Part shown: piece after piece, positions 1 to 64,000 of the stretch
Position numbering within the stretch: position 1 is the stretch's first letter
How the letters are laid out: every line of letters begins with the position of its first letter
Program-made: the position numbers and the translations under genes
Source: an uncultured euryarchaeote
Lineage (GTDB): Archaea > Thermoplasmatota > Poseidoniia > Poseidoniales > Thalassarchaeaceae
NCBI GenBank assembly: GCA_937911265.1
Contig: CALDRG010000064.1
Coordinates: forward strand, 8,350-72,349
Direction of reading: 5' to 3'
Length of the DNA stretch: 64,000 bases
Notes under the pieces: generated by a model
Databases searched by the model: none
Told to the model about the DNA's origin: nothing
The model's input: the letters and a program-made list of their open reading frames with translations, nothing else

Positions 1-371
1 CTTCCCAAGGAGATGTCACCGCTTCGCTGAGGAACTGCTCTATGGCCGGCCCGCTGAGATCTTCGTAATCACCCGCACTGGCTCTGTCGGAGGCGGTAAG
101 CACCCCGAATTTGCACACTTGACTAGCCGCCATCGTCCCCCGACAAGAGGTTCTGTGAATAAACGCCGCCGCCGCTTGAAGGTCACTAGCAATGCACATC
201 TTCAAAGACCGCCGCGTCAAACGCGAGGCCCCGGAGGCGATGAAGTGCTGAGTCTACCCCAACACGCACAAACAAACGTTGCCCCAGCATCGCTGCCCGA
301 AGCTTCCCCGGAGGCTGCCGCATCAGTGGTTTATGTAGGCTCAGACCTCATGCACTGATGTAGGTGAGCAA

Positions 372-2060
372 ATGACGGAAGACGGAAGATATGCAGCACA
401 GACGAAGATAGTCAAACAGGAGTGTCCTGACGCGGACGATAGCGAGATAGCCGAGGAGTTCCGGCGCTACGAGGAGGAGTTCCTGATTCCTCCTGAGGAC
501 GCTCTGCGCTCGGTGGTCAGGAAGTTTCAGACTGCAGCTGGGATGGAAGTTACCAAGATCGCAGCTCCTGCTAAGGTTGAGAAGAAGGTCAACCGCTTCT
601 CCGAGTTAGGTGCTGAGGATCGCAACGTCACCATCGAAGTCGCGGTGATTACCTACACGCCACGTATTCAGATGATCCGTGGCGAGGAACGGCAGGTTGC
701 CTTTGGATGGATCGAGGACAATCCATGGGAGGGCAGCGACAATCGCGAGCGCTGGGACTTCAAGGACTGGGGCGAGCAGGGCGAGAACCTGGCGCCCGGC
801 TCAGTGGTACGCCTCGAGGGCGCATCAGTCAACGAGTGGAATGACAAGCGCTCGCTCAATATCAACCGGACAACTCGTGTCACCGTCCTCAAGGAGGGTG
901 GCACCCCTGTGATGCAGGCCAGCAGTGAACCTGTCGACATTGCCACTGCTTCGGCGAACGAGGGCTACGTCAATCTCGTAGCGCGACTGATATCAGCCAA
1001 GCCGGATGTCATAGTCAAGCGCGATGGGAGCGGCGAACTCGAGGTCGTCCGCGGCAGACTCGGCGATGCCAGTGGCAGCATTGGATTCTTGTCTTGGATT
1101 CCCCTGGAGCATGAGCCTGGAACTTTGCTCAAGATCGACAGCGCATCGATTAGGAAGTTCCGCGAGACCCCTGAAGTCAACATCGGGGACCGCACTATGA
1201 TCGAGGTCTACCACGATTCAGCATTCACCAGTATGGAAGACCTGTCTAAGGCCAACAAGGTCGCTATCTCGGATCTACGCAGTGGCATGCGCGACATTGA
1301 GATCACCGTGCAGGTCGAATCTTGGATTCAGCGCTCCTTCACCTCTAAGGACGGCACCGAGCGAGTCGTCCGCAGCGGTGACGTCATCGACCCAAGCGGC
1401 CGCTCCCGTCTGACCGCGTGGTGCGAGGTCGACCCCGAGCCCGGGGACTTCCTTCATTTGACCGAGGCGAGGGTTCAATCTTGGCAGGGTTCACCCGATC
1501 TGGTCATCGATGACGCCGCACAGGTTTCGAATCTGTCCGATGCTCCATGGGAGCCGATAGATCCAGAGCAGCATTGGGTCGACATAGACCTCACTTCCAT
1601 GGTGAGCGGTGGTTCTCGCCGAGGCATCCGGACCAGCGGGACGATTGTCGCAGTTCGCCCCGATTCAGGCATAATCGAGCGCTGTCCCGAGTGCAGGCGC
1701 GTCCTCAGGGACGACGCCTGTGCAGAGCACGGCCCGCAGCGTGGAGAGGAGGATCTGAGACTCAGGTTCGTCATCGACGACGGGGTGTCTAACGCCTCCC
1801 TGCTGATGTCGAAGGACGTCTCCGAAGCGTTCCTCGGAGTTGATCAGGAATCTGTGAAGGAGCAGATTTCCAAGGAGGGCCGTGATGGTTTCGTAGCCTC
1901 GTTGCGTCAGCGCGTACTGGCGCAGCGCCTCAGTATCAAGGGGCGCTCGATAGTGGACGATCAGGGGGCGATGCTGCTTGCCGACGAGGCAGAGCAGAAC
2001 CAGATATCCCCTGCTGAGGCAGCCAATCAGGTGATGCAGCGCTGGGGGGTGGTCCTGTGA
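372..2060 (+). CDS. rpa: Replication protein A-like ssDNA-binding protein (multiple OB-fold segments plus C-terminal zinc ribbon)
   Basis: 562 aa; C-terminal CPECRRVLRDDACAEHG Cys4-type zinc ribbon after repeated OB-fold-like segments; stop overlaps start of downstream OB-fold gene (ATGA at 2057). Confidence 0.6.
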   Translation: MTEDGRYAAQTKIVKQECPDADDSEIAEEFRRYEEEFLIPPEDALRSVVRKFQTAAGMEVTKIAAPAKVEKKVNRFSELGAEDRNVTIEVAVITYTPRIQMIRGEERQVAFGWIEDNPWEGSDNRERWDFKDWGEQGENLAPGSVVRLEGASVNEWNDKRSLNINRTTRVTVLKEGGTPVMQASSEPVDIATASANEGYVNLVARLISAKPDVIVKRDGSGELEVVRGRLGDASGSIGFLSWIPLEHEPGTLLKIDSASIRKFRETPEVNIGDRTMIEVYHDSAFTSMEDLSKANKVAISDLRSGMRDIEITVQVESWIQRSFTSKDGTERVVRSGDVIDPSGRSRLTAWCEVDPEPGDFLHLTEARVQSWQGSPDLVIDDAAQVSNLSDAPWEPIDPEQHWVDIDLTSMVSGGSRRGIRTSGTIVAVRPDSGIIERCPECRRVLRDDACAEHGPQRGEEDLRLRFVIDDGVSNASLLMSKDVSEAFLGVDQESVKEQISKEGRDGFVASLRQRVLAQRLSIKGRSIVDDQGAMLLADEAEQNQISPAEAANQVMQRWGVVL

Positions 2061-3004
2061 TTCAGGAGCCAGCGAGACGCATTGCGCGTCAGAGCGCCGT
2101 GAGACTGTTCGCGCAGGAGTACCGGGACGCCTCGTTGACCGAGGAAGGCTCCGGAGAGTACGACCCGTCGTTTGTCATCACGAAGATAGGCGCTAAGATT
2201 AGCCGCGTCCTAGTCTGCGGGGTCATCGACCGCATGGAGCGCCGCGAGGGCGACAGCGGCCCGAACTACTCCGGTCACGTCAGGGACCCAACTGGAAGCC
2301 ACCTGTTCAGCGTGGCTTCATTCCAGCCAGAGCTGCATCCCGATTTCGAGGAGTTGATGGCGCGCTTCGAGAGTGGCGACCGCTTCCTGATGGCACTTGT
2401 CGGCAAGGCAAGGTGGTTCGAGACGGAAGACGGTGGCATGTTCACCTCGTTGCGCGCGGAGGAATTTACAATCATAGATAGGGAGTGCTACACCAATTGG
2501 CTGGTTGAGGCAGCCGAGGCCACTCTGCGGCGCATCGACGCTCACTCCACCTCCCTAGAGGCGGACCTTACCCCCACTGCTTTCGAGGCAGCCGGAGTGC
2601 CGCACGATCTCGTGGACGGGTTGATACTCGCTCGCGGTCACTACGGCGACTTCGATCCTGAAGGCTACCGCGTCGGTGTCCTGCAGGCCCTCTCTATGGC
2701 GACCGGCAGGACCAGTCTGATGGAGGCGCCGCCGCAACCCGCCGTAGCGACTCTCGATGAGGCCGCCTTGCAGGTACCGAAAAGCAACGAGTCTTCCGCT
2801 GAGCCCGGCGACGCTATCGAACTCATCGTCGAGACAATTCGCTCGCGCGATACCGGCGAGGGCGTTGAGTACAACGATCTGGTGACTGCACTTGTTCACG
2901 GCGGTCACTCGCGAGAGTCAGCCGAGGACGCGATAGATCAGGCTCGCGACCAGGGCGAGGTGATGGAGCCGCGTTTCGGCTTCTTCCAATTGGTGCCGGA
3001 GTGA
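2057..3004 (+). CDS. RPA-associated protein (single OB-fold, RPAP/COG3390-like)
   Basis: 315 aa, translationally coupled to rpa; the rpa-rpap operon arrangement is known in euryarchaea; the family assignment itself is inferred from context. Confidence 0.45.
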   Translation: MIQEPARRIARQSAVRLFAQEYRDASLTEEGSGEYDPSFVITKIGAKISRVLVCGVIDRMERREGDSGPNYSGHVRDPTGSHLFSVASFQPELHPDFEELMARFESGDRFLMALVGKARWFETEDGGMFTSLRAEEFTIIDRECYTNWLVEAAEATLRRIDAHSTSLEADLTPTAFEAAGVPHDLVDGLILARGHYGDFDPEGYRVGVLQALSMATGRTSLMEAPPQPAVATLDEAALQVPKSNESSAEPGDAIELIVETIRSRDTGEGVEYNDLVTALVHGGHSRESAEDAIDQARDQGEVMEPRFGFFQLVPE

Positions 3005-4012
3005 TTACTCCTCATTGGGCTTGGAGATAAGCGTCTCTGCGTATCGCATTCTCTCTCTGACTCGCTCTAGCGTCGCCGCCGAATCGATCCTTTGCCTGGG
3101 TCCATTGCCTATCTCAGCGCCCTTGATCTCAGCGATGTTGGTGGCTACGCCAATCACTCTTCTACGCACCTCCTTTTGTTCCAATGGCCAGCCTCTGCGC
3201 TCTGCGAGTCTGATGAAGAGTGCTTCCTCATCTCCCCCCCATCTCCCTCCATGACCCCTGAGGATTGTTCCGACCATCCTCTCGAGGTCCTCCACTCTAG
3301 CCCGGATGGTCAGTAGGGCGCCTTGTATCGAGGGTTCGACCTTGTCAAGCTCGAGGACCAATGCGTCGCCGGCGTCCTCAAGAACCGCATTGGGCGAAGG
3401 CGCTTCAAACTCCGACTCCTCGCCGACCACCTCCGACTCCTCAAGTCCGACTACTTCCTCTTCAGGCTCATCGGACCTCGCTTCAATCATCTCAACAGCA
3501 GATGCATCGGGTATCCCCGTTCGCCATAGGCTGCGCTTGATTCTTCCCCACCCGTTGGCCTGACTGGTCAGGACTCCTGCCACATGACCCATCAGCACAG
3601 TCCGATTCCCCGTCAGCGGCAGCTCCAGCCTCTGACAAAGCTCGTGAAGCTCGTCTCGCTCCATCTCGGCCAGACGTTCCACAGTGAGTCTGCGTGAGTC
3701 GAAGTTCAGATGCATCCATAGCCTCTGGCGTCTCTCTTTGTGAGATCCGGATGACTTGATTCCAAACAGTTTCAGCACACCACCTATCTCCTTGTGCATC
3801 ATTGATTGGATACCTTCCCAAGACAAATCGGATCCGCTGAGGATTTGGTTGTGAATCAGCCTAGCACGCAGTACTTCGACCGATCCACTCTTGCTCAGAC
3901 CTGCTTCTTCAGCCCTTTCTCTCAGCTCGATAAGACGCCCCCTGTACAGGGCGTCTAGCAGCACTCTGTCAATCTCCAAAGCAGCACCCTCTTTGGCCTC
4001 TCGACCATCCAA
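3005..4012 (-). CDS. SAP-domain-containing hypothetical protein
   Basis: Two SAP-like helix-extended-helix motifs (LSKSGSVEVLRARLI; LPLTGNRTVLMGHVAGVL) and an acidic central region. Confidence 0.5.
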   Translation of the reverse strand: MDGREAKEGAALEIDRVLLDALYRGRLIELRERAEEAGLSKSGSVEVLRARLIHNQILSGSDLSWEGIQSMMHKEIGGVLKLFGIKSSGSHKERRQRLWMHLNFDSRRLTVERLAEMERDELHELCQRLELPLTGNRTVLMGHVAGVLTSQANGWGRIKRSLWRTGIPDASAVEMIEARSDEPEEEVVGLEESEVVGEESEFEAPSPNAVLEDAGDALVLELDKVEPSIQGALLTIRARVEDLERMVGTILRGHGGRWGGDEEALFIRLAERRGWPLEQKEVRRRVIGVATNIAEIKGAEIGNGPRQRIDSAATLERVRERMRYAETLISKPNEE

Positions 4013-4079
4013 TGGTCATATCGCTTACGCAGCACCACAGGTGCTGGGAAGGCGGTTTAGGGTGAAATGCCTCTGGCCG

Positions 4080-5204
4080 CTACTCGACTAGGTCGATGTA
4101 GGCGAGAGCATCGATGTCCGTGTAGAAGTCCTTCGGTACCTCTCTGGAAGCCTCTCGTACCAACACCTCCCAGTCCCGTAGCAGTGAAATCGTGGCGTGC
4201 TCAAAAATGGCATGTCTGACTATTCGGTCGAGACCCAACGTCTTGCGACCGTTCTTGGAGATAATCTCCAGCCGAATTTCGACGTGCAAATCGTCACCTA
4301 GGACCTCTCCTTCGGTATCGTGGCATGACTGCTCGAGAGTGATGTCCTTGTGCTCCTCTGCTTGCTTCATCAGAGAGCGGACATGGCGGTGCCTCACTAG
4401 AATTCCAGTTCGCTCCAGCATCTCCTCGCTCAGTCCCGATATCATCAGATCTTGGACTCGCCACGAGGTGTTCCCCTCTGGCTCAGTAATCTGCTCCGAG
4501 ATACTGATCGGGAATCTCCTTCTGGCCACCAGAATCACCAGATCGGCGTACGGAAGAGGCAGAAAATGGGCGCCCCCCCGGTCCTTGGGGTCAGGTAGGA
4601 GAGCGTGTCTGCGGCCGCTTATGTCAAGCTCGTCGTAGATGGGCCTCGAGGTGATGTAACCGTCGATATCGTCGCTCCGCCTCAGCTCCTCCATCCATTC
4701 TACTAGGGGGGCTGGATTACTCGGAGGTTCATCGAGGCCGACTATCGCAGCGAAAGCCATGGGCCCGAGGATTCTGATACCTCTACGGGCCCGCCGGAGT
4801 TGTCTGCGAACCATCTTGGAGTCGGACAGTATGATGGCTGACTTAGGTTGGTAGTCGATCTTGTTCTCGGAGACAAGGACAAGGTTGGGGCGTCGGGGGG
4901 CTCTCGCCCCAACTACCTCGCAACCGGCTGTCAGCATCTCAGCCTGCCTGCCGTGGAGCAGCCTAGCAGGCATTGCCACCATGTCGAACTCGCCGTCCCT
5001 GAGCAGCGCCAATCCTTCCGAGAAGCCGTTTATTGCTCGGCTGTCTATGGAGATTTCAGGAGCGTCTCCGGAGGCCGAAAGTATCGCTATGTGCTCAGAT
5101 ACAGGGCAGTCTGGTGAATCAATGGTAGCGAGTGTCAGTTCGTCCATCATCGTCCACCTCGGGGGAGGGGGCACGCACCGTACCCGTTCAGTCGGCACGC
5201 ACAC
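4080..5204 (-). CDS. Hypothetical protein, weak resemblance to porphobilinogen deaminase (HemC) fold
   Basis: Segments resemble HemC (LALLRDGEFDMVAMP; SKMVRRQLRRARRGIRI; C-terminal SCHDTEGEVLGDDLHVEIRLEIISKNG resembles the cofactor-Cys region) but are very divergent; the true start may be the internal MMDELT. Confidence 0.35.
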   Translation of the reverse strand: MCVPTERVRCVPPPPRWTMMDELTLATIDSPDCPVSEHIAILSASGDAPEISIDSRAINGFSEGLALLRDGEFDMVAMPARLLHGRQAEMLTAGCEVVGARAPRRPNLVLVSENKIDYQPKSAIILSDSKMVRRQLRRARRGIRILGPMAFAAIVGLDEPPSNPAPLVEWMEELRRSDDIDGYITSRPIYDELDISGRRHALLPDPKDRGGAHFLPLPYADLVILVARRRFPISISEQITEPEGNTSWRVQDLMISGLSEEMLERTGILVRHRHVRSLMKQAEEHKDITLEQSCHDTEGEVLGDDLHVEIRLEIISKNGRKTLGLDRIVRHAIFEHATISLLRDWEVLVREASREVPKDFYTDIDALAYIDLVE

Positions 5205-5244
5205 TTGTTGATAAGGCGACCCCTGCCAAGAAAGGACGAATCAC

Positions 5245-6225
5245 ATGGTCTCGTTGGGCTCAGTCAGGACAGATCTCGACAGACGCAGAGATACCATCGA
5301 GGAAGCGCTCGAGGGATTCGTTCAGCAGCGCATGGCCGGCTCAGAGGCTCCGGCGATGAAACTGGCTAGCGACATCCTGTTGGCAGGGGGCAAGAGGTAC
5401 CGCCCCATCATCGCCCTCCTCGCCTACGAAGCCGCCGGTGGTGACGACATCTCCAAGATCATAAATTTCGCAATGTCTTTAGAAATAATTCATACAGCAA
5501 CCCTCGTCCACGACGACATCTATGACCAGTCGAAGATCCGCCGCGGCAAGCCCACCTTGCACACCTCCAGCGGCCTGCCTCATGCCATCATAGCGGGGGA
5601 CTACCTGTTCGCACTGGGTTTTGGCCTGGGGGGGCATCACGAAGATCAAGTGGTGGACCGCGTGGCTGAAACTTGCGGGCGAATCGCCACTGGTGAGCTC
5701 CAACAGCTCGAGCACATCGGAAACCTCGCCACCACTCCGGAGGACTACTATGCCATCGTCGATGGCAAGACTGCCTTCCCCTTCGCTTCGGGATGCTGGG
5801 GCGCAGCAGTATTGGCAAAAGCGCCCGAGGCGACAGTCACTGCATTGGAGCTATTTGGCATGGAGTTCGGCAGGGCCTTCCAGATGGTCGATGACCTGCT
5901 GGATCTTACCGGAGAACCCTCTATGGGCAAACCGAGAGGAACTGACGTCCACGATGGCAAGATGACTCTACCCATCATCCATGCACTGACCATGCTGCAC
6001 GGGGCCGAGCGCGAACAGTTGGCTGATGTGCTTCAGAACTTCAGCGACGAGCGGTGGGAAGAGCTGATTGAGTTGCTTGATGCAGCAGAATCCTTGTACT
6101 ACGTGAAACAACTCATCGAGAATCACGTCGAGCGTGCCATGAACGCGCTCAAAACTCTGCCTAGGACCGAAGCACGCGACATGATGTCCGAGTTAGGCAG
6201 AATCTCCGAATCGCGCCGGAACTGA
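5245..6225 (+). CDS. idsA: Geranylgeranyl diphosphate synthase (trans-polyprenyl synthetase)
   Basis: First and second Asp-rich motifs LVHDDIYD and FQMVDDLLD; KRYRP motif. Confidence 0.9.
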   Translation: MVSLGSVRTDLDRRRDTIEEALEGFVQQRMAGSEAPAMKLASDILLAGGKRYRPIIALLAYEAAGGDDISKIINFAMSLEIIHTATLVHDDIYDQSKIRRGKPTLHTSSGLPHAIIAGDYLFALGFGLGGHHEDQVVDRVAETCGRIATGELQQLEHIGNLATTPEDYYAIVDGKTAFPFASGCWGAAVLAKAPEATVTALELFGMEFGRAFQMVDDLLDLTGEPSMGKPRGTDVHDGKMTLPIIHALTMLHGAEREQLADVLQNFSDERWEELIELLDAAESLYYVKQLIENHVERAMNALKTLPRTEARDMMSELGRISESRRN

Positions 6226-6229
6226 GCCC

Positions 6230-7327
6230 ATGCAACTGTCCCGCACTGACTGGGACGCCATAGTGATAGGAGGCGGTCCGGCGGGCAGTACCGCCGCTCG
6301 CTACATCGCCGAAGGTGGGGCCGACGTGCTGGTCATAGATGGCAGGGATTCGATCGGCTCGCCGCTGCAGTGCGGCGAATTGGTCCCCAGCAACGCCGAG
6401 ATGTGCAGGTTGTGCCCAAACGTTCCCGAGATTGACGACCTTCTGAGGACTCCTGATTCGGCAGTCTCTATGCGTACCAGTGAGATGAGGCTGGTCCCAC
6501 CTTCCGGCAAGCCGCTGTGCTATGATTTCGAGGGTATAGTACTGGATAGGGTCGCCCACGACGAGGCCTTAGTCAAGCTCGCTGAGTCGAGGGGTGCTCA
6601 GTACTTGGTCGGCAGCAGGGTCGAGAGCGTGGACGGTGAGGCAGTACGTCTCAGGGACGGTTCGGAGTACACCGCTAGGGTAGTTATTGGAGCCGGTGGT
6701 CACAATGACCCCTTGCGCAAGTCCGAGTGGGAGGTCGAATCGCTCATCATCCCTGTCAAATTTGTCCTTATGTCTGGAGACTTTGAAGACGCCCTAGAGC
6801 TTCACTTCGGCTCGATGGCCCCGGGCGGGTACGCCTGGAAGTTTCCCAAGAGGGGAGGCGCTAATATCGGCCTCGGCATCCAGACAGCCCTAGCCCGCGG
6901 GAAGAGCCTGAACGAGTACTCCGATGAGTTCATCTCGAGGTACGGTGGAAAGGTCGAATTCAGGGGGGCCGGTTCGTTACCGATGTCAGGCTCGATTGAC
7001 TCCTTCGTCAAGGGCAACCACCTGCTCGTCGGCGACGCGGCTGGCATGGTCCTCCCTTCTAACGGCGCTGGAATAACCATCGCGATGATTGGCGGGCGCA
7101 TCGCCGGACAGGTCGTCGAAGAGCACCTTCGCATAGGCACCCCACTCAGTGAGTACGAGGTGAGGTGGGAGGCTCAGATGGGTAAGGTGATGCGCAATTC
7201 GAAGCGGGCATTCAGGCTCGGAAGTCTGCTGTTCCGCTCACCTGATTGGTTGCTTAATCTGTCCTTTAACAGATTGACTAAACCTCTCATCTGGCGTGCA
7301 GTGACCTGCCGTCCTCTGCTAGGTTAG
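6230..7327 (+). CDS. Geranylgeranyl reductase family FAD-dependent oxidoreductase (digeranylgeranylglycerophospholipid reductase-like)
   Basis: N-terminal FAD-binding motif DAIVIGGGPAGSTAARYIAEGGADVLVID; length and lipid-gene neighbourhood. Confidence 0.85.
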   Translation: MQLSRTDWDAIVIGGGPAGSTAARYIAEGGADVLVIDGRDSIGSPLQCGELVPSNAEMCRLCPNVPEIDDLLRTPDSAVSMRTSEMRLVPPSGKPLCYDFEGIVLDRVAHDEALVKLAESRGAQYLVGSRVESVDGEAVRLRDGSEYTARVVIGAGGHNDPLRKSEWEVESLIIPVKFVLMSGDFEDALELHFGSMAPGGYAWKFPKRGGANIGLGIQTALARGKSLNEYSDEFISRYGGKVEFRGAGSLPMSGSIDSFVKGNHLLVGDAAGMVLPSNGAGITIAMIGGRIAGQVVEEHLRIGTPLSEYEVRWEAQMGKVMRNSKRAFRLGSLLFRSPDWLLNLSFNRLTKPLIWRAVTCRPLLG

Positions 7328-8139
7328 GGTGAGGACGCATACCAGATGGTAACCATACCTGGGAACACCACCTTTGCCCGGACGTCGACGAAGCCGACCT
7401 CTTCGAGCATCTTGACATAATCTCTCGTGGTTCCGAAACTGGAGTATGTCTTCGCCAGCCACCTCCAGGGATGGTCGCCCCTCCTGAAAATCAGTCTAGC
7501 GTATGCTCCGACCCAGATTCTCATCCATAGCCACCCGAGGACGCCGTGGAGGCGATTCATCTTGGCAGGGTCCACTATCACTAGGGTGCCACCGGGCCTG
7601 AGCACTCTCAGCACCTCTGCAAGGCCTGCGCGCTTGTCGTACCAATCTCTGAATGAAAACAGCGAGCAAACCGCGTCGAACGAACCAGCCTCGAAAGGCA
7701 TCTCCTCCGCCGTCCCCTCTACGAACTCGACCGCCGAGTCTCCTCTAGCAGCTCTCTTCGGACCGACACGGGCCTCGGCTATCCTGAGCATCTCGGGAAT
7801 TGGGTCGAGACACACTAGATTCCTACCGACGACATCCTCTGCGAAGCTCCCCGGCCCGCATCCGACCTCGAGGATGCGACCATTCTGAGGAAGTCCATCT
7901 CTAACCATCCTGCGCCATCTGGAGACCTGCCCCAAGGTGGCGAATCTGTTAATCCTGTCATACACCGGAATACTTTCCTCAAGATTGCGCTGGAGTTCAT
8001 CCCACTCCTCGGCACCGATCTTCTCGGTATCCACGTCTTGCCCTCCAGTCTCCTGTATTTGGTTGAATCCCGCAGATATGTTCCAGTAAGACGAAGGAAT
8101 GAGAAGGTCAAGGTGATATACTGTTCGACATTCACGCAT
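7324..8139 (-). CDS. Class I SAM-dependent methyltransferase, UbiE/MenG family
   Basis: YDRINRF...WRR UbiE-type N-terminus, SAM motif I ILEVGCGPG, post-I acidic residue; N-terminal 40 aa uncertain. Confidence 0.75.
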   Translation of the reverse strand: MRECRTVYHLDLLIPSSYWNISAGFNQIQETGGQDVDTEKIGAEEWDELQRNLEESIPVYDRINRFATLGQVSRWRRMVRDGLPQNGRILEVGCGPGSFAEDVVGRNLVCLDPIPEMLRIAEARVGPKRAARGDSAVEFVEGTAEEMPFEAGSFDAVCSLFSFRDWYDKRAGLAEVLRVLRPGGTLVIVDPAKMNRLHGVLGWLWMRIWVGAYARLIFRRGDHPWRWLAKTYSSFGTTRDYVKMLEEVGFVDVRAKVVFPGMVTIWYASSP

Positions 8140-8157
8140 GTCACCGAAGGTGACACT

Positions 8158-8475
8158 ATGGGACGAGCAGAAGTACTCCGCACCATCAAAGACTCAGAGA
8201 GCGAAGCGGAGAGGATCCGTGCCGATGCTGCAGCCAAGGCGAGCGAGACCATCTTGAACGCCCGCGTCAAGGCAACGGAGACATTGGGCACAGGCCGGCA
8301 GAGTGCCGACGACGAGGCCGCTTCGATAATCAGCGAAGCTCGCGCTTCTTCCGCGAAGGAGGCGACTAAAGTTTCCGCAGAGGGTGATTCCCAGTTAGAG
8401 AAGGTTGCAGTGAACGGCAAGAAGAACCGCAAATCTGCTGCCGACGCAGTGCTCTCTGCTTTCCGCAAAGCCTGA
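8158..8475 (+). CDS. atpH: A-type ATP synthase subunit H
   Basis: Roughly 105-aa Ala/Glu-rich coiled-coil protein (MGRAEVLRTIKDSESEAERIRADAAAKASE) directly upstream of atpI; the ORF-track start at 8038 would overlap the convergent methyltransferase, so the internal ATG is preferred. Confidence 0.7.
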   Translation: MGRAEVLRTIKDSESEAERIRADAAAKASETILNARVKATETLGTGRQSADDEAASIISEARASSAKEATKVSAEGDSQLEKVAVNGKKNRKSAADAVLSAFRKA

Positions 8476-8497
8476 GGCAACTGATACGAGGTGCAAC

Positions 8498-10633
8498 ATG
8501 AGTCAGTTCACAACCGAGGAGATGTCTCGGCTGGTCGCTGCTGGCACTCGGGACCAACTCAAGACAGCGATAGACGTGGCTGCAGGACTGTCTATGGTAC
8601 ACATCAACGACTACAGCAGCACCGAAGAGGGGCTGTCCATGGGCTCCCCGACAGGTGAGTCTGAGAGCATCAGCAGACGTCTAACCAAGATGCGAGGCGC
8701 TGCTGCAAACTTACAGGCTGCTGATCAAAAAGAATTGCTGTCGGCCCCTGAGGTCCGTAGGACGTTGTCGGGTCCCATCGATGATTTCGTCGATTCAGCG
8801 TTGGAGAGTTTTGATGAATTAGACGCGCTTCGCAACGAGTCCTCTCAGATTGATGAGGAGGTGGAAGTGTTGCAGATGCTGGCCCCTCTCAGCCTTGAGA
8901 TCGATCTAATGGGAGGCTACCAGAACGTGACGTCATTCATCGGCACCGTCTCATCATTGACCAAGTCTAGACCCGCTCTGGCTGGACTGGGAGACTCTGC
9001 TATTCACATGAGTAGTGAAGTGGGAAAGTCATCAGTCGTAGCAGTGTTCTGCCGCAATACAGAAGCCTCTTCAGTGCATGAGATGCTAGCCAACGAGGAT
9101 TTCCAAGCTATATCCGTCCCTGATTCCGAGGGCCTGCCTTCGGATAGGATTCTGCAGTTGCAGCAGAGGAAGGCCGAGATTACCGAGAGGGCAGAGGAGT
9201 TGGAGTCGAAGATTTCGGATTGGTCAGAGTCGAACGGCGGCATGTTGTTCGGCGGCATGGAACTCTTGGAGAGGGATTTGGAACTCGCCACTGCTCCCAT
9301 CAGGGTTGCCGTGAGCGATCACGCCTTCGTTCTGGACGGATGGATCCGCTCCGATACAGCCCCCGAGGTCGAGGCCGCACTGTCTGGAATATGTACTCAC
9401 GTCAGCATCGAGAAGTTCACCCTACCTGCGCACAGCAGTCACCTCCATCACGACGAGGACGCGCCTGAACTCCCACCCATCGCATTCTCTCCTAGGAACT
9501 ACAGCAAACCGTTCGAAATGCTGACCGATGTGATGGGTCGTCCGGCCTACGGTAGAATTGACCCCACCTTCTTCATGTTCCTGACCTATCCATTGTTCTT
9601 CGGACTGATACTCGGTGACATGGCCTACGGCCTAGCGGTGATGGGCATGGCTTGGTTCATCTGGCGACGTTTCCCAATCAATCCAATGATGAAGAATGTT
9701 GGAGGATTTCTGTTCACCATAGGATTGTCTACAGTAATCTTTGGTTACATATACGGCGAATTCGCCGGCTTCGAATTCCTGCCACATGGCCACTGCGATA
9801 TCGAGGGAGTAATTGGAGTCGCACAGTGCGATGCGGCACATGGGCACTACGGCTGGGATAGTGCGCACGCGCCTTGGTGGGTAGCATGGATGACAAATCT
9901 GTACCCGAATGGTGGCGAATTCTACGCGGTCTGGGAAGGGCCGCTAAACATTGTCCTCGCCTATCCCTTCCACCGAGTATCTTCAAACCTTGAGAACCTA
10001 ATACTCATCACCATCTACATGGGGGTCATCCATGTTTTCCTCGGACTCGTCCTGGGCTTCCGTGACATCTACAAGGCCCACGGATTCGTCGATGCATTGT
10101 TCGAGAAAGGCTCGTGGATGACTGTCTTGATTGGCGGGTTCATTTTCGCATATGCATTCCTAGTGGATTCAGCATCTGACTTCCTGATGCTTGGAGCAGC
10201 TATCATGGGAGTCGGCGTAGTGATGGTCATGGTACTGCTCGCGCACTATGAAAAGATGGGCGTAATAGGGATCCCGCTTGGGGTCTTAGAGTCGTTAGGG
10301 ATGCTGCCAAAAATAGTCTCCTACGTCAGGTTGTTCGCAGTCGGAGTAGTTGGCGTGAAGATTGCCGCCACCGGAAACGAGATGATTTACGAGGGAATGG
10401 CTCACACTCTGTCAGATTTAGGTCATGCATCGACTTTTGACATCGTGTTATTGCCGGTAATGTTTGTTGGCTGGCTACTTGTACAACTCTTCGCCCTAGT
10501 GTTGGGCATATTCAGTCCAAATATCCACACAGTGCGTTTGCACTTCGTCGAGTGGATGATGCAGTTCTACGAGGGGAGCGGCCTGCCCTTCGAGGCGTTC
10601 GGTTTCAAACCGAACAAGGTAGAGGTCGAATGA
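8498..10633 (+). CDS. atpI: A-type ATP synthase subunit I (membrane a-subunit)
   Basis: 711 aa; soluble N-terminal half plus polytopic C-terminal half typical of the V/A-type 116-kDa subunit; operon position. Confidence 0.9.
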   Translation: MSQFTTEEMSRLVAAGTRDQLKTAIDVAAGLSMVHINDYSSTEEGLSMGSPTGESESISRRLTKMRGAAANLQAADQKELLSAPEVRRTLSGPIDDFVDSALESFDELDALRNESSQIDEEVEVLQMLAPLSLEIDLMGGYQNVTSFIGTVSSLTKSRPALAGLGDSAIHMSSEVGKSSVVAVFCRNTEASSVHEMLANEDFQAISVPDSEGLPSDRILQLQQRKAEITERAEELESKISDWSESNGGMLFGGMELLERDLELATAPIRVAVSDHAFVLDGWIRSDTAPEVEAALSGICTHVSIEKFTLPAHSSHLHHDEDAPELPPIAFSPRNYSKPFEMLTDVMGRPAYGRIDPTFFMFLTYPLFFGLILGDMAYGLAVMGMAWFIWRRFPINPMMKNVGGFLFTIGLSTVIFGYIYGEFAGFEFLPHGHCDIEGVIGVAQCDAAHGHYGWDSAHAPWWVAWMTNLYPNGGEFYAVWEGPLNIVLAYPFHRVSSNLENLILITIYMGVIHVFLGLVLGFRDIYKAHGFVDALFEKGSWMTVLIGGFIFAYAFLVDSASDFLMLGAAIMGVGVVMVMVLLAHYEKMGVIGIPLGVLESLGMLPKIVSYVRLFAVGVVGVKIAATGNEMIYEGMAHTLSDLGHASTFDIVLLPVMFVGWLLVQLFALVLGIFSPNIHTVRLHFVEWMMQFYEGSGLPFEAFGFKPNKVEVE

Positions 10634-10668
10634 CACTCACAAAGTGAGAAAAATACGGAGGAAAAAAT

Positions 10669-10977
10669 ATGGAAAACAAGAGAATGAGAATGGTATATCG
10701 CCTGCTGATGGCTGTGTTCATCGCGACCTTGGTCGCCGGTGTCGCAACTGCTCAGGAAGCAGATGCAGTAAATGATAAGGACACCATGGCTAAGCTCGGC
10801 GCAGGTATTGCGCTGGCCGGTTGTGGGATAGGAACCGGTCTTGCGCAAGGGCCAATCGGAGCAGCCGCCGTTGGCATGATTGCCGAGGACGGCAGTAAGT
10901 TCGGTTTGGCACTTCTGTTCACTGTACTGCCTGAGACCATCGTTCTGTTCGGTTTCCTTACGCTCTTCCTACTGTAG
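10669..10977 (+). CDS. atpK: A-type ATP synthase subunit K (proteolipid c-subunit)
   Basis: Gly/Ala-rich hairpin (GAGIALAGCGIGTGLAQG ... LLFTVLPETIVLFGF) with the conserved Glu in helix 2; N-terminal leader-like extension. Confidence 0.9.
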   Translation: MENKRMRMVYRLLMAVFIATLVAGVATAQEADAVNDKDTMAKLGAGIALAGCGIGTGLAQGPIGAAAVGMIAEDGSKFGLALLFTVLPETIVLFGFLTLFLL

Positions 10978-11013
10978 GTCGTTTGGAACTAGGCAGATAA
11001 TGGAGAGTCACAT

Positions 11014-11580
11014 ATGTCATTGGACAAATTAGCAAGTGAGATTGAATCAATGGCCAAGGCCGAGGCTAAGGTAGTCTCGAAAGAGGCCAAGGCCGGGGCT
11101 AAGAGCATCGGCAGTGAGGCCAAAGATTCAGTCGCTGAGTACCGCGATGCAGCGATTACTCAAGCTGAAAAGATGAGCGACCAGATTGCAGTCGAAAGCA
11201 TCGCTGCTGCGCGCCAGAGGAACCAGAAACGTCTCCTTGTCGCACGCAGGACAGAGCTAGACTCAACGTGGTCAGAAGTCATGTCGCAGGTCGGCGCAGC
11301 CGACTTGAAGGGCAGGGAGGAAATACTCGAATCCCTAGTGCAGAAGGCTACCACAGAATCTGATGATGGCATGGTCCTACGTCCAGTAGCAGTTGACCGA
11401 GAGATTCTGTCAAGATACTCTGAAAGATTCCAGATAGGAGAGGACACTGATGGACTAGGGGGCTTTGTGCTTGAGAGTCCAGATGGTTCCGTCCTGATGG
11501 ACTACCGCTTCGAAGGGAGGTTACGCGACGCATGGGACGCGAGCCTCGGAGAAGTCAGCAACACGTTATTCGGAGAGTGA
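11014..11580 (+). CDS. atpE: A-type ATP synthase subunit E
   Basis: 188-aa coiled-coil/stator-like protein; conserved operon position. Confidence 0.8.
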   Translation: MSLDKLASEIESMAKAEAKVVSKEAKAGAKSIGSEAKDSVAEYRDAAITQAEKMSDQIAVESIAAARQRNQKRLLVARRTELDSTWSEVMSQVGAADLKGREEILESLVQKATTESDDGMVLRPVAVDREILSRYSERFQIGEDTDGLGGFVLESPDGSVLMDYRFEGRLRDAWDASLGEVSNTLFGE

Positions 11581-11590
11581 GGGGAAAGCA

Positions 11591-12646
11591 ATGGCGGAGA
11601 TAGCAGTTGGTAAGGGCAACTGGGCTAACGCCTCCGCCCGCAGCAAGGCAAGGAAGTCCAAGCTGCTCGACGAGACTAGGCTACGTCAATTGATGAAAAG
11701 TGGTCCTGATACTATCGCAGCCAGCATCGGAGAACTCGACTATCGCAGGGAGCTAGATATTTACTCGGCCCGCCTTAGTGGTGCGGACCTTGTTGAGGCT
11801 GCTCTGAGTCACAACCTAGATCGAGAACTCACAGAGGTCATGGGCTTCTGCCAAGGACGCCTCAAGAGAATTGTCTCTGTCTTCGCTCTTCGTTTCTCGT
11901 ATAGTAACGCCAAAGCGGTACTCCGTGCCGTCAACGGCGGAATAACAGTTGAGAAACTGTCCAATTCGGTGTTGCCTGATGAGAATGAACTCAATGTCAG
12001 TTGGCTAGACATTGCTCGCCAGAGTGAAAATCTACAGGAAGCCGCCGCCGCAATGCGCGGAACTCCTTGGGGGTCAGCCATATCGGACTTCGACGCCGAC
12101 ACACGCCTACAGGAATATGAGGACGCACTCGATCGTCACTACTACCACGAAGCAATTTCTGCACTGAGGGCCAGTGGGCAGAGCCACAGTCTGCTGTTGG
12201 GATATCTCCGTACCGAGATTGACCATCGCAATATCGTGAACCTGCTACGGGCCCTACGTCAGAACCTATCGGCGGAGCAGCGTGCAGGACTGATATTGGA
12301 TGGAGGCAGGGCACTAAAGGGAAATTTACTCCGCAGCGCTGCTCAGGCGGACACCGAGGACGCACTGATTGAGGTCCTGCGAAGATCCAGCATGGAGACC
12401 GCCGAACTAGAAGAGGCACTCAAGGAGTCGCATGAGCATGGCGGTTTCGATCCGGTAGTCAGTTATCTCGCATCAGAGAGAAGAGCGAATCTGAGGCGAA
12501 TGAGCCACCTCAACCCACTCTCAGCGTTCCCCCTCATCTACTACCTTGAGAGCAAGGTGCTTGAAGTCCAAAATCTCCGCCTGCTGGTGCGCGGCAAGGC
12601 AGTCGGACTTCCAGACGACGTAATAGAAGCGCACATGGCATTCTGA
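11591..12646 (+). CDS. atpC: A-type ATP synthase subunit C
   Basis: 351 aa, helical, position between E and F in the conserved operon order. Confidence 0.8.
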   Translation: MAEIAVGKGNWANASARSKARKSKLLDETRLRQLMKSGPDTIAASIGELDYRRELDIYSARLSGADLVEAALSHNLDRELTEVMGFCQGRLKRIVSVFALRFSYSNAKAVLRAVNGGITVEKLSNSVLPDENELNVSWLDIARQSENLQEAAAAMRGTPWGSAISDFDADTRLQEYEDALDRHYYHEAISALRASGQSHSLLLGYLRTEIDHRNIVNLLRALRQNLSAEQRAGLILDGGRALKGNLLRSAAQADTEDALIEVLRRSSMETAELEEALKESHEHGGFDPVVSYLASERRANLRRMSHLNPLSAFPLIYYLESKVLEVQNLRLLVRGKAVGLPDDVIEAHMAF

Positions 12647-12655
12647 GGTGAAAAG

Positions 12656-12955
12656 ATGGAGATAGCGATAGTAGGTACTCCCGAGTTCACCCTCGGATTC
12701 CAACTAGCGGGTATCATGCGCCTACACAACCCCGAGAACGACGAGGAGATGAGCCACACCCTTCGCTCGATGCTCGATGAGAAGGAGGTCGGCATCATCG
12801 TTGTTGATGCAGTCGACCTGACTCGCATGTCGGACAAGCTCAGACAGCGTATGTCCGACAGCATATCGCCCACTGTGTTGGGTATAGGGACAGAGGAGGA
12901 CAATACCCTCCGAGAGTCCATCAAGTCGGCACTAGGCGTCGACCTTTGGAAGTAG
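12656..12955 (+). CDS. atpF: A-type ATP synthase subunit F
   Basis: 99 aa; MEIAIVGTPEFTLGFQLAGI is the typical subunit-F N-terminus. Confidence 0.85.
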   Translation: MEIAIVGTPEFTLGFQLAGIMRLHNPENDEEMSHTLRSMLDEKEVGIIVVDAVDLTRMSDKLRQRMSDSISPTVLGIGTEEDNTLRESIKSALGVDLWK

Positions 12956-12988
12956 ATTCCTCAATTACAAGGATAAGGAAGTGAATAA

Positions 12989-14731
12989 ATGAGTGAAGAA
13001 AATGGATTGATTTACAGAATCTCAGGACCGGTCGTCACGGCCGTCGGCATCTCGCCGAGAATGTATGAAGTGGTAAGAGTCGGAGACGAAGGACTGATGG
13101 GAGAAGTGATTGAGTTGCACGGTGACCAGTCGGTCATCCAAGTTTACGAGGAGACCTCCGGTATCAAGCCGGGTGAACCGGTCATTAGGACAGGCCAGAC
13201 TCTGTCTGTGAAGCTAGGGCCGGGTCTCCTGACCCAGATTTATGACGGCATCCAGCGCCCCCTCGAAGATCTTGAAGCGACTATGGGCGTGTTCATCACG
13301 CGCGGTGTTGACGCAGACGGCCTCGACCTCTCGAAGAAATGGGAGTTCAACGCTACTGCTGCGGTCGGCGATGAGATTTCAGGCGGCTCCGTGATAGGAG
13401 TCGTCCAAGAAACCGAGACCGTCGAGCACAGGGTCATGGTGCCACCGGGCACCAGTGGCAAGGTCGCCAGCATCGAGTCGGGTGAGTTCGATATCACCAC
13501 CACGGTGTGCAAGTTAGACAATGGCACCGAGATCGCCATGATGCAGGAATGGCCGGTTCGTACTCCCCGACCATTCGTCCAGAAGTACGCTCCAGACGTC
13601 CCGCTAGTTACGGGTCAGAGGATTCTAGACTTCCTATTCCCTCTAGCCAAGGGCGGAACAGCCGGCATCCCCGGGCCCTTTGGGTCCGGTAAGACGGTGA
13701 CGCAGCAACAGCTCGCCAAGTGGTCCGACGCCCAGATAGTCGTCTACATCGGATGCGGCGAGCGCGGCAACGAGATGACTGAGGTACTCAGCGAGTTCCC
13801 TCATCTCATCGACCCTAACACCGGCAAACCGCTGATGAACAGGACCACAATGATCGCCAACACATCGAATATGCCCGTCGCCGCTCGCGAGGCGTCTGTG
13901 TACACTGGCATAACAATCGCCGAGTACTTCCGAGATATGGGCTACGACGTCGCTCTGATGGCCGACTCTACAAGCAGATGGGCCGAGGCGATGCGAGAGA
14001 TTTCCTCTCGTCTGGAGGAAATGCCAGGTGAGGAGGGATATCCGGCTTACTTGTCCAGCAGACTCGCCGAGTTCTATGAGCGAGCTGGTCGTGTTCAGAC
14101 ACTGTCCGGCGACGATGGCTCTATCTCTGTCATCGGAGCTGTGTCTCCGCCCGGCGGAGATATATCCGAACCGGTCAGTCAAGGAACGCTTCGAATCGTC
14201 AAGGTATTCTGGGGCCTGGATGCGGGATTGGCACGCCAGCGCCACTTCCCTGCCATCAACTGGCTCAATTCGTACAGTCTGTATCCACAGGCTCTCGACC
14301 AGTGGTATCGGGACAACATTGCTAGCGACTATCCAGAGGTGCGAACCAAGATAAGCAGCCTGCTGCAGGTCGAGTCCGAGCTCCAAGAGATTGTCCAACT
14401 GGTCGGTTCTGATGCGTTACCTATTGACCAACAACTGACTCTTGAGGTCGCTAGAATGATCCGCGAATACTTCCTCCAGCAGAACGCGTTCCATGAAGTT
14501 GACACGTTCAGTACTCTGGATTTACAGTACGCGATGGCAAAAGCTATCCTGACATTCCAAGAAGATTCCGAGAGGGCAATCGCCGGTGGCGCTGGCCTCG
14601 AGGACGTCGTCAATGTGCCCGCGCGCACTGACCTCATGCGAGGTCGTTTCGAGCAGGGTTACGTCGAGCGCATTGGAAAATTGCTTGGGGCGATGTCGAA
14701 ACAGATCGCCGAGACTATGGAGGAAAACTAA
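12989..14731 (+). CDS. atpA: A-type ATP synthase catalytic subunit A
   Basis: 580 aa; Walker A GPFGSGKT; non-homologous insert region typical of A-subunits. Confidence 0.95.
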
Positions 14732-14744
14732 GGGGGTGCCATGA

Positions 14745-16130
14745 ATGAGTGGAAAAGAATACAGGACAATTACAGACGTAAAGGGACCCTTGGTCTTCCT
14801 TGAGAAGACTGAGCCCGTAGCCTTCGGAGAGATCGTGGAACTGCGCCTCTCTGATGGCACTATGAAGAACGGACAAGTGCTTGACACCAGCGACGACCAA
14901 GTTATCGTACAGGTTTTCGAGGGGACGGCCTCTATCGACAAACAGACTGGAGTCAAGTTCCTAGGGGACGTTTTCAAACTACCAGTCAGTAAGGGACTGA
15001 TTGGACGCATCCTAGATGGTGCTGGCAAGCCCAGAGACGGTGGCCCGGAGATCGTGGCCGAGGAAATGGCTGACATCATCGGTGCTGCCATCAATCCGTA
15101 CAGCCGTGAGAGTCCCGAGGAGTTCATCCAGACCGGGATTTCGGCCATCGACGCCTGCACCACACTAGTGCGTGGACAGAAGTTGCCAATCTTCTCAGCA
15201 TCAGGGCTGCCTCACAACGATATCGCACTGCAGATAGCCCGCCAGGCCAAGTTAATTGGCAGTGACGACGATTTCGTCGTTGTGTTCTGCGCTATGGGCA
15301 TCACCGCTGAAGAGTACAACTTCTTCGTACACGACCTTGAGCGCACAGGCGCTCTGGAGAACGCTGTTCTATTCGTCAATCTAGCCGACGACCCAGCTGT
15401 CGAGCGCCTGATTACACCGCGTCTTGCTCTGACAGCCGCTGAGTATCTGGCCTTCGAGCACGACTACCACGTTCTGGTCATCCTTACTGACATGACAAAC
15501 TACTGCGAGTCTCTCAGGCAGATCGGAGCTGCTCGCGAGGAGGTTCCCGGACGACGTGGCTACCCCGGTTACATGTACACCGACCTAGCTATGCTTTACG
15601 AGCGAGCAGGCATCGTGAAGGGGAAGAAGGGAAGCATCACGCAGTTCCCTATTCTGACAATGCCAGGTGACGACATCACTCACCCGATACCCGACCTGTC
15701 AGGATACATCACCGAGGGACAGATTGTCATTTCGCGTGAGTTGCACCAGAAGGGCATCTATCCTCCTATCAACGTCCTGCCGTCATTGTCGCGTCTGATG
15801 AACGCAGGAATAGGCGAGGGAAAGACCCGCGAGGATCACAAGTCGGTCTCTGACCAACTTTACGCAGCCTACGCACAGGGGCGCGAACTCAGGGGATTGG
15901 TGGCGATTGTCGGAGAGGACGCGCTCAACGAGCGCGACTTGCAACTACTGAAGTTCTCAGGCATCTTTGAGGACCAATTCCTCAGGCAGAGTCGTGATGA
16001 GGACCGACCTATAGTAGAGGGCACGCTTGATCTCGCGTGGGACCTCCTGACCAACATCGACACGAAATACCTCGTCAGGTTGGACCAGAAGTGGATAGAC
16101 AAGTACCACCCGACTGAGAAAAAGTCGTGA
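14745..16130 (+). CDS. atpB: A-type ATP synthase subunit B
   Basis: 461 aa; regulatory B-subunit signature without a canonical P-loop; SRL...[16 protein letters not shown]. Confidence 0.95.
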
Positions 16131-16161
16131 TTAGGGCGAGAGGACGCTAAGGAGGTAGAAC

Positions 16162-16779
16162 ATGGCTCTGGACATCAAGCCAACCAGGTCCGAACTAATC
16201 AACCTCAAGCGACGCATCAAGCAGACCCAGAACGGCTACAACCTACTCAAGATGAAGCGAGACGGGCTGTTCCATGAGTTCAGATCCCTGCTCTCCGAGA
16301 TGATAGAGGCCCGTGAGGAACTGGTAGGGACCTATCGGGAAGCAGTTCAGTCAATCAGTCTGGCCAGCGCCCTCGAAGGCGGTCTCGCTGTCAAGAGCGC
16401 AGCCATAGCCATCTCACGCCACCCCGAGGTCACTGTGACGCGACGCAACATCATGGGAGTAGTTGTGCCGAGTGTGGTCGGAACCAACCTGACCACCTCG
16501 ATAGATGAGAGAGGGACTGGGCTGATCGGAGGCTCAGCATACATCGACGAGGCATCCGACTCGTACTCCACTTTAATCGAGAAGATTGTCAAAGCCGCCG
16601 AGATGGAAGCGACATTGAAGAGGCTCCTGGTTGAGATTGAGGCGACCAAGCGGCGAGTCAACGCGCTTGAGTACGTAGTCATCCCTCAGATGGAAGAGGC
16701 ACGGAACTTCATCCAGCTCCGTCTTGAGGAGATGGAGCGTGAGGAGACGTTCCGTCTGAAGCGCTTCAAGAACAAGTGA
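16162..16779 (+). CDS. atpD: A-type ATP synthase subunit D
   Basis: 205-aa coiled-coil central-stalk protein; MALDIKPTRSELINLKRRIK N-terminus. Confidence 0.9.
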   Translation: MALDIKPTRSELINLKRRIKQTQNGYNLLKMKRDGLFHEFRSLLSEMIEAREELVGTYREAVQSISLASALEGGLAVKSAAIAISRHPEVTVTRRNIMGVVVPSVVGTNLTTSIDERGTGLIGGSAYIDEASDSYSTLIEKIVKAAEMEATLKRLLVEIEATKRRVNALEYVVIPQMEEARNFIQLRLEEMEREETFRLKRFKNK

Positions 16780-16855
16780 AACGGCAAACTTCGTTCGCCG
16801 TGCACACGTACGAGGGGTCAAAACGGACCTCCCCGACCCAACCCAAGGGGTCACC

Positions 16856-19270
16856 ATGACCGAGGCCGAAATTCACCTGCTGGACACCGAGACATGGGAG
16901 CAGCAGGAACTGCTCGAGGTAATCTGCTCGAGGTACTTCGTCCTCGGTAGTCAGGGCTTAGCAGAGTACTCCTGGGAAGTTAACGGCAGGGAGGGTCGAA
17001 GTCCTAGCGCATCCTTGCGCTCGCTGAACAGGCACCTCAAGGACCTCAGCCTGATTGCAGTGTTAGATGAGGGGGACCCACCTCTGCTCAGCGTTGGTGG
17101 ACTGCCGTCGCAGGTGATGGTGATGCCGGCTTGGCAACAGGCTCTGGTATGGATCCTAGTCACAGGGTTCGTGACCATGGCAGGGGCCCTCTGGGTTACC
17201 CATCTAAATCCGGCTCCAGCGGTTTTGGAATTAGCAGTCCTGCAGACTTCTCTTGTGTTCTTCGCCCTCCCTGTGATGGGATCAGTTCTGCTCGCAAGTT
17301 ACGCCCGCATATTCGTCTCGGACGCGTTTGAAGTCGAGTCGAACCACTTGATTCCACTCGCCTTCCCGGTGATGTCCCCCGAATGGCCGTTCAGCCTGAT
17401 ATCTGCTATCGGCCAGATGAGGTCTGATCTGCACCCCATCCCTAATCGGCGAGCTCTCGGATTTATCGAACTGACCACGCCGACGGTGATGTTCGTCTGT
17501 GGATCGATACTGACCATCCTCGGCCTCGGCATGACCTCCAATCAACCTCCGGCCTTCGAGGCAGCCCCGATAGTGGTCGACACCAATTTTCTAGTGGACA
17601 TCTTTGGATCTGTGATGCTGTCTTCTGACGTGGCCTTGAAACTCCAGTGGATACATCCAACCGGGCTGGCCGGCATCGCACTCTCGCTTGCGGGATGGGC
17701 TCTCCTGCTCCCCATTCCTGGATTCCCGGGTGACCGGATACTGCACGCCCTAATCGGCCCAGGAGACATGCAGGAAGGCAGCAACCAGACGTCCATTTTC
17801 ATCGCTACTCTCGGTTTCGCACTTTTCATCTTCATCAGCACGGAATACTGGCCCTGGCTCCTACTGGCCGCCATCGCTGCATGGCGCAGGTTCAGTCCCG
17901 AGCAGATGCCATCTCCTTTCGTCGTCGACGAGTATGCGGGACTCGACGAGATTCAGATGCGACAGATTGCCTCGTTGGCGCTGGTCATCCTCCTGCTTGG
18001 CTACCCAGGCCTCGAGCCCAGTTACGAGATGGAGGATTGGGACAAAGGTCTGTCAACCGAATCTTGGCCCACACATATTTTCTTTGAGGATGGGGATGCC
18101 GAGGTCGAGTTGGCGCTCGAGCCAGTCGGGGTGATGCCAGTTTCCGGCTGGCTGCAGATGCGCATCGAAGGAGCCCCGTTCGGAGGCTGGCAGATTGATT
18201 CAGAGTGCATGGACGAAAGGGAAGTATGTCGTTTCGACGATATTACTCAGGCCTCGCCAGGTAGCGTGTCAGTCAGCATGAATCGTGATCAAATGGAGGC
18301 CAGTGCGCAGACATTCAGACTGGTCATCCTTCTCGATGTTGCCGATCACGTCTCTGAGTACGCCATAGTGTTCCATCCGACAGGGGTGACTTCACCGATA
18401 GACCCACTCTGGGTGATGGTCGAAGACACACAGACTCCTAGGATCTGCGTTGAGATTATGGTCGTCGAGGACGACTACGTCAACCTGACGAACAACGACC
18501 CGTTCTGGGCATTCGAGAACGAGACCTCTCTAGGTCCAGGAATTCATGAGTTATGCATGCGAGGTCACGAGGGTGCCTTACAATCCCTGTCGTTGCGGGA
18601 CAGCCAGTACCGCAGGATAGGCCCCTCCATCTCCCTGTCCCGCGAAAACCTATCCAATGACGTCCTGTTCCTGCCAATCGAGGGTACCCAGCCCATAATC
18701 CAGGTTTCCGACGGCGAGTGGCGCATTCCCGAGTGGTTTGAGTCGGACTCCGAGTACGTGATAGCCCGGGGCGAGGCCGGCTCGGCCTTCTGCCCCTCCA
18801 CTGACGTAATCGCCGAAGTCAATGCCAGCGGCGACTGGGACAGGGACCTCGCTGACCGCTCGTCGATACTCCTTCCGGCTGGTGAGATTGATAACGCGAC
18901 CCTCCGATTCGGCGCATCGGGCTGGCTGGCGCTGTGCCAAGGAACGACCATGTTCGCCTCGTACAGGGTGGTCGAGGGGCCGGATGTCATGGTTGACCCC
19001 GGAACCCTCTCGTCAAGGATGCCGAACGGCGAGTTTAGCATCGTTAACCGGGAAAACACCTCGATGTCCATATCTCTCGATTGGACAGGAGACGCAGTCG
19101 CTTGGGATAACTGGGAGGCTTGGGCACCGTCTGAAGTGGCAGCGATGTCATCGGTCACAGCCAACGCATCCGTCCACGGGTCCCCCTCTGCCTGGTGGGC
19201 AGCGTGGGTGACGGCAGATGAAGATGGCATCACTCTGCACTTTGCGGCGCGTTCGTGGGAGGCTGCATAA
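16856..19270 (+). CDS. Polytopic membrane protein with a large C-terminal extracytoplasmic domain; weak site-2-protease-like motif, no HExxH
   Basis: About 8 predicted TM helices in the N-terminal 400 aa; LLLPIPGFPGDRILHAL resembles the S2P NxxPxxxLDG motif but no zincin HExxH is present in the membrane domain; about 400-aa C-terminal soluble domain. Confidence 0.4.
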   Translation: MTEAEIHLLDTETWEQQELLEVICSRYFVLGSQGLAEYSWEVNGREGRSPSASLRSLNRHLKDLSLIAVLDEGDPPLLSVGGLPSQVMVMPAWQQALVWILVTGFVTMAGALWVTHLNPAPAVLELAVLQTSLVFFALPVMGSVLLASYARIFVSDAFEVESNHLIPLAFPVMSPEWPFSLISAIGQMRSDLHPIPNRRALGFIELTTPTVMFVCGSILTILGLGMTSNQPPAFEAAPIVVDTNFLVDIFGSVMLSSDVALKLQWIHPTGLAGIALSLAGWALLLPIPGFPGDRILHALIGPGDMQEGSNQTSIFIATLGFALFIFISTEYWPWLLLAAIAAWRRFSPEQMPSPFVVDEYAGLDEIQMRQIASLALVILLLGYPGLEPSYEMEDWDKGLSTESWPTHIFFEDGDAEVELALEPVGVMPVSGWLQMRIEGAPFGGWQIDSECMDEREVCRFDDITQASPGSVSVSMNRDQMEASAQTFRLVILLDVADHVSEYAIVFHPTGVTSPIDPLWVMVEDTQTPRICVEIMVVEDDYVNLTNNDPFWAFENETSLGPGIHELCMRGHEGALQSLSLRDSQYRRIGPSISLSRENLSNDVLFLPIEGTQPIIQVSDGEWRIPEWFESDSEYVIARGEAGSAFCPSTDVIAEVNASGDWDRDLADRSSILLPAGEIDNATLRFGASGWLALCQGTTMFASYRVVEGPDVMVDPGTLSSRMPNGEFSIVNRENTSMSISLDWTGDAVAWDNWEAWAPSEVAAMSSVTANASVHGSPSAWWAAWVTADEDGITLHFAARSWEAA

Positions 19271-20220
19271 TGCGGATAGCCATCCTCGGCGTTGGCTCGA
19301 TAGGTGGAGTCCTTCTGGGTGCCTTGTCCGACACCGACGCCGAACTGGTGGCTGTAGCCCGAGGAGAGAACTCTAGGATACTGTCACAGATGGGATTGGT
19401 TCTGCACACACCAGAAGGCCCGATTGAAGTGATTCCTCCCGAGCGTTTTGTCACTGTGGACAGCGAAGCTGGCCCACTGCCCACGGATCTACTAGGGTCG
19501 TGCGATGCCGCGCTCATTTGTGGCAAGGCCGACTCAACCCCTATACTTGCGCAAATTGCTGAGGAGTTGCTTAGTGAGGAGGGCATCGCCGCCAGCCTAC
19601 AGAACGGCATGGGGCACGCCGAGACCCTCGCTCACAGGCTGAGTAGAGCCAGAACTCTCGGGGGGACGACCACTCACGGAGCCTGGCGCAGTGAGGCCGG
19701 GACCCACTGGGTCGGCCGTGGCAACATCAGGTTGGGAAGATTCGACAACTCCCCTCCCGAAGGGGCCGCAGCGATGCTGATGACCAAATTGGACGAGGCT
19801 CACCTCGAACCCGATTGGTCGGAAAATATCCAGCGCACTATCTGGACGAAGATCTTACTCAATGTTGCTATTAATCCAGTGTGCTCGATAGCTGGCGTGC
19901 GCAACGGAGCGCTGCTTGAGGTACCCGAGCTCTGGGATCAGGCGTTCTCCGCGATGTTAGAGGCAGCAACGGTTGCCGCCGCCAGCGGAGTTGACCTCTC
20001 AGATCTCGACCTTGAGGGCACTCTGCGCACTGTAGCAGGGGCGACTGCACAGAACCGTTGCTCGATGTTGCAGGACGTGATGGCAGGACGTCAAACGGAG
20101 ATCGACGAGCTGTGCGGGGCAGTAGTATCGCTGGGAGAGTCAGTCGGCGTCCCTACTCCAAGGAACGCCATGCTCCACGCACTGGTCCGGGGCATTCATA
20201 TCTCATCCAGTTTCGAGTAA
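19270..20220 (+). CDS. panE: 2-dehydropantoate 2-reductase (ketopantoate reductase)
   Basis: MRIAILGVGSIGG Rossmann N-terminus, QNG, TKILLNV, CSMLQD...GRQTEID motifs; start taken at the internal ATG overlapping the upstream stop (TAATG). Confidence 0.85.
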   Translation: MRIAILGVGSIGGVLLGALSDTDAELVAVARGENSRILSQMGLVLHTPEGPIEVIPPERFVTVDSEAGPLPTDLLGSCDAALICGKADSTPILAQIAEELLSEEGIAASLQNGMGHAETLAHRLSRARTLGGTTTHGAWRSEAGTHWVGRGNIRLGRFDNSPPEGAAAMLMTKLDEAHLEPDWSENIQRTIWTKILLNVAINPVCSIAGVRNGALLEVPELWDQAFSAMLEAATVAAASGVDLSDLDLEGTLRTVAGATAQNRCSMLQDVMAGRQTEIDELCGAVVSLGESVGVPTPRNAMLHALVRGIHISSSFE

Positions 20221-20352
20221 CTCCGTCGGCGGTTTTTCGACCCATTCGTAATCGTTGTGCTGCTCGCATGGGCGCCTCAACGTTCATTAGCAGACAGAGG
20301 GGGAGCGCGTAAATGTCGTCGACGATTTTTCGTACGGTGATAAGGTGAGGGG

Positions 20353-23300
20353 ATGCATCTACTTCGAATGGAACTTGAGAACTTCAAATCATTCGGTGGA
20401 GAAATCACGATTCCGCTTGAAGAGGGATTTACAGCGATAACCGGGCCGAACGGCTCGGGCAAGTCGAACACCTTGGATGCTCTTGAGTTTGTTCTCGGTC
20501 CAAAGTCCACGAAGTCATTGAGGGCAGCCAACGTAACCCAGTTGATATTCAATGGTGGTAAACGAGGCAGGCCCGCCAAACACATGTCGGCCAGCCTAGT
20601 ATTCAGCAACACTCCCGAGCCCGGCAGCCGCAGGAGACTGAGGATCGATACCGACGAGGTCCGATTCACTAGGGCCGTCAGGCTAGGTAGGAAGGGAGCT
20701 CCAATCTCTTCCTACCGAATCAACGACGAACCTTCCTCGGCAACCGAAATGCGTCGGGTCCTAGCCGAGGCGGGCCTGCGGGCTGGTGGCTACAACATCG
20801 TGAAGCAGGGCGATGTCACTAGCCTCGCCACGATGACCCCTCACAAGAGAAGAGGGATTCTCGAGGACGTCGCTGGCGTCACCGCCTACGACGATGAGAT
20901 CCGCCGAGCCAACACCCAGCGCAAACATGTCGAGAACAATATCGAGACCATCGACCTGTTTGAGATCGAACAGAAGAAGCGCCTCAAGGACCTCGGTAAG
21001 GAACGCGAGCAGGCGCTCAAGTTCAAAGATATCAAGGAGGAGTTGGACACGGCTAGGACCTCGCTGCATCAGTCGAGGCACAGGAACCGCTCGGACGAGG
21101 TACATCTGTTAGGAGAGGAACGCTCTCGCTACCGAGATGATATCGATACCATCGGTGGCAGAGTCACCGAGGGCAACAGAGGACTACTCGCGCTCGACGA
21201 GGAGCTGGTGAAGGTAGATTCCGACATCAACGAGATTGCTGGTGGTGAAGCCCGAGACCTGTTCGAGCAGATTCGCCAGTACCAGATCGACATTGAGACC
21301 GGAGGCGATAGGATTGGCGATCAGCGCAGCATTATCGAGGATGCCGAAGAGGAGGCCGAGGAGTTCCGTGCAGAGCTACAGGGAGCCCAGTCGGCCCACG
21401 AACAGGCCGAAGACGCACTTACGAACGCCAGCCAAGACCTCGAAGAGGCCAAGGAGTCACTCAAGAGCGCCTCCGAGGACGAGCGGGATGCAAGGGATGC
21501 GATTGAGTCCGGAGATAAGGCAGGTCGAGGACTCAAGCGAATCCTCGGTCAAGCCACCGAAGCCGTGGACGAGGCCCATACGATTCATGCTGAGGCTAGA
21601 CTGAACGCCGATTTGGCTGAACAGACCTCCCAGATAGCCTCGAGCAAACTGGCTGACCTCGAAGAGGAGTTTGAGGAAGCCACGATGGTTCGCGACGACC
21701 TCGAACTGGTCGGCGAAGACCTGCAGAGCGACCAACCTACAACTGACCGCAGTTCTCTGGCTGAAGAGCTCCGCCGAATGCAGAGGCAGGAAGCCGAGCT
21801 GGCAGGAGACAGGGACCGCTCGGAGATTAGAGTCAGGGATGCCGAGAGAGATTTGAACAAGGCCAGAGCGCGCCAGGAGGGTCGCGCCAACAACCATGGC
21901 TCAGCAGTGACGCTGGCAGCACTCGTCAAACTCCGCCAGAGCGGCGATGTGAAAGGGATACTCGGCTCTCTTGGAGAGCTCACTGCACCGAAGGACCCGT
22001 CACACGAGGAAGCGCTGGCCAACGCCTTCGGAGCCGGACTTAGGAGCATCGTCGTCACAGATGACGATGTCGCAGCCAAGTGTATTTCTTGGCTAAGGCA
22101 GAATGGAGGCGGCAGAGCCACATTCCTACCTCTCAACAAACTCAGCACCAGTCGCCCAGGGGGGCGCTCCCTGATTGTCGCAAACAATCCCGGAGTTGTC
22201 GGTTTTACTCACGATCTGTTGGAGTACGACTCGGAGATTGAAACTGCTGTCAGGTACGCCGGGCGTAACACACTCCTAGTCGACACAATGGAAGTAGCTC
22301 GACGTAACATGGGCGGCGTTAGGCTGGTCACTCTCGATGGCTCGATAATCGAGAGTTCTGGAGCGATGACCGGGGGCTCAGCCCTCAAGTCTAATCGAAA
22401 CGCATTCGGAGGTGGCTCGATCTCGTCGAGCCTAGACAGACTGGAAGCAGCGGTCGAGGAGGCCAATCTCATCTATTCCACTGTCGAGGCCGCTCTCAGG
22501 GAGTTGCGAGGAAATCAGCAGAACCTGCGCGACAGGATACACGGCCTTGATGATGGCGACCACTCGCTACAGTTGCGCAATTGGAAGGCGGACATCGAGC
22601 GGGCCCAGAGGGATGTCGACGATATCCGCAAGAAGGTGGTAGCATCTAATGGTGAGTTCAAGCGTTACGAGGTGGCCCAAGCCACTGCTAGTTCTGCGGC
22701 CGATGAGGCTAGGGAAAATTACGAGTCTGCAGTCGCCGATAGGGCCGCAGCCGCTCAGGCCTTGCAGGACCACGCCCCCGATCACCTATCGCAGAAGCTC
22801 CGAGAGGCAGAGCGAACAATGACCGAGGCCGAGCGTACTCGGCTAGCCTCTGAATCAGCAATTTCCAATGGTAACGAGCGCTTGCAAATCCTATCCGGGC
22901 GCGTCGCGGACATCCAGCGTCAAATTGACAAGAAGCTCAAGGCCATGTCTGAGGCAGAGTCAAAGATCTCCGAGTTGGGGAAGGCTATTGTTGAGGCCAA
23001 GAACAACCTTGAGGACCTCAGGGAGCAGGCTTCCCAGTTCGATGAGGAGCAGCAGGCGCTCAAGGAAAGGAGGGACGAGATTGTCGACGAGCGAGCAAGT
23101 CTGCGAGCATCAGTTGAGACCCTGTCTCAGAAGAAGGAGATCCTAACGTCTCGTATTGATGACCTGAATATCCAAATCCAGCAGAAGCGCGAAGCGGTTG
23201 ACGAGATAGTCGCCGAACTTGAGGGCGCCGGGATAGCAATCCCGTTGCCAGAAGCGCATCTGCCGACTGTGGCCGAGGCGGAGAAGAGCGTGCAGGGGCT

Positions 23301-24273
23301 CGAGCGCCGCCTCGGTCATCTCGGCGATGTGAACATGCTCGCCATAGAGCAGTACGACAGCACTGCCGAACGCATCGCCGGGCTGGTGGAGGACGGCAAG
23401 TTGCTACGCAGCCGGCGCAAACATCTCGTCTCGATAGCCGTGCAACTTGAGGACGAACGCAAGACTAGGCTGATGGCTGTATTCAATCACGTCAACAGCA
23501 ACTTCTCGAGAGTCTACAAGATACTGCAGCCGGCAGGTAGCGGAAAACTCCAGATGGAGAATCCGAAGAATCCCTTCGATGGCGGTTTGGAGATGCAGTG
23601 TGTTCCTCCGGGCAAGAGCAAGAATACCCGTCGTAGCCAGTTGTCCGGCGGCGAGAAGTCGATGGCCGCACTAGCTCTGATATTCGCCATCCAAGACTAC
23701 GAGCCCAGTCCGTTCTACTACCTTGACGAAGTCGACCAGAACCTCGACCCATTCAACGCCGAGCGCATCGCGACCCTGTGCAGGATGCGCAGTCAGCGAG
23801 CACAGTTCCTCATGGTGACGCTGCGCAAGGTCAGCCTCACTCTCGCTGATCATCACATCGGCGTCACCCACGCCGGTGATGGGCGCAGTCGCCTAATCAC
23901 CGACTTCGACAGGGCAGCTGCCCTCGAGATGGGAGAGGAATTTGAGGCCGAGAACAACGCCCAGGCGTTGGCCAAGGCCGAGCGCGAGGCGATGCCCGAA
24001 CTGCCAGACCCGGAAGACATGCCTCGAGCTCCCGAGTCACTTGGCACCCCGAAGAGCCTGGGCGGCGTTGCCGAACGAGCTGGTGTGGATATCGAAGCCA
24101 CTGGGGCTGAGGAAAAGATCGAGGCAGAAGGTGGCACAATCGAATCTCTGCGTGATCGTACTGAGGACTGGACCGAGGATATAGAGGAGCGCGAAGAGAT
24201 TGAGCAGAATCTTGTAGAATCGGAGAACGAAGATGAGACTGATACAGAGGCTGAGCAGAAGGAGGCGGAATGA
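20353..24273 (+). CDS. smc: Chromosome segregation protein SMC
   Basis: 1306 aa; N-terminal Walker A GPNGSGKSN, long coiled coils, hinge, C-terminal signature LSGGEKS and Walker B YYLDEVD. Confidence 0.95.
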   Translation: MHLLRMELENFKSFGGEITIPLEEGFTAITGPNGSGKSNTLDALEFVLGPKSTKSLRAANVTQLIFNGGKRGRPAKHMSASLVFSNTPEPGSRRRLRIDTDEVRFTRAVRLGRKGAPISSYRINDEPSSATEMRRVLAEAGLRAGGYNIVKQGDVTSLATMTPHKRRGILEDVAGVTAYDDEIRRANTQRKHVENNIETIDLFEIEQKKRLKDLGKEREQALKFKDIKEELDTARTSLHQSRHRNRSDEVHLLGEERSRYRDDIDTIGGRVTEGNRGLLALDEELVKVDSDINEIAGGEARDLFEQIRQYQIDIETGGDRIGDQRSIIEDAEEEAEEFRAELQGAQSAHEQAEDALTNASQDLEEAKESLKSASEDERDARDAIESGDKAGRGLKRILGQATEAVDEAHTIHAEARLNADLAEQTSQIASSKLADLEEEFEEATMVRDDLELVGEDLQSDQPTTDRSSLAEELRRMQRQEAELAGDRDRSEIRVRDAERDLNKARARQEGRANNHGSAVTLAALVKLRQSGDVKGILGSLGELTAPKDPSHEEALANAFGAGLRSIVVTDDDVAAKCISWLRQNGGGRATFLPLNKLSTSRPGGRSLIVANNPGVVGFTHDLLEYDSEIETAVRYAGRNTLLVDTMEVARRNMGGVRLVTLDGSIIESSGAMTGGSALKSNRNAFGGGSISSSLDRLEAAVEEANLIYSTVEAALRELRGNQQNLRDRIHGLDDGDHSLQLRNWKADIERAQRDVDDIRKKVVASNGEFKRYEVAQATASSAADEARENYESAVADRAAAAQALQDHAPDHLSQKLREAERTMTEAERTRLASESAISNGNERLQILSGRVADIQRQIDKKLKAMSEAESKISELGKAIVEAKNNLEDLREQASQFDEEQQALKERRDEIVDERASLRASVETLSQKKEILTSRIDDLNIQIQQKREAVDEIVAELEGAGIAIPLPEAHLPTVAEAEKSVQGLERRLGHLGDVNMLAIEQYDSTAERIAGLVEDGKLLRSRRKHLVSIAVQLEDERKTRLMAVFNHVNSNFSRVYKILQPAGSGKLQMENPKNPFDGGLEMQCVPPGKSKNTRRSQLSGGEKSMAALALIFAIQDYEPSPFYYLDEVDQNLDPFNAERIATLCRMRSQRAQFLMVTLRKVSLTLADHHIGVTHAGDGRSRLITDFDRAAALEMGEEFEAENNAQALAKAEREAMPELPDPEDMPRAPESLGTPKSLGGVAERAGVDIEATGAEEKIEAEGGTIESLRDRTEDWTEDIEEREEIEQNLVESENEDETDTEAEQKEAE

Positions 24274-25280
24274 TGACGGTGTTCGATGGCCAGACCATGC
24301 GCGACGACATCGTAGCGAGGATGCTGGGCAGCGATGCCGACCTCGAGACCAGTAGATATCTAGACAGACTGGTCGAACTCGCAACCCTCGAGGAGGCCGA
24401 GCATCAGTTCCTGATTGATCCATTTGACCGCTCGGTGGCGCTCGTTCTGCAACTGTTCCAGTCTAGCGACCTCGATCCGTGGGATGTCGACCTCAGCTCT
24501 TTCCTTGAGATGTTCAACGAGAGGATCAAAGAGTCCGAGAACATCGACCTGCCGACCTGTGGTAGGCTTGTCAGGATGGCTTGGTGCATCCTGCGAGGAC
24601 AGGCCTCTACTCTGTTGGAGAGGCAGGAGCATGCCTTCGACTTCGAAGAAGAAGAAGTCTGGGACTTCGACGGAGGCTGGGAGTCAGAGTTCGATGACGC
24701 CGACTACAATTTCTCTCTTGGAGTCCTGACCGGTGCGGCCGACGAGGCCCTGCCTCAGATGTTCGAAGGCAGGATACACCGCGACGAGAGCCGGCCAGTT
24801 ACTCTCGGCGAACTCCTGATGGGGCTGCAGGATGCAGGCAGACTCGCAGCCGAACAGCGTCTGCGTGAGGAGATAGCCAAGGAGCGCCGCGAGGCTAACA
24901 CCCGTGCTAGGGAGAGATTCAGTGGTAGCCTCCATATCGAGGACCTTGAGGGCGATCTACAGCGGACCTGGGAGTCTCTGAAGATACGATCTAGGGGGGC
25001 TGGAAAACCCATCGGACTGGGGGATTTAGTTGATGACATTTCCTCAAAGTCGGTTGAATCTGGAATACCGAAGGAGGAAGCTGAGATCGAGGCACAGGTG
25101 ACAGCACTGGTCTCGGCGCTGTTCCTGACGAACAGAGGTTATGTCGATTTGAAACAGGAGAATGGACGTAATGGCAAAATCACTCTCAAAGACCTGTGGA
25201 CAGAGGATGAGGATTTCTCAACTCTCTCTCAGAAACTCCACCCCAAGCCTATGATAGCGGAGGTCATCGCAGATGTCTGA
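24270..25280 (+). CDS. scpA: Segregation and condensation protein A (kleisin)
   Basis: Start overlaps smc stop; ScpA-like N-terminus (DLDPWDVDLSSF) and downstream position. Confidence 0.75.
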   Translation: MMTVFDGQTMRDDIVARMLGSDADLETSRYLDRLVELATLEEAEHQFLIDPFDRSVALVLQLFQSSDLDPWDVDLSSFLEMFNERIKESENIDLPTCGRLVRMAWCILRGQASTLLERQEHAFDFEEEEVWDFDGGWESEFDDADYNFSLGVLTGAADEALPQMFEGRIHRDESRPVTLGELLMGLQDAGRLAAEQRLREEIAKERREANTRARERFSGSLHIEDLEGDLQRTWESLKIRSRGAGKPIGLGDLVDDISSKSVESGIPKEEAEIEAQVTALVSALFLTNRGYVDLKQENGRNGKITLKDLWTEDEDFSTLSQKLHPKPMIAEVIADV

Positions 25281-25896
25281 GACGCCCCTTTCCACTATAC
25301 TCGAGGCGATACTGTTCGGCGCTGGCCGCTCGATGTCGGTCGAGGAGCTGTCCGAACTGCTCGAGAAACCGCGGGGCGAGGTTCAGTCAGCCTTGCGCGA
25401 GCTACAGGCCACTATTCGTCGGCGCCGCGACTCGGCGCTTCAACTCACTGACATCGCCGGTCGATGGATTTTCGAGGTTAGACCAACCCTGTCTCCTCAT
25501 CTGCCTGAGTCGTTCCGCGCCGACATCCCACAGAGGCTACTACCAGCAGCCGCATTGGTGGCCTATCATCAGCCGATGGCCCAGTCGCAGTTGGTGGATA
25601 TGCTGGGACAGAGGGCGTACGACCACGTTCGTGACCTCGCTAAAATGGGACTAATCGACCGCAGGAGGGACGGTCTGACTAGGCGCCTCACTACTACCCG
25701 CCGGTTCGCTGAATACTTTGGATGCCCCGAAGTGGAGTACCGCAAGGTCAGGACGTGGTTTAGGGAAGAGGCATCCAAGATGGGCCTGACGAGTGCTCAG
25801 TTAGCCGCTTCACTGGCTCCCGAGGAGCAACTGACGATCAACGAGTTCTCCGATGATGTCACAGTTACGGAAGAGCCTCTAGAGGCTGAGGAGTGA
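25273..25896 (+). CDS. scpB: Segregation and condensation protein B
   Basis: ILEAILFGAGRSMSVEELSELL ScpB winged-helix N-terminus; translationally coupled to scpA. Confidence 0.8.
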   Translation: MSETPLSTILEAILFGAGRSMSVEELSELLEKPRGEVQSALRELQATIRRRRDSALQLTDIAGRWIFEVRPTLSPHLPESFRADIPQRLLPAAALVAYHQPMAQSQLVDMLGQRAYDHVRDLAKMGLIDRRRDGLTRRLTTTRRFAEYFGCPEVEYRKVRTWFREEASKMGLTSAQLAASLAPEEQLTINEFSDDVTVTEEPLEAEE

Positions 25897-25897
25897 A

Positions 25898-27253
25898 TCA
25901 CTCCGCCCTCAGATTCTCCAGTTCCTCTTCGACAGCCTTCTGGGTGATTCTGTCGCCTTGCTCTCGTAGTCGGACTGCGACGATATCAATCTCTGATCCC
26001 TCTGCACCAGCAGTCACTGCCATGTTCCGGACATGGAGCTTCATGTGTCCGGCTTGGATACCTACTGTCGCCAACGCCCTCAGGGCACCGAGGTTCTGGG
26101 CCAACCCCGCTGCCGCCATCACCTTGGCGAGCTCGTCGGCGGAAGTGATTCCGAGCAGAGCCACGTTGGCTTGCGCTGCAGGGTGCACTCTCACTGCACC
26201 TCCCACTAGCCCCACAGCCATCGGTAGTTCAATCGAGCCCACTAGATTGCCTTCGCCATCCTTCTCCCAGTGAGTCAGCGAGCCATAGGTCCTCTCGTGT
26301 GCGGCGAAACTGTGAGCACCGGACTCCACAGCCCGCCAGTCCTGTCCACAGGCGAGGGCTATGGGAGATATCGCATTCATGATGCCCTTGTTGTGAGTAG
26401 TGGCGCGAAACGGGTCGGCTTTGGCGAAGTGATATGCTTGCAGTATTCCCTCTATGACTTCGGAGCCCTGCTCCGCATTGCCCTTGTCCGACAATTCCTC
26501 AGGGCTGAATACAGCACTCACCCTAGCCAGTCTGTGCACGGCAAGATTGCTGATTATGCGCAGTATAACTGTCCCACCTGTCATACTCTCTATCTTTGGG
26601 GCGATGGTCTCGGCCATGGTGTTGACAGCGTTTGCACCCATGGCGTCTCTACAGTCCACCAGGATGTGGACAATGACCATCGGTCCGGAGTCAGTTTCTA
26701 TTATTCTGACTTGAATATCCCGACATCCGCCACCGAATTTGACTAGAATCGGGTCGACAGCATTGCAAGATTCGACTAATTCGGCGCTTTTTCCTAGGAT
26801 TGAAGCCTTTGCAACTTCTGGATCATCGCAACCCACAACTTGGATTTGCCCAATCATCACTGGATCATCGTTGTCAGAGGTGAATCCACCATTGGCATGG
26901 CACCTCTTTGCCATATTGCTGGCGGCAGCCACCACACTTGGTTCCTCAAGGACGAATGGTATCAGATAGTGCTCACCATCGATGATGAAGTTGGTAGCGA
27001 CTCCGATGGGCAGCGAGTATGTCCCGATTACATTCTCAATCATCCTATCTGCTGAATCTTCGGAAAGCTCACCTGAAGAGGACCATGCCTCTACTTGCTC
27101 TGGTGTGAGTTTGGCTGTGTGAGCCAGCACCTCCCTGCGTTCTGAAACAGAGAGCTTGTAGAATCCTTCGAGTCGGCTGCTGTCGACGGGCATCTGTATC
27201 AGTTGAAGCCCGGAGTAATTGGCTTCTAACTGTTTGCGATTGACCTTGTTCAT
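25898..27253 (-). CDS. mvaA: Hydroxymethylglutaryl-CoA reductase, class II (NADPH/NADH)
   Basis: ENVIGTYSLPIGVATNFIIDGEHYLIPFVLEEPSVVAAAS and DAMGANAVNT, characteristic of class II HMGR. Confidence 0.9.
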   Translation of the reverse strand: MNKVNRKQLEANYSGLQLIQMPVDSSRLEGFYKLSVSERREVLAHTAKLTPEQVEAWSSSGELSEDSADRMIENVIGTYSLPIGVATNFIIDGEHYLIPFVLEEPSVVAAASNMAKRCHANGGFTSDNDDPVMIGQIQVVGCDDPEVAKASILGKSAELVESCNAVDPILVKFGGGCRDIQVRIIETDSGPMVIVHILVDCRDAMGANAVNTMAETIAPKIESMTGGTVILRIISNLAVHRLARVSAVFSPEELSDKGNAEQGSEVIEGILQAYHFAKADPFRATTHNKGIMNAISPIALACGQDWRAVESGAHSFAAHERTYGSLTHWEKDGEGNLVGSIELPMAVGLVGGAVRVHPAAQANVALLGITSADELAKVMAAAGLAQNLGALRALATVGIQAGHMKLHVRNMAVTAGAEGSEIDIVAVRLREQGDRITQKAVEEELENLRAE

Positions 27254-27294
27254 GTTCGCGATTTAGCAGTATAGTTCAGAAAACACTTCCTAAA

Positions 27295-27467
27295 AATGCG
27301 TTAATCTACCCATTAACGGGTTGTTAACGCATCAATAAAGCGTTAGTGAAGCGTTAACATCGAATTGTCACATTCGTAGCACTGGGTGAAAAGGGCCCAA
27401 CTAAATCCTCTCGGAAAAACGCGAGAATGCGTTAAATCACCATATGAGAAGCGTGAGGATGCGTGAA
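27295..27467. repeat. Array of at least 6 (A/T)(A/T)GCGTTAA motifs in both orientations in the divergent mvaA / orc1-like intergenic region
   Basis: ATGCGTTAA at 27295 and 27426; inverted copy TTAACGCAT at 27323; AAGCGTTAG at 27338; AAGCGTTAA at 27348; degenerate AAGCGTGAGG and ATGCGTGAAT at 27448-27467; 37-bp dyad ATGCGTTAA...TTAACGCAT at 27295-27331. Confidence 0.8.
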
Positions 27468-27475
27468 TATTAAGA

Positions 27476-29287
27476 ATGAGAGAGCTCGCTGCTCGAGCAA
27501 TGATGGGAGAGGCAGTTTCTCTACTTGACCTACCTCCCCTCAGGGGAAATCCCTTCGAACTCAGACCAATCGAGTCGACGCGAGCCCAGGACATAGTCGG
27601 GCGCGATTCACTGATGACCCGCTTGAGAGAGCATATCATATCCGAATCTCCGAGGATGGTGCTCTTAGTTGGGGGACGAGGCAGCGGTAGAACCTCTCTG
27701 GTAAACGCCCTGTCTTCTCAGGTCAGTAAGAAGTTCGTCGGCCAGTTCTGGCCTCGGGACGAGGCCGTCAGCTCCGTGATGAATGAGATCGCTGTCCATT
27801 TCATCGGTCACGAAGTTCCTCCGTCCACTGGGCAGATGTGTGAGCGCCTGATTGAAACGCTCGAGCAGAGTACAGGACCACTCTCCCTAATTGCCCTTGA
27901 TTACCCCTCAAATACCCCTATGAATGACTTCCTAGCGCGCATGACGCCACTGTTGCAGAGGCTCAAGGCACTGGTTCTGGTGACGCTGACACCGGCACAA
28001 CTGACCTCCTTGGACGAAGAGGTGCTCGATGTGTTCGATTCCCCCGAGCATCTTGATGGCCTATCGGAGAGTCAGATTCAGAAGTTGGCCGACAATCTCG
28101 TGCGCAGGAAGGCCCGTGAGCGCTGGATCATCAACCCCGATATCTTGACTGCCATCCACGATAGCACAGCAGGAAATCCACGCGAGGTGGTGCGCTTGTG
28201 CCGGGCGCTCATTGATGAAAGGCGAGGTGTCGGCTCCGAGGGTACACTCGAGAGGCTGGTCGGATGGCAGAGGATCGTGCAGGAAGAGGACGAAGATCCT
28301 CCAGAGGCACACTCCTCCCTCACCGAGTTAGAATCAGAACCCGTTCCCGAGTCAGTCGAAGATGGTGAGGACTGGGACGTCGAGCCCGATGACCTGTGGG
28401 AGGATGAATCCGAACCCGAAGGCCAATCCGAAGAGTTCGATTGGGACAAGGAACTCCCTGAACCAGACGATATCTGGGACGATGGGCCCGTGCCCGTGCC
28501 CGTGCCCGAGCCCGAGCCCGAGTCGCAGTCGCCCCCTCCAGAGGAGAACCAGGAGACGCTGGATTCCTTCCTCTTCGCCGAAGAGGGCACTGAACATCTG
28601 GTACAGCCTCGTCACGCCGGCGGACTCAGTGGCTTAGCCGACAGATCACAGAGAATCAGCGCAGCCATGCCCGAGGGTCTGGACGAGACTCCGATTACGG
28701 TCGCCGAGAATCGGCCGCAATTGACACCGGCTCCTATCAGGCCACCTCCTAGGCCGAATCCCGAACCTGCATTCGTTACCGACGCCAAGCCAGACACCTC
28801 GGTGCTACCCACTCAGGACCAACCGGTGATGGCTGCCGAGGGTGCCCTTTGGACTGTGGACTCTAGTCTCGGCTCATCCCTGCCTGTCTTAGATGCGGAG
28901 CCAAAGGCCAGTCCCGAACCAGTCTTCGACATCGATCACTCCCCTCCTCCTGCCGTAGTGCCGGAGCCAGTGTTTGAGGAGCCGGAACCTGCTCCTCCCC
29001 AAATCCCGATTCCCCTCGGACCAGCTTGGGATGTTGACGAGCCTCTCAACCATGCCCGAGTCGCGACAGTTTCTGATGCTGAGCGTACCGTGCTGGCAGC
29101 AGCCAAGGCACGCGAGATCTCACCTTCGGACCCGGAACTACAGGCCTTTCTCGAGGTCGGTAGACCTCGACTATCGCAGATTTTCAATGGACTGCGGAAA
29201 GCTGGCCTGCTCTCGGTCAGGAAGCAGGGCAGGACGAGACTGTTCAAACTAAGCAGAGCAGCCTCGTTGGAACTCGAGATGACATAG
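27476..29287 (+). CDS. Orc1/Cdc6-like AAA+ paralogue with degenerate Walker A, long acidic Pro-rich linker and C-terminal winged-helix-like domain
   Basis: NPFELRP...IVGRD...LLVGGRGSGRTSL (Arg in place of the Walker A Lys), Walker B-like LIALDY, sensor-2-like GNPREVVRLCRAL; about 230-aa low-complexity D/E/P linker; C-terminal LSQIFNGLRKAGLLSVRKQGRTRLFKL. Confidence 0.55.
   Translation: MRELAARAMMGEAVSLLDLPPLRGNPFELRPIESTRAQDIVGRDSLMTRLREHIISESPRMVLLVGGRGSGRTSLVNALSSQVSKKFVGQFWPRDEAVSSVMNEIAVHFIGHEVPPSTGQMCERLIETLEQSTGPLSLIALDYPSNTPMNDFLARMTPLLQRLKALVLVTLTPAQLTSLDEEVLDVFDSPEHLDGLSESQIQKLADNLVRRKARERWIINPDILTAIHDSTAGNPREVVRLCRALIDERRGVGSEGTLERLVGWQRIVQEEDEDPPEAHSSLTELESEPVPESVEDGEDWDVEPDDLWEDESEPEGQSEEFDWDKELPEPDDIWDDGPVPVPVPEPEPESQSPPPEENQETLDSFLFAEEGTEHLVQPRHAGGLSGLADRSQRISAAMPEGLDETPITVAENRPQLTPAPIRPPPRPNPEPAFVTDAKPDTSVLPTQDQPVMAAEGALWTVDSSLGSSLPVLDAEPKASPEPVFDIDHSPPPAVVPEPVFEEPEPAPPQIPIPLGPAWDVDEPLNHARVATVSDAERTVLAAAKAREISPSDPELQAFLEVGRPRLSQIFNGLRKAGLLSVRKQGRTRLFKLSRAASLELEMT
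28486..28521 (+). repeat. Tandem hexanucleotide repeat (GCCCGT x3, GCCCGA x3) encoding PVPVPVPEPEPE inside the Orc1-like gene
   Basis: Read directly from the sequence. Confidence 0.9.
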
Positions 29288-29295
29288 GTGCTCAA

Positions 29296-29586
29296 ATGTC
29301 CGGCTCAGTAGTAACCAGAGATAAGGTTGAGAGGTATCTGGCCCTGACGACTGAGGCTAGGTCGAAGGCGACCCCCTGCGCGGAAGGTGTGGAGGACGAG
29401 GCCCGATTGACCTCGATGCTGAGGATGTGCGATGACTACGCCGCTGATGCCAGGCATTTCATGGAGTCCGATGATTTGGTTCGCGCCTTCGGGGCCATCA
29501 ACTACTCGCACGCTTGGTTGGATGCCGCCGTTAGAATCGGTCTACTGGACGGCCATGGAGATGACCGGTTGTTCACGCTGCCCTAG
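29296..29586 (+). CDS. Small conserved hypothetical protein
   Basis: 96-aa helical ORF with good coding character directly after the Orc1-like gene; no family assignable. Confidence 0.4.
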   Translation: MSGSVVTRDKVERYLALTTEARSKATPCAEGVEDEARLTSMLRMCDDYAADARHFMESDDLVRAFGAINYSHAWLDAAVRIGLLDGHGDDRLFTLP

Positions 29587-29951
29587 GTCTCGACCAGCCT
29601 GAGGAACCGGCCCGATGCGACTTCGATGTAGGATCCTCCAGAGGATATCAATCTCTCCTTAAGGTCCCGGTCGACTGTCAGTACCGGCCATCTTCTCGAA
29701 CCAGAGAGAGTTACCAGCATCTCGTCCGGATGAGACATCCCATCAAGGTCGAGAACTCTCTCGGAACGGCTCTCGAGCAAACTGAGGAGGAGTCCCTTCC
29801 TCTGTTGCGACAACAGATCTAATTCGCGATGCACACTTTCGAGCACCATGAGTTCGGCTTGGCCAACCACTCCCTTCATCGCATCGTCGATATTCAACTT
29901 TGCATCCATCAGTGCGGCCCAGCCGCATGCGTCTACGAGGACGCCGACCAT
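29583..29951 (-). CDS. PIN-domain protein (VapC/Nob1-like nuclease fold)
   Basis: MVGVLVDACGWAALMD ... E ... TVDRDL acidic-residue pattern of a PIN domain; conserved position upstream of aIF2-gamma; start taken at the internal Met to avoid an 86-nt overlap. Confidence 0.5.
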   Translation of the reverse strand: MVGVLVDACGWAALMDAKLNIDDAMKGVVGQAELMVLESVHRELDLLSQQRKGLLLSLLESRSERVLDLDGMSHPDEMLVTLSGSRRWPVLTVDRDLKERLISSGGSYIEVASGRFLRLVET

Positions 29952-29955
29952 CCAA

Positions 29956-31263
29956 TCACCCTGCAATCGAGCCGTGGCCGATGAGCCGCCAGCGCGAGCC
30001 GATGCGACGGGACAGCGTGATTCGACTACCTGACTTGGCACAAATTGGCAACCTCAGTTGCAACGTCGCCGATCGACCTTTGATCGATGAGACTGTTCCG
30101 ACGCTGGTGGCGGTGGCAGAGTTCACCATAAGCATCTCATTGGGCTGCAGCGGGCGAACCGATTTGGCATCCCCTTCTCCGGCCGAGGCCATGTTCTCAA
30201 GCAGATCGAGATCGAGATCTAGGGCCTCCCATATTGGTGGCAGTTCACCCTCGCGAGCCATGACCTGTCCAGAGAGCTCATCGGCCTTGGTGGAGACAGG
30301 GTCCATCGGAGTAGCGATGCCGCACAATCCTCCTGCGTGAACGGATTGCAGGTCAAGCCCACCTCCCTTGACACTCTGAATGGTAGTTCGAATTGGCTCC
30401 CAAGTCGTCTTTCCGCCTGTTTGCACCCTGCGGCCAGGGGCTATCAATATCGAATCTCCCACGCTGAAGGAACCCTCGACGATGCTGCCGCCGATGATTC
30501 CGCCCTGCAGTTTCTCAGGGCGCGAGCCCGGACGATTCGTGTCGAACGAGCGAGCGACGTACATCAGACCTGACTCACCAGAGGGCCTGTCTGGAGTGGG
30601 AATGACGTCTTCGATGGCCTGTATCAAGACGTCTAGGTTGACGTCGTGGTGGGCCGAGACCGGGATGATTGGAGCAGACTCGGCTATCGTGCCCTTCAGG
30701 AAGTCTCTAATCTCCTCGTGGGATTCGACAGCCCTCTCTCGACTCACTATGTCGATCTTGTTCTGTACCACTACTATGTTCTCTATTCCTGCTATCTGCA
30801 ATGCGGCCAGATGTTCACGGGTCTGAGGCTGCGGGCACTTCTCAGTAGCAGAAATGAGTAGCATCGCCCCATCCATAATCGAGGAGCCTGAAATCATCAC
30901 AGCCATCAGGGTCTCGTGACCCGGGGCGTCAACAAACGAGACCACACGTAGAAGCTCGCCATCCGAGTCCTCGTTGCCATCAGGGTGCTTACCTCTAGCG
31001 TAGTACCTACCGTCAGAGGTCCTGTAGAACGCTGTGTCGGCGTAGCCTAACTTGATGCTGATGCCGCGCTTCATTTCCTCCGAGTGGGTATCGGTCCAGA
31101 CTCCGGAGAGCGCTTGAGTGAGAGTGGTCTTACCGTGATCGACGTGACCGACCATGCCGATGTTGACTACAGGTTGACTGGGAAGACTCTGAACCAGTTT
31201 AATTCCCCCTGCCAACTCACTCCTCTTCTCCAGAGGGCTCCTCGACAGGTGCGGCCTCCTCAA
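29956..31263 (-). CDS. eif2g: Translation initiation factor 2 subunit gamma
   Basis: G1 motif NIGMVGHVDHGKTTL, Zn-knuckle region, EF-Tu-like domains II and III; N-terminal 30 aa of the ORF are probably not translated. Confidence 0.9.
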   Translation of the reverse strand: MRRPHLSRSPLEKRSELAGGIKLVQSLPSQPVVNIGMVGHVDHGKTTLTQALSGVWTDTHSEEMKRGISIKLGYADTAFYRTSDGRYYARGKHPDGNEDSDGELLRVVSFVDAPGHETLMAVMISGSSIMDGAMLLISATEKCPQPQTREHLAALQIAGIENIVVVQNKIDIVSRERAVESHEEIRDFLKGTIAESAPIIPVSAHHDVNLDVLIQAIEDVIPTPDRPSGESGLMYVARSFDTNRPGSRPEKLQGGIIGGSIVEGSFSVGDSILIAPGRRVQTGGKTTWEPIRTTIQSVKGGGLDLQSVHAGGLCGIATPMDPVSTKADELSGQVMAREGELPPIWEALDLDLDLLENMASAGEGDAKSVRPLQPNEMLMVNSATATSVGTVSSIKGRSATLQLRLPICAKSGSRITLSRRIGSRWRLIGHGSIAG

Positions 31264-31714
31264 CGAGGCCGAAGATGGCGTCGAGGGAGCGATTGCCCGC
31301 CTCGGTGATCTTCAGGTTAATCTGGCGGGTGTCCTGGCCGATTACGTTGCCTCGCAGCTTACGTCGCCTTCTGAGGCCGTCGTACTTGTATCGATACACC
31401 TTACCTCTCTTCTTGACATAGCGCTTGCCCTTGTAACCGATTCCCGCAGTGATGAGGACTGACTTGATGCCGACGCCGTCCAGTTCTGGCCTCATAGGGC
31501 GCCCCGTCAGATCGGAGCCACCAGTGATCTCCAGTTTGTATCCAGATAGGGATTTGTCACCCTCTCCGATGAACATACCGTCCACCGAATCCCCGATTTT
31601 CTTACCTAGGAAGTGGTTGTAGTTTGAGCCCGTAATCTCGATACCGAAGGCCCGGCCACTCGATGTGGGATTGGTATCGTTAATCACCGCTTTGAATGCC
31701 TGCTCCGCTGCCAT
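31217..31714 (-). CDS. rps6e: 30S ribosomal protein S6e
   Basis: GFPMKQGVLT-like core (GYKLEITGGSDLTGRPMRPELDG), basic C-terminus; conserved eif2g-rps6e adjacency. Confidence 0.85.
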   Translation of the reverse strand: MAAEQAFKAVINDTNPTSSGRAFGIEITGSNYNHFLGKKIGDSVDGMFIGEGDKSLSGYKLEITGGSDLTGRPMRPELDGVGIKSVLITAGIGYKGKRYVKKRGKVYRYKYDGLRRRRKLRGNVIGQDTRQINLKITEAGNRSLDAIFGLVEEAAPVEEPSGEEE

Positions 31715-31789
31715 CTCATCACCTCGGACGGCCTCCCGACTAAAGGCCCCTATAAGAGCGGTTCGGAAGCGCCATAGGCGCTTGCTGAA

Positions 31790-32992
31790 TCAACTGATTT
31801 CCTTCTCAATTCGACTCTCCAGAGCCGCAGGTGCGGTATTGGTCATGGTGATGTGCTGCGTCCTCCCCCTACCCACCGTCGCGTTCGCAGTCCGCGACTC
31901 AATCAGCCCCAATGTCTCGAGCTCCTTGAGGTGCTTCCAGAAGGTGGTGTAACTGCGGGGTTTGTCCCCGTTCTCCTCGCAGACTAGATTGTACAACTTC
32001 TGGGCATCACCGCTGGAGATCTCGTCCACCCTCTTGAGGCGCCTGCAGATACCGAGGAGGACCAGTTTCTGATGCTTGCCCAGATTGTCGACCTGACTTG
32101 GTTCGACCGAAGCACCCCGTAAGGTGCTGGGTCGTACATCCTCGATTAAGACGTCTCCTCTGCCATCCATCTCGGCGCGTCGAATTGCTGCTTCCAGCAG
32201 TTCGATGGCGAGACGCGCGTCACCTGTCTCAGCGGCGAACCTACCGATCTTGGACAGAGTGTCATCGCCCACCGATCCCGGTTTGCAGGCCTCCTCGTAG
32301 CGCTGCCTAGCGATACCCGTGAGCGCGCGCTCGTCGTATCCGCCCAGCGCCATCATGCTGCTCTCGCCGAGCCGAGAGATAATGGCTGGTTCGAACAACC
32401 TGATTAGGGAAACATCTTGACTCACCAGTATCATCGAGAGCGAGCCCTGCTGGTCCTGACCCTCATCGATTCGGAGCAGTTTGTAGATTAGGTCGCCCTT
32501 GTCGTTGCGAATTAGCACATCTACTTCGTCGAGGGTTAGCAGGAGATGGGTCTTGTGTACCTTGAGGTTACGACGAATAGATTGGATGATCTCGCTCGAG
32601 CTGAAGCCCCGTTCTGGGTGTCCAGAGTCGAGTGAGCGAGCAATCTCCTGCAACACCTGTGAGGCAGTTGGGTGGTTGCGGCAGTTGACATGAGCGAGAA
32701 CTATCTTCCTGCGTCCGTCCAGCATTCGCTGAAGATCTTCTCCGAAGCGACGTGTCATCACCGTCTTGCCCGAACCTACTGGTCCTGTAATGACTGCCCT
32801 GCCACTGACTCCGTCCCCTTCCATTCCACTGAACATCGAAGCGAGCTCACCGAGTTCCTCATCGCGACCGACCAATGCAGGCGGCGTCCAATCGAACGAG
32901 AAAAACATCCCGTTCAGCAGGACCTTGCCCGCTCCTATTCTGTCTAGGTAGTCGACCATTATGTGACTCGTGCTCACATCGTTATTAGACAT
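31790..32992 (-). CDS. cdc6: Orc1/Cdc6 replication initiator
   Basis: LVGRDEEL, Walker A GPVGSGKT, Walker B LTLDEVD, sensor-2 GDARLAIELL, C-terminal winged helix. Confidence 0.9.
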   Translation of the reverse strand: MSNNDVSTSHIMVDYLDRIGAGKVLLNGMFFSFDWTPPALVGRDEELGELASMFSGMEGDGVSGRAVITGPVGSGKTVMTRRFGEDLQRMLDGRRKIVLAHVNCRNHPTASQVLQEIARSLDSGHPERGFSSSEIIQSIRRNLKVHKTHLLLTLDEVDVLIRNDKGDLIYKLLRIDEGQDQQGSLSMILVSQDVSLIRLFEPAIISRLGESSMMALGGYDERALTGIARQRYEEACKPGSVGDDTLSKIGRFAAETGDARLAIELLEAAIRRAEMDGRGDVLIEDVRPSTLRGASVEPSQVDNLGKHQKLVLLGICRRLKRVDEISSGDAQKLYNLVCEENGDKPRSYTTFWKHLKELETLGLIESRTANATVGRGRTQHITMTNTAPAALESRIEKEIS

Positions 32993-33040
32993 ATTTGGAG
33001 CAGCGCGCGCACATATGCCTGTCTGCAGTGTGCACGTGAG

Positions 33041-34150
33041 TCAGGGTATCTCGTCGAACTGGTAACCTGTCTCCCACTTCTTCTCTCCAAGTGCAACTTC
33101 GAGCTCGTACGGGGTGATGAGCGGCTTGGCATACCTTACGGAATCGTCGATTGCTATTCGAGGGCAGGCGGTGTTGACGTAGGCATCGACCGGGTAGAAG
33201 TCGATGAGGTCTGGGCTTATGTGATCCAGTGCCAGCAGGTATCCCTTGCGCCCGTGCTTCTCAAGTAGGCGCTTCATGCGTATTGCGAGGCTACGACGCA
33301 TTTGGCCCGGCTTCTCGCCAATCAGGATACCGAACGTCTGGGCATCGTCGACCGAGTTTATCAGACCGAAGCGCTGGCGCAGAATCCTCTCGATGCGTTC
33401 CAGGGACATCTCGGTGGCATCCCCTGAGTAAGGGTCGAGCATCGCCAGCGGCTTGCCAGTATGCAGCACTAGGCCGATGGGATGGAAATCGCCCGAGCCG
33501 AGGAACATGTAGTGCCCTATCGACGGGTCGTCGCCTGAGTAGTTGCAGCCGAGTACTTGGCCGGGAAAGGTCAACCTGTCACCGCCGACAGGTATCTCTA
33601 CGTCGAAGCCCGCCATCTCAAGTCTACTCTTGAAATCCTCAAGCAGATGGAGGTGCTGTATGGAGCCCACTAGGCCGAGCCTCGCTCCAGTCAGAGGGGC
33701 AACCCTTCCAACCGCATCGAGAAAACGCTCCTTGGCAGTTTCTTCGTCAATATCGGCCTCCTCGCCGACCGACTCCAGTCGCGACTGAGCGATTGCGCGA
33801 TGACTCTCGAGTAGAGGCAGGACTGCTGCCAACTCGGGGTCGCCATCGTAGGTGACTGGGATGAAGTGAGTTGGCATCCCTGAGTCGATGTTCATCTGAC
33901 TGTGGCCCATGTGTGCGACCAGCTCGACCCCCATCATCTTCATCTTGTCATGAACTAGGTCGCACGCTCCGTAGCACGGGTCGGCAGCCAGGATGACCTT
34001 AGCATCGGACCCGTCCTCAATTGAGTCCATCATCTCCAGAGCCTGCATTTTCAGTCCCTCGGGAACCTGTAGCGCGACAAGTCGGTTATCGTTAGCCCTA
34101 ATCCTCTCGACTAAATCGTCGAGCTCGAAATCGTGTCTGTCCAAGTCCAT
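33041..34150 (-). CDS. dph2: 2-(3-amino-3-carboxypropyl)histidine synthase (diphthamide synthesis, Dph2)
   Basis: RLVALQVPEGLK N-terminal motif and three conserved Cys contexts (DPCYGACD, GCNYSG, NTACPRI) of the radical-SAM-like Dph2. Confidence 0.75.
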   Translation of the reverse strand: MDLDRHDFELDDLVERIRANDNRLVALQVPEGLKMQALEMMDSIEDGSDAKVILAADPCYGACDLVHDKMKMMGVELVAHMGHSQMNIDSGMPTHFIPVTYDGDPELAAVLPLLESHRAIAQSRLESVGEEADIDEETAKERFLDAVGRVAPLTGARLGLVGSIQHLHLLEDFKSRLEMAGFDVEIPVGGDRLTFPGQVLGCNYSGDDPSIGHYMFLGSGDFHPIGLVLHTGKPLAMLDPYSGDATEMSLERIERILRQRFGLINSVDDAQTFGILIGEKPGQMRRSLAIRMKRLLEKHGRKGYLLALDHISPDLIDFYPVDAYVNTACPRIAIDDSVRYAKPLITPYELEVALGEKKWETGYQFDEIP

Positions 34151-34154
34151 GTAA

Positions 34155-34733
34155 TCACCTGAGAATCTCGACTCTGCCGTCGATTATGTCTATGCGAGCC
34201 AGAGTCCTGATTGGCCAGTCCGGTCGCTCCTTCGCGAGCCTCTCGCGTCCCTCGCCCTTCTCGATGGCGATGACTATGTCCTGCAGAATCACGCCCATCT
34301 CCTCGAGTGTTGCCAGTATCGGCTCAAGCGTGCCACCGGTTGAGATCACATCATCGACGATTAATATTCTCTCTCCTGGTTTGATGTCGTTGATGTAAGT
34401 GGTGGACTGCGAGTACCCGGTCGCAACATCGACCTGGACTTCGCCCTCCATCCCGTACTGGCGTTTGCGAATCACCACTGTCGGTTTCCCAGTGGCATCT
34501 CCTACTGCTGCTAGAAGGGGCAGCCCCATCGCCTCGATGCTGACCACGAGGTCGACCTTCGACCAGTCTACCATCTCTACGATGAGGTCGCGAGTGGCAC
34601 GCAGCACGTCTGCATCCATCCTTGGGATGCCGTCGGATATGGGGTGGATGAAGTACGGGTAATCGCCCTTCCAGATGATGGGGGAGTCACGAAGAGAATC
34701 CTGCAGCACGCTCAACGAATCCGAGGGCGACAT
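34155..34733 (-). CDS. Type I phosphoribosyltransferase (adenine/purine PRTase-like)
   Basis: PRPP-binding motif ILIVDDVISTGGTL. Confidence 0.7.
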   Translation of the reverse strand: MSPSDSLSVLQDSLRDSPIIWKGDYPYFIHPISDGIPRMDADVLRATRDLIVEMVDWSKVDLVVSIEAMGLPLLAAVGDATGKPTVVIRKRQYGMEGEVQVDVATGYSQSTTYINDIKPGERILIVDDVISTGGTLEPILATLEEMGVILQDIVIAIEKGEGRERLAKERPDWPIRTLARIDIIDGRVEILR

Positions 34734-34745
34734 GGCCCTACGCCC

Positions 34746-35285
34746 TCACACTAGGCCCTTCAAATGCTCGGCTCCCTCGACGAGCCTAATCGTACAAGGG
34801 GTCGGGAATTTGCAGCACGCCTTCCTGAGGGCGTCCCGCGCTGTGAGGTAGTGCTCTGGGTCAGTCTGAATCGAGACCAACGTCTGATCACGTTGGACGC
34901 GAGCTGCGGTACCGACGTTCTTACCGAACGACTGCCGCATTCCCAGTGAGACACGATCCGCCCCTGCACCGGTGGCCTGCTTATTCTCACGCAGGATCTG
35001 ATGAGGATAGGTGTGCATTCGAAGTGCGTATCCCATATCCCCTGCATTCTTCCTGATGGTGGCATTGGCCACCTGCCGAGCTGATTCCAGAGCCTGGTCG
35101 CGGACCTGGCACGGATTGTCGGCAGTGAGCTCGACGATGACCTTGAATTGACCTGCTTCCGCGGCCTTCCTATCGCCCATGAAGAAGCGCAGTATGCGGT
35201 TGTTCGGGACTCCTCCAGAGTACTCTCGCCGGGTGTAAGCTTGGCCCTTGATCTGGCGATACATTGATCCTGGCTTGCGTGCCAT
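34746..35285 (-). CDS. rpl10e: 50S ribosomal protein L10e (uL16)
   Basis: MARKPGSMYR...GVPNNRI...RMHTYPHQILRENK; start set at the internal Met of the ORF. Confidence 0.9.
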   Translation of the reverse strand: MARKPGSMYRQIKGQAYTRREYSGGVPNNRILRFFMGDRKAAEAGQFKVIVELTADNPCQVRDQALESARQVANATIRKNAGDMGYALRMHTYPHQILRENKQATGAGADRVSLGMRQSFGKNVGTAARVQRDQTLVSIQTDPEHYLTARDALRKACCKFPTPCTIRLVEGAEHLKGLV

Positions 35286-35353
35286 GCGACTACCTCGTTG
35301 GCGCCCCACTGACCCTCTCTATTTAACGATGAGGCAACACTGTAGGCGCCCCC

Positions 35354-36310
35354 TCAATCGGCCCTTAACCGCTCACTCTCTCTCTGGACCTCTCTGACAG
35401 CTATTACTATCAGCACAAAGCCCACGAGCATCGAGGCCCCGATGCTCTCGTCCAGCAGCGCCCATCCACTTAGGACCCCGAAAATTGGGACTAGGAAAAC
35501 ATAGGAGGCTGCTGCTGTCGGACCAATCCTGTCAATCCCTCTCGCGAACCAGACATAAGTCAGGACAGTAGAGAATAGCCCCAGATAAGCAATTGAACCC
35601 CACTCCGCCGTATTGGGACTGGGGATGCCCGAGCTCCAGATCTCAGCCAACATCCAGGGAGTGAGCATAATCCAGCCGACAATCGAGTACCAAATCACTA
35701 ATTCCTCGGTAGTTCCAATGCCATCTTCTCCGAGAGCAATCTTGGTCAGGTTGCTATTTGTCGCCCAAGCGAGGGCAGCGAGAACAATCATCGCATCTCC
35801 TAGCAGTCGATGCTCGAATGGGATGTCGGTGTTTGGGCTCCAGCCGACTACTGCACTAACTCCAACTATCCCAAGTAACAGCCCAAAGGCCATCCTTTTC
35901 GTCACTTTCTGGCCCAGCATAGGTGCCGCTAAGAGGACGGTGAAGACAGGATTGATGGGGATGATTAGGGAAGCGTCGCCGGCCGCCGTCCACTTCATAC
36001 CATGCATGAAGAGAAGTTGGTATGCCATCGTCCCGAGCAGTCCCAGCCACACAGTGTAGCGCCATGATCGTGAGTCGTGCGGCAGCATCCTCGGACCATT
36101 GCGATTCCTGTATGCCCAGCACCAAGCCACGAAGGCGATTACGGCTACCAAGTATCTCAGCCAAGCAGCGGTTGCTGGCCCAAGATTGGCCCCTGTTGAT
36201 TCATCCAGCCCGTAGCTGAGAAATCTTCCTACGGCCCAAGTTGACCCCCATATGACAGCCACTAGTAGTAGCAGAAGGTGCGTGCTCAGATTTCCCTTGA
36301 ATCGTGACAT
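35354..36310 (-). CDS. EamA/DMT-family transporter (10 TM)
   Basis: Two tandem about 140-aa 5-TM halves, typical of the drug/metabolite transporter fold. Confidence 0.7.
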   Translation of the reverse strand: MSRFKGNLSTHLLLLLVAVIWGSTWAVGRFLSYGLDESTGANLGPATAAWLRYLVAVIAFVAWCWAYRNRNGPRMLPHDSRSWRYTVWLGLLGTMAYQLLFMHGMKWTAAGDASLIIPINPVFTVLLAAPMLGQKVTKRMAFGLLLGIVGVSAVVGWSPNTDIPFEHRLLGDAMIVLAALAWATNSNLTKIALGEDGIGTTEELVIWYSIVGWIMLTPWMLAEIWSSGIPSPNTAEWGSIAYLGLFSTVLTYVWFARGIDRIGPTAAASYVFLVPIFGVLSGWALLDESIGASMLVGFVLIVIAVREVQRESERLRAD

Positions 36311-36311
36311 C

Positions 36312-37496
36312 CTAATCCTCCAAGATCATCAGTTTCTCGATGAAATCGGGGTCGCTAACAGCACACACATCGGCCCCGGCTACACTTCCTCCGCACTTGC
36401 TGGCCAGAGCCATCGCAGTCATCGCTAGGCGATGGTCTCCTTGCGAGTCGAACGGCAGCATTGGCCTGACTAGGATCTGGCTACCCGCTACCTCAATCCC
36501 GTCATCGGTCTCCGTAGCCTCCATTCCAAAGCAGTTGAGCAGGTCAACAGTACTGCTAATCCTGTCCGACTCCTTTCCTCTGGCATGAGCAACCCCTCTA
36601 ATCCTGCCGCCATTGCCCAGAGCCATCAGCGCTGCAGCGGGGGCTATGATATCGCTCTCGTCACGCAAATCCAGTTCCTCGGTCCTTTCAGCCAGTTTCA
36701 TCAGTGAGCCAGACAGTTCCAAGCCGTCCCCCGTGAGTACGACCTCGACGTCGTGCAGTTCTGCGAGCAGCATAGCGAGGGGGAGCAGACTTAGTTCACC
36801 CGGAATCTTCACCTCGCCGGGTGTGACGGGCCGCCATGGCTCGATGTCAACGCCGTCCGACACCATCTCGTTCGAGGAACCGCATCTAGTTGCCAACTCG
36901 TACGACAGCTCCGAGTAGCCCCTGCTCACAGAGTGCGACGAGGTCTTGAGATGAATGGCTCCTGAGTAGCCCGGTGAAGCCAGCAGGAGTGCAGACAGGG
37001 GCTGGCTGGAATCGCTGACATCAAGGTGCGCCGACCCTGGAACTACAGGCCCAGTGACAGTCAGAGGGAGTGTGTCCGAAGTGACTTCACACCCGAGTTC
37101 CCTCAGCGCACCGGTCAGAGCCGACATGTCGCGCCGTCTCAGTGACTGGTCCCCATCAAGGGAGACTGGTTCACACATGCCTGCTGCTATCGCCATCAGG
37201 AAGCGGGCTGCCGTGCCTGAGTTGCCGCAGTCGAGATTCCCTTCTGGCGTTTGGAATCCACGCGACCCGACTCCGCTGATGACCCATCTAGATTCATCCT
37301 GATCTATCACGGCACCAATCTCTCTCAGACAGTCCACCATTGACAGGACGTCCTTCCCGGCGCTGCCGATGAAGTTGAGTCCCGTATCTCCTTCGGCCTG
37401 CGCTGCTAGGGTCAACCAGCGAATCATGTGGCTCTTTGAGGGCGGCAGCGACCACTCTATGGTCGCCTCGAGTCCCATTGGCTCGATGCTCAGCAC
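36312..37496 (-). CDS. aroA: 3-phosphoshikimate 1-carboxyvinyltransferase (EPSP synthase)
   Basis: LPPSKSHMIRWLTLAA, GNSGTAARFLMA, and C-terminal D/E and RxxxR motifs of the EPSP synthase fold. Confidence 0.85.
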   Translation of the reverse strand: MLSIEPMGLEATIEWSLPPSKSHMIRWLTLAAQAEGDTGLNFIGSAGKDVLSMVDCLREIGAVIDQDESRWVISGVGSRGFQTPEGNLDCGNSGTAARFLMAIAAGMCEPVSLDGDQSLRRRDMSALTGALRELGCEVTSDTLPLTVTGPVVPGSAHLDVSDSSQPLSALLLASPGYSGAIHLKTSSHSVSRGYSELSYELATRCGSSNEMVSDGVDIEPWRPVTPGEVKIPGELSLLPLAMLLAELHDVEVVLTGDGLELSGSLMKLAERTEELDLRDESDIIAPAAALMALGNGGRIRGVAHARGKESDRISSTVDLLNCFGMEATETDDGIEVAGSQILVRPMLPFDSQGDHRLAMTAMALASKCGGSVAGADVCAVSDPDFIEKLMILED

Positions 37497-37540
37497 GACA
37501 ACGCCAAGGGCGCCATTGTGTTGAATCCTCTCATTCCATT

Positions 37541-38365
37541 CTAAGTCCTTATCCAGTCGCCGAAGTCACTCTCTCCGTCCCATTCTGCGGACCGCTGGTC
37601 TATCAGGCTCGACTCGAGAGTCTGCTCTAGTGTACCATCGAGCCTAATCAGGTTGTTTCGTTTCAACAGTCTAGGGCTGAGTCCAGGGAGGAGCACGGCC
37701 ACCGCCTTGGGCACCCTGCCCGGATAGACCTCGTTGACATGCCTGACAATGTTGGTAGTGCAGGTATTGGTGATACTGTGGTACCATTCTGGCCTCTCAT
37801 GCAGGCCGTTGGTCCTATGAATGAACGACTTGAGCAGCTTCTGGTGACTGTCTTCTCCGAGCACAACGCCCTCAAATAGATGAGTCTTGGATTTCCTCCT
37901 ACATCTCGCTCGAACTCCTATCGAATCACTCTCTGTAGCCCAGAGGTAGATTAGTTCGTATTGCCTGAACATGCCTTTGATTGGGTGGTATCTCTCACCG
38001 ACCTCCCTCCTGACCTCGATTGAGCAGGTTAGCCTCCTTCCGTCCTCGAATTCAAAACTCATCAGCGTATGGGCAATGGGCTTGCGCTTCGGGTCGAAGT
38101 ACTCGAGCACCAGCCAGATCCCAGTCACCTCGCTTGGGCGAAACGTCCAGTCAGCCCAGTGTTCATCGAAATCCTTCGTTGATCTCCAATTGAAGTCTCT
38201 AACGTTTCGCATGGTTACCTCATCGCCGTCGAACTCGGCATACGCCATCCTACGGTTCTCAATCACCCAGTCACGCTCGTTTGATGGCCTCAGGCTCAGG
38301 TGCCTGAGGATTAGGAATGTGAGCAGGGCGAGCCCCGCGAGCCCGGTATACTGCCCCCAGTCCAC
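37541..38365 (-). CDS. DUF4105-like membrane-anchored protein
   Basis: N-terminal TM helix then a conserved domain with WYHSITNTCTTN; the ORF-track N-terminus overlaps tRNA-Ser, so the start was moved to an internal GTG (uncertain). Confidence 0.45.
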   Translation of the reverse strand: MDWGQYTGLAGLALLTFLILRHLSLRPSNERDWVIENRRMAYAEFDGDEVTMRNVRDFNWRSTKDFDEHWADWTFRPSEVTGIWLVLEYFDPKRKPIAHTLMSFEFEDGRRLTCSIEVRREVGERYHPIKGMFRQYELIYLWATESDSIGVRARCRRKSKTHLFEGVVLGEDSHQKLLKSFIHRTNGLHERPEWYHSITNTCTTNIVRHVNEVYPGRVPKAVAVLLPGLSPRLLKRNNLIRLDGTLEQTLESSLIDQRSAEWDGESDFGDWIRT

Positions 38366-38410
38366 GTATCTCGTAGAACGGCTGAGCGCATGAAGCTGTC
38401 TTTGAGGGAG

Positions 38411-38497
38411 TGGCGCGGCAGGGGAGATTCGAACTCCCGAGGTGAAACACCACTGGATTAGCAATCCAGCGCAATGGCCAGGCTATGCGACTGCCGC
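38411..38497 (-). tRNA. tRNA-Ser (anticodon GCT)
   Basis: Minus-strand reading GCGGCAG...CTGCCGC 7-bp acceptor stem, anticodon stem CTGGA/TCCAG with loop TTGCTAA, long variable arm, T-arm GTTCGAATC, discriminator G plus encoded CCA. Confidence 0.85.
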
Positions 38498-38539
38498 AGT
38501 GCTCTTGCCACCTGCTTCATTCGCTTAAGCCGAGCGGTT

Positions 38540-41236
38540 TCACTCTTCTTCGAGGGATGGCTCGTCTACATCCAAGGAGTCCACTAGATTGGCGGGCAAC
38601 CTAGCAACGAAGATAATCTCGTCTACGTAGCCCGACCTGTCGGCGTTGCGCAGCTCCATGATTCGAGTGCCCTTGGTCACCTTGCCTAGAGTCTCCTTGG
38701 TCTGGCCAGACACCATCCTGATCATCATCCCAGTTGCGGTGAGCATGAATAACTGGTCTTCAAGGTCAGGAATCTGGCGTACGCTGACGATACAGTCATC
38801 ATCACGCAGTGACATCGTGCGCACCCCTTTGGTTCCCCTGTTGGTGCGCCTGTAACCATCCCTCTCTGTGATGACGTCACCTTCTTCGTTGAGGACCTCG
38901 TTGCCCCCGGCGTCCTTCACGATCATCATCTCGCCTGAACCGAGGCGGCTGCGCTTGGCCATTCCATACTTCGAGATAGTCAGAACGCTGGTATCGAAGT
39001 CATCGGTCACAATCATCCCAATCACACTGTCTCCCTTCCGGAGTTTCATCCCGGAGACTCCCTGGCTGACTCTGCCTTGAACTCGAACGATATGGGTGGT
39101 CACTATATCTCCTGAGTTGGAATCGACTCTGGACTTTTCTTCGGCTGGCATGAACCTACAGGCGTTGCCTTGCGCCGACACCAACACGACATGGTCGGCT
39201 TCGGTGGCGGGTCTGACAGTAACCAGCGAATCACCATCTCCCTCGGCGAATCGCAAGGCATACTTCCCATTGCGGTTGATTTTGACGTACTCAGAGAGAC
39301 GACTCTTCTTGATGCGACCGTTCGTAGTGGCGAACATCAGGTAGTTCCCCTCCGGACTCTCGATGAGCTCCCTGCTGAGAGGGAGTATCGAGATTACCCT
39401 CTCCTCTTCGCGGATGCCACCGAGCAGGTTGCGTATGTGAGAGCCTCTGCCGTAGCGGCTGGCAGACGGCGTCTCCCATGCCCTGAGGCCATAGACACGG
39501 CCCATATCGGTGAAAATCAGCAACCTGTCCTTGGAAAAGCAGGTGACTATCTTGGAGGGAGCATCTTCCTCCTTAGTAGCCACCCCCTTGAGTCCCTTCC
39601 CGCCTCTGTTCTGAAGACGGAATGCCTCTACAGGGAGGTGGCGGATGTAGTTGTCCTGAGTCAGTGAGATAACGATGGCCTGCTCGGCGACAAGATCCTC
39701 ACGGTCCATTGACAGAGGCATTGGGTCGATGCTGGAGCGCCGCTCGTCGCCGTGCTTATCGACAACCGCATCAAGCTCGGCGATTATGATGCCGAGGCGT
39801 CGGATTCGGCTATCTAGGATGCCCTCGAAGTCCTTGATAGCCTGCTTCAGTCTCTCCAGTTCATCGGAGACCTCCTGGACGTTTATCTTGGTGAGCTGGT
39901 ACAGGCGCCGCTCGGCTATTGCCTTGGCTTGCTTCTCGGAGAAGTCGAAGCGCTTGATCTTGGGGTATTTCTCGTCGCCCCTCAAGTACTGCTCAAACTG
40001 CTCGCGGGAGTCAGAGTTCCTACCGACTTCGATAATCTCGGTCATCCTCTTCTGAGCCTTCATCAGCCCTTTTAGGATGTGTGCGCGGGCCGCCGCCTTC
40101 TCAAGATCGAATTGTGTGCGTCGCTCGACGATTGACTCCCTATGTCGGACATGCGTGTGCAGGATGGTGCACAGGTCAAGTTGGACCGGTTCGCCCTTTA
40201 GTATGCCCATCATGTTCGCTGAGTAAGACTCTTGCAACCTGCTGGAACGGTAGAGCTGATTCAGCACGGCGTGAGGATCGGCGTTCTGCTTAATCTCAAT
40301 GACAACCCTGATTCCTTCCTTACTGGATTCGTCCCTGATGTCCCTGATGCCCTTGATGATCTCCTTCTGGACGAGCTCGGCTATGCCTTGTAGCATCCCG
40401 GCCTTCTTCACCTGATAGGGGATGGAGTGAACTATCAGTTTCTTGCCCGAGGAGTCATCCTGAACTTCGATGTCTGAGCGGATGTGGAAGCTACCGTGAC
40501 CGGTTCTGTACATGTCGACGATGCCATCTATCCCGTGGATCGTGGCACCCGTAGGGAAGTCTGGCCCCTTGAGGAACTCCATATACTCAAGCGCATCAAT
40601 CTTGGGCGGGTTGTCGAAGCCTATCTTGCGATTTTGCTCGATGACCTTCTCTACATGGAACTTGATTGCCGCGGCGACCTCATTGAGGTTGTGAGGCGGA
40701 ATCTTGGTCGCCATGCCGACGGCTATACCGTCGCTGCCGTTGAGCAGCAAATTAGGTAGGCGAGCCGGCAACACTGACGGCTCTGTCTCTGTGTCGTCGA
40801 AGTTAGGTTCCATGTCAATGGTGTTCTTGTTGATGTCATCCAACATGTGATGCGACATCCGATCGAGGCGACTTTCGGTGTACCTCATAGCAGCAGGAGG
40901 GTCACCATCGATGGAGCCGAAGTTTCCTTGACCGTCGATCAACGGGTACCGTAGGGAGAAGTCCTGAGCCATCCTGACCATGGTTTGGTACAGCGCTTGG
41001 TCACCGTGTGGGTGGTACTTCCCCATCACTTCCCCGACTGAACGAGCAGATTTGCTGTATTTTTTCTCGTGGGTGTGGCCGGCCTGGTGCATCCCCCAGA
41101 GGATACGTCGGTGGACCGGCTTCAACCCGTCCCTAACGTCAGGTAGGGCACGCCCGATGATGACACTCATGGCATAGTTGATGTAACTCTCCTTCATCTC
41201 CTCAGAGATGTCCCTTCGAAGTAGATCCTCTGCCAT
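38540..41236 (-). CDS. gyrA: DNA gyrase subunit A
   Basis: [26 protein letters not shown] with the active-site Tyr region, C-terminal beta-pinwheel repeats, acidic tail. Confidence 0.95.
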
Positions 41237-41245
41237 TCTGATTCC

Positions 41246-43370
<2,125 letters not shown>

Positions 43371-43418
43371 TGAAATTGCACGACATGGTTATACAGACTG
43401 CCAAGGTGGAGCGGCCGA

Positions 43419-44231
43419 ATGCCTCGACCACTCATCTGTGTTACACTGAGAGGGTGCACCGTTGATGAGATGCTGAAGGATGCAGCCATGGCGACTGCTG
43501 CAGGGGCGGATATGGTTGAGGTACGTCTGGACAAGCTTTGGGTTGTAGAGCAGATGCCTGAACCGGATCCCGCAGAGGAGGAAGCGAAGAGGGATGATCG
43601 TAGGCCCAAATACGTCGAGCCTGATTTCATCCCGCAACCACTCGACTCGGTCGACGTGCAGGGGGCGCTTGAGTCACTTAAGCAGGGCATCGACCTACCG
43701 GTAATCCTTACATGCCGCCCAGAGCGCCAGCAGGGCCATTATCCGGGAGAAGAAGGACAACGTATCGAGGTGCTGAGTGCGGCAATCAATAGTGGCGTCA
43801 GTTGGATTGACCTCGAGGTCGATATCGAGTCGAAGGCGCGCAAATCTCTGATGGATGATGCTTCTGGGAAGGCCAAGGTTGTTGCCTCCCTTCACTCCTC
43901 GGAGAATCCTCCCTCGGCTTCGGAGATAATCCACGATGTCGAGGACAACTCTGATGCCGGAGATATCATCAAAATCTGCTACCGGTCATCAGGCCGTCAC
44001 GACGGACTACGTCTGTTTGAGGCAGCGTGGGGTCTCAGGAGCTCAGGAGCTCATTACGCCATCATGGGATTGGGATGGGGCGGCGACTGGACTAGGATTC
44101 ACGCCCCGTTGCTTGAACAGGCCCTAGTATACACCACCATGGACAAGGGACTGCACATCTCGCGACAGGGTAGAATCAACGCCTCGGACCTGCAGACTGC
44201 GTGGCAACTGCTAGAATACGAGACCGCCTAA
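43419..44231 (+). CDS. aroD: 3-dehydroquinate dehydratase, type I
   Basis: PLICVTL...ADMVEVRLD, PVILTCRP, WIDLEVD, matching the type I DHQase barrel pattern. Confidence 0.65.
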   Translation: MPRPLICVTLRGCTVDEMLKDAAMATAAGADMVEVRLDKLWVVEQMPEPDPAEEEAKRDDRRPKYVEPDFIPQPLDSVDVQGALESLKQGIDLPVILTCRPERQQGHYPGEEGQRIEVLSAAINSGVSWIDLEVDIESKARKSLMDDASGKAKVVASLHSSENPPSASEIIHDVEDNSDAGDIIKICYRSSGRHDGLRLFEAAWGLRSSGAHYAIMGLGWGGDWTRIHAPLLEQALVYTTMDKGLHISRQGRINASDLQTAWQLLEYETA

Positions 44232-45121
44232 CCGTCTTGGCTGCGCTCATCGCGCTCACTCTCGAGGTAAGGGACCTGATGCGAATCTTCTTCATCGCCC
44301 AGCCCGGTCGACATGTACTTGCTGTGAATGATAAGAGGGACGATGATGCAAGCTATCGGTAGCGCTGCTATCAGGATGTAGGCGACGAAATTGGGCAGCG
44401 TCGTCCTCTCTTCAACATCGACCAATATCTCGACATTCATGCTGCCTCCGGCGGCCTTTCTATCGGAACTCCTCCCGTTGTCCCAGCCATCGACCACTAG
44501 GTAGTACTGGGGGTCGCCCGAATCGAACCAAGAGACGGAGGACCATGCCGAACCAATCGAGTCTATGGCCACTGAGAATACCTGGCTAGAAACGCTCTCG
44601 TATGCGTGGACATCCCTGAACGGCAGCCACATGGCCAGGTCTCTCCATTCCACTGGTAATTCGTTGACAATTTCCTCTAAATCATCCCACTCTCTAGTTT
44701 CGTAACTTGATGTGTAGCGGTCCCAGTTGGCCTCATTCATCAGGTATACATCGCCAATCGCCCCCATGGTCGGAGCTGACTGTGAATCAGAGCTCAAATA
44801 GAGGCAGAAGGTGTACTGGTAGCCAGGCACCAGTTCCATACTAATCGCATTCGCGCTGTCGTTGTAGACCGTCATATCGGTGCTGAAGTCGCGATTTAGG
44901 GGCTTCAACATCGCATTCTCGCCCCAAAATCCACCATCTTCGATCGAGTGCTCTTCAAAGTACTGATCTATCCCTGGAGAGTTTTCGGCCGGAACGTCGC
45001 CACAGTTCGCCTCTGCAGATGCAATCGGAGCTGCGATTATTGTAACGAACACAGCGACTACGGGCAGGAGCAGACAGAGGTTGATTGCGGCCGCAGTGAG
45101 TTTCTTAGGGCCGTCTTCCAC
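44228..45121 (-). CDS. Membrane-anchored extracellular protein (N-terminal signal/TM, C-terminal TM, acidic cytoplasmic tail)
   Basis: Hydrophobic N- and C-terminal segments; 2-nt gap to the upstream metalloprotease gene, so likely cotranscribed. Confidence 0.5.
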   Translation of the reverse strand: MEDGPKKLTAAAINLCLLLPVVAVFVTIIAAPIASAEANCGDVPAENSPGIDQYFEEHSIEDGGFWGENAMLKPLNRDFSTDMTVYNDSANAISMELVPGYQYTFCLYLSSDSQSAPTMGAIGDVYLMNEANWDRYTSSYETREWDDLEEIVNELPVEWRDLAMWLPFRDVHAYESVSSQVFSVAIDSIGSAWSSVSWFDSGDPQYYLVVDGWDNGRSSDRKAAGGSMNVEILVDVEERTTLPNFVAYILIAALPIACIIVPLIIHSKYMSTGLGDEEDSHQVPYLESERDERSQDG

Positions 45122-45123
45122 GC

Positions 45124-48100
45124 TCAGCGCCTCCTCGTCCTGATAGGTCGGATGTATCCGGACTCCTTGTTTCTTCGCTCTTGGACAGTCAGGTACTTCG
45201 GTTGTGGAGGTGGCTTGTGCTGGTCCATACCAGGCAGGCCTCCTTCGACTTCAACTTCAGTGACGTCGTAGGTCTCGAGCATCTCTCCGGCATCCAACTC
45301 ATCCTCGTCTTTCTCTCGCATAATCAACCACCCAAGTACGAGGACGGCCGCAACCAAGGCTAGCAGCCCCGCGCTCTCCCTGTTAGGAACTAGGTCACTC
45401 CATGTCAGGTCGGCCAACGACTTCGGCTTGTCATCTTCCTGCACCGAGAGGACGGTGATTACGTACTCCTCAGAGGAGCAGACGCCCACGCCGTCGCACA
45501 CCTGCATCAGGATTCTAATTTCGCCAGGCTGGTTCCAAGTCTGATTACCCCACAACCAGTCGTTTCGAGTGTCGCCGTCGAGGTCGGTGTCTTGCAGCGC
45601 GTTGAGGTCCCATTTCACTGTCAGTGGACCTGTTAGGGGCCGGTCACGGTCATTGGCCGGATTGCCGTCCCCGTCACTGTCGTCAGACTGGTCCAGATCT
45701 ATCCACGCCTCTATGCCGTCGTCTAGGTCCGCATCTTTGGCGCTGGAGTTCAGCAGCACGATGTCGCCCATCGCGACGTAGTCGGCAGAGATTGGATCAT
45801 CGGTGAGAATCACAGGAGCCCTAGAGACGTGAACGGTCAGAGTGGTCGTGTTTGTCTCACCACCCTCAAAACCGTCAACCACCGTCAGGGTCACGACATA
45901 GGTGCCGGGAATCTCGTAGGCGTGCCACACTACCGGTCCGCTGACCGGCGAACTGGCGTCGCCGAAGTCCCAGATCCACGAGACTATGCCGTTCCACTCC
46001 GATGAATCGGAATCCGTTGATGTCCGGCCCACAAACAGTGGGTCAGCATCGTAACTGTCAGAACCATCGAACCTGATTGGGTCGCCGGGAGCCACGAATG
46101 CGCCCCCTCCAGCAGTATGGGGGACCTGCCAGACGACACCGTCCTCGGTCTGAGGGATTTCGCTCATCACAGACCCGTTGACGCTCGGGCAACTGAATTC
46201 AAGTCCTGGGACAGGGAGTGGGTTGGCTATCCTAATCGAGTATGACTTGGTGGCCGAGGAGAGCCCCCTGTCGTCGATTATGGTGAGGCTGATGGTGTAC
46301 AGTCCGGGCTCGAGGAAGGTGTGGCTCACTGAGGAGACGTTGTACACAGGGTCATCGAAGTCTGAGATTTCCCACTTAGTCTGCAGCAGTGCCGTGTCAC
46401 CATCTGGGTCGAACGACTCGCTAACGAATGTGTAGGTCGTATCCACATCTCCATCCTGCGGTCTCGCGAAAACTGCGACTGGTCTCTGATTAAGCACTTG
46501 TACCTGAAGCAGGGCCACGGAGGTGTTACCATCATCATCGGTGACTTCGAGAGTGACGTTTTTCATTCCCGGCTCAAGCCATCCAGCGCTGGGATTCTGC
46601 AGGATGGACTCGGTCGCGGAAAAGTCGGAAGTCAGTGCCATCCCAGAGCCGTCCAGATTGACCCCCTCCTCGAAGAACCAGCTATACTCGACAATCATCC
46701 CATCTGAGTCCTCAAAGACTGTCGGCATGGTCAGTGGAGTCAACGTGTATGTCTGCAGTGGTTCGTCAAAGATCTGTTTCGGTAAACGATTCAGGACCTT
46801 GATGTAAATGGATTGCTCGACGATGTGAATACCGTCATCGACTGTCAAAATCAGAGTGTAGATAATTCCGTCAGCGCTGCCGTCCACCCATGAGTGCCCA
46901 GCCTCGCCCACTCCTTGGCCTCCTTCGTTCTGCCCGTCGCCCCAGTCCCAGGTGAATACCAACTCATCTAGAGGGACGTTGTCTGAGGTCCCTCTGGCTG
47001 AGAATTGCACTCTCTGATCAGTGAGGAGCACCAGTTCGTCGGTGATGATGACTCCATCCACAGAGATCTCGGGGATTGGGTCGGAGATGTCGCTCACCGA
47101 GATGTTCCACGATTGAGAATCCGAGTAGTATCCTCCTTGGTCCTGTACCACTAGGACAATCTGGTAGTCTCCGGCATTGAGGTACGAGTGGGTCGGATTC
47201 TTCAATCCGGACGAGTTGTTGTCTCCGAGGTCCCAGATGTATCCTACAGGAGTGTCGTTATGGCTGAATGTACCATTCAACTGACCGAAGCCCCACGAGT
47301 CGTACCCCGAACCGAACACGGTCACGGGTAGCCATGTCTGAGTGACTGGCGTGGACATCGAACCGGATGCAACAGGCTCCATGTTAGCCAGAGCCATGGG
47401 CAGTGAGAACGCTTGGTCCACAATCTCCCCTGTAACGTCGCGGATGCGGATGCCGTAGGTCCAGTCTCCCGATGAAGGGGGAGTGAACCAGACGCTTCTC
47501 GGAGACGGAACACTATTGCCGGCGGTGATGTCGAACACCACCGAGTCAGACACGCTGTTGTTGACATAGGCCTCGATGGTCACTTCAAGAATTTCGAAGA
47601 ATGCGTTGGACTCCACATCGAGATCGATGCGAACGCTGTCGTCCAACCCGTCCTCGTCCCTGTCGAAGGAGGTAATCGTGTCTATCGAGACTTCCGCGGG
47701 GTCGGTAATCAGACCAGCATGTACAGTGAGAGAGGCTGTTGGGTACGATCCAGTGGTGATGCCGCAGGACACATAGTTGTAGTCGCAGTCAGTGACCATG
47801 GATTCGTACCATGTGAGCAGCCAGACCTCGTCAGTGGTGTTTCCAAATCCGTGCACTAGCCCGGTTCCGGCCCCTGTTCCGGAGTCTATCCGCAGGCTAC
47901 TCATCGACCAAGTCCCCGTGTCTGCGTCGCGAGCCATTATGGCGCCTTCAAAGCCGAATTGAGTTGGTTGCACCATCATATTGAGCGGAGCGCCAGAGCC
48001 CTGAGCGAACTTGTACGCTCTCATGCCCCAGCCCTCTATATCTTGACTGGAGCTGTTCCAATCGTTGACCCACTGATCGTTGTATCCACTCATCTGGGCC

Positions 48101-49239
48101 TTGCAGATATAGGCGGCAATGCATCCTGAGGTGAGATCGAGGTTGGTAAATCCGAAGGCCCCTTGGGCGCTGTCGAGGGACACTGCCGCACTGAAGTTAG
48201 CAAAGATCTCACTCATCGTCGTCCCAATAGAGGTCGCACCTGTCTCTGGATTTTGAGCCAGATTCTCAATAGCTACTCCGCCGGTAGCCGTATCGGCGAC
48301 CAGTCTTTGGATTGCGGCTCCACCACCGAGCTTGTCGGCTAGGTACATCAGGAACATGAAACCGGCGCCATAGTCGGCTATTCTGCCGTTCCACCACCGC
48401 ACGCTGAGGCTGCTGTCCTGCGACCATTCATTGGCGTGTCCTGTCAGCGTGCTGGTGACTCCGAAGGCTAGGTACGCTGCCATGTCCGCCGCTCCCTCAT
48501 CGATCCACAGGTACTCGTACGGATCCCTCGCGTTATGCAGCAGATGCTCGAACTCATGAGCAAGGATAGTGTTCCTCGAACTCATGTCATCGACGTCGAC
48601 GAACACTGATTCCCTAACCGACGAGATACCGGGTGAGAAGTATCCGCCGGTCCCACCTGATCCGTCGATGGCAATCAGGACAATCTCGATTTGGCAGTTG
48701 TTGTCGACATCGGGCGGACTGCCGAAATAGGTCGTGTCCGTGGGGTAAATCGTCGATTCCCAGGTTGAGGCAATATCATTGAGCGTGGTAGACGAGATAA
48801 TCTGGCCGTTCTCAACCAGAATAGCAGAATTGGCAGATACCTTCTGCGCCGTGACAGAGACGCTGCCACTGGCCGTGGAGACGTTGCCAGTATCGCCTTG
48901 ACTCCATGCATTCTCGCAAGAACGTACTGTGGATCTCGAGTTCAGGTAGCCCGGAGAGAATGGGAGCACCAGCCCAGGATAACCAGCTTCCCTCCATTCG
49001 ATCTTCAGGTGACCGGTAGCCGAGAATATCGGTTCGAATTCATCTGTGAACAGGTACCGCTTGCCCTCAATAGAGGGGTCGAACTCCGAGAGGTCGCCCG
49101 ACATGACCTCAGTCATCGATTCAGTGGATTGCGGCTCTGCGAGAGTCAAAGGAGAAAGACTGGCGAACAGCATCGTCAGGACCAGCATGACAGATGCTCT
49201 GCGGGACGTTGGTGCATTGTGGGGGGGCATGTTCAACAC
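45124..49239 (-). CDS. Giant membrane-anchored extracellular zinc metalloprotease (HEFEH, MA clan, M6/InhA-like) with multiple PKD-like domains
   Basis: Signal peptide; HEFEHLLHN...IDEGAAD gluzincin-like motif; at least 3 PKD signatures (WDWGDGQ, WDLGDNNSS...GDYQIVLVVQD, WDFGDASS...GTYVVTLTVVD); C-terminal TM plus basic tail. Confidence 0.6.
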   Translation of the reverse strand: MLNMPPHNAPTSRRASVMLVLTMLFASLSPLTLAEPQSTESMTEVMSGDLSEFDPSIEGKRYLFTDEFEPIFSATGHLKIEWREAGYPGLVLPFSPGYLNSRSTVRSCENAWSQGDTGNVSTASGSVSVTAQKVSANSAILVENGQIISSTTLNDIASTWESTIYPTDTTYFGSPPDVDNNCQIEIVLIAIDGSGGTGGYFSPGISSVRESVFVDVDDMSSRNTILAHEFEHLLHNARDPYEYLWIDEGAADMAAYLAFGVTSTLTGHANEWSQDSSLSVRWWNGRIADYGAGFMFLMYLADKLGGGAAIQRLVADTATGGVAIENLAQNPETGATSIGTTMSEIFANFSAAVSLDSAQGAFGFTNLDLTSGCIAAYICKAQMSGYNDQWVNDWNSSSQDIEGWGMRAYKFAQGSGAPLNMMVQPTQFGFEGAIMARDADTGTWSMSSLRIDSGTGAGTGLVHGFGNTTDEVWLLTWYESMVTDCDYNYVSCGITTGSYPTASLTVHAGLITDPAEVSIDTITSFDRDEDGLDDSVRIDLDVESNAFFEILEVTIEAYVNNSVSDSVVFDITAGNSVPSPRSVWFTPPSSGDWTYGIRIRDVTGEIVDQAFSLPMALANMEPVASGSMSTPVTQTWLPVTVFGSGYDSWGFGQLNGTFSHNDTPVGYIWDLGDNNSSGLKNPTHSYLNAGDYQIVLVVQDQGGYYSDSQSWNISVSDISDPIPEISVDGVIITDELVLLTDQRVQFSARGTSDNVPLDELVFTWDWGDGQNEGGQGVGEAGHSWVDGSADGIIYTLILTVDDGIHIVEQSIYIKVLNRLPKQIFDEPLQTYTLTPLTMPTVFEDSDGMIVEYSWFFEEGVNLDGSGMALTSDFSATESILQNPSAGWLEPGMKNVTLEVTDDDGNTSVALLQVQVLNQRPVAVFARPQDGDVDTTYTFVSESFDPDGDTALLQTKWEISDFDDPVYNVSSVSHTFLEPGLYTISLTIIDDRGLSSATKSYSIRIANPLPVPGLEFSCPSVNGSVMSEIPQTEDGVVWQVPHTAGGGAFVAPGDPIRFDGSDSYDADPLFVGRTSTDSDSSEWNGIVSWIWDFGDASSPVSGPVVWHAYEIPGTYVVTLTVVDGFEGGETNTTTLTVHVSRAPVILTDDPISADYVAMGDIVLLNSSAKDADLDDGIEAWIDLDQSDDSDGDGNPANDRDRPLTGPLTVKWDLNALQDTDLDGDTRNDWLWGNQTWNQPGEIRILMQVCDGVGVCSSEEYVITVLSVQEDDKPKSLADLTWSDLVPNRESAGLLALVAAVLVLGWLIMREKDEDELDAGEMLETYDVTEVEVEGGLPGMDQHKPPPQPKYLTVQERRNKESGYIRPIRTRRR

Positions 49240-49288
49240 TCCGTGTTGTTTTCAGTCGCAATCCGCTCAAAGACCTATTTTAACATCG

Positions 49289-50305
49289 ATGGAGCATCGT
49301 TCGTACATGAAACAGCACGTTACAGCGCCAGCACTGGCTGTCGCAATGCTGCTCGCCGTCCTCACGTGCAGCCTGCCAGCGTCTGCCCAAGCGCAATCGG
49401 AAACAGTAGAATTAGTTCTGATTTCCTCTCATCAGCACGATTCGGAAGCTTTCACACAGGGGCTCGAGATGCATGATGGATCACTCTACGAAAGCACTGG
49501 ACTGTACGGACACTCCAGTCTCAGAGAGATCGATCCATTGAGCGGTCAGGTAATCCGTCAGATCGAACTTGACGAGTCGCTGTTCGCAGAAGGCATTACG
49601 GTCGTCGGCAACAGTATCGTGATGCTGACTTGGAAGGAGGGCGTAGCACTGGTCTTCGATATCGAATCGTTGACCGTGATCGCCAATCACACCTACTCGG
49701 GAGAGGGCTGGGGGCTGTGCTACGACGGAACCCACCTAGTGATGTCGAACGGGACTTCCGAATTAGCCTTCAGGAACCCGGAAGACTTCACGTTGGTTTC
49801 AATCCTGAGGGTGACTGACCAGGGCAGCGAAGTGAGCCTGCTCAACGAGCTTGAGTGCGTCGGTCAGACGGTGTACGCCAACGTATGGGGCAGCGATTCC
49901 ATCATCGCCATCGACAAGAGCACCGGTGAGGTCGGACTGACTATCGACGCCTCGATGCTCGCTGAGAACGAATCAGACGGCTACAACAACGTCCTGAACG
50001 GGATTGCCTATGTCTCAGAGCAGGATGCATTCCTCATCACAGGCAAGAACTGGACATCCATGCATCTGGTGTTGTTCGGAGATACTCAGGATACTCAGGA
50101 GGAAGAGCCTCTAGAATCTCTGGCCATATCCATCCTGAAGTCGATTTGGCCAGTTCTGCTGATTGCCGTTCTGGTGGTCTTCCTGAGTTCGCTCCGCTTC
50201 TTGAGTACGATTATGCAGTTCCTCATACTGATGGTAGTTAAGCGGCAGAGTGAACAGCCGCCGATGTCCAGCGAGGAGGAGCAAGAGGCGGGTGAGAGAC
50301 AGTGA
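49289..50305 (+). CDS. Glutaminyl-peptide cyclotransferase (beta-propeller type), secreted with C-terminal TM anchor
   Basis: Signal peptide; HDSEAFTQGLEMHDGSLYESTGLYGHSSLREIDPLSGQV is the plant/bacterial glutamine cyclotransferase signature; start moved downstream of the ORF-track start to remove overlap with the protease gene. Confidence 0.7.
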   Translation: MEHRSYMKQHVTAPALAVAMLLAVLTCSLPASAQAQSETVELVLISSHQHDSEAFTQGLEMHDGSLYESTGLYGHSSLREIDPLSGQVIRQIELDESLFAEGITVVGNSIVMLTWKEGVALVFDIESLTVIANHTYSGEGWGLCYDGTHLVMSNGTSELAFRNPEDFTLVSILRVTDQGSEVSLLNELECVGQTVYANVWGSDSIIAIDKSTGEVGLTIDASMLAENESDGYNNVLNGIAYVSEQDAFLITGKNWTSMHLVLFGDTQDTQEEEPLESLAISILKSIWPVLLIAVLVVFLSSLRFLSTIMQFLILMVVKRQSEQPPMSSEEEQEAGERQ

Positions 50306-51051
50306 GCGAGGCGAACGGCGACGAGTTCGAGGATTACAGTGCCATGGAACTGTGGCTACACGATCTCTCTGTAGACTCAGCTACCAGAGTGGCTGGGGCG
50401 CTGATGATATTCATCGGGAGCCTTCTCGGAGTCCTTCTCGGAATCGCTCTAATCTCGACGAATGTGGGTGAGATCCTAGCAGGGCAATTGGATGGTTCGG
50501 ACGGGTTGGCTGATGTCGACGGAATCGTCAGTACCGCACTAGAGGACAGCACCACAGGAGGCGAACCAGTAGAGGGAGTCAGAGTGAGCATACTCGATTC
50601 CGATGAACTTGAGATCGGTCACGATTTCACTGACTCCGGAGGTCGGTTTTCAATAGATGACGTGCCCAGACGGACATCCACCTTGTTAGTTGATCATCCT
50701 GGGAACCGAACCGTCAGGATCATCCTCGTACCGGGTGACCACGCGCAGATTTCCGTCTCACTGATGCTTGGCGACGGACTCGACGAGTACGATATGTCCG
50801 GAGAGAGCCATCTCAGTGAGTCGGTACTAATCGGCTCCACCATAGCAGCCCTCACCCTTTTGGCCGGGCTGGCTGGCATGGTAGGGGGTCTCGAGGCTTA
50901 CCGAGGCGACCGCTACCAGCGAACCTGGTGGCTGTCGTTCTTCGGACTCTGGAGCCGAGGCATGCTGTTCGTAGGCCCTATGTTCATTCTATTGGGGATG
51001 GGCATGGCCCATCTCGCGAGGGATCAGTTCACCGACCACAGAGAGGAATAA
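50302..51051 (+). CDS. Membrane protein with extracytoplasmic carboxypeptidase-regulatory-like beta-sandwich domain
   Basis: TM1, then GVRVSILDSDELEIGHDFTDSGGRFSIDDVP (CarbopepD_reg-like), then 2 C-terminal TM helices; ATGA overlap with the upstream gene. Confidence 0.45.
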   Translation: MSEANGDEFEDYSAMELWLHDLSVDSATRVAGALMIFIGSLLGVLLGIALISTNVGEILAGQLDGSDGLADVDGIVSTALEDSTTGGEPVEGVRVSILDSDELEIGHDFTDSGGRFSIDDVPRRTSTLLVDHPGNRTVRIILVPGDHAQISVSLMLGDGLDEYDMSGESHLSESVLIGSTIAALTLLAGLAGMVGGLEAYRGDRYQRTWWLSFFGLWSRGMLFVGPMFILLGMGMAHLARDQFTDHREE

Positions 51052-51065
51052 CTCGAGGTTTGCCA

Positions 51066-52406
51066 GTGTATCTGATTACTATCGAAGGAGGCGATGGCAG
51101 CGGCAAGGGCCTCGCTACGAAGGTGATTTCGGAAGTGCTGGACAAGGAGTTCTCGTTCACTTCTGTCGAGGCCACTGGAGAGCCGCGCAGGGAACACCCT
51201 CTAGGCCGTCTAGCCATCGAATCGGTCCGCAAGCAGACAATGACTCCCAAGCAGGAGGCCGGACTGTTCGCCGCCGATAGGGTCGACCACTCGCACGGCT
51301 GGATACTGCCCCGTCTGGAGGAGGGTAGGGCAGTGGTCAGCGAGAGGAACATTCACTCTTCATTGGTATACCAAGGAGTTGTGGGAGGGCTCGGTGTCGA
51401 CAGAGTGGCGCACATGAACTCGGCGGCACTAGTCCCTGACCTCTGCATCTGGGTTGACTGCGACCCCGAGGTGGCACTGAGGAGAATCAAGCGAGGCACA
51501 CTGAGAGCGTTAACCGAGAAGGAGGAGTACTTCGAGACCTCAGAACTGCAACAGAGAATCAGAGAAGGTTACACTTCGTTGCTATCCGGTGAGATAGAGA
51601 TGCCCACGCCGTTCGACATGGGCGCGGTGATTGGCCCCATTCTGAACGAGGGGACTGAACGGGAGTTCCGGCACGAACTGACCCGCAGAATAAGGAAGTT
51701 CGTACACTCTAGGCCAAAGCCGCTAAATGTCAGGATGGAGGTCGTCGAGAGAAACTTCCTGCGCAAGTTGTTGAGGGCCTCAAAGGGACAGGCCACACTC
51801 TCTGGAATCGGAGTGGAACCGTTCAGCGAGAGTTTGAATTGGCCTGACGGTTCAGCGCCATGGCGGATTCTCAGGGACGCCCAATCGGAGCACGATGCTG
51901 TACTGGAGGAGATAAGCGAAGAATCTAGGGTCGATGTGCCTCTCAGCATCTTTTCCCATTCCATGTCTTCGATATGCGGCACACTCGCCCTGTTGCCTTC
52001 AGCCGATATCTCCGAACTGCGCCAGGCACTCGGGCCGGTGAGAGCTGTCTCCGAGCGCCACACCCAGAGGATAGTCAAGTTCCTCCACGAGCGAACCGAT
52101 TGGGTGCACAAGCACAAGGCACTCGTGGGCAGGGACGCTCCGAGGTCTCACTTGAAGCAGCGTTATCGCATGTTGGGAGTGACGATACTCACCATCTGGC
52201 CACTCAGAGATGCGATTCGTCGATGGATGTCAGATAATCCCGAGGCTCATCTCAGGTTCGCGATGGGTCAAATTGTCAGGTCGGGCGAGCATCCGTCCGC
52301 GGTTAGGGATTCACTGGAGAGGATAGCGCTGTTGAGATTAGGAACGGAAAACTCCTCTCTTCCCGCCGGAGCGAGCGGCCTCGTATCTTGGTGGCAGGGC
52401 AAGTAG
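51066..52406 (+). CDS. Thymidylate-kinase-like P-loop kinase with about 250-aa C-terminal extension
   Basis: ITIEGGDGSGKG P-loop, DRV...SSLVYQG (the DRY/AYQG region of Tmk), DLCIWVDCDPEVALRRIKRG lid-like region; putative GTG start immediately after the upstream stop; C-terminal 250 aa of unknown function. Confidence 0.5.
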   Translation: MYLITIEGGDGSGKGLATKVISEVLDKEFSFTSVEATGEPRREHPLGRLAIESVRKQTMTPKQEAGLFAADRVDHSHGWILPRLEEGRAVVSERNIHSSLVYQGVVGGLGVDRVAHMNSAALVPDLCIWVDCDPEVALRRIKRGTLRALTEKEEYFETSELQQRIREGYTSLLSGEIEMPTPFDMGAVIGPILNEGTEREFRHELTRRIRKFVHSRPKPLNVRMEVVERNFLRKLLRASKGQATLSGIGVEPFSESLNWPDGSAPWRILRDAQSEHDAVLEEISEESRVDVPLSIFSHSMSSICGTLALLPSADISELRQALGPVRAVSERHTQRIVKFLHERTDWVHKHKALVGRDAPRSHLKQRYRMLGVTILTIWPLRDAIRRWMSDNPEAHLRFAMGQIVRSGEHPSAVRDSLERIALLRLGTENSSLPAGASGLVSWWQGK

Positions 52407-52412
52407 GGGTAA

Positions 52413-53162
52413 TCACTTCAGTATCAGCCTTGCATTGGCCGGCAGCAGGACCGAAGCAGAATCGTCATCGAAGTACTTCGTTCTGGCACACAACGCTGCG
52501 GAGAACCACCATCCTAAGACTATACCAGCGGTGAGTCCGGTTATCACTCTGAGGGGGTTGTTGGACTCATACTCAGTGAGCATCTGCGTGAAGCCGTCGA
52601 CAGCCATCGGCACGAGTCCGATACCGATTATGGCTAGCACGGCCAGCATCCTCCGGTCATCTAGGTAGATGAATTCTAGTCTGCTATCAGGGAACACCGA
52701 TAGAAAACTGTCCCGAATGGTCCAGCGATTGAGCCCGCGCCAACCGAACAGCGCGGCCCCGATAGCCAAGCCGAGAAATATTCCGACATCCCGCGTGCAC
52801 ACCGGCATCTGGTTACCGTTAATCTCCCAGGACCTCTCATGCTTCTGATGGCAGTTCAAGTCCCCAAAGCCGTAAACGAAGGCCCATGCCGGGTTAAGTT
52901 CGGTCCAAGAGAAAGTTCCTCCGTGCGCCGATTGATCATGACCCAGAGCTGAATCCTCACCGTGGTCCTGATTGCCCCAACTGCCATCTGTGGCGTAGTC
53001 CATGGCGTTGGCCCTGCCGGAGAGTTCTGGAACAGTTCCCTCGAGTATCATCACTGGGGCGATGAAGCACAGCAGCAGATACCCTCCGGTTATTGCCGCT
53101 ACGACCCTACTAACACTCATTTCCCTAGTTCTGTCACTCAGTCCATTGGCTAGAGACGACAC
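52413..53162 (-). CDS. DUF2085-family membrane protein
   Basis: FGDLNCHQKHERSW ... PVCTRDVGIFLG matches the DUF2085 CHQ/ERSF/C-x-R signature. Confidence 0.6.
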   Translation of the reverse strand: MSSLANGLSDRTREMSVSRVVAAITGGYLLLCFIAPVMILEGTVPELSGRANAMDYATDGSWGNQDHGEDSALGHDQSAHGGTFSWTELNPAWAFVYGFGDLNCHQKHERSWEINGNQMPVCTRDVGIFLGLAIGAALFGWRGLNRWTIRDSFLSVFPDSRLEFIYLDDRRMLAVLAIIGIGLVPMAVDGFTQMLTEYESNNPLRVITGLTAGIVLGWWFSAALCARTKYFDDDSASVLLPANARLILK

Positions 53163-53186
53163 GTCTCTCGCATCGAAGACCTACTG

Positions 53187-54038
53187 ATGAACTATGCCAT
53201 ACGGTCATTTTCGATACCCTCGCACTCTTTTGAGCAAGCACTCACTCCGCTCTGTATGGGTGACCTGAACTACCGTGATGCGGCATGGCTCGGCATAGTG
53301 GTCGGATCCATGGTCGCGGTAATGGCGACGTTCATCGCTATCTTCCTCAGCGGGTTAGACAGTCCGGAGGTCATGAGCTCTCTGCGCTCCGGTCTCGTGG
53401 CAGGGCTCGCGGCAACTGTAGTCGTGACCACTTTCGCATATTACAGGTTGCGTGAGACGTCCCGCCCTGGTAGGGACCCCGAGGCCATAAGGGAGCAGGA
53501 GGTCACGAAGGTCAGAGCCATTCTGGCGATAATTGAAGAAAGAGTCTCCGATTCAGGTCGTGGTACTTGGACTGTAGAGGAACAAGTGAGGCGAGACAGG
53601 GGGGTCTTGGTGGTGGACCTGCATGGACTTGACGCCCCTTCTGCAGCCGCTCTGACAGACAGACTGCTTGAGCGCAGGTCAGACCTCGGCCGGCTGAAAC
53701 TGGTCACAGGCAGGGGAGAGGATACTCACCCGGGATCGGCAGACCCTGGAATTAGGCCTGCTGTCATGCAGCGGCTAAAGGTCGGGGCGCAGAGTGCTGA
53801 GTGGCAGGTGATACAGAAGTCGAGTTCGGTTACTCTCAGACCGATGGGCAGGGCACCCACCTCCAAGCAGTGGCTCGGGCGATTCGTGGTTTTCGTAGTC
53901 CCGATGACAGGCGCCATGACTCTCGCTTTCAGAGACCTAGCAGGAACGGGGATGGAAATGCAGGGGATGACTTTCGGTGCCGCTGCGGGACTCCTAATGA
54001 CTACGCTTCTATCTGGTTACAGGGACCGCTCAGCCTAG
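53187..54038 (+). CDS. Membrane-anchored Smr-domain protein
   Basis: TM helices at both ends; central VLVVDLHGLDAPSAAALTDRLLERRSDLGRLKLVTGRGEDTH matches the Smr domain pattern (DLHG...GxG.HS). Confidence 0.5.
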   Translation: MNYAIRSFSIPSHSFEQALTPLCMGDLNYRDAAWLGIVVGSMVAVMATFIAIFLSGLDSPEVMSSLRSGLVAGLAATVVVTTFAYYRLRETSRPGRDPEAIREQEVTKVRAILAIIEERVSDSGRGTWTVEEQVRRDRGVLVVDLHGLDAPSAAALTDRLLERRSDLGRLKLVTGRGEDTHPGSADPGIRPAVMQRLKVGAQSAEWQVIQKSSSVTLRPMGRAPTSKQWLGRFVVFVVPMTGAMTLAFRDLAGTGMEMQGMTFGAAAGLLMTTLLSGYRDRSA

Positions 54039-54215
54039 GGGTATCCAGGAACTCCCTCGCAGCACGCCTCGACCACTCTGCAGCAGCGTGGGCACTCCAT
54101 GTGTTGGCGCAGGGGGATGGCCCTGCCTCTGAAACCACATTGACACGAGATGTCTTCGCAGTAGTCAACGTCCATGGGTCGGGCTTGGTAGTGCGGCTCA
54201 AATCAATTACTGCCC

Positions 54216-55319
54216 TCAGATGTTCGAGTCGCGTAACTCTGAGTCTAGGAGCCCAACCAGCCAGTCGTGCAACGAGTCACTACCCATTTCGGAGAGAGTT
54301 GAGTTGAGGAAGGCGGCGATTAGGGCGCTTCTGGCCTCAGAGGGGTCGAAACCCCTCGACTCAAGGTAGAAAACCTGGTTCTCGTCTAGCGGCCCGTTGG
54401 CCGTGCCGTGCCCGCAACCGACGACCTCGTGCTCCAGCACCTCTAGCTCCGGGATAGAGTCCGCTTCGGCGTTACCCGAGAGCAGCAGGTTGTGAAAGAT
54501 CTGAGCGGCATCCGCTCCACGTGAGCCATCGGCGACCCTAAGCATCCCCGTCCCGACAGTCCTGCTATCGCCACCGCACGCTGAGTTCCATGTGAGCCGG
54601 CTGAAAGTTTCGGGGGCATCGTGGTGTATCTCCACATGGTGGTCTATGTGCATCGAGTCTACAGAGAATATCGAGCCGAGGACCCTGAGGTTGCCTCCCG
54701 GCTCCCCCATCCTGTAACGCAGGTCCGCCTTGGTCCGCTCGGAGCCAGAAGAGACAGTCCCTGCGCGCACCTGCGCGTCCCTGCCGATTGCTATCGAATC
54801 GACACGGAGCAAAGTACCCTCGTCCTGCAGGCAGACGACCACGTCATTGAGGATGGCTCCGGCTCCGATTTCCCCGGTGCGCAGAAGACCGAACCACTTG
54901 CCAGAACCCCTCACCCGCGTAATCAGCTCCAACTCGGACAATCGTCCAACATCGAGTGAGAGATGCAGGATCGATGACGAATCCTTCACATCGATGTCGA
55001 GAACCACAGGGTCTTGCGAGGTGAAGCCGGGCTCGATGCGAAGGATCCACTGTGAATTCGCCGAGGCTGCCTGCAGGAATGAACCCGTGACTATATCGCC
55101 CTCCGGAAGTCCTGATACAGACATCACCCCTTTCTCCAGGCGTATCCCCTCTGGAGCATCGCCTCCATCGAGACCGCCGAGCCTGAGTTGGGGCGTTCCA
55201 ACATCAGGGATGCTGGTGATGTCACCGGTTGGGTGAATCCTGCGCCATGGCGTATATTTCCAGAGATGGCTGGACCTAGTGGGCTCGTCAAGAGACAGGT
55301 ACTCTGCGGTGGAATCCAA
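54216..55319 (-). CDS. sufD: Fe-S cluster assembly protein SufD
   Basis: Beta-helix SufB/D-family C-terminal domain; position downstream of sufB. Confidence 0.8.
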   Translation of the reverse strand: MDSTAEYLSLDEPTRSSHLWKYTPWRRIHPTGDITSIPDVGTPQLRLGGLDGGDAPEGIRLEKGVMSVSGLPEGDIVTGSFLQAASANSQWILRIEPGFTSQDPVVLDIDVKDSSSILHLSLDVGRLSELELITRVRGSGKWFGLLRTGEIGAGAILNDVVVCLQDEGTLLRVDSIAIGRDAQVRAGTVSSGSERTKADLRYRMGEPGGNLRVLGSIFSVDSMHIDHHVEIHHDAPETFSRLTWNSACGGDSRTVGTGMLRVADGSRGADAAQIFHNLLLSGNAEADSIPELEVLEHEVVGCGHGTANGPLDENQVFYLESRGFDPSEARSALIAAFLNSTLSEMGSDSLHDWLVGLLDSELRDSNI

Positions 55320-55333
55320 TGGCTCACCCCGGA

Positions 55334-56746
55334 TCAGCCTATGCTGCCTTCCATCTCGAGGGCCATCAGCTGGTTGAGCTCGACTGCGTATTCCATCGGT
55401 AGTTCACGGACGAATGGCTCGAAGAACCCATTGACTATCATTGCGAGCGCCTCGTTTTCTGAGTGGCCGCGGCTCATCAGGTAGAACAACTGGTCGTCGC
55501 TCACCTTGCTGACCGATGCTTCGTGTTCGCAGCGGCAAGAGGGGTTCTTGATCTCCATCGTGGGATAGGTATCAGATTGGCTTTGATCGTCGAGAATGAG
55601 TGCGTCACAGACGACGTTCACCTTGCAGTTTTCTGCCTTCTTGCTCACCGACACCAAACCCCGGTAGCTCCCGCGGCCGCCATCCTTGGCGATGCTCTTG
55701 GAGAGGATCTTACTGGTGGTGTTCGACGCTAGATGATGCACCTTCGCCCCGGCGTCCTGATGCATTCCTTCGCCCGCGTAGGCTACGGAGATGACTTCGG
55801 CGTGCGCCCCCTCTCCCTTGAGAATCACTGCTGGGTATTTCATCGTCAACTTCGATCCGATGTTGCCGTCGACCCATTCGATAGTCGAGTTCTCGTGTGC
55901 GATGCCCCGCTTGGTGACTAGGTTGTAGACATTGTTCGACCAGTTCTGGATTGTGGTGTAGCGGATGTATGCTCCGGGCATCGCAATGAGCTCAACGACG
56001 GCACTGTGCAGTGAATCGGTAGAGTAGGTGGGGGCAGTGCAGCCCTCAACGTAGTGAATCGACGAGCCTTCATCGGCGATTATCAGCGTGCGTTCGAACT
56101 GACCCATGTTCTTGGCGTTGATGCGGAAGTAGGCCTGCACCGGCATCTCGACGTGAACCCCCTTGGGGACGTAGATGAACGAGCCTCCCGACCATACGGC
56201 GGTGTTGAGCGCGCTAAACTTGTTGTCTTGGTAGGGGATGATGCTGCAGAAGTATTTCTTCACGATGTCCTCATGCTCACGGAGGCCACTATCCATGTCG
56301 AGGAAGATGACGCCCTGCTTCTCAAGATCCTCGCGAATACTGTGGTAGACGGCCTCCGACTCGTACTGTGCTGTCACTCCCGAGAGCCACTTTTGCTCGG
56401 CCTCAGGTATGCCCAGTTTGTCGAAGGTGTTCCGGACGGCCTCGGGAACATCATCCCAGTCATTCTCCGTGCCTTCGCCCGAGCGTAGAAAGTAGCAGAT
56501 CTCATCGAACTTAATCGAGTTGAGCAACTCGGTGGAACCCCATGTGGGCATCGGGCGCTCCATGAAGTGGCGGAACGCCTTGACGCGGATGTCGGTCATC
56601 CACTGCGGCTCCTCCTTAATCGCCGAGATTTCTCTGACGACCTGCTCGGAGAGTCCAAAGTCGAAGCGGATTGTGGAGTTCTCCGGGTCGTGCCATCCAG
56701 CCTTGTAGTCTCCGACGGCCTCCTGTGCTACCTGGTTGACTGGCAT
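55334..56746 (-). CDS. sufB: Fe-S cluster assembly protein SufB
   Basis: 470 aa; conserved SufB core including the Cys-containing CRCEHEA region. Confidence 0.9.
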
Positions 56747-57540
56747 TATGCTATTCCCTCCACTTCAGTCTTCGAGTCCAACCACTCGTAACCTCGCTCT
56801 TCTAGTTTCGTAGCGAGCTCAGGGCCTCCTGTGGCAACTATCTGACCTCCTATCAGGACATGGATCTTATCTGGCTGGACATGCTCAAGAATGCGCGAGT
56901 AGTGCGTGATGATGAGTGCGCCTGAGTCAGTTCCCCTGACGGCGGCGTTAATTCCTGCCGCGACAGTCTTGATGCCGTCTATGTCGAGGCCGCTGTCGGT
57001 CTCGTCCAATATGGCCAACTTGGGTTTGAGCAGGAGCAGCTGCAGTATCTCGAAGCGCTTTTTCTCGCCGCCGCTGAAACCGTCGTTGACGTATCTGGAG
57101 AGGAAGCTCCGAGGCATGTCGAGGGTATCCATGGCCTCATTTAGCTCGCTCCTGAAAGCGGCACCCTTCGCGGCTTCCTCTCCTCTGACGCTTGCTACCG
57201 ACTTCCTGAGAAAGTTGCCGACTTGAAGGCCGGGGACTGCTTGTGGGTACTGGAAGGACAGGAACACGCCCTTTCGTGCCCTCTCCCACGGCTCGAGCTC
57301 CAGAAGGTCCTCTCCGGAGAGCAGGACCTGCCCGGCCTCGACCTTGAAATCGGGATGCCCCATGATGATGTTGGCAGCTGTAGTCTTCCCGCTCCCATTC
57401 CTCCCCATTATGGCGTGTATCTCCCCTGGGGCGATGCTGAGATCGATGCCCTTCAGTATCTGAATATCGTCGATTCCGGCATGCAGATTTCGAATCTCCA
57501 ATAACGCCTCGATATCAGACTCGCCATGTCCCATGGGCAT
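56746..57540 (-). CDS. sufC: Fe-S cluster assembly ATPase SufC
   Basis: ABC ATPase: Walker [10 protein letters not shown], signature FSGGEKKR, Walker [11 protein letters not shown]. Confidence 0.9.
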
Positions 57541-57617
57541 GTTCCTACACAGGCCCCTTTTGAATGTCTGCTTTATTTTTAGGTCACCCTAAAATCAGAT
57601 ACCCCATCCAGCCAATC

Positions 57618-58115
57618 ATGACAGAGGACGAAGACACCCCTACTCCAGTCTCCGACACCATCGAAGAGGCCTATCGCGCACAGATTGGAGCGGCAATGGA
57701 GAAGGAGGCTCAGAGGAGAGTCACAGAGTCTCACGACCCGGAGGAGATTGCCCGTCTGGAAACTCTCTCTGTAGTCGACCTCTTCGAGACAGACGACAGT
57801 GACCTTGTCCCAGCGCTGATGGCACGGCTCGGTCCCGTCAGGGCGGCCTTGGATGGACATGGAGGGGAACTGGTCGTGGCGCGCGCGTCCATAGAGGTAC
57901 TGAATAGCGGCAGTAGAGTGCTTTCGCTAATCCTCGACTTAGACGGGGCCTGCGTGTCTTGCGGGGCCGCACCTGGTACCCTGAAGGGGATTCAGGACGA
58001 CTTACTGATGGACTCTGAGATTATCGCCGTGCGTTTCACCTCGGCGATGTTGGAGTGGTTTGACGAATTGCAACGCGACTTCGTGCTCAAGCACGGTGGC
58101 GTAGTTTTCGTTTAG
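57618..58115 (+). CDS. NifU/Nfu-like Fe-S scaffold domain protein
   Basis: LDLDGACVSCGAAPGTLKGI CxxC motif of the Nfu C-terminal domain; divergent to the suf operon. Confidence 0.65.
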   Translation: MTEDEDTPTPVSDTIEEAYRAQIGAAMEKEAQRRVTESHDPEEIARLETLSVVDLFETDDSDLVPALMARLGPVRAALDGHGGELVVARASIEVLNSGSRVLSLILDLDGACVSCGAAPGTLKGIQDDLLMDSEIIAVRFTSAMLEWFDELQRDFVLKHGGVVFV

Positions 58116-58750
58116 TTCAGAGCTACGAGCAGCGCGTCGATGGCCGCAGGTGCGAATCCAAGCACAGTGACCTCGTGCCCCTCTACCAGATCTGCGTTAG
58201 CCCTAGCTTCTCCGGCTAGGTCGTAGGCGCCTGCCTTCCCGACCCAAGAGTCACTGAGAATCAAATCGGCCAGAGTGTCCGTAGATAGGTCGGCGAACTC
58301 GACGATGGCCGACTCCGTCCAGATATCTGCGCTCCACCCTCCGTGCAGGACTTCAGTCCCCTCTCTACCACTCTCCGGCGGCCAGAGCAGGGCGGTTGAG
58401 GACCAGACGCGATGCCTTCGGCCCGACAGTCTGAGCAGCATCGCAGTGGCCGCGACGACATCTCCCGGCTTGCCCATGGCGACGAGAGGATCCTCTGGGT
58501 CCTCCACTAGGGTGTCCGCGACGATGATCAGATCATGAGAAGCCCCCGATATCGCCATCTCACTAGCTGCGGCATTCGCCTTTGCAATGCACGTGTCTTC
58601 GGTCTGCACTCTCACATCCAGTCCGTTGGAGGGAGCGGGCTCTGGCGAGATTAGGGGGCGAGACTCTATTTTGGACTCACCATCGGTTAGGAAACTGCAT
58701 AGCCAGTCGTACCGGCGTTGTGAGGCTGAGGCGAGTAATATCGACGCCAT
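58112..58750 (-). CDS. maf: Maf-like nucleoside triphosphate pyrophosphatase
   Basis: MASILLASASQRR N-terminus and IIVADTLV motif. Confidence 0.7.
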   Translation of the reverse strand: MASILLASASQRRYDWLCSFLTDGESKIESRPLISPEPAPSNGLDVRVQTEDTCIAKANAAASEMAISGASHDLIIVADTLVEDPEDPLVAMGKPGDVVAATAMLLRLSGRRHRVWSSTALLWPPESGREGTEVLHGGWSADIWTESAIVEFADLSTDTLADLILSDSWVGKAGAYDLAGEARANADLVEGHEVTVLGFAPAAIDALLVALN

Positions 58751-58758
58751 CTGAGGCC

Positions 58759-61700
58759 TCAGAGGGCGATGTTCTCTCCGCATACAGGGCACTTAGCGGC
58801 CTGGATATCGAGTGGAGCTTCGAACCTGCTGTCGCACTCAGGGCAAATGATTGGCTTGTTCAACTGTAAATCGGGAGGGCGGGATGCCTCCTCGGGAATT
58901 TTGACATCTGGCTCTGGAGTAGGAATCGGTATAGGTGGAAGTTCAAGGACGTCAACTATCTGACTCCGATTCTGTCGGCGTCCCCGACGTCCCTCGGCAC
59001 CTTCGTTGACCTCTACCAACTCGACCAACTGGACATCATCTTCCTCGCTCGTCTTCACAGCGATGTCTGTGTCATCGACAACGTCTACCACATCTTCTTC
59101 GAGCAGCACGGTGCCCGCCGCCTGGAAATTTCTTCGTCCCCTCATCCACCTGATGCCCCTAGCGGATAGAGTGATCAGGATGACGGTGCACAGAAGTAGA
59201 ATGGTGATGGCGAATCCACCTAGGAGGATGTTGAAGTTCTGCTTATCTAGGCCAAGAGCGTGCCTCAGTTCATCGATCAGGGATCCACCATCGCCGTTCG
59301 GGTCGTTGTCATCTACGACAGCCCTGATTAGCCAACCACTGGCAGAGGTATGGATGAAAACAGTCTCACTGCTGGCTGGAGAACGATCCATGAGGTAGAG
59401 GTTCCCGAGGTTGAGGCGGTTGGATAATCCAAGCCACCCTTCTTCAGCATCTATGATGCCAAACCTAACCTGCGGTCCGGTTGGTCCGACTACATCGAAG
59501 AACACCTGCACGCCTCTGTCAACCTCTTGCATCACGATGGAACTCAGTCCCCTTGAGGGGTAGGTGCGAGTCAGGTTGTCGATTGCTTCAAACGACGAAT
59601 CAGCCACTATGGCAATCATCACCGACTCGTGACCATCGCCTTCTCTCCACGCTGCCGTAATCCGCTCTTCCCCATTGATGATTTGGACTTTCATGACCGC
59701 GAGGGAAGCCTCGTCGCCAACCGTCTTCTTGAAGGTCCACGAAGACTGTTCAATGAGACCGTGTGCGTACCACAGGCCATATCTCTCTATCCCCGTTGAG
59801 TCACTTCTTGTGGACTGATACAGGAGGTGAGCTCCATCGTCCTCCCCGAACTCAATATCCAACGAACTTGCGGCCCCCGGAATCAGGTCTAACTCACCAA
59901 TGATGTTCGGAGTAAGCGTCCAGTCTGACGATTTGGTCGGGTTGTCCGCGTGCAGAAGGAAAACGCTGGTTTGATCGCCGAATGTACCTCCGGTGAACAT
60001 GTCTCTGTGATAGCCTGAGACTAGAACCTCCTCGTCATCGACGTCTATGTCAATGCCCCAGTACTTGCCATCCGAAAGCAAGAGGGGGGCCATCAGATCC
60101 TGTATCGGCGACATCTGGCAGGTGGCGTCTATGGCGGAGTAGCTCAGGGTCTGGAGGAAGTAACCAGAGGAATCGAGAAACCTCCGAGTCCAGACGATGT
60201 GCGCCCAACCGTCCTCGGTGCTCCAGGTTGCTATGTCGCCAGCCCACATCTCATCCAGTACGTTAGTGCAGGCTGTAGTACCCTTGTTGGAGTTCAACCT
60301 GTATAGCGACAGCATTCCTCCGTTGTTGGTGATGATTATACCCTCATCGTCGAGGTCGATGACCTTGATCGGTACCTCTCCTGCATCGAAGTTCATCGCG
60401 CGGGCACCTGATAGGGTGGACTCGTCCACCAGCACTGTCGTCTCGACCTGATTGTTGCTCCAATCTAGGTCGGCTAATCCGGAGCCACTCAGAGTGATTC
60501 TGACATCGAGAGGGCCGGACTGATTGGCCCGATGAGCGAAGGATAGCTGCGACGCACCCTGGCCGATAACTAGGGAGATTGCAGTAGATGACACCAGCTC
60601 CCAGCCCAGATTGTTGCGAATCTCTAGTGTGGCTTCGACGCTGGCGGCATCACTGGAGCCGAGATTATCGACTCTGGCTGTGATGAGGAACTGCTCGAGG
60701 GGCCGCGGTATCGCTGGCTCTGTCCTAACTGCCCCCTCTCGGAAGGCCAAGTCTATGCCTTGTGGTCTCTGGATGACTGGGAAGGTGATTGTCTGTCCAT
60801 TATCTTCCTCATTCAGCTCCTCAATCGAATCGGAAGGATCCAGGGAAACCATCACCACTTTGTCGCCGACGGTGGTCGGATTCCAGTAGAGTACCACTTC
60901 GATGATGTCGCCGCTGTCGATGCTGGGCAACACCATCTCGTCCTTGCGCGAACCGTCCTCATACAGTGCGATTGCGAGATTCGATGCCGCCAAATCACCA
61001 TCGTTACGAATCTCAGTTCGGATTTCTAGGAATGTGTTGACATATGTTTGAGTGAGATGAATCCCGTACTCTTCCACTGAGAGGCCGGTCCTGAACATCA
61101 GATTAGGGGCCGGTGGGTCGTTATCCACCTCGACGGTCCGACGTATCTCTTCGGAGTAGATTCCGTCTCCGCTAACCATCCTAGCGGAGAGGCGGTAAAA
61201 TCCGTCATCCACATCCTCGGTGCTCCAAGTCACAGACCAATCACCGCTACCGCTACCGCTTCCTCCGAAGGTCTGAGCAGTTCCCCAGGGGTCAGTGCCT
61301 AGCCTCCACTGCGCAGTTCCTCCGTTCACCGAATCCCAAGTACCGAACACGTTGACGTTCCCGGAGACAGGGCTCTGTCCGCTAGGGCCTCCCATAGTGA
61401 CGGCGACCAAGCCAACCTCATGCTTCTGCTCGATTACATCGCTCCACTGTCCAAATTCGTTCTTTGCCTGAGCCTCGATTATCACCTCAAGTATGTTGAT
61501 CTCATCCTCGGTGAACTCGGGTAAAGTGAATGGAGTTGTCCAGTTGGAGGTTCCTTGGGCTGCGTGCCAGTCAAGCAACACCACCTCTCTCTTCGGCTCG
61601 CCTTCGGGCCTATGTGTGTATGAGATTCTGACTGCTATCTCGTCGATACTGCCATTCGTCTCCGCATCCTCGTCTATGTGGCCTCTTGCACTGTAGGTTT

Positions 61701-63528
61701 CGCCCTCCACCAACCACGAGTCCACCTCAGGATTCTCCATGACTACCCAGTCCCCCGATCCAGGCGGAGGCGGGTCAGTATTGTTGTCCCCGGGATCCAC
61801 ATCTCCTCCGAGCATCGCCTCGAGAATCATGTTGCCATCGACGATGCCAAAGCCGTACTGTTCGTTCCACTTTTCCGTGATACTGGGTTCTGAGGCCTGC
61901 CCACGTCTTTCGGAATTGTTCTGTAAAAGGTCCTTGATCTCCTGCGGGCTGAGGTCGTCGTTTATCTGCAGCATGACTGCGATGAAACCGGCGACTGCGG
62001 GACAGGACATGCTTGTGCCGGACAGCTGGGTGTAACTGTCTTCGGCTAGAGGTTTAGGAGCCCCTGGGAGGGTGCTGCTAGAGGCAGCATTCTGAGCGGA
62101 CATTATGTTAGATCCAGGAGCTACCACTGTGGGCTTCAACTCCTCCCACTCGTTATTGTCTCCATCGTCCTCTCTAGGGCCAGAGTTGGAGTATGAGGCG
62201 ATCATATCATCCCCTCTCTCAATAGTATTCTCATCGTCTATGGCTCCGACGGTGATGGCGCTGTCGGAAGCACCGACAGATGTTATCCTCCTCCTGCCGT
62301 CGTTGCCAATGGCCGCGACCGGAACCACGCCGGCATCCGCTGCCTCGTCAACCGCTCTAGCTTCGGCGCTTGTACCGTTGTCACCGGGATCATCTCCTTG
62401 GGGGTCAGAGGCGGATCCGAAGGACATGGACATCACGTCGATACCCTCACTCGATTCGTTGTTCCCCCAGTCGTGATCGGCGTTGTCAATGACCCACTGT
62501 ATGCCTCTGAGCGTTGCTGCTGAGTTTGTTGCCCCGGCATCACTCATGACCTTGACGTCGACAAGATAGGCGCCAGGGGCATAGCCCTGATTTATGCGTC
62601 GATCGTCACCAGTTCCGAGGGCTATTCCAGCCACGTGAGTTCCGTGCCCGTCGGCATCGTCTGGGTCGATGCTGCCGTCGTCGCAATCCTGAGAGTTCCA
62701 TGAGGTCGCATCGCATCCTCCCAACCACTTTGGGTCGGCAAGTTCATCTGGCTCTTTTTCGTTGTCGTTGTTGTCGTCCGAGAAATCGTCCAGTGAGAAG
62801 TGCTCGTTGTCCACTCCGGTATCTAGGATGGCAATTACGACTCCAGAACCGTCGTAGCCAAAGTCCCGCATCGTCTCGTCGAAGACCTCGGAGTCCCTGA
62901 CCTTCGAGCCTCGAGATGCCTTGTCAAGCAGAGGTACTATCACGGTCTGTTCCTCAATCATCACCACTCCGTCAAGCAACCAGATTTCGATTAGCGAGCC
63001 CACAGGGACGTGGTCGATTACTATGGAGTCGAGGATTCGGAGGGGGTCGAACCACGAACCTTCTTCCTTCCAACCGTGGTCGAGCAGCACCGTCCTGATG
63101 GCATCGATGTCACTCTGTCCGGGGTGCCAAGAATAATCGACGACGATGGCGACAGTCGGTAGACCGTCCGATCCTGTGATTGAGGTCGTCGAAACCGATG
63201 TCCTTTCTCCGGCGATGATTCTCTGTAGTCTGTCGTCCATCCCGTCGGAGTCTAGGTCGTACCAGTACCCGAACCACCATCCGGGATCCTCGACCGGCCA
63301 ACCAGAATCGACAGGACGGATGCCTGGAGAACGGTCCTTCTCAGGGCACTTTTCGTCCCCGCACATCAGTGGCGAAGGTAGTCTTGGATTCGATATAACT
63401 GCAACCTCGGTACCCTCATCTGTGTCTGCTGGGACGTGTACTAAGGCGCTGGCTCCTATCGAGAAGTCCATCACGAGGAACAGTGCGACCACTATCAGAG
63501 GTAGTCTCGGATTCCTACTATGACTCAT
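58759..63528 (-). CDS. Giant membrane-anchored subtilisin-like serine protease (S8) with C-terminal TM and cytoplasmic zinc ribbon
   Basis: Signal peptide; catalytic triad contexts AILDTGVD, HGTHVAGIA, GTSMSCPAVAG; acidic Ca-site-like insert; about 1000 aa of beta-rich domains; TM ILLGGFAITILLLCTVILITL; tail CPECDSRF...CPVCGE. Confidence 0.85.
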   Translation of the reverse strand: MSHSRNPRLPLIVVALFLVMDFSIGASALVHVPADTDEGTEVAVISNPRLPSPLMCGDEKCPEKDRSPGIRPVDSGWPVEDPGWWFGYWYDLDSDGMDDRLQRIIAGERTSVSTTSITGSDGLPTVAIVVDYSWHPGQSDIDAIRTVLLDHGWKEEGSWFDPLRILDSIVIDHVPVGSLIEIWLLDGVVMIEEQTVIVPLLDKASRGSKVRDSEVFDETMRDFGYDGSGVVIAILDTGVDNEHFSLDDFSDDNNDNEKEPDELADPKWLGGCDATSWNSQDCDDGSIDPDDADGHGTHVAGIALGTGDDRRINQGYAPGAYLVDVKVMSDAGATNSAATLRGIQWVIDNADHDWGNNESSEGIDVMSMSFGSASDPQGDDPGDNGTSAEARAVDEAADAGVVPVAAIGNDGRRRITSVGASDSAITVGAIDDENTIERGDDMIASYSNSGPREDDGDNNEWEELKPTVVAPGSNIMSAQNAASSSTLPGAPKPLAEDSYTQLSGTSMSCPAVAGFIAVMLQINDDLSPQEIKDLLQNNSERRGQASEPSITEKWNEQYGFGIVDGNMILEAMLGGDVDPGDNNTDPPPPGSGDWVVMENPEVDSWLVEGETYSARGHIDEDAETNGSIDEIAVRISYTHRPEGEPKREVVLLDWHAAQGTSNWTTPFTLPEFTEDEINILEVIIEAQAKNEFGQWSDVIEQKHEVGLVAVTMGGPSGQSPVSGNVNVFGTWDSVNGGTAQWRLGTDPWGTAQTFGGSGSGSGDWSVTWSTEDVDDGFYRLSARMVSGDGIYSEEIRRTVEVDNDPPAPNLMFRTGLSVEEYGIHLTQTYVNTFLEIRTEIRNDGDLAASNLAIALYEDGSRKDEMVLPSIDSGDIIEVVLYWNPTTVGDKVVMVSLDPSDSIEELNEEDNGQTITFPVIQRPQGIDLAFREGAVRTEPAIPRPLEQFLITARVDNLGSSDAASVEATLEIRNNLGWELVSSTAISLVIGQGASQLSFAHRANQSGPLDVRITLSGSGLADLDWSNNQVETTVLVDESTLSGARAMNFDAGEVPIKVIDLDDEGIIITNNGGMLSLYRLNSNKGTTACTNVLDEMWAGDIATWSTEDGWAHIVWTRRFLDSSGYFLQTLSYSAIDATCQMSPIQDLMAPLLLSDGKYWGIDIDVDDEEVLVSGYHRDMFTGGTFGDQTSVFLLHADNPTKSSDWTLTPNIIGELDLIPGAASSLDIEFGEDDGAHLLYQSTRSDSTGIERYGLWYAHGLIEQSSWTFKKTVGDEASLAVMKVQIINGEERITAAWREGDGHESVMIAIVADSSFEAIDNLTRTYPSRGLSSIVMQEVDRGVQVFFDVVGPTGPQVRFGIIDAEEGWLGLSNRLNLGNLYLMDRSPASSETVFIHTSASGWLIRAVVDDNDPNGDGGSLIDELRHALGLDKQNFNILLGGFAITILLLCTVILITLSARGIRWMRGRRNFQAAGTVLLEEDVVDVVDDTDIAVKTSEEDDVQLVELVEVNEGAEGRRGRRQNRSQIVDVLELPPIPIPTPEPDVKIPEEASRPPDLQLNKPIICPECDSRFEAPLDIQAAKCPVCGENIAL

Positions 63529-63598
63529 GGCTCTCTTAGAGAGCCAAACTCAGATGAGGTATAATCCCAACCTGTCATGGCTCGTCTGTGACATCGGT

Positions 63599-64000
63599 TC
63601 AAGGCCACTTGACATGGCCGCCGGAAATGACACAGCGAATACGGCAGTTCTCACCTCTTATCTCAGTAATCATCTCACCGTCACAGACCGGGCAGATGGT
63701 ATGCTCCGAGAGCTCTTCCAGCCAAGCTCTCCTAGTTTCCAGTTCGTCGCCCTCCTCGCGCAACCTCCTCAGTATCATAGCAGCCCTTCCGTCAAGCGGT
63801 TTGTCAGCTGCGAACCATGGGTCGTCATCGAGGCTCCCCATACGTCCTATGGCCTGCGTCCGAAGGGCTCGGGCACGCTCCGAATGGGTCGCTGAACTCT
63901 CCGTCGAATCAAGTGAGCTGGGTGCGCCCCGAGCAATTGGCCTAGCAAGCAGGTAAGCTAGGAAGAATCCTCCTACGTGTGCCATGTGAGCGACATTCGA
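63599..64000 (-). CDS. Rhomboid-family intramembrane serine protease, 3' portion (5' end outside window), with C-terminal zinc-ribbon tail
   Basis: The ORF continues to the window edge; translated SNVAHMAHVGGFFLAYLL matches the rhomboid catalytic His helix (AHxxGxxxG); cytoplasmic tail CPVCDGE...CRIRC. Confidence 0.55.
   Translation of the reverse strand, partial: SNVAHMAHVGGFFLAYLLARPIARGAPSSLDSTESSATHSERARALRTQAIGRMGSLDDDPWFAADKPLDGRAAMILRRLREEGDELETRRAWLEELSEHTICPVCDGEMITEIRGENCRIRCVISGGHVKWP

What the first reader, a model, noticed from the sequence alone, without database searches (positions are those of the whole stretch)
27254..29287. Divergent Orc1/Cdc6-like paralogue (Walker A Lys to Arg, 230-aa acidic Pro-rich linker, novel C-terminal wH-like domain) beside a GCGTTAA repeat array, 4.3 kb from the canonical cdc6
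The 603-aa protein begins like archaeal Orc1/Cdc6 (NPF...IVGRD..., P-loop context LLVGG-R-GSG-R-TSL, Walker B-like LIALDY, sensor-2-like GNPREVVRLCRAL). Three things depart from Orc1/Cdc6. The invariant Walker A lysine is arginine (GSGRT), which in AAA+ proteins usually abolishes or strongly alters ATP hydrolysis. The canonical Orc1 winged helix is replaced by about 230 residues of D/E/P-rich low complexity followed by a different basic wH-like segment. The gene starts 9 bp after a dense array of short repeats. The bona fide cdc6 at 31790-32992 has no long upstream intergenic region that could hold ORB elements. Two readings are open: this locus is the origin-proximal initiator module, with a degenerate Orc paralogue that binds the GCGTTAA repeats, or it is an Orc-derived transcription factor regulating mvaA or itself. 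I do not recognise this architecture as a described family.
Basis: partly seen in the sequence, partly recalled or inferred. Interest (0 to 1): 0.75.

Follow-up and report, generated by a model that had tools for sequence, protein, structure and literature searches.

The report
Degenerate AAA+ DNA-binder with conserved operator array
Marine Group II archaea (Poseidoniales) all carry an uncharacterised protein, made of a crippled Orc1/Cdc6-like ATPase module, a long acidic disordered linker and a winged-helix DNA-binding domain, sitting next to a rigidly conserved array of GCGTTAA sites that it most likely binds to control its own promoter; a role at the replication origin is not excluded.

Summary
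The ORF at 27476-29287 is a conserved gene, though the true start is probably 27500 or 27503. The GCGTTAA array at 27298-27467 is a conserved cis element. About 60 clusters at 50% identity, every named one from Poseidoniales, share the same three parts and the same gene neighbourhood: smc-scpAB, mvaA, this gene, DUF357, then PIN, eIF2-gamma, S6e and cdc6. Each has GCGTTAA/TTAACGC sites upstream. In most of the 79 genome loci the sites hold fixed positions phased by about 11 bp.

Walker A carries Arg, with Lys in two sublineages. The Walker B glutamate is absent from every member read, and no arginine-finger equivalent aligns. The linker is disordered, has a net charge of -53 and holds conserved short motifs. 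The C-domain is an ArsR/MarR-type winged helix, not a novel fold.

Best reading: a multi-site, self-regulating DNA-binding pseudo-ATPase. The origin reading stays open but is weakened by converging gene orientation and the absence of ORB elements.

The parts
27476..29287 (+). ORF of the AAA+-like / acidic linker / winged-helix protein ('X603'). This is the longest reading frame. The probable true start is ATG 27500 or 27503.
   Evidence: It is a conserved full-length family. Orthologues such as P0001 (594 aa) and P0026 start at the M9/M10 equivalent. The TATA-like box ends at 27475.
27530..27574 (+). N-terminal peptide LPPLRGNPFxxRPIE (residues 19-33), invariant within the close family and recognisable in all distant members.
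27560..28261 (+). Degenerate AAA+ module (base plus lid), residues about 29-262.
27671..27697 (+). Walker-A-like loop GGRGSGRTS. Arg72 (AGA, 27689-27691) stands in place of the canonical Lys.
   Evidence: Arg is found in nearly all members, and Lys only in the L054/L073/L079/P0125 subclade and in P0199.
27887..27907 (+). Walker-B-like strand LIALDYP. Asp142 is kept, and the catalytic Glu is replaced by Tyr143.
   Evidence: aligned to LLTLDEVD of Cdc6. Every family member read has D followed by Y, F, H, I, V, A or L, never E or D.
28172..28183 (+). Sensor-2-like GNPR (Arg236).
   Evidence: Aligned to GDAR of Cdc6. It is conserved in most members and lost in the L076-78 lineage.
28262..28996 (+). 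Disordered acidic, Pro-rich linker (residues 263-507). Conserved short motifs include WDVEPDDLW (300-308), GGLSGLxxRxxR (383-394), MPxxxDETPIT (398-408) and EGALWTVD (455-463).
   Evidence: pLDDT is below 50 in the full-length AF2 model. Composition: 25.7% D/E, 18% P, net charge -53. The motifs recur in distant members.
29033..29275 (+). C-terminal ArsR/MarR-type winged helix-turn-helix (residues about 520-600). The recognition helix RLSQIFNGLRKAG spans 29162-29200.
   Evidence: AF2 pLDDT 84-92 with an H-H-H-strand-strand topology. NCBIfam HTH_metalloreg gives E 7e-5. The PDB profile search hits HlyU at E 2e-4. The motif SPSD..RLSQ is invariant in the 79-locus set and, with small variation, in distant members.
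27298..27357 (.). Distal cluster of five sites: S1 GCGTTAA 27298-304 (+), S2 27313-19 (-, imperfect), S3 27324-30 (-), S4 GCGTTAg 27340-46 (+), S5 27351-57 (+). S2-S3 and S4-S5 are each 11 bp apart.
   Evidence: The same order, orientation and spacing recur in most of the 79 Poseidoniales loci.
27358..27428 (.). Fixed-length spacer of 71 bp, relatively AT-rich, with a weakly conserved aaatcg...tACTG block.
   Evidence: The spacer is 70-71 bp in 54 of 71 loci, with variants of 60, 68-69 and 82 bp. Mean GC is 0.32 against 0.50 for the loci.
27429..27467 (+). Proximal sites S6 GCGTTAA 27429-35, S7 GCGTGAg 27451-57 and S8 GCGTGAa 27461-67. Start-to-start spacings are 22 and 10 bp.
27466..27475 (+). 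TATA-like box AATATTAAGA. It immediately follows S8 and lies about 25-30 nt upstream of ATG 27500.
   Evidence: The block GCGTGAAYATTAWGWA is conserved across loci. Assigning it as a TATA box is inference.
25898..27253 (-). Divergent neighbour mvaA (HMG-CoA reductase), a possible second regulatory target.
   Evidence: Pfam PF00368 at E 2e-108. It is divergent from X603 in every locus that reaches far enough upstream.
29296..29586 (+). DUF357 gene, 9 bp downstream of X603 on the same strand. It is probably co-transcribed.
   Evidence: Pfam PF04010 at E 3e-18. Adjacency is conserved. Co-transcription is inference.

Best explanation
X603 is a Poseidoniales-wide, site-specific DNA-binding protein built on a pseudo-ATPase.

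Proposed mechanism:
1. The C-terminal ArsR/MarR-type winged helix recognises the core (A/T)GCGTTAA.
2. Eight such sites lie in the mvaA-X603 intergenic region. They are phased at about one helical turn (11, 11, 77-78, 22 and 10 bp), so bound protomers sit on one face of the DNA.
3. The N-terminal AAA+ module has the Orc1/Cdc6-like initiator-clade fold but no longer hydrolyses ATP. Walker A Lys is Arg, the Walker B Glu is lost, and no arginine finger aligns. It serves as the oligomerisation or nucleotide-sensing scaffold that makes binding cooperative and bridges the distal (S1-S5) and proximal (S6-S8) clusters across the fixed 70-71 bp spacer.
4. S7 and S8 abut the gene's own TATA-like box, so occupancy controls transcription of the X603-DUF357 operon (autoregulation) and possibly the divergent mvaA.
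5. The 245-residue linker (net charge -53) carries conserved Trp/acidic and GGFSGL..R motifs. It tethers the two domains and probably recruits a partner or auto-inhibits DNA binding.

Shown: gene, domains, degenerate motifs, disorder, site array, phasing, and co-conservation of gene and sites.

Inferred: that X603 is the binder, that binding is cooperative, the direction of regulation, and the role of the linker.
For: - The GCGTTAA/TTAACGC array lies upstream of the gene in about 76 of 79 genome loci and almost nowhere else in each roughly 18-kb locus.
- Site positions relative to the promoter-proximal anchor are fixed at -161>, -146<, -135<, -119>, -108> and -31>, plus GCGTGA copies near -10 and +1.
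- The spacer is 70-71 bp in 54 of 71 loci. Variants of 60 and 82 bp differ by about one helical turn.
- Lineages whose N-domain is far more diverged (profile E 1e-31 to 1e-60), all in the same synteny, still have GCGTTA(A)/TAACGC clusters upstream, some as full palindromes TTAACGCGTTAA.
- The recognition-helix motif R.RLSQ.xN is kept throughout, matching the invariance of the site core.
- The winged-helix fold is predicted with pLDDT 84-92, with ArsR/HlyU similarity.
- The AAA+ fold is supported.
- The loss of catalytic residues is family-wide, whereas the nearest outgroup proteins keep GKT and D[DE].
- The proximal sites abut a conserved TATA-like box about 25-30 nt before the consensus start codon.
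- Precedent exists for an Orc1-type AAA+/winged-helix protein acting as a transcription regulator: Sulfolobus Orc1-2 (PMC6061795, PMC9738581).
Against: - No binding data exist, and another factor could bind the sites.
- No second target was found in 64 kb of window or about 1.2 Mb of flanks. A regulon beyond its own promoter is therefore unproven.
- Pure autoregulation seems a thin reason for order-wide conservation of such an elaborate array.
- In the distant lineages (L200, L201) the proximal sites lie about 30 nt upstream of the TATA-like box, not on it, and they are inverted.
- The distance from S1 to the mvaA start is variable, so control of mvaA is uncertain.
- The fixed AT-rich spacer flanked by site clusters near cdc6 is also what an origin would look like.
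Confidence: 0.5

Rival explanations
1. Replicator-initiator pair. The array, with site clusters flanking a fixed AT-rich spacer, is the Poseidoniales chromosomal origin or part of it. X603 is a lineage-specific origin-binding factor that marks the site and works with the canonical Cdc6 encoded 2.5 kb away, in the way that archaeal origins are typically paired with an adjacent initiator gene.
For: - The AAA+ fold is closest to Cdc6/Orc1, and the alignment with Cdc6 is colinear.
- The gene sits directly beside its sites.
- The spacer has fixed length and is AT-rich: GC 0.32 against 0.50 on average, and as low as 0.14-0.24 in AT-rich lineages.
- The mvaA-X603 region (median 286 bp) is the only sizeable conserved intergenic region near cdc6. 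The cdc6 flanks are only about 82 and 58 bp.
- No canonical ORB (TTCCAsTGGAAA) occurs in the window or in the 79 loci.
- The neighbourhood holds ATP synthase, smc-scpAB, cdc6 and gyrBA. This resembles the origin-proximal region described for the related Methanomassiliicoccales (PMC4153887).
- In distant lineages the sites flanking the spacer are inverted, as ORBs are around a DNA-unwinding element.
Against: - Genes on both sides are transcribed towards this locus: all on + from 8.5 to 25.9 kb and all on - from 29.6 to 43.2 kb. Cumulative GC skew peaks here. Archaeal origins are associated with diverging, co-directional gene orientation (bioRxiv 10.1101/2023.11.15.567178).
- In this window the spacer is only modestly AT-rich (0.46 against 0.57).
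- The ATPase motifs needed for a normal initiator cycle are lost.
- The nearest sequence relatives are ATPase-winged-helix proteins, not Orc1.
- The sites look nothing like ORBs.
- In the window's lineage the sites flanking the spacer are in direct, not inverted, orientation.
Confidence: 0.2
2. Centromere-like or condensin-loading site. X603 bound to the array nucleates a higher-order complex that positions or loads SMC-ScpAB, encoded immediately upstream. This would be functionally analogous to ParB-parS in bacteria or to plasmid partition centromeres placed upstream of their own operon.
For: - Synteny with smc-scpA-scpB holds in every locus that reaches far enough upstream.
- The site array is clustered and helically phased.
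- The protein has an oligomerisation-type NTPase module and a partner-binding disordered region with conserved motifs.
- The cluster is unique within 64 kb.
Against: - The evidence is purely circumstantial.
- mvaA lies between the array and smc on the opposite strand.
- General synteny in this region is very high, so adjacency carries little weight.
- The protein has no similarity to ParB, SegB, AspA or ParR.
- The array spans only about 170 bp.
Confidence: 0.07
3. The sites belong to another regulator, for example a dedicated mvaA / isoprenoid-lipid regulator encoded elsewhere. X603 merely shares the intergenic region. Its own target, or a function that does not depend on DNA sequence, lies elsewhere.
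For: - No experimental link connects protein and sites.
- The mvaA adjacency is as conserved as the X603 adjacency.
- S1 is followed on the minus strand by a T-rich box that could be the mvaA TATA.
Against: - The array keeps a fixed register with the X603 promoter-proximal anchor, not with the mvaA start.
- The site core and the X603 recognition helix are both near-invariant over the same deep divergence.
- An autoregulatory arrangement is the rule for winged-helix regulators (my own knowledge).
Confidence: 0.1

Closest known systems
Archaeal Orc1/Cdc6 initiators, and the non-initiator paralogue Orc1-2 of Sulfolobales (a DNA-damage transcription regulator)
   Same: - N-terminal AAA+ base plus lid, followed by a C-terminal winged-helix DNA-binding domain.
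- Colinear profile alignment covers the VGRD box, P-loop, Walker B strand and sensor 2.
- The model has two helices between strands beta2 and beta3, as in the initiator-specific motif (inference).
- Orc1-2 shows that such a protein can be a sequence-specific transcription regulator (PMC6061795, PMC9738581).
   Different: - It fails the Orc1/Cdc6 HMMs: TIGR02928 scores 12 bits against 181, and there is no Cdc6_C or Cdc6_lid hit.
- Walker A Lys is Arg, the Walker B Glu is lost, and no arginine finger aligns.
- The winged helix is ArsR/MarR-type.
- A 245-residue acidic disordered linker separates the two domains.
- The sites (GCGTTAA) are unlike ORB elements or the Orc1-2 ANTTTC motif (the latter from my own knowledge).
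Roughly 400-aa 'NPF'-type AAA_16/AAA_22/ATPase_2 ATPases fused to a C-terminal ArsR/MarR winged helix. These are uncharacterised metagenomic proteins such as P0239, P0254, P0275 and P0287, with weak hits to the Sll1717-family P-loop ATPase and the XrtA/PEP-CTERM-associated ATPase.
   Same: - They are the nearest sequence relatives outside the family in the exhaustive search (E 1e-10 to 1e-8).
- They share the N-terminal NPF motif, the GNPR-type sensor 2 and the C-terminal R(S/P)RLSQILN recognition helix.
   Different: - They keep GxGKT and hhhhD[DE], so they are presumably active ATPases.
- They have no long linker.
- They have no known link to the conserved Poseidoniales locus or to GCGTTAA arrays.
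- Their functions are also unknown.
ArsR/SmtB-family winged-helix regulators, for example HlyU and BigR
   Same: The C-terminal 70-80 residues match by profile (HlyU 4k2e at E 2e-4; HTH_metalloreg at E 7e-5). The predicted three-helix-plus-wing fold also matches. Like these regulators, the gene has binding sites in its own promoter (my own knowledge).
   Different: Scores are below the family cutoffs. The domain is the tail of a 600-aa multidomain protein. No metal- or redox-sensing motifs were examined. The array has eight phased sites where a single dyad operator would be typical.
DnaA with DnaA-box arrays (bacterial initiator and autoregulator)
   Different: There is no sequence relationship beyond the AAA+ fold. 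DnaA is an active ATPase with a different DNA-binding domain. The comparison is an analogy only.

Membership tests
Orc1/Cdc6 (archaeal ORC1-type replication protein) | Family profile HMM at or above the curated cutoff (TIGR02928 / PRK00411) | tested here: not met
   TIGR02928 gives E 0.05 and 12.4 bits against a cutoff of 181.3, covering the P-loop stretch only. Pfam ORC-CDC6-like gives E 0.1. The window's true cdc6 scores 225 bits.
Orc1/Cdc6 (archaeal ORC1-type replication protein) | AAA+ base plus lid fold of the initiator clade | tested here: met
Orc1/Cdc6 (archaeal ORC1-type replication protein) | Intact Walker A (GKT/S) and Walker B (DE) motifs with an arginine finger | tested here: not met
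   The motifs read GSGRTS and LDYP. No Arg aligns with the Cdc6 SRLG box.
Orc1/Cdc6 (archaeal ORC1-type replication protein) | C-terminal Cdc6-type winged helix (PF09079) directly following the lid | tested here: not met
   There is no PF09079 or PF22703 hit. The C-terminal domain matches ArsR/HlyU and is separated from the lid by a 245-residue disordered linker.
Orc1/Cdc6 (archaeal ORC1-type replication protein) | Binds ORB elements at a replication origin and recruits MCM | not testable with these tools
   No ORB consensus is present in the window or the loci. Function needs biochemistry or marker-frequency analysis.
ArsR/SmtB-MarR type winged-helix regulators | Three-helix bundle plus beta-hairpin wing, with the recognition helix in third position | tested here: met
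   AF2 predicts H534-545, H553-559 and H563-575, then E579-584 and E587-592, with pLDDT 84-92.
ArsR/SmtB-MarR type winged-helix regulators | Family HMM at or above the curated cutoff | tested here: not met
   HTH_metalloreg scores 22.5 bits against a cutoff of 55. Pfam MarR_2 and HTH_Crp_2 give E 0.03-0.12. The PDB profile hit to HlyU at E 2e-4 supports homology at superfamily level only.
AAA_16/ATPase_2-type ATPase fused to a winged helix (uncharacterised assemblage) | Colinear similarity over both the ATPase and the C-terminal winged helix | tested here: met
   The profile search returns 360-440-aa proteins at E 1e-10 to 1e-8. They have AAA_16/AAA_22/ATPase_2 plus MarR_2/HTH_5 domains and the same NPF, GNPR and RLSQ motifs.
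AAA_16/ATPase_2-type ATPase fused to a winged helix (uncharacterised assemblage) | Pfam AAA_16 at or above the gathering score, with intact Walker motifs | tested here: not met
   AAA_16 scores 29.2 bits against 32.6. The Walker A Lys and Walker B acidic residue are lost, whereas the outgroup keeps them.
Archaeal chromosomal replication origin (ORB / DNA-unwinding element architecture) | ORB or mini-ORB consensus repeats | tested here: not met
   TTCCAsTGGAAAy with up to 2 mismatches gives 7 scattered hits against 3.8 expected, none in the array. No conserved ORB occurs in the 79 loci.
Archaeal chromosomal replication origin (ORB / DNA-unwinding element architecture) | AT-rich unwinding element flanked by initiator sites | tested here: inconclusive
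   The fixed 70-71-bp spacer has GC 0.32 against 0.50 on average, but 0.46 against 0.57 in this window. The flanking sites are direct here and inverted in distant lineages.
Archaeal chromosomal replication origin (ORB / DNA-unwinding element architecture) | Skew or gene-orientation switch of the origin type (diverging) | tested here: not met
   Cumulative GC skew has its maximum near 25 kb and genes converge on the locus. Only 64 kb was available, and the skew is confounded with coding strand.

The most novel reading that the evidence does not exclude
The mvaA-X603 intergenic array is the hitherto unidentified chromosomal replication origin of Poseidoniales, or an essential part of it. X603 is then a lineage-specific, hydrolysis-dead AAA+ origin-recognition factor. 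It has taken over sequence recognition from the canonical Orc1/Cdc6, whose gene lies 2.5 kb away without any ORB, and it uses its acidic motif-bearing linker to recruit Cdc6/MCM or SMC. That would be an archaeal origin defined by non-ORB iterons and a pseudo-ATPase.
Probability: 0.2. Interest if true: 0.85.

Novelty: new variant of a known kind. Interest (0 to 1): 0.6.

Why it matters
Poseidoniales (Marine Group II) are among the most abundant archaea in the surface ocean and remain uncultured. Almost nothing is known about their gene regulation or about how their chromosome is replicated and organised.

This locus gives a concrete, testable protein-DNA pair that is universal in the order:
- a defined 7-bp core site
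- a fixed eight-site architecture
- a protein whose domains can be expressed separately

It is also a clean natural example of an AAA+ module that lost hydrolysis (Lys to Arg, no catalytic Glu) yet stays under strong purifying selection. A long acidic disordered linker bearing conserved short motifs is also unusual for a prokaryotic DNA-binding protein.

If the array proves to be the origin or a centromere, it would show a new way of specifying such sites in archaea. If it is a regulator of HMG-CoA reductase, it would be the first candidate controller of membrane-lipid synthesis in this group.

Tried and rejected
- **Viral contig scan.** I scanned IMG/VR for TTAACGCN4TTAACGC to ask whether MGII viruses carry the array. 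It returned 120 or more unrelated single chance hits and was uninformative.
- **Homologue search with the N-domain alignment.** The search for homologous proteins returned only fragments of the same family. The exhaustive representative search was needed to reach outgroups.
- **Canonical ORB search.** The search in the window and the 79 loci found no cluster. The 3-kb insertions upstream of cdc6 in some lineages turned out to be a repeat-rich coding gene, not an origin.
- **GC skew.** It is confounded with coding strand in this window and cannot settle the origin question. Whole contigs could not be fetched.
- **Apparent large intergenic gaps.** The gaps at 8140-8497 and 49240-50927 are coding, an artefact of my greedy ORF picking.
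- **Rfam and tRNA scans.** Nothing was found in the intergenic region.
- **Defence-system membership.** The only PADLOC hit is a 19-bit match to mad8. Invariant core-genome synteny also argues against a mobile defence island.
- **AFDB fold search.** The afdb50 library was unavailable.
- **Full-length AF2 model.** It gave no docking of linker motifs onto either domain: the linker's pLDDT is below 50.
- **PIP-box idea.** QETLDSFL at residues 365-372 is not conserved beyond the close Thalassarchaeum lineages, so I did not adopt it.


Full report
**1. What is in the sequence**

The ORF at 27476..29287(+) encodes 603 aa. It lies 222 bp from the divergently transcribed HMG-CoA reductase gene mvaA at 25898..27253(-) (Pfam E 2e-108). 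A DUF357 gene follows 9 bp downstream on the same strand at 29296..29586.

The canonical cdc6 at 31790..32992(-) scores 225 bits on TIGR02928. Its flanking intergenic regions are only 75 and 48 bp.

The intergenic region holds these sites:

| Site | Position | Strand | Sequence |
|---|---|---|---|
| S1 | 27298 | + | GCGTTAA |
| S2 | 27313-19 | - | imperfect copy |
| S3 | 27324 | - | GCGTTAA |
| S4 | 27340 | + | GCGTTAg |
| S5 | 27351 | + | GCGTTAA |
| S6 | 27429 | + | GCGTTAA |
| S7 | 27451 | + | GCGTGAg |
| S8 | 27461 | + | GCGTGAa |

Only two other exact copies exist in the 64 kb. From that call I estimate the chance of four exact copies in 222 bp at about 1e-10. Paired sites occur nowhere else in the window.

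**2. The gene and the array are conserved together across an archaeal order**

A homologue search found 272 proteins, 586-716 aa among the listed hits with near-full query coverage, down to about 40% identity, mostly unnamed. A genome scan found 127 relatives. The 79 loci kept come from Poseidoniales / Thalassarchaeaceae (Marine Group II) or from MAGs labelled only Euryarchaeota, Methanobacteriota or Thermoplasmatota, apart from one labelled Acidimicrobiaceae, which is probably mis-binned. The window is 94% identical to a Guaymas MAG.

Synteny holds in every locus that extends far enough. The order is smc-scpA-scpB, then mvaA on the opposite strand, then this gene and DUF357, then PIN, eIF2-gamma, S6e, cdc6 and dph2 on the opposite strand.

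In about 76 of 79 loci the GCGTTAA/TTAACGC copies lie within 350 bp upstream of the gene and almost nowhere else in the roughly 18-kb locus.

The architecture is fixed in most loci. Core sites sit at -161>, -146<, -135<, -119>, -108> and -31> relative to a promoter-proximal anchor GCGTGAAYATTA. Degenerate copies sit near -10 and +1. The extended consensus is about tAAnaAwGCGTTAAt.

The spacer between the distal and proximal clusters is 70-71 bp in 54 of 71 loci. The main variants, 60 and 82 bp, differ by about one helical turn. Direct sites are thus phased in multiples of roughly 11 bp.

The exhaustive profile search found 61 cluster representatives at E below 1e-30. These include much more divergent members of 518-1012 aa. 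The divergent members I looked up lie in the same synteny, and one cluster is named Candidatus Poseidoniales. They still carry GCGTTA(A)/TAACGC clusters upstream, some as full palindromes TTAACGCGTTAA.

The recognition-helix motif SPSD..R.RLSQ.xN is retained throughout. A near-invariant site alongside a near-invariant recognition helix, over this depth of divergence, is the main argument that the protein binds the array. It remains an inference.

**3. Anatomy of the protein**

*N-domain (residues about 29-262).*
- AlphaFold2 on a 15-sequence alignment gives a confident model with pLDDT 87.7 and pTM 0.82. It shows an AAA+ alpha/beta base plus a helical lid.
- Foldseek gives a similar mixed list: NB-ARC, Aeropyrum Orc1, MuB, ORC1 and RFC.
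- A profile-profile comparison with the Poseidoniales Cdc6 alignment is colinear over 209 columns (probability 54%, E 1.3e-4). It pairs VGRD with VGRD, the P-loops, LIALDYP with LLTLDEVD, and GNPR with GDAR.
- The Orc1/Cdc6 HMMs fail. TIGR02928 scores 12 bits against 181, and there is no Cdc6_lid or Cdc6_C hit. Pfam AAA_16 is just below its cutoff at 29.2 against 32.6 bits.

*Catalytic motifs.*
- Walker A reads GxxGSGRTS with Arg72 in almost every member. Lys survives only in the L054/L073/L079/P0125 subclade and in P0199.
- The Walker B Asp is kept, but the next residue is Y, F, H, I, V, A or L in every member read, never Glu or Asp.
- No Arg aligns with the Cdc6 arginine-finger box.
- The sensor-2 Arg is mostly kept.
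- I infer that the module can at most bind nucleotide and no longer hydrolyses it.

*Linker (residues 263-507).* It is predicted disordered, with pLDDT below 50. Its composition is 25.7% D/E and 18% Pro, with a net charge of -53 and six Trp. Conserved islands include WDVEPDDLW, GGFSGL..R.R, MP..D.TPIT and EGALWTVD. Equivalents recur in the most distant members.

*C-domain (residues about 520-600).* It is a confident three-helix-plus-wing fold with pLDDT 84-92. It matches ArsR/HlyU-type regulators at superfamily level.

**4. Where the family comes from**

Outside the family, the next hits in the exhaustive search (E 1e-10 to 1e-8) are 360-440-aa proteins. They combine AAA_16/AAA_22/ATPase_2 domains with a C-terminal MarR_2/HTH_5 winged helix.

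They share the N-terminal NPF motif, the GNPR-type sensor 2 and, in P0239 and P0287, the recognition helix (LGVTRSRLSQILNELREKG and LGLSRPRTSQILNQLGRWG). They keep GxGKT and hhhhD[DE].

The Poseidoniales protein is therefore a derived member of an ATPase-winged-helix lineage that is itself a cousin of Orc1/Cdc6. It gained a long acidic linker and lost the catalytic residues. It is not an Orc1 whose winged helix was replaced.

Public annotations are 'hypothetical protein', 'ArsR family regulator' or a mistaken 'EcfA2'. My literature searches found no paper describing this family.

**5. Promoter context**

S8 is followed directly by AATATTAAGA (27466-27475). Elsewhere the conserved form is CATTATGTA. 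The annotated ATG at 27476 begins immediately after it. The ATGs at 27500 and 27503 lie about 25-30 nt downstream, and many orthologues start at that equivalent position.

I infer that this AT-rich box is the TATA element and that translation starts at 27500 or 27503.

The array keeps register with this anchor. Its distance to the mvaA start varies from about 45 to over 200 bp. That points to control of the X603-DUF357 operon first and leaves mvaA as a possible second target.

**6. Origin or not?**

*Features that fit an origin:*
- an initiator-clade AAA+ protein encoded beside its own sites
- a fixed, AT-rich spacer (mean GC 0.32 against 0.50) flanked by site clusters
- the only sizeable conserved intergenic region near cdc6
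- no canonical ORB anywhere nearby
- a neighbourhood of A1A0 ATP synthase, smc-scpAB, cdc6 and gyrBA that resembles the origin-proximal region of the related Methanomassiliicoccales (PMC4153887)

*Features that argue against an origin:*
- All genes from 8.5 to 25.9 kb are on the + strand and all from 29.6 to 43.2 kb are on the - strand. Transcription therefore converges on this locus, and cumulative GC skew peaks here. Archaeal skews reflect gene orientation, and origins are associated with co-directional, diverging genes (bioRxiv 10.1101/2023.11.15.567178).
- In this window the spacer is only modestly AT-rich (0.46 against 0.57).
- The catalytic motifs are lost.
- The sites abut a promoter.

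With only 64 kb in hand and no way to fetch whole contigs, I cannot settle this. I put the origin reading at about 0.2.

**7. Verdict**

The label 'divergent Orc1/Cdc6 paralogue with a novel winged helix' is only partly right.

It is an Orc1/Cdc6-like AAA+ fold in a pseudo-ATPase of a sister ATPase-winged-helix lineage, with an ordinary ArsR/MarR-type winged helix. The most likely mechanism is cooperative, helically phased occupation of eight GCGTTAA sites by an oligomerising pseudo-AAA+ protein that regulates its own operon and perhaps mvaA.

It is a new variant of a known kind and is worth experimental follow-up. The protein-site pair is sharply defined and universal in a globally abundant, uncultured archaeal order.

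Noticed in passing
L201:8016-9068, L203:8129-9355, L204:7728-8765, L205:2026-3057, L200:6640-7686; also L076:9680-10675 and L078:6596-7594: In distant Poseidoniales lineages, an extra gene of about 345-408 aa ('Y') sits between the X603 orthologue and DUF357, with overlapping stop and start codons. It has no Pfam family. The N part has repeated G..W stretches and the C end is helical and TPR/MIT-like. It is absent from the window and from most Thalassarchaeaceae loci.
   Followed up: partly
window 43223-43418: The divergent intergenic region between gyrB and a type I dehydroquinase gene holds two related palindromes: GAGGGTTCCCTTAGGGGAACCCTC (about 43240-43263) and CTCCTTAGGGAG (about 43305-43316). 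The GTTCC..GGAAC dyad is vaguely ORB-like. This is also where the long run of minus-strand genes ends, so it could be an alternative origin candidate.
   Followed up: no
window 31715-31789 (S6e-cdc6 intergenic): The block CCCCTATAAGAGCGGTTCGGAA is invariant, or differs only at its first bases, across the Poseidoniales loci examined. Read on the minus strand it looks like the S6e BRE/TATA promoter (CTCTTATAGGGG). A hairpin follows (GGAAGCGCCATAGGCGCTT) that may terminate cdc6.
   Followed up: partly
window 32993-33040 (cdc6-dph2 intergenic): The 48-bp cdc6 upstream region carries a conserved alternating purine/pyrimidine tract (GCGCGCGCACATATGC). There is no room for ORB elements.
   Followed up: partly
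L079:13550-17110, L054:13560-17150, L021:11940-15770: Some lineages have a roughly 3-kb insertion between cdc6 and dph2. It is made of in-frame 9-, 12- and 21-nt tandem repeats, consistent with a low-complexity Lys/Glu/Ala- and Asp/Phe-rich coding gene. It is not an origin.
   Followed up: partly
window 8498-20220, 20353-25896 and 38540-43222: The window packs an A1A0 ATP synthase operon, smc-scpA-scpB and gyrA-gyrB around cdc6. Genes on both sides are transcribed towards the 26-29 kb locus. This is a strikingly ordered chromosomal neighbourhood.
   Followed up: partly
window 17589-17601 and 17642-17654: Two 13-mers with 2 mismatches to the ORB core (TTCTAGTGGACAT and CTCCAGTGGATAC) lie 53 bp apart on the same strand, inside an 804-aa ORF with no Pfam hit. 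They are probably chance matches.
   Followed up: no
window 29583-30041 and 29956-31263: The longest ORFs for the PIN_9-like gene and eIF2-gamma overlap by 86 nt. The eIF2-gamma start is probably downstream of the listed TTG.
   Followed up: no

What the first reader, a model, noticed from the sequence alone, without database searches (positions are those of the whole stretch)
27295..27467. Dense bidirectional array of (A/T)(A/T)GCGTTAA motifs with a 37-bp dyad in a 222-bp divergent intergenic region
Six to eight copies of a 9-mer in both orientations occur within 175 bp: ATGCGTTAA at 27295 and 27426, inverted TTAACGCAT at 27323, AAGCGTTAG at 27338, AAGCGTTAA at 27348 and degenerate GCGTGA copies at 27448-27467. 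I saw the motif nowhere else in the 64 kb. It lies between class II HMG-CoA reductase, the first committed step of isoprenoid lipid synthesis, and the Orc1-like gene. This density is typical of cooperative transcription-factor operators or initiator-binding elements. The motif is not the classical archaeal ORB or mini-ORB (TCCA...GAAAC), so the binder would be novel.
Basis: seen in the sequence. Interest (0 to 1): 0.6.

Follow-up and report, generated by a model that had tools for sequence, protein, structure and literature searches.

The report
Conserved operator array in marine archaea
A tightly spaced cluster of eight copies of an 11-base DNA word sits in front of an uncharacterised Orc/Cdc6-like DNA-binding ATPase gene in every Marine Group II archaeon (Poseidoniales) examined, and it is most likely the docking site through which that protein controls its own gene.

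Summary
Eight copies of (A/G)AnGCGT(T/G)AAT lie at 27295-27468. Seven of them score at least 13.8 bits with a matrix built only from other genomes. About 0.4 such hits are expected per 64 kb, and nothing else in the window exceeds 12 bits.

The window comes from a Poseidoniales (Marine Group II) archaeon. The array is conserved in every orthologous intergenic region examined, about 45 in both families. Copies are phased at about 11 bp. In the MGIIb family, spacings are nearly identical (15-11-16-11-77/78-22-10).

The array keeps a fixed register with the right-hand gene: the last copy abuts its TATA-like box, about 30 nt before the conserved ATG at 27500. Its distance to HMG-CoA reductase floats between 55 and 163 nt.

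The right-hand gene is not Orc1/Cdc6. It encodes a Poseidoniales-specific protein with three parts:
- an initiator-clade AAA+ fold with no Walker B glutamate;
- a long acidic linker;
- an ArsR/MarR-type winged helix.

The canonical Orc1/Cdc6 gene lies 4.3 kb away (31790-32992).

Best reading (about 0.6): a multi-site operator bound cooperatively by the adjacent protein, giving autoregulation. Control of HMG-CoA reductase is unproven. A non-canonical replication origin or chromosome-organising site is not excluded (about 0.13). No publication describing it was found.

The parts
27295..27305 (+). Site S1, AATGCGTTAAT. It is the left arm of the conserved 22-bp dyad GCGTTAAT-N6-ATTAACGC.
   Evidence: Matrix score 18.3 bits. 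Invariant core in 22 MGIIb regions.
27312..27322 (-). Site S2, AACCCGTTAAT on the minus strand. It is the right arm of the dyad and is slightly degenerate in this genome.
   Evidence: 14.9 bits. Conserved column block.
27323..27333 (-). Site S3, GATGCGTTAAC on the minus strand, 11 bp from S2.
   Evidence: 15.0 bits. Spacing.
27337..27347 (+). Site S4, AAAGCGTTAGT.
   Evidence: 14.8 bits. Conserved.
27348..27358 (+). Site S5, GAAGCGTTAAC, 11 bp from S4.
   Evidence: 14.6 bits. Conserved.
27373..27384 (+). Conserved spacer box, TTCGTAGCACTG here and (GAAAA)CGATATACTGA in the consensus. It resembles the BRE/TATA-like box that sits about 25 nt before the ATG of the same gene in MGIIa genomes. It may be a distal or ancestral promoter and is degenerate in this genome.
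   Evidence: Footprint alignment. MGIIa regions. The promoter reading is inference.
27426..27436 (+). Site S6, AATGCGTTAAA, 77-78 bp (about seven 11-bp turns) from S5.
   Evidence: 15.7 bits. Spacing conserved across MGIIb.
27448..27458 (+). Site S7, GAAGCGTGAGG. A weak GCGTGA variant at a conserved position.
   Evidence: 7.0 bits. Conserved column block AagCGT.AG.
27458..27468 (+). Site S8, GATGCGTGAAT. It abuts the TATA-like box, in the BRE position.
   Evidence: 13.8 bits. Consensus tgCGTgAAtaTTAtGtAct is conserved.
27467..27478 (+). TATA-like box of the AAA+-wHTH gene, ATATTAAGAATG, about 25-30 nt before the conserved ATG. This implies a leaderless or near-leaderless mRNA.
   Evidence: Conserved in 22 regions. 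The promoter role is inference.
27500..29287 (+). Gene for the Poseidoniales-specific protein. It has a degenerate initiator-clade AAA+ domain, an acidic/proline-rich disordered linker and a C-terminal ArsR/MarR-type winged helix. It is the candidate binder of the array.
   Evidence: The start at 27500 comes from the alignment.
25898..27193 (-). Class II HMG-CoA reductase. The probable start is the ATG at 27193 (431 aa), not 27253.
   Evidence: The N-terminal extension is not conserved and is out of frame in the closest relatives. Homologues are called at 431-432 aa.
27221..27232 (-). Promoter-like box of HMGR, CAGTTAGAAGCC on the minus strand, about 30 nt before the ATG at 27193. Its distance to the array varies between genomes.
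   Evidence: The promoter role is inference.
31790..32992 (-). Context: the canonical Orc1/Cdc6 gene (Orc1-1-like). Its flanking gaps are only 48 and 75 bp and no ORB lies nearby.

Best explanation
The array is a multi-site transcriptional operator that belongs to the promoter of the gene on its right. I propose the following mechanism.

1. The gene's product is a Poseidoniales-specific protein. It has an Orc/Cdc6/MuB-like AAA+ domain that has lost the Walker B catalytic glutamate. In the MGIIb branch, including this window, the Walker A lysine is also replaced by arginine. A long disordered linker follows, then an ArsR/MarR-type winged helix. The protein recognises the 11-bp word (A/G)AnGCGTTAAT through the winged helix.
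2. Dimers occupy the dyads: GCGTTAAT-N6-ATTAACGC in MGIIb and TTAACGCGTTAA in MGIIa.
3. AAA+-mediated oligomerisation lets further copies bind cooperatively to the sites phased at 11 bp, all on one face of the helix. The upstream cluster (S1-S5) and the promoter-proximal cluster (S6-S8) are separated by about seven turns.
4. Occupancy of the conserved weaker GCGTGA copies S7/S8, which sit on the BRE position next to the TATA-like box, then sets transcription of the protein's own gene. Negative autoregulation is the most likely outcome.

Shown: the array, its conservation, its phasing, its fixed register with the gene start, the folds of the two protein domains, and co-occurrence of array and gene.

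Inferred: that this protein is the binder, the direction of regulation, and any effect on the divergent HMG-CoA reductase gene.
For: 1. Enrichment and uniqueness. There are 7 matrix hits of at least 13.8 bits in 174 bp, against 0.4 expected per 64 kb, and none elsewhere in the window. In 16 orthologous loci there are 87 hits inside the intergenic region against 3 in 119 kb outside it.
2. Conservation across both Poseidoniales families and all examined members of the protein family. Motif columns are invariant while spacers are free to vary.
3. Phasing. Same-orientation neighbour spacing is 11 bp in 32 cases and 10-12 bp in 44 of 74. Total architecture is near-identical in MGIIb.
4. Register. 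The distance from the array to codon 17 of the AAA+-wHTH gene is 55-57 nt in 12 of 17 loci, and the array span is 171-174 nt in 10 of 17. The distance to HMGR is 55-163 nt. S8 abuts the conserved TATA-like box.
5. Dyad symmetry, as expected for dimeric winged-helix regulators.
7. Co-occurrence. HMGR loci of other archaea and of bacteria have neither the gene nor the array.
8. Precedent. Sulfolobus Orc1-2, an Orc1/Cdc6 protein, acts as a promoter-binding transcription regulator (PMC6061795).
Against: No binding data exist, so the binder assignment rests on adjacency and co-occurrence. The gene and the array were never found apart, so the two cannot be separated phylogenetically.

The locus lies in a chromosome-maintenance neighbourhood. 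SMC-ScpAB is on one side, and Orc1-1 and gyrAB lie within 15 kb on the other. It is the largest repeat-bearing non-coding stretch near orc1, which also fits an origin-like role.

Eight or more sites spanning 174 bp is more than simple autoregulation needs.

Transcription start sites are inferred, not measured.

A genome-wide scan could not be run. Only this 64 kb, the syntenic flanks and one metagenome pattern scan were examined.
Confidence: 0.6

Rival explanations
1. The array is a non-canonical chromosomal replication origin, or a centromere-like or condensin-loading nucleation site. It would be marked by repeats bound by the adjacent Orc/Cdc6-like AAA+-wHTH protein, or by Orc1-1, rather than being primarily a transcriptional operator.
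For: - Canonical Orc1-1 lies 4.3 kb away in conserved synteny in both families. Its flanks are only tens of bp to about 115 bp long (25-113 bp) and carry no ORB-like repeat.
- This is the only repeat-bearing intergenic region within about 10 kb of orc1.
- SMC-ScpA-ScpB and gyrA/gyrB are neighbours.
- Two site clusters flank a 67-bp spacer that is AT-rich in low-GC genomes.
Against: - There is no ORB or mini-ORB consensus, although the related Methanomassiliicoccales keep canonical ORBs beside orc1/cdc6.1.
- High-GC genomes have no conserved AT-rich unwinding element: the lowest 30-bp GC is 0.27-0.37 and the longest A/T run is 6-8 nt.
- The sites flanking the spacer (S4, S5 and S6-S8) point the same way, not inverted.
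- The spacer holds a conserved promoter-like box, and the whole array is in fixed register with a start codon.
- The Walker B glutamate is missing.
- Skew gives no support. Total GC skew peaks here with genes converging, and GC3 skew follows the coding strand and genome GC, not position.
- SMC adjacency is lost in some genomes.
Confidence: 0.13
2. The array is an operator, but it is bound by a different transcription factor encoded elsewhere. That factor would co-regulate the divergent pair, for example coupling isoprenoid-lipid synthesis (HMGR) to some signal. The adjacent protein would be a target, not the binder.
For: The cis-evidence is the same as for the main explanation. S1-S5 lie on the HMGR side. 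In several genomes S1 is only about 25-30 nt upstream of the HMGR promoter-like box. No experiment ties the adjacent protein to the motif.
Against: The array occurs only where the AAA+-wHTH gene occurs. The conserved winged-helix recognition region parallels the conserved motif core. No second array was seen in 64 kb, in about 290 kb of syntenic flanks, or among about 20 Poseidoniales hits of the dyad scan. This would be unusual for a trans-acting regulon factor. The distance to HMGR is not conserved.
Confidence: 0.17
3. The inverted copies form RNA hairpins in a 5' leader or a small RNA (riboregulator or attenuator). On this reading the repeats are structural RNA rather than protein-binding DNA.
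For: S1/S2 and S3/S4-S5 can pair. RNAalifold returns two hairpins on either strand (and I1-I4).
Against: The covariance term is about 0, and only 1-2 of 15-19 pairs show double-sided changes. Both arms are conserved as sequence. Direct repeats phased at 11 bp and the GCGTGA copies are not explained. There is no Rfam match (best E 3.4, far below gathering scores). The motif occurs in different arrangements in MGIIa and MGIIb while keeping the same word.
Confidence: 0.03

Closest known systems
Sulfolobus/Saccharolobus Orc1-2, the DNA-damage-response regulator (PMC6061795)
   Same: An Orc1/Cdc6-type AAA+ domain plus winged helix is used as a transcription regulator rather than as an initiator. 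It binds a short conserved motif in promoters.
   Different: Orc1-2 is a bona fide Orc1/Cdc6 family member that controls a large regulon through a hexanucleotide motif. The protein here fails Orc1/Cdc6 family thresholds, has an ArsR/MarR-like winged helix and a roughly 250-residue disordered linker, and lacks the Walker B glutamate. Its putative sites form one phased array of 8 copies at its own promoter.
Archaeal oriC: ORB or mini-ORB repeats bound by Orc1/Cdc6
   Same: Multiple repeats in both orientations lie in an intergenic region next to an initiator-like AAA+/winged-helix gene. The site lies in the orc1 neighbourhood.
   Different: The sequence is unrelated to the ORB consensus (CTTCCAGTGGAAACGAAAGGGGT, as cited in PMC4153887). 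There is no G-string and no conserved DUE. The flanking sites are not inverted around the spacer. The adjacent protein is not Orc1/Cdc6.
ArsR/SmtB and MarR winged-helix repressors with autoregulated, often divergent, promoters
   Different: Those proteins are about 100-150 residues long, dimeric, and use one or two operators. Here the winged helix is the tail of a roughly 595-residue AAA+ protein, and the operator has 8 phased sites.
STAND/AAA+ ATPase-HTH regulators such as MalT, and archaeal 'ATPase_2 + wHTH' proteins (PAB2304, SSO1545)
   Different: There is no sensor or TPR arm. The ATPase motifs are degenerate. The archaeal relatives are uncharacterised, so no functional transfer is possible.

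Membership tests
Archaeal replication origin (oriC with ORBs) | ORB or mini-ORB consensus repeats (TTCCAsTGGAAAC core, G-string) | tested here: not met
   There are 24 matches at up to 3 mismatches against 25 expected, and none in the region. Only 1 exact core match was found in 223 loci, and it is unrelated.
Archaeal replication origin (oriC with ORBs) | AT-rich duplex-unwinding element flanked by inverted initiator sites | tested here: not met
   No conserved AT-rich stretch exists in high-GC genomes. The sites on both sides of the spacer have the same orientation. The spacer carries a promoter-like conserved box.
Archaeal replication origin (oriC with ORBs) | Adjacency to an orc1/cdc6 initiator gene | tested here: inconclusive
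   The adjacent gene is Orc-like only in fold. The canonical Orc1-1 gene is 4.3 kb away in conserved synteny.
Archaeal replication origin (oriC with ORBs) | Strand-composition switch of origin polarity | tested here: inconclusive
   Total skew has a maximum here with converging genes. GC3 skew tracks the coding strand and genome GC, not position.
Archaeal replication origin (oriC with ORBs) | Replication initiation in vivo (marker frequency, 2D gels) | not testable with these tools
   This needs read-coverage profiles or experiments.
Orc1/Cdc6 protein family (for the adjacent 27500-29287 gene) | Family-level sequence match (TIGR02928; Pfam Cdc6_lid and Cdc6_C) | tested here: not met
   TIGR02928 scores 12.4 bits against a 181.3 cut-off. 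The only Pfam hit is AAA_16 at 29.2 bits, below its 32.6 cut-off. The window's true Orc1 (31790-32992) matches Cdc6_C, Cdc6_lid and AAA_22.
Orc1/Cdc6 protein family (for the adjacent 27500-29287 gene) | Initiator-clade AAA+ fold | tested here: met
Orc1/Cdc6 protein family (for the adjacent 27500-29287 gene) | Intact Walker A (GKT/S) and Walker B (DE) motifs | tested here: not met
   GSGRTS and LDYP are invariant in 13 MGIIb sequences. Some MGIIa members keep the lysine, but none has the Walker B glutamate.
Orc1/Cdc6 protein family (for the adjacent 27500-29287 gene) | Cdc6-type C-terminal winged helix | tested here: not met
Transcription-factor operator array at an autoregulated promoter | Over-represented sites conserved in orthologous promoter regions while spacers diverge | tested here: met
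Transcription-factor operator array at an autoregulated promoter | Fixed position relative to core promoter elements of the regulated gene | tested here: met
   The array lies 55-57 nt from codon 17 in 12 of 17 loci. S8 abuts the conserved TATA-like box. The TATA and TSS assignments are inferred.
Transcription-factor operator array at an autoregulated promoter | Dyad symmetry and helical phasing compatible with dimeric or oligomeric binding | tested here: met
   A 22-bp dyad in MGIIb, a 12-bp palindrome in MGIIa, and an 11-bp modal spacing.
Transcription-factor operator array at an autoregulated promoter | Sequence-specific binding by the encoded regulator and an effect on transcription | not testable with these tools
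   This needs EMSA or footprinting, plus in vitro transcription or reporter assays.
ArsR/SmtB-MarR winged-helix regulators (C-terminal domain only) | wHTH fold (helix-turn-helix plus beta wing) | tested here: met
ArsR/SmtB-MarR winged-helix regulators (C-terminal domain only) | Curated family score thresholds | tested here: not met
   NF033788 scores 22.5 bits against a 55 cut-off. No Pfam HTH family is reported at E up to 0.001.
Structured RNA (Rfam family or new RNA) | Covariation-supported secondary structure or an Rfam match | tested here: not met
   The best Rfam E-value is 3.4, far below gathering scores. The alifold covariance term is about 0.

The most novel reading that the evidence does not exclude
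The array would be the nucleation site of a Poseidoniales-specific chromosomal nucleoprotein complex. That complex would be either a replication origin specified by a non-canonical, ATPase-dead Orc/Cdc6-like protein instead of ORB/Orc1, or a centromere-like or condensin-loading site next to smc-scpAB and orc1. Its promoter overlap would be secondary. This would be a new kind of archaeal origin or partition determinant in one of the most abundant archaeal groups in the surface ocean.
Probability: 0.13. Interest if true: 0.85.

Novelty: new variant of a known kind. Interest (0 to 1): 0.6.

Why it matters
Poseidoniales (Marine Group II) are among the most abundant planktonic archaea. They are uncultured, and I found no transcription factor, operator or origin described for them.

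This locus offers three things:
- a sharply defined 11-bp recognition word;
- a complete, order-wide conserved site architecture;
- a single obvious candidate binder whose DNA-binding domain (about 90 residues) can be made recombinantly.

The hypothesis is therefore directly testable without culturing.

The candidate protein is also an unusual evolutionary derivative of the initiator AAA+ clade. Its ATPase is inactivated, its linker is long and disordered with conserved short motifs, and it carries a TF-type winged helix. It sits in conserved synteny with orc1, smc-scpAB and the key mevalonate-pathway enzyme. Its function may therefore connect gene regulation with chromosome biology or lipid synthesis.

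Tried and rejected
- Chance or low-complexity cluster: rejected.
- Canonical ORB or mini-ORB: absent from the window and from 223 loci. No other repeat family lies near orc1.
- GC-skew evidence for an origin. Total skew peaks at about 26 kb. GC3 skew at first looked origin-like in the window. Four other loci showed that GC3 skew simply follows the coding strand and genome GC, so I dropped it as evidence either way.
- AT-rich unwinding element: not conserved.
- Rfam or structured RNA: nothing.
- Regulon search. No second cluster was found in the 64-kb window, in the flanks of 16 + ~15 loci, or among the Poseidoniales hits of the metagenome dyad scan. The remaining metagenome and viral hits were isolated chance matches, or the terminal repeats of what looks like a eukaryotic transposon in one host-associated sample.
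- Separating the array from either gene phylogenetically failed. Every family member sampled (P0083, P0091, P0097, P0045, P0064, P0010) keeps the same locus. P0129 turned out to be an unrelated bacterial ExeA-like ATPase.
- Literature searches for the motif, for Poseidoniales origins or regulators, and for HMGR regulation in this group returned nothing relevant.
- The longest-ORF starts (27253 for HMGR, 27476 for the AAA+ gene) were rejected in favour of the conserved starts 27193 and 27500.

Full report
**Observation.** The region contains eight copies of one word:
- S1 27295-27305 (+)
- S2 27312-27322 (-)
- S3 27323-27333 (-)
- S4 27337-27347 (+)
- S5 27348-27358 (+)
- S6 27426-27436 (+)
- S7 27448-27458 (+, weak)
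- S8 27458-27468 (+)

The 37-bp dyad (S1/S3) is real. WGCGTTAA occurs five times in 64 kb against 0.88 expected, four of them here. I built a position weight matrix only from other genomes. Its consensus is (A/G)A-n-G-C-G-T-(T/G)-A-A-T. It gives seven hits of at least 13.8 bits, all in 27295-27468, and nothing above 12 bits elsewhere. Simulated 64-kb sequences give 0.4 such hits, so P is about 4e-25 for seven in 174 bp.

**Where the window comes from, and the flanking genes.** HMG-CoA reductase relatives place the window in Poseidoniales (Marine Group II), closest to Thalassarchaeaceae/MGIIb.

The left gene is class II HMGR (PF00368; TIGR00532, E 3.9e-129). Its conserved start is the ATG at 27193, not 27253. 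The 20-codon extension is absent or out of frame in the closest relatives, and a promoter-like box (AAAnGTTAGAAGCC) sits about 30 nt upstream of 27193.

The right gene starts at the conserved ATG at 27500. The real intergenic region is therefore 27194-27499, 306 bp.

**The right-hand protein.**
- The only Pfam hit is a sub-threshold AAA_16 match, and the Orc1/Cdc6 model TIGR02928 scores 12 bits against a cut-off of 181.
- The Walker A motif is GSGRTS and the Walker B motif is LDYP, both invariant in MGIIb. No family member has the catalytic glutamate, although some MGIIa members keep the Walker A lysine.
- A linker of about 250 residues follows. It is acidic and proline-rich and carries conserved short motifs.
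- The family has about 93 representatives at E below 1e-10. Every member whose context I fetched lies in the same Poseidoniales locus.
- More distant hits are 350-400-residue 'AAA_22/ATPase_2 + wHTH' proteins.

'Orc1-like' is therefore true of the fold and the architecture, but the protein is not an Orc1/Cdc6 family member. The genuine Orc1/Cdc6 gene (Cdc6_C, Cdc6_lid) is at 31790-32992 on the minus strand. By its ranking against solved structures it is of the Orc1-1 type.

**Conservation of the array.**
- In 16 species-representative Poseidoniales genomes, HMGR and the AAA+-wHTH gene are divergent neighbours. The region between them carries the motif cluster.
- There are 87 matrix hits inside these regions against 3 in 119 kb of flanks.
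- HMGR loci of Marine Group III, other archaea and bacteria have neither the gene nor the array.
- A metagenome scan with the dyad GCGTTAATN6ATTAACGC returned about 20 further Poseidoniales loci, all at this same gene pair.
- Same-orientation neighbours are most often 11 bp apart (32 of 74; 44 of 74 at 10-12 bp).
- In MGIIb the core-to-core spacings are practically invariant: + 15 - 11 - 16 + 11 + 77/78 + 22 + 10 +.
- MGIIa genomes use the same word in a different layout. Three reverse and three forward copies surround a palindromic TTAACGCGTTAA, followed by a promoter-proximal pair.
- A 22-sequence alignment shows invariant motif columns and free spacers. It also shows a conserved box in the long spacer, (GAAAA)CGATATACTGA, which resembles the BRE/TATA-like box lying about 25 nt before the ATG in MGIIa. 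Finally it shows a conserved TATA-like box (aTTAtGtACT, or ATTAAGAAT here) directly after S8, about 25-30 nt before the start codon.

**Which gene the array belongs to.** The distance from the array to codon 17 of the AAA+-wHTH gene is 55-57 nt in 12 of 17 loci, and the array span is 171-174 nt in 10 of 17. The distance to the conserved HMGR codon 21 ranges from 55 to 163 nt. The array is therefore built into the promoter of the AAA+-wHTH gene. S8 occupies the BRE position and S7 lies one helical turn upstream. Both are conserved as the GCGTGA variant rather than GCGTTA.

HMGR has its own promoter-like box at a variable distance from S1. Co-regulation of HMGR is possible but unsupported.

**Mechanism proposed.** The winged helix recognises the 11-bp word. 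Dimers sit on the dyads. The AAA+ domain probably acts as a nucleotide-binding switch without hydrolysis and mediates cooperative oligomerisation along sites that share one face of the helix. The upstream cluster and the promoter-proximal cluster lie about seven turns apart. Filling of the weaker S7/S8 copies over the BRE/TATA sets the gene's own transcription, most likely as negative autoregulation.

The cis-architecture and the protein folds are shown. The binder identity, the sign of regulation and the start sites are inferred. Precedent for an Orc1/Cdc6-type protein acting as a promoter-binding regulator exists in Sulfolobus Orc1-2 (PMC6061795).

**Rival: origin or chromosome-organising site.** This deserves to be kept open.
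- In favour: the locus lies between smc-scpA-scpB and a block containing orc1-1 and gyrAB. The synteny with orc1 holds in both families. Orc1 itself has only tens of bp up to about 115 bp of flanking non-coding DNA (25-113 bp). No ORB-like or other repeat occurs within about 14 kb of it. The related Methanomassiliicoccales do keep canonical ORBs beside orc1/cdc6.1 (PMC4153887).
- Against: there is no ORB consensus. High-GC genomes have no conserved AT-rich unwinding element. The sites flanking the spacer point the same way. The spacer contains a promoter-like box. The array is in fixed register with a start codon. The adjacent protein lacks the Walker B catalytic glutamate, and in this window also the Walker A lysine.
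- Skew is uninformative. The total-skew maximum coincides with converging genes, and GC3 skew follows the coding strand and genome GC in five loci.

I give this rival about 0.13.

**Other rivals.** A different trans-acting factor could be the binder (about 0.17). This cannot be excluded without binding data, but it fits poorly with the strict co-occurrence of array and gene and with the lack of any second cluster. An RNA structure is unlikely: there is no Rfam match and no covariation, and the direct repeats are left unexplained.

**Novelty and verdict.** Full-text searches found no description of the motif, of this protein family, or of any Poseidoniales operator or origin. In kind, this is an operator array plus an adjacent autoregulated winged-helix regulator, which is a known type. 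The recognition word, the phased eight-site architecture and the degenerate initiator-clade AAA+ partner are new.

The finding is real, conserved and experimentally tractable. The interpretation as 'cooperative operators for a novel binder' is the best supported. The 'Orc1-like' label and the implied HMGR link need correction.

Noticed in passing
window 31790-32992 (-): A canonical Orc1/Cdc6 gene (Cdc6_C, Cdc6_lid, AAA_22) of the Orc1-1 type. Its flanking gaps are only 48 and 75 bp, and no ORB-like repeat lies within about 14 kb. The same holds in four other Poseidoniales loci. Where the origin of these genomes lies is open.
   Followed up: partly
window 25898-27253 and 27476-29287: The longest-ORF starts are probably wrong. 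The conserved starts are the ATG at 27193 for HMGR (431 aa, as called in relatives) and the ATG at 27500 for the AAA+-wHTH gene. Both appear leaderless or nearly so, behind TATA-like boxes.
   Followed up: yes
window 27500-29287 (protein residues ~260-510): The long acidic/proline-rich linker carries short motifs that are conserved across the family. These include an N-terminal LPPLRGNPF, (E/Q)PGTEPP, G-x-F-x-GL-x-x-R-x-R and ALW-x-V(D/E). They suggest partner-binding sites in a hub-like protein.
   Followed up: no
L005, L006, L007, L226 (spacer between array and AAA+-wHTH start): A different conserved spacer box, TTCAACGCTTCCAAAC, is present in one Poseidoniales subgroup in place of the CGATATACTGA box. 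Its role is unknown.
   Followed up: no
L081, L083, L085, L226, L227 (downstream of the AAA+-wHTH gene): MGIIa genomes and some others carry an extra gene of about 340-357 aa with no Pfam match between the AAA+-wHTH gene and DUF357. It is absent from this window, where DUF357 (29296-29586) follows directly after an 8-bp gap.
   Followed up: no
L224, L225 versus window 20353-25896: A synteny breakpoint lies immediately downstream of HMGR. smc-scpA-scpB flank HMGR in the window and in L081, L082, L226 and L227. Citrate synthase takes their place in L224 and L225. The HMGR/AAA+-wHTH/orc1 block stays intact.
   Followed up: partly
L088-L205, many contigs of metagenome sample Ga0209679 (e.g. L101, L115, L140, L150): An unrelated repeated element at about 40% GC carries dense TTAACGCGTTAA / GCGTTAATTAACGC repeats next to a conserved 'gagctgtcgaat' end. 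It looks like the terminal repeats of a eukaryotic DNA transposon in a host-associated sample.
   Followed up: partly
window, whole 64 kb: Weak matrix matches (at least 8 bits) are rarer outside the locus than in mononucleotide shuffles: 16 outside against about 40 expected in total. This may reflect CG/TTAA dinucleotide depletion or avoidance of the word. Coding-strand GC3 skew is negative in high-GC and positive in low-GC Poseidoniales genomes.
   Followed up: partly
window 16856-19270 (+) and 24270-25280 (+): An 804-aa ORF has no Pfam match. The 336-aa ORF between smc and scpB, presumably ScpA by position, also has no Pfam match at E up to 0.001.
   Followed up: no

Follow-up and report, generated by a model that had tools for sequence, protein, structure and literature searches.

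Predicted membrane-anchored glutaminyl cyclases of two unrelated folds beside an M30-like protease in a core genomic block of Poseidoniales

In Bacteroidetes, a membrane-associated glutaminyl cyclase (QC) stabilises exported proteins, and QCs of animal type and plant type are split by clade (PMC5837995, PMC10653852). Deletion of the QC is lethal in P. gingivalis (PMC10653852). In this Q-rule system, which includes PgQC, TfQC and the plant-type QCs of Flavobacteriia, the cyclase is extracytoplasmic and tethered to the cytoplasmic membrane, and the locus of Poseidoniales described here is predicted to resemble it in this respect. In both groups, moreover, two unrelated QC folds, known or predicted, are divided between clades, one branch having type II and the other type I (PMC5837995, PMC7948796, PMC10653852), and the bacteroidal type II QCs have an Asp zinc ligand and Trp/Phe pocket residues in common with the M28 proteins of Marine Group IIa (MGIIa). 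Unlike its bacteroidal counterpart, the system of Poseidoniales is archaeal, is predicted to be anchored by a C-terminal transmembrane (TM) helix instead of an N-terminal lipid, and has folds that replace each other at one genomic position. Furthermore, a heuristic reading of cleavage sites in four exported families gives no sign of a Q-rule.

Two further groups of enzymes are close to the products of this locus. The type I QCs of Carica papaya (2faw/2iwa), Zymomonas mobilis (3nol), Xanthomonas (3mbr) and Myxococcus (3nok) align over their whole catalytic domain with the QC of our window, down to E 5e-50, and all four proposed catalytic residues are common to them, including the Gln at the Q24 position. 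By comparison, the window QC is archaeal, carries about 80 additional aa at its C-terminus, comprising an acidic linker and then a hydrophobic anchor, diverges faster than its neighbour genes (to 35% identity) and undergoes lateral allele exchange. MEROPS family M30 (hyicolysin; lugdulysin, PDB 7bb8) shares with the window protease the HExxH motif, the downstream Glu ligand, the catalytic Tyr and the fold. However, the window protease is only about 20% identical and has no Peptidase_M30 match at E<=5. It is 1371 aa long, with 4-5 PKD repeats and a C-terminal membrane anchor in addition to two beta-sandwich domains, and an orphan bitopic protein accompanies it in every case.

Poseidoniales, which belong to the most abundant archaea of the plankton, are still uncultured. 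Their role in marine protein turnover has been inferred largely from peptidase inventories. Our literature searches returned nothing relevant on archaeal or Marine Group II (MGII) QCs, and no paper containing the word lugdulysin. In this study, we analysed one stretch of 64 kb (hereafter the window) together with flanks of up to 10 kb from the same syntenic block.

A protease unit in an origin-proximal core block

The region is an origin-proximal core block (Cdc6, gyrAB, aroD ... dTMP kinase) that is syntenic across the order Poseidoniales. An earlier note on this DNA had labelled it a surface proteolysis island. This label is wrong: GC content is even across the window (0.52-0.59) and the flanks consist of core genes (ATP synthase, SMC, Cdc6, gyrAB, aroA/aroD, SufBCD), so that a genomic island is ruled out. 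We would instead describe the locus as two divergently transcribed surface-protein units within an ancient core block of these Marine Group II archaea. Its gene structure, the folds and families of its products, their catalytic residues, the synteny and the swap at the QC position are established. All three open reading frames noted earlier were confirmed at their coordinates, those of the protease and its partner as given in Table 1 and the third at 49046-50305 (+).

Table 1. Features of the locus, in window coordinates (a slash marks the predicted cleavage site)
Feature	Position	Strand	Basis
Bitopic partner, 297 aa	44228..45121	-	ORF list, hydropathy
M30-like zinc metalloprotease, membrane-anchored, PKD repeats, 1371 aa	45124..49239	-	ORF list, Pfam, PDB, alignments
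Protease C-terminal TM anchor, aa 1288-1306	45322..45378	-	hydropathy, KD19 = 2.16
PKD repeat region, ~aa 650-1140, 4-5 PKD units	45820..47292	-	Pfam, PDB sequences, motifs
Two beta-sandwich domains behind the catalytic domain, ~aa 370-620	47380..48132	-	
M30-like gluzincin catalytic domain, ~aa 110-365	48145..48912	-	
Catalytic Tyr Y290 of protease	48370-48372	-	
Third zinc ligand E248 of protease	48496-48498	-	
HEFEH of protease	48544-48558	-	
Protease signal peptide (predicted), aa 1-34 (...SPLTLA/EPQSTE)	49138..49239	-	hydropathy and heuristic -3/-1 cleavage rule
Conserved element TATTTTAACATCGATGGAGCATCGTTCGTAC between the divergent genes, immediately before the QC ATG	49276..49306	.	comparison of ~70 loci
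Type I (beta-propeller, plant/bacterial-type) glutaminyl cyclase, 332 aa	49307..50305	+	PF05096, PDB, residue mapping
QC signal peptide, aa 1-27 (...LPASA/QAQSE)	within 49307..50305	+	
QC catalytic domain, ~aa 36-255	49412-50071	+	
QC acidic linker, then C-terminal hydrophobic anchor, ~aa 269-311	50111-50239	+	
249-aa membrane protein, extracellular CarboxypepD_reg-like beta-sandwich between TM segments	50302..51051	+	PF13620 E=2.4e-7
dTMP kinase with ~250-aa C-terminal extension	51048..52406 (start approximate)	+	PF02223 E=3.8e-29, TIGR00041 above cutoff, synteny

In agreement with the HEFEH metalloprotease that had been proposed, the protein of 1371 aa belongs to the lugdulysin-like (M30) gluzincins as a divergent member, and it has PKD repeats as well as a C-terminal anchor. 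HEFEH occurs only once (aa 228-232) and is followed by IDEGAAD, which contains E248. Residues H228, E229, H232, E248 and Y290 are invariant in our alignment and correspond to E242, the NEALS Glu and Y315 of lugdulysin. The motif is retained in 81 of the 84 sequences compared (the window and 83 loci). A MEROPS classification and a check of the zincin fold, both suggested at the outset, yielded an M30 fold, whereas Pfam gave no match for the catalytic domain at E<=5, Peptidase_M30 (PF10460) included. This model was touched only by a distant bacterial homologue (P0038, E=1.4e-4, below cutoff). Hence, the enzyme is best named M30-like or placed in a new subfamily.

At least three PKD signatures had been noted in this protein, and they are substantiated by matches to PKD_4 (E=1.8e-42, in four stretches) and PKD (E=1.9e-27) in Pfam, by five WDxGD-like motifs (at 669, 764, 854, 956 and 1090) and by similarity to the PKD domains of ColH among PDB sequences. 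The C-terminal TM anchor expected from the earlier reading is likewise found as a hydrophobic helix, beyond which lies a predicted cytoplasmic tail of 65 aa with basic and acidic residues. Translation may alternatively start at an ATG at 49230. Altogether, the first unit would encode a type-I-membrane-anchored M30-like zinc endopeptidase, spaced off the membrane by its beta-sandwich and PKD domains. The window also holds a second giant surface protease, an S8 subtilase (58759-63528).

The partner gene starts 2 nt past the protease stop, and its product has hydrophobic segments at both termini, as anticipated for a cotranscribed bitopic protein. Its layout comprises a signal peptide or N-terminal TM segment, an ectodomain of about 200 aa, a C-terminal TM segment and a short tail with a conserved VPYL motif. 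The partner is a lineage-restricted orphan family, and homology to the beta-sandwich of the protease was rejected (hhalign probability 0.2%). A model of the partner, of modest confidence (pLDDT 67), bears a structural resemblance to the GOLD-domain cargo receptors of the p24/TMED family; there is no sequence similarity to them, and beta-sandwich matches of this sort are generic. We regard this GOLD-likeness as a lead, not a classification. Besides the protease, the first unit would provide this lineage-specific bitopic protein, whose GOLD-like ectodomain might serve an adaptor, regulatory or chaperone role.

The type I cyclase, its promoter region and its operon

The assignment of the divergent gene to the plant/bacterial-type QCs holds firmly against the family model. 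Pfam Glu_cyclase_2 (PF05096) aligns with the window protein from profile position 6 to 247 of 249 (E=6e-86; 288 bits, cutoff 22.3), and the PDB sequences 3nol (E=4.7e-50), 3mbr, 3nok and 2faw align over about 216 residues, the weakest at 7.5e-36. No glutaminyl cyclase model of NCBIfam was matched by either QC type found at this locus. Mapped on the 2faw alignment, Q51, E95, N180 and K247 correspond to Q24, E69, N155 and K225, the proposed catalytic residues of papaya QC (PMC5837995). These residues are intact in the window and invariant in 74/74 orthologues; their absence had been named earlier as a refuting condition. Both the signal peptide and the C-terminal anchor postulated for this protein are predicted, the anchor being above threshold in 72 of the 74 type I QCs and just under it in the remaining two (1.53 and 1.54). 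The gene is real, but the 419-aa reading frame first given for it is over-extended. The true start is the ATG at 49307 (MKQHVTAP...). A conserved TATA-containing element lies just upstream of it, and the starts of orthologues agree; 49046-49306 overlaps the 5' end of the protease gene and the intergenic promoter.

This TATTTTAACATCGATGGAGCATCGTTCGTAC element hardly varies among about 70 loci, including those whose QC proteins have just 35% identity. It is also present 5' of the M28 gene of locus L077, and MGIIa loci carry a related TATTTAAG...TTCATACATG form. One exact copy exists in the window, the sole other match being a site with three mismatches within a coding region. A known RNA was ruled out, as the element had no match to Rfam at E<=1. 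It probably represents a TATA box together with the region where an mRNA with a short leader, or none, is initiated. This promoter function is a prediction, and the near-palindromic TATA (TATTTTAA box) may serve both divergent units.

Downstream, the QC stop overlaps by 4 nt the co-directional gene of the 249-aa CarboxypepD_reg-like protein (CPDreg), for which PF13620 is below cutoff in the window and called in relatives. The CPDreg gene follows the QC gene or the M28 gene in essentially all loci, and its product is the conserved operon partner of either QC type. A housekeeping dTMP kinase gene is packed tightly after these two surface-protein genes. The QC gene itself diverges much faster than its neighbours (35-40% versus 55-70% identity, MAFFT pairwise), which could also mean a relaxed or shifting function. 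In addition, the QC position shows turnover within type I, with allele exchange, lateral between lineages, in the L024 clade.

Two folds at the cyclase position

A type I QC is divergent from the protease in 76 of 80 species-representative loci of Thalassarchaeaceae (MGIIb). The other four comprise three truncated loci and L077, which has an M28 gene. M28 genes occupy the same position in L001-L003, L084-L086 and 80 metagenome loci, with the protease upstream in 57/57 and the CPDreg/TMK genes downstream in 70/70. In Poseidoniaceae (MGIIa) and one MGIIb lineage, the QC position encodes an M28-fold protein, and this protein bears the signatures of bacteroidal type II QCs. Type I and M28 proteins alike have a signal peptide and are anchored C-terminally, and their genes have related promoters and are followed by the same genes. 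Among about 160 loci, this position was never occupied by a gene of a third type.

The swap might nevertheless be coincidental, the MGIIa protein being an ordinary extracellular aminopeptidase at a position that merely tolerates varied surface-enzyme genes. The M28 protein matches PF04389 (E=1e-28), its NCBI name is 'M28 family peptidase', and MGII surveys count such proteins as extracellular aminopeptidases (PMC6336850, PMC6864105). Moreover, M28 QCs and aminopeptidases have their active-site residues in common (PMC5837995), so that a QC activity of the MGIIa protein is predicted from subfamily signatures and from the swap itself. The turnover within type I would also fit a permissive position. 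We consider a coincidence unlikely, since both occupants have the same topology and flanks, no third gene type occurs, and the M28 sequences are themselves QC-like. With a family profile of these M28 proteins, bacteroidal type II QCs rank first (eight QCs or orthologues, E 1.7e-35 to 3e-25), followed by aminopeptidases (4.5e-17) and animal QCs (5e-13 or weaker), a gap of about 55-60 bits between bacteroidal QCs and aminopeptidases.

Reported discriminators of M28-fold QCs against aminopeptidases are the lack of Asn or Asp after the Zn-binding Asp, Trp in place of Tyr before the Zn-binding His, and an aromatic residue at -4 (PMC7948796); discriminating positions are also given in PMC5837995. 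In our set, Gly or Ala follows the Zn-binding Asp in 115/120 proteins (never Asn or Asp in those), Trp precedes the Zn-binding His in 118/120, Phe or Trp stands at -4, and DDH is invariant. All 120 have E-D instead of E-E, as at PgAsp183; this Asp is the zinc ligand specific to bacteroidal enzymes, where hQC has Glu202. Three positions that discriminate QCs from aminopeptidases are QC-like in 96-100% of the 120 sequences. The motifs GAxD, E-D and WHT are present, with D158, E190, D191 and H314 invariant in alignment A3. Equally invariant there are the equivalents of the proton-relay carboxylates E201, D248 and D305 of hQC, namely E190, D224 (DMxG) and D282 (DDH), the last of which we take to be diagnostic for QC. 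An N-terminal, signal-peptide-like h-region and a C-terminal hydrophobic anchor were found in 113/113 M28 proteins, with no N-terminal lipoprotein anchor in this set. Some members carry the JGI label glutaminyl-peptide cyclotransferase, and NCBIfam returned only aminopeptidase matches far below cutoff. From these features, we regard the M28 proteins encoded here as probable glutaminyl cyclases.

The M28 protein of L077, whose flanks are those of MGIIb, is 44-47% identical to its MGIIa counterparts, equal to the divergence of the flanking genes (42-48%). The type II form is probably ancestral at this position, and the presence of a membrane-anchored QC of one or the other fold appears universal at this locus throughout Poseidoniales.

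Proposed role of the ecto-cyclase

The earlier note suggested the adjacent protease as one possible capping substrate of the QC, and our data do not sustain this claim. A cyclase serving as dedicated maturation factor for the protease and/or its partner would cap their N-termini (Glu in this case) so that the surface protease survives amid its own proteolysis. The divergent adjacency is kept in every locus examined, a short conserved intergenic promoter region is common to both units, and in the clade of the window the protease (LTLA/EPQ) and the partner (IASA/EAN) are both predicted to begin with Glu. QCs, however, use Glu poorly unless the pH is acidic. Furthermore, the proposed check of neighbouring mature N-termini, which predicts Glu in the clade of the window, does not bear the model out across orthologues: according to our crude heuristic cleavage-site predictor, the mature protease starts with Gln in 0/81 and with Glu in only 24/81 (Ser, Asp, Thr, Gly or Val elsewhere), and the partner starts with Gln in 3/76, so that Gln is missing or infrequent at +1, a site whose residue varies. 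In addition, the conserved block also holds gyrAB, aroD and the dTMP kinase gene, hence the adjacency reflects order-wide core synteny, and the QC shares its operon with the CPDreg and dTMP kinase genes, not with the protease. Finally, in loci L068 and L069 the protease no longer has its second zinc-binding His, but the QC is retained. Altogether, a dedicated role is decidedly unlikely.

We also considered that the QC acts on peptides released by surface proteases, yielding pyroglutamyl peptides that would be protected from the aminopeptidases of competitors before uptake, or that would serve as signal or osmolyte precursors. Poseidoniales have been described as extracellular protein degraders (PMC6336850, PMC6864105), and the predicted orientation of the QC places its active site outside the cell beside surface proteases, of which the window encodes two giant ones, the M30-like enzyme and the S8 subtilase. 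Yet pyroglutamate would block the organism's own aminopeptidases as well, unless a pyroglutamyl peptidase is present, and the known roles of prokaryotic QCs concern exported proteins (PMC10653852). We find this possibility quite improbable.

Instead, general N-terminal capping of exported proteins is the most likely role of the QC. As we infer enzymatic activity, topology and substrates at this locus, the second unit would begin with an ecto-glutaminyl cyclase whose cleavable signal peptide directs its export and whose C-terminal helix keeps it at the outer face of the cytoplasmic membrane. There it would form pyroglutamate from Gln at the N-termini of proteins or peptides that have just been exported, and so block aminopeptidases that, given the protein-degrading lifestyle, could include those of the organism itself. 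Such a general envelope-maturation enzyme would be analogous to the membrane-associated PgQC of Bacteroidetes. In the four exported families for which +1 residues were read with the heuristic predictor, Gln occurs in 20/73 type I QCs themselves and in 24/113 M28 proteins, besides the low counts given above for protease and partner, as compared with Gln in most SPI substrates under the bacteroidal Q-rule. In the window itself, no more than four proteins appeared as plausible exports in a crude signal-peptide scan.

Throughout the order, the cyclase function seems to be conserved, and it is probably not dedicated to the protease. We lean slightly towards a general envelope-maturation enzyme whose activity is kept by selection at one position via two folds: the type I QC in Thalassarchaeaceae and, in Poseidoniaceae, an unrelated M28-fold protein with type II signatures. 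That analogous enzymes have been exchanged in place speaks for selection on surface pyroglutamylation across the whole order. More tentatively, surface pyroglutamylation may be a conserved, possibly essential step of envelope maturation throughout the order, with an ancestral type II enzyme and type I taking over in Thalassarchaeaceae.

If these proposals are true, a giant surface metalloprotease conserved across the order escapes inventories based on Pfam, since its peptidase domain matches no model there. Likewise, surveys that count M28 proteins as extracellular aminopeptidases may include QCs, which would change the inferred substrate-processing repertoire, and the M28 'aminopeptidases' that MGII surveys list would constitute the first type II glutaminyl cyclases in archaea. 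The swap of two analogous folds would then be a clean natural experiment indicating that pyroglutamate formation is selected on an archaeal surface. Poseidoniales would represent a second, archaeal case of the QC-dependent protein stabilisation so far tied to Bacteroidetes, and the biology of that phylum, with its Q-rule and essential QC, would extend to archaea, a prediction testable by metaproteomics.

A conserved block near core genes

The three genes described in the earlier note, coding for a giant surface metalloprotease, a small membrane partner and a divergent glutaminyl cyclase (QC), were all found as described and where it had placed them. The nearest relatives of the window belong to Candidatus Thalassarchaeum (Marine Group II-b, order Poseidoniales), and it shares 98% identity with a Guaymas MAG over the N-terminal 650 residues of the protease. 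The proposal that these genes form an island is not borne out by their even GC content, their core-gene surroundings or their order-wide synteny. GC content is flat across the region (0.52-0.59), and the neighbours include the A-type ATP synthase operon, SMC, HMG-CoA reductase, eIF2-gamma, Cdc6/Orc1, aroA, gyrA, gyrB, aroD, dTMP kinase and SufBCD. Moreover, the order gyrA-gyrB-aroD-partner-protease, followed divergently by QC-CPDreg-dTMP kinase-DUF2085 (CPDreg being a membrane protein of 249 aa whose ectodomain resembles CarboxypepD_reg), is conserved in 80/80 species-representative genome loci, where the contig is long enough, and is identical on contigs of Poseidoniaceae (MGIIa). The block is probably located near a replication origin, because Cdc6/Orc1 lies ~6 kb from gyrA/gyrB, and this proximity may account for the unusually strong conservation of its synteny throughout Poseidoniales.

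The window also codes for a second giant surface protease. This one combines a Peptidase_S8 subtilase domain (E=4e-50) with CARDB repeats; its N-terminus resembles a signal peptide, and its C-terminus gives a weak zinc-ribbon-like match. Two further large ORFs lack any Pfam match at E<=1e-4; the longer of them codes for several hydrophobic segments.

Features of the window and of the compared loci
Feature	Position	Strand	Description
ORF	372-2060	+	562 aa
ORF	16856-19270	+	804 aa
Copy of element core	18164-18182		3 mismatches; inside the 804-aa ORF
Cdc6/Orc1	31790-32992	-	
gyrA and gyrB	38540-43222	-	
Partner	44228-45121	-	297 aa; starts 2 nt past the protease stop; hydrophobic segment at each end
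Protease	45124-49239	-	1371 aa; single HEFEH at aa 228-232, then IDEGAAD
QC, mechanical ORF	49046-50305	+	Pfam Glu_cyclase_2, E=6e-86
Conserved 31-nt element	49276-49306		TATTTTAACATCGATGGAGCATCGTTCGTAC; directly 5' of the QC ATG
dTMP kinase ORF	50928-52406	+	
S8 protease	58759-63528	-	1589 aa
Protease orthologue, L068/L069	about 10001-11947 of locus		altered zinc motif
QC gene, L024, L028, L029, L011, L023, L025, L027	about 8.9-9.9 kb of each locus		compared for allele replacement

An M30-like protease and its partner

Motif scan, Pfam and hydropathy recovered the zincin motif, PKD repeats and C-terminal TM anchor previously claimed for the protease. PKD_4 matches four stretches (E=1.8e-42), and five WDxGD-like motifs are present. 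The protein begins with a signal-peptide-like segment and ends with a hydrophobic helix (aa 1288-1306) and a charged 65-aa tail. Neither Pfam nor NCBIfam returned a peptidase-domain call, only a sub-threshold flagellinolysin match, and relaxing Pfam to E<=5 still gave no peptidase-domain match. A single-sequence search of PDB sequences weakly matched lugdulysin, a Staphylococcus M30 peptidase (E=2.5e-5); with a profile from 23 homologues, this match rises to E=6.6e-37. Residues H228, E229, H232, E248, Y290 and D179 are invariant in the family, distant bacterial members included. In the alignment, E229 and Y290 correspond to E242 and Y315 of lugdulysin, which are the pair mutated in PDB entry 7bb9, and E248 to the Glu of WLNEALS. 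The protease region thus aligns to a zincin, failure of which the earlier note had named as a refutation, with HExxH, Glu ligand and Tyr all kept, and the profile match and aligned catalytic residues identify the protease as a divergent M30-like gluzincin. After its catalytic domain come two beta-sandwich domains, then 4-5 PKD units, the anchor and a cytoplasmic tail. The mechanical start is a GTG at 49239; the true one may be an ATG at 49230, three codons further in, which has GGAG ~10 nt before it.

The catalytic motif is retained in 81/84 sequences (window plus 83 loci). One of the three exceptions, L065, has an assembly gap at the motif. The other two, L068 and L069 of an MGIIb-O3 lineage, read HEFGLLIHN...WIVEGAAE instead of HEFEHLLHN...WIDEGAAD, so that the second zinc-binding His is gone from an intact ORF. 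Their product is probably a catalytically dead pseudo-protease kept for another (binding or structural) role.

ORF positions and hydropathy agree with the earlier description of the partner as a bitopic protein encoded immediately after the protease. It has no match in Pfam or NCBIfam, and each of its 143 detected homologues is either unnamed or a "hypothetical protein", those with a named organism coming from Poseidoniales, Euryarchaeota or Thermoplasmatota. Against 1.84 billion representative proteins, its profile recovered only 107 clusters. Conserved features comprise a Cys pair (C40/C106), the motifs PVEWRD, WLPFRDVHAYE and DGWDN, a TM helix containing Pro/His/Tyr and a cytoplasmic VPYL motif; a profile comparison with the protease showed no similarity. 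Since its gene always lies downstream of the protease gene, the protein is most likely a physical partner of the protease.

The type I cyclase and its candidate substrates

The mechanical QC ORF (419 aa) is too long. The ATG at 49307 is the true start and yields 332 aa beginning MKQHVTAPALAV, because orthologues begin there, the Pfam domain starts ~15 residues past the signal peptide, and a conserved TATA-containing 31 nt lies upstream. Four type I QCs of solved structure align with this protein, those from Zymomonas (3nol, E=4.7e-50), Xanthomonas (3mbr), Myxococcus (3nok) and papaya (2faw). Residues Q24, E69, N155 and K225 of the papaya enzyme (numbering from PMC5837995) correspond to Q51, E95, N180 and K247, all four invariant in 74/74 orthologues. 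Both the family match and the intact catalytic Q/E/N/K bear out the plant/bacterial type assigned earlier, and by every testable sequence criterion the protein qualifies as a bona fide type I member. New are its C-terminal helix anchor and its archaeal host. The signal peptide and anchor noted before are both predicted in the window, and the anchor passes the hydropathy threshold in 72/74 orthologues, the remaining two falling just below. The catalytic domain is predicted to face outward because a cleavable signal peptide (cleavage between LPASA and QAQSE) is combined with a C-terminal anchor that has Lys/Arg after it. CPDreg starts within the end of QC, the two overlapping by 4 nt, and leads straight into dTMP kinase. 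The operon partners of QC are CPDreg and dTMP kinase, not the protease. The dTMP kinase, translationally packed behind two surface-protein genes, has its kinase domain only at ~aa 50-220; a C-terminal extension of ~250 aa, without family match, is conserved in all relatives (products ~450 aa).

The suggestion that QC caps the protease fared less well. With cleavage sites predicted by h-region plus the -3/-1 rule, a heuristic other than SignalP, the protease has Gln at +1 in 0/81 sequences and Glu in 24/81, including the window clade (elsewhere Ser, Asp, Thr, Gly or Val). The partner has Gln in 3/76 and is not conserved at this position. Hence, no conserved Gln substrate was predicted in this unit (81 + 76 sequences). 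By the same heuristic, Gln at +1 is well above background on the cyclases themselves: 20/73 for type I QC (Glu 16/73) and 24/113 for the M28 proteins discussed below (Val 37, Asp 22, Leu 16). In Bacteroidetes, a Q-rule gives 60-80% Gln at +1 (PMC5837995); no such rule was seen with this predictor in the four exported families available. The evidence argues against a dedicated protease-QC pair, because there is no conserved Gln substrate, the synteny is that of a core block, and in one lineage the active site of the protease is degenerate. In Bacteroidetes, QC protects extracytoplasmic proteins from aminopeptidases (PMC10653852); following this precedent, our best inference is that the QC here would act more generally, as a capping enzyme for exported proteins or for peptides that are released, with cyclase activity, substrates and topology all predicted. 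The gene annotations of the earlier note were correct and are refined here to an M30-like protease and a type I QC with a corrected start.

Two predicted glutaminyl cyclases at one locus

On contigs whose protease is 44-48% identical to that of the window, the divergent gene is not type I QC but a ~400-420-aa Peptidase_M28 match; one of these genomes is placed in Candidatus Poseidoniaceae by NCBI. Among PDB entries, one MGIIa protein (L001) best matches bacteroidal type II QCs of T. forsythia and P. gingivalis (6qro, 6qql), as well as 7cje, 4fuu and orthologues of these from structural genomics. The top eight matches of the family profile all belong to the bacteroidal QC group (E 1.7e-35 to 3e-25); aminopeptidases come next (4.5e-17), and animal QCs rank lower still (5e-13 or weaker). 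We took from PMC7948796 and PMC5837995 the residues separating bacteroidal QCs from M28 aminopeptidases. The archaeal family has Asp in place of hQC Glu202 in 120/120 members, Gly or Ala, never Asn/Asp, after the zinc-binding Asp in 115/120, and, in 118/120, Trp just before the zinc-binding His as well as Phe or Trp at -4; DDH does not vary. Of the full-length members, 113/113 combine an h-region at the N-terminus with a hydrophobic anchor at the C-terminus, a topology like that of type I QC and unlike that of bacteroidal QCs, which are lipoproteins. Judged by these residues, the MGIIa proteins are putative type II QCs of the bacteroidal kind, lipid anchor excepted. The bacteroidal enzymes were described as the first prokaryotic type II QCs (PMC7948796), and we found no report of archaeal ones in the literature; MGII surveys counted M28 proteins as extracellular aminopeptidases, with cyclases unmentioned (PMC6336850, PMC6864105).

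A metagenome scan with the M28 profile gave 80 further loci, tallied together with MGIIa loci L084-L086. Where flanks suffice, the protease lies divergently upstream in 57/57 and CPDreg or dTMP kinase downstream in 70/70; a search out to 8 kb from the M28 gene found no type I QC in this set. Of the genome loci, 76/80 carry type I QC, three are truncated, and a single one, L077, carries M28. This last locus is MGIIb by its flanks, its protease being 63% identical to that of L079 and 48% to MGIIa proteases. Its M28 protein is 44-47% identical to those of MGIIa, a divergence equal to that of its dTMP kinase and protease, and it retains the MGIIb-type upstream element. Because M28 divergence matches that of the neighbours and the MGIIb flanks and element are kept, the data fit a type II gene that would be ancestral, vertically inherited in L077 and later displaced by type I in other MGIIb lineages.

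We compared this element in the intergenic regions of L004-L083, L077, L001-L003 and L084-L086. It is near-invariant in about 70 Thalassarchaeaceae loci, even where QC is only 35% identical, and also precedes the M28 gene of L077; MGIIa loci have a related form, TATTTAAG...TTCATACATG. Within it lie a near-palindromic TATA box and a 5+5 inverted repeat (CGATG-GAG-CATCG). It has no match in Rfam and may be a shared bidirectional core promoter and/or operator. The copy of its core elsewhere in the window probably arose by chance.

No gene of the block diverges faster than QC, which has 35-40% identity where protease, dTMP kinase and CPDreg have 55-70%. L024, L028 and L029 are closest to L023, L025 and L027 by protease (78%) and dTMP kinase (70%), but their QC is only 37% identical to these and 79-83% identical to that of L011, whose flanks reach only 66-74%. 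This incongruence with the flanking genes indicates lateral replacement of QC alleles within an otherwise vertically inherited block.

Two QC folds also segregate by clade between Bacteroidia and Flavobacteriia (PMC5837995), and Poseidoniales parallels this division. Unlike in Bacteroidetes, the swap takes place at one locus, with a related promoter before it and the same genes after it. The interesting result falls outside the framing of the earlier note: an order-wide, in-situ exchange of two analogous, predicted glutaminyl cyclases in abundant marine archaea.
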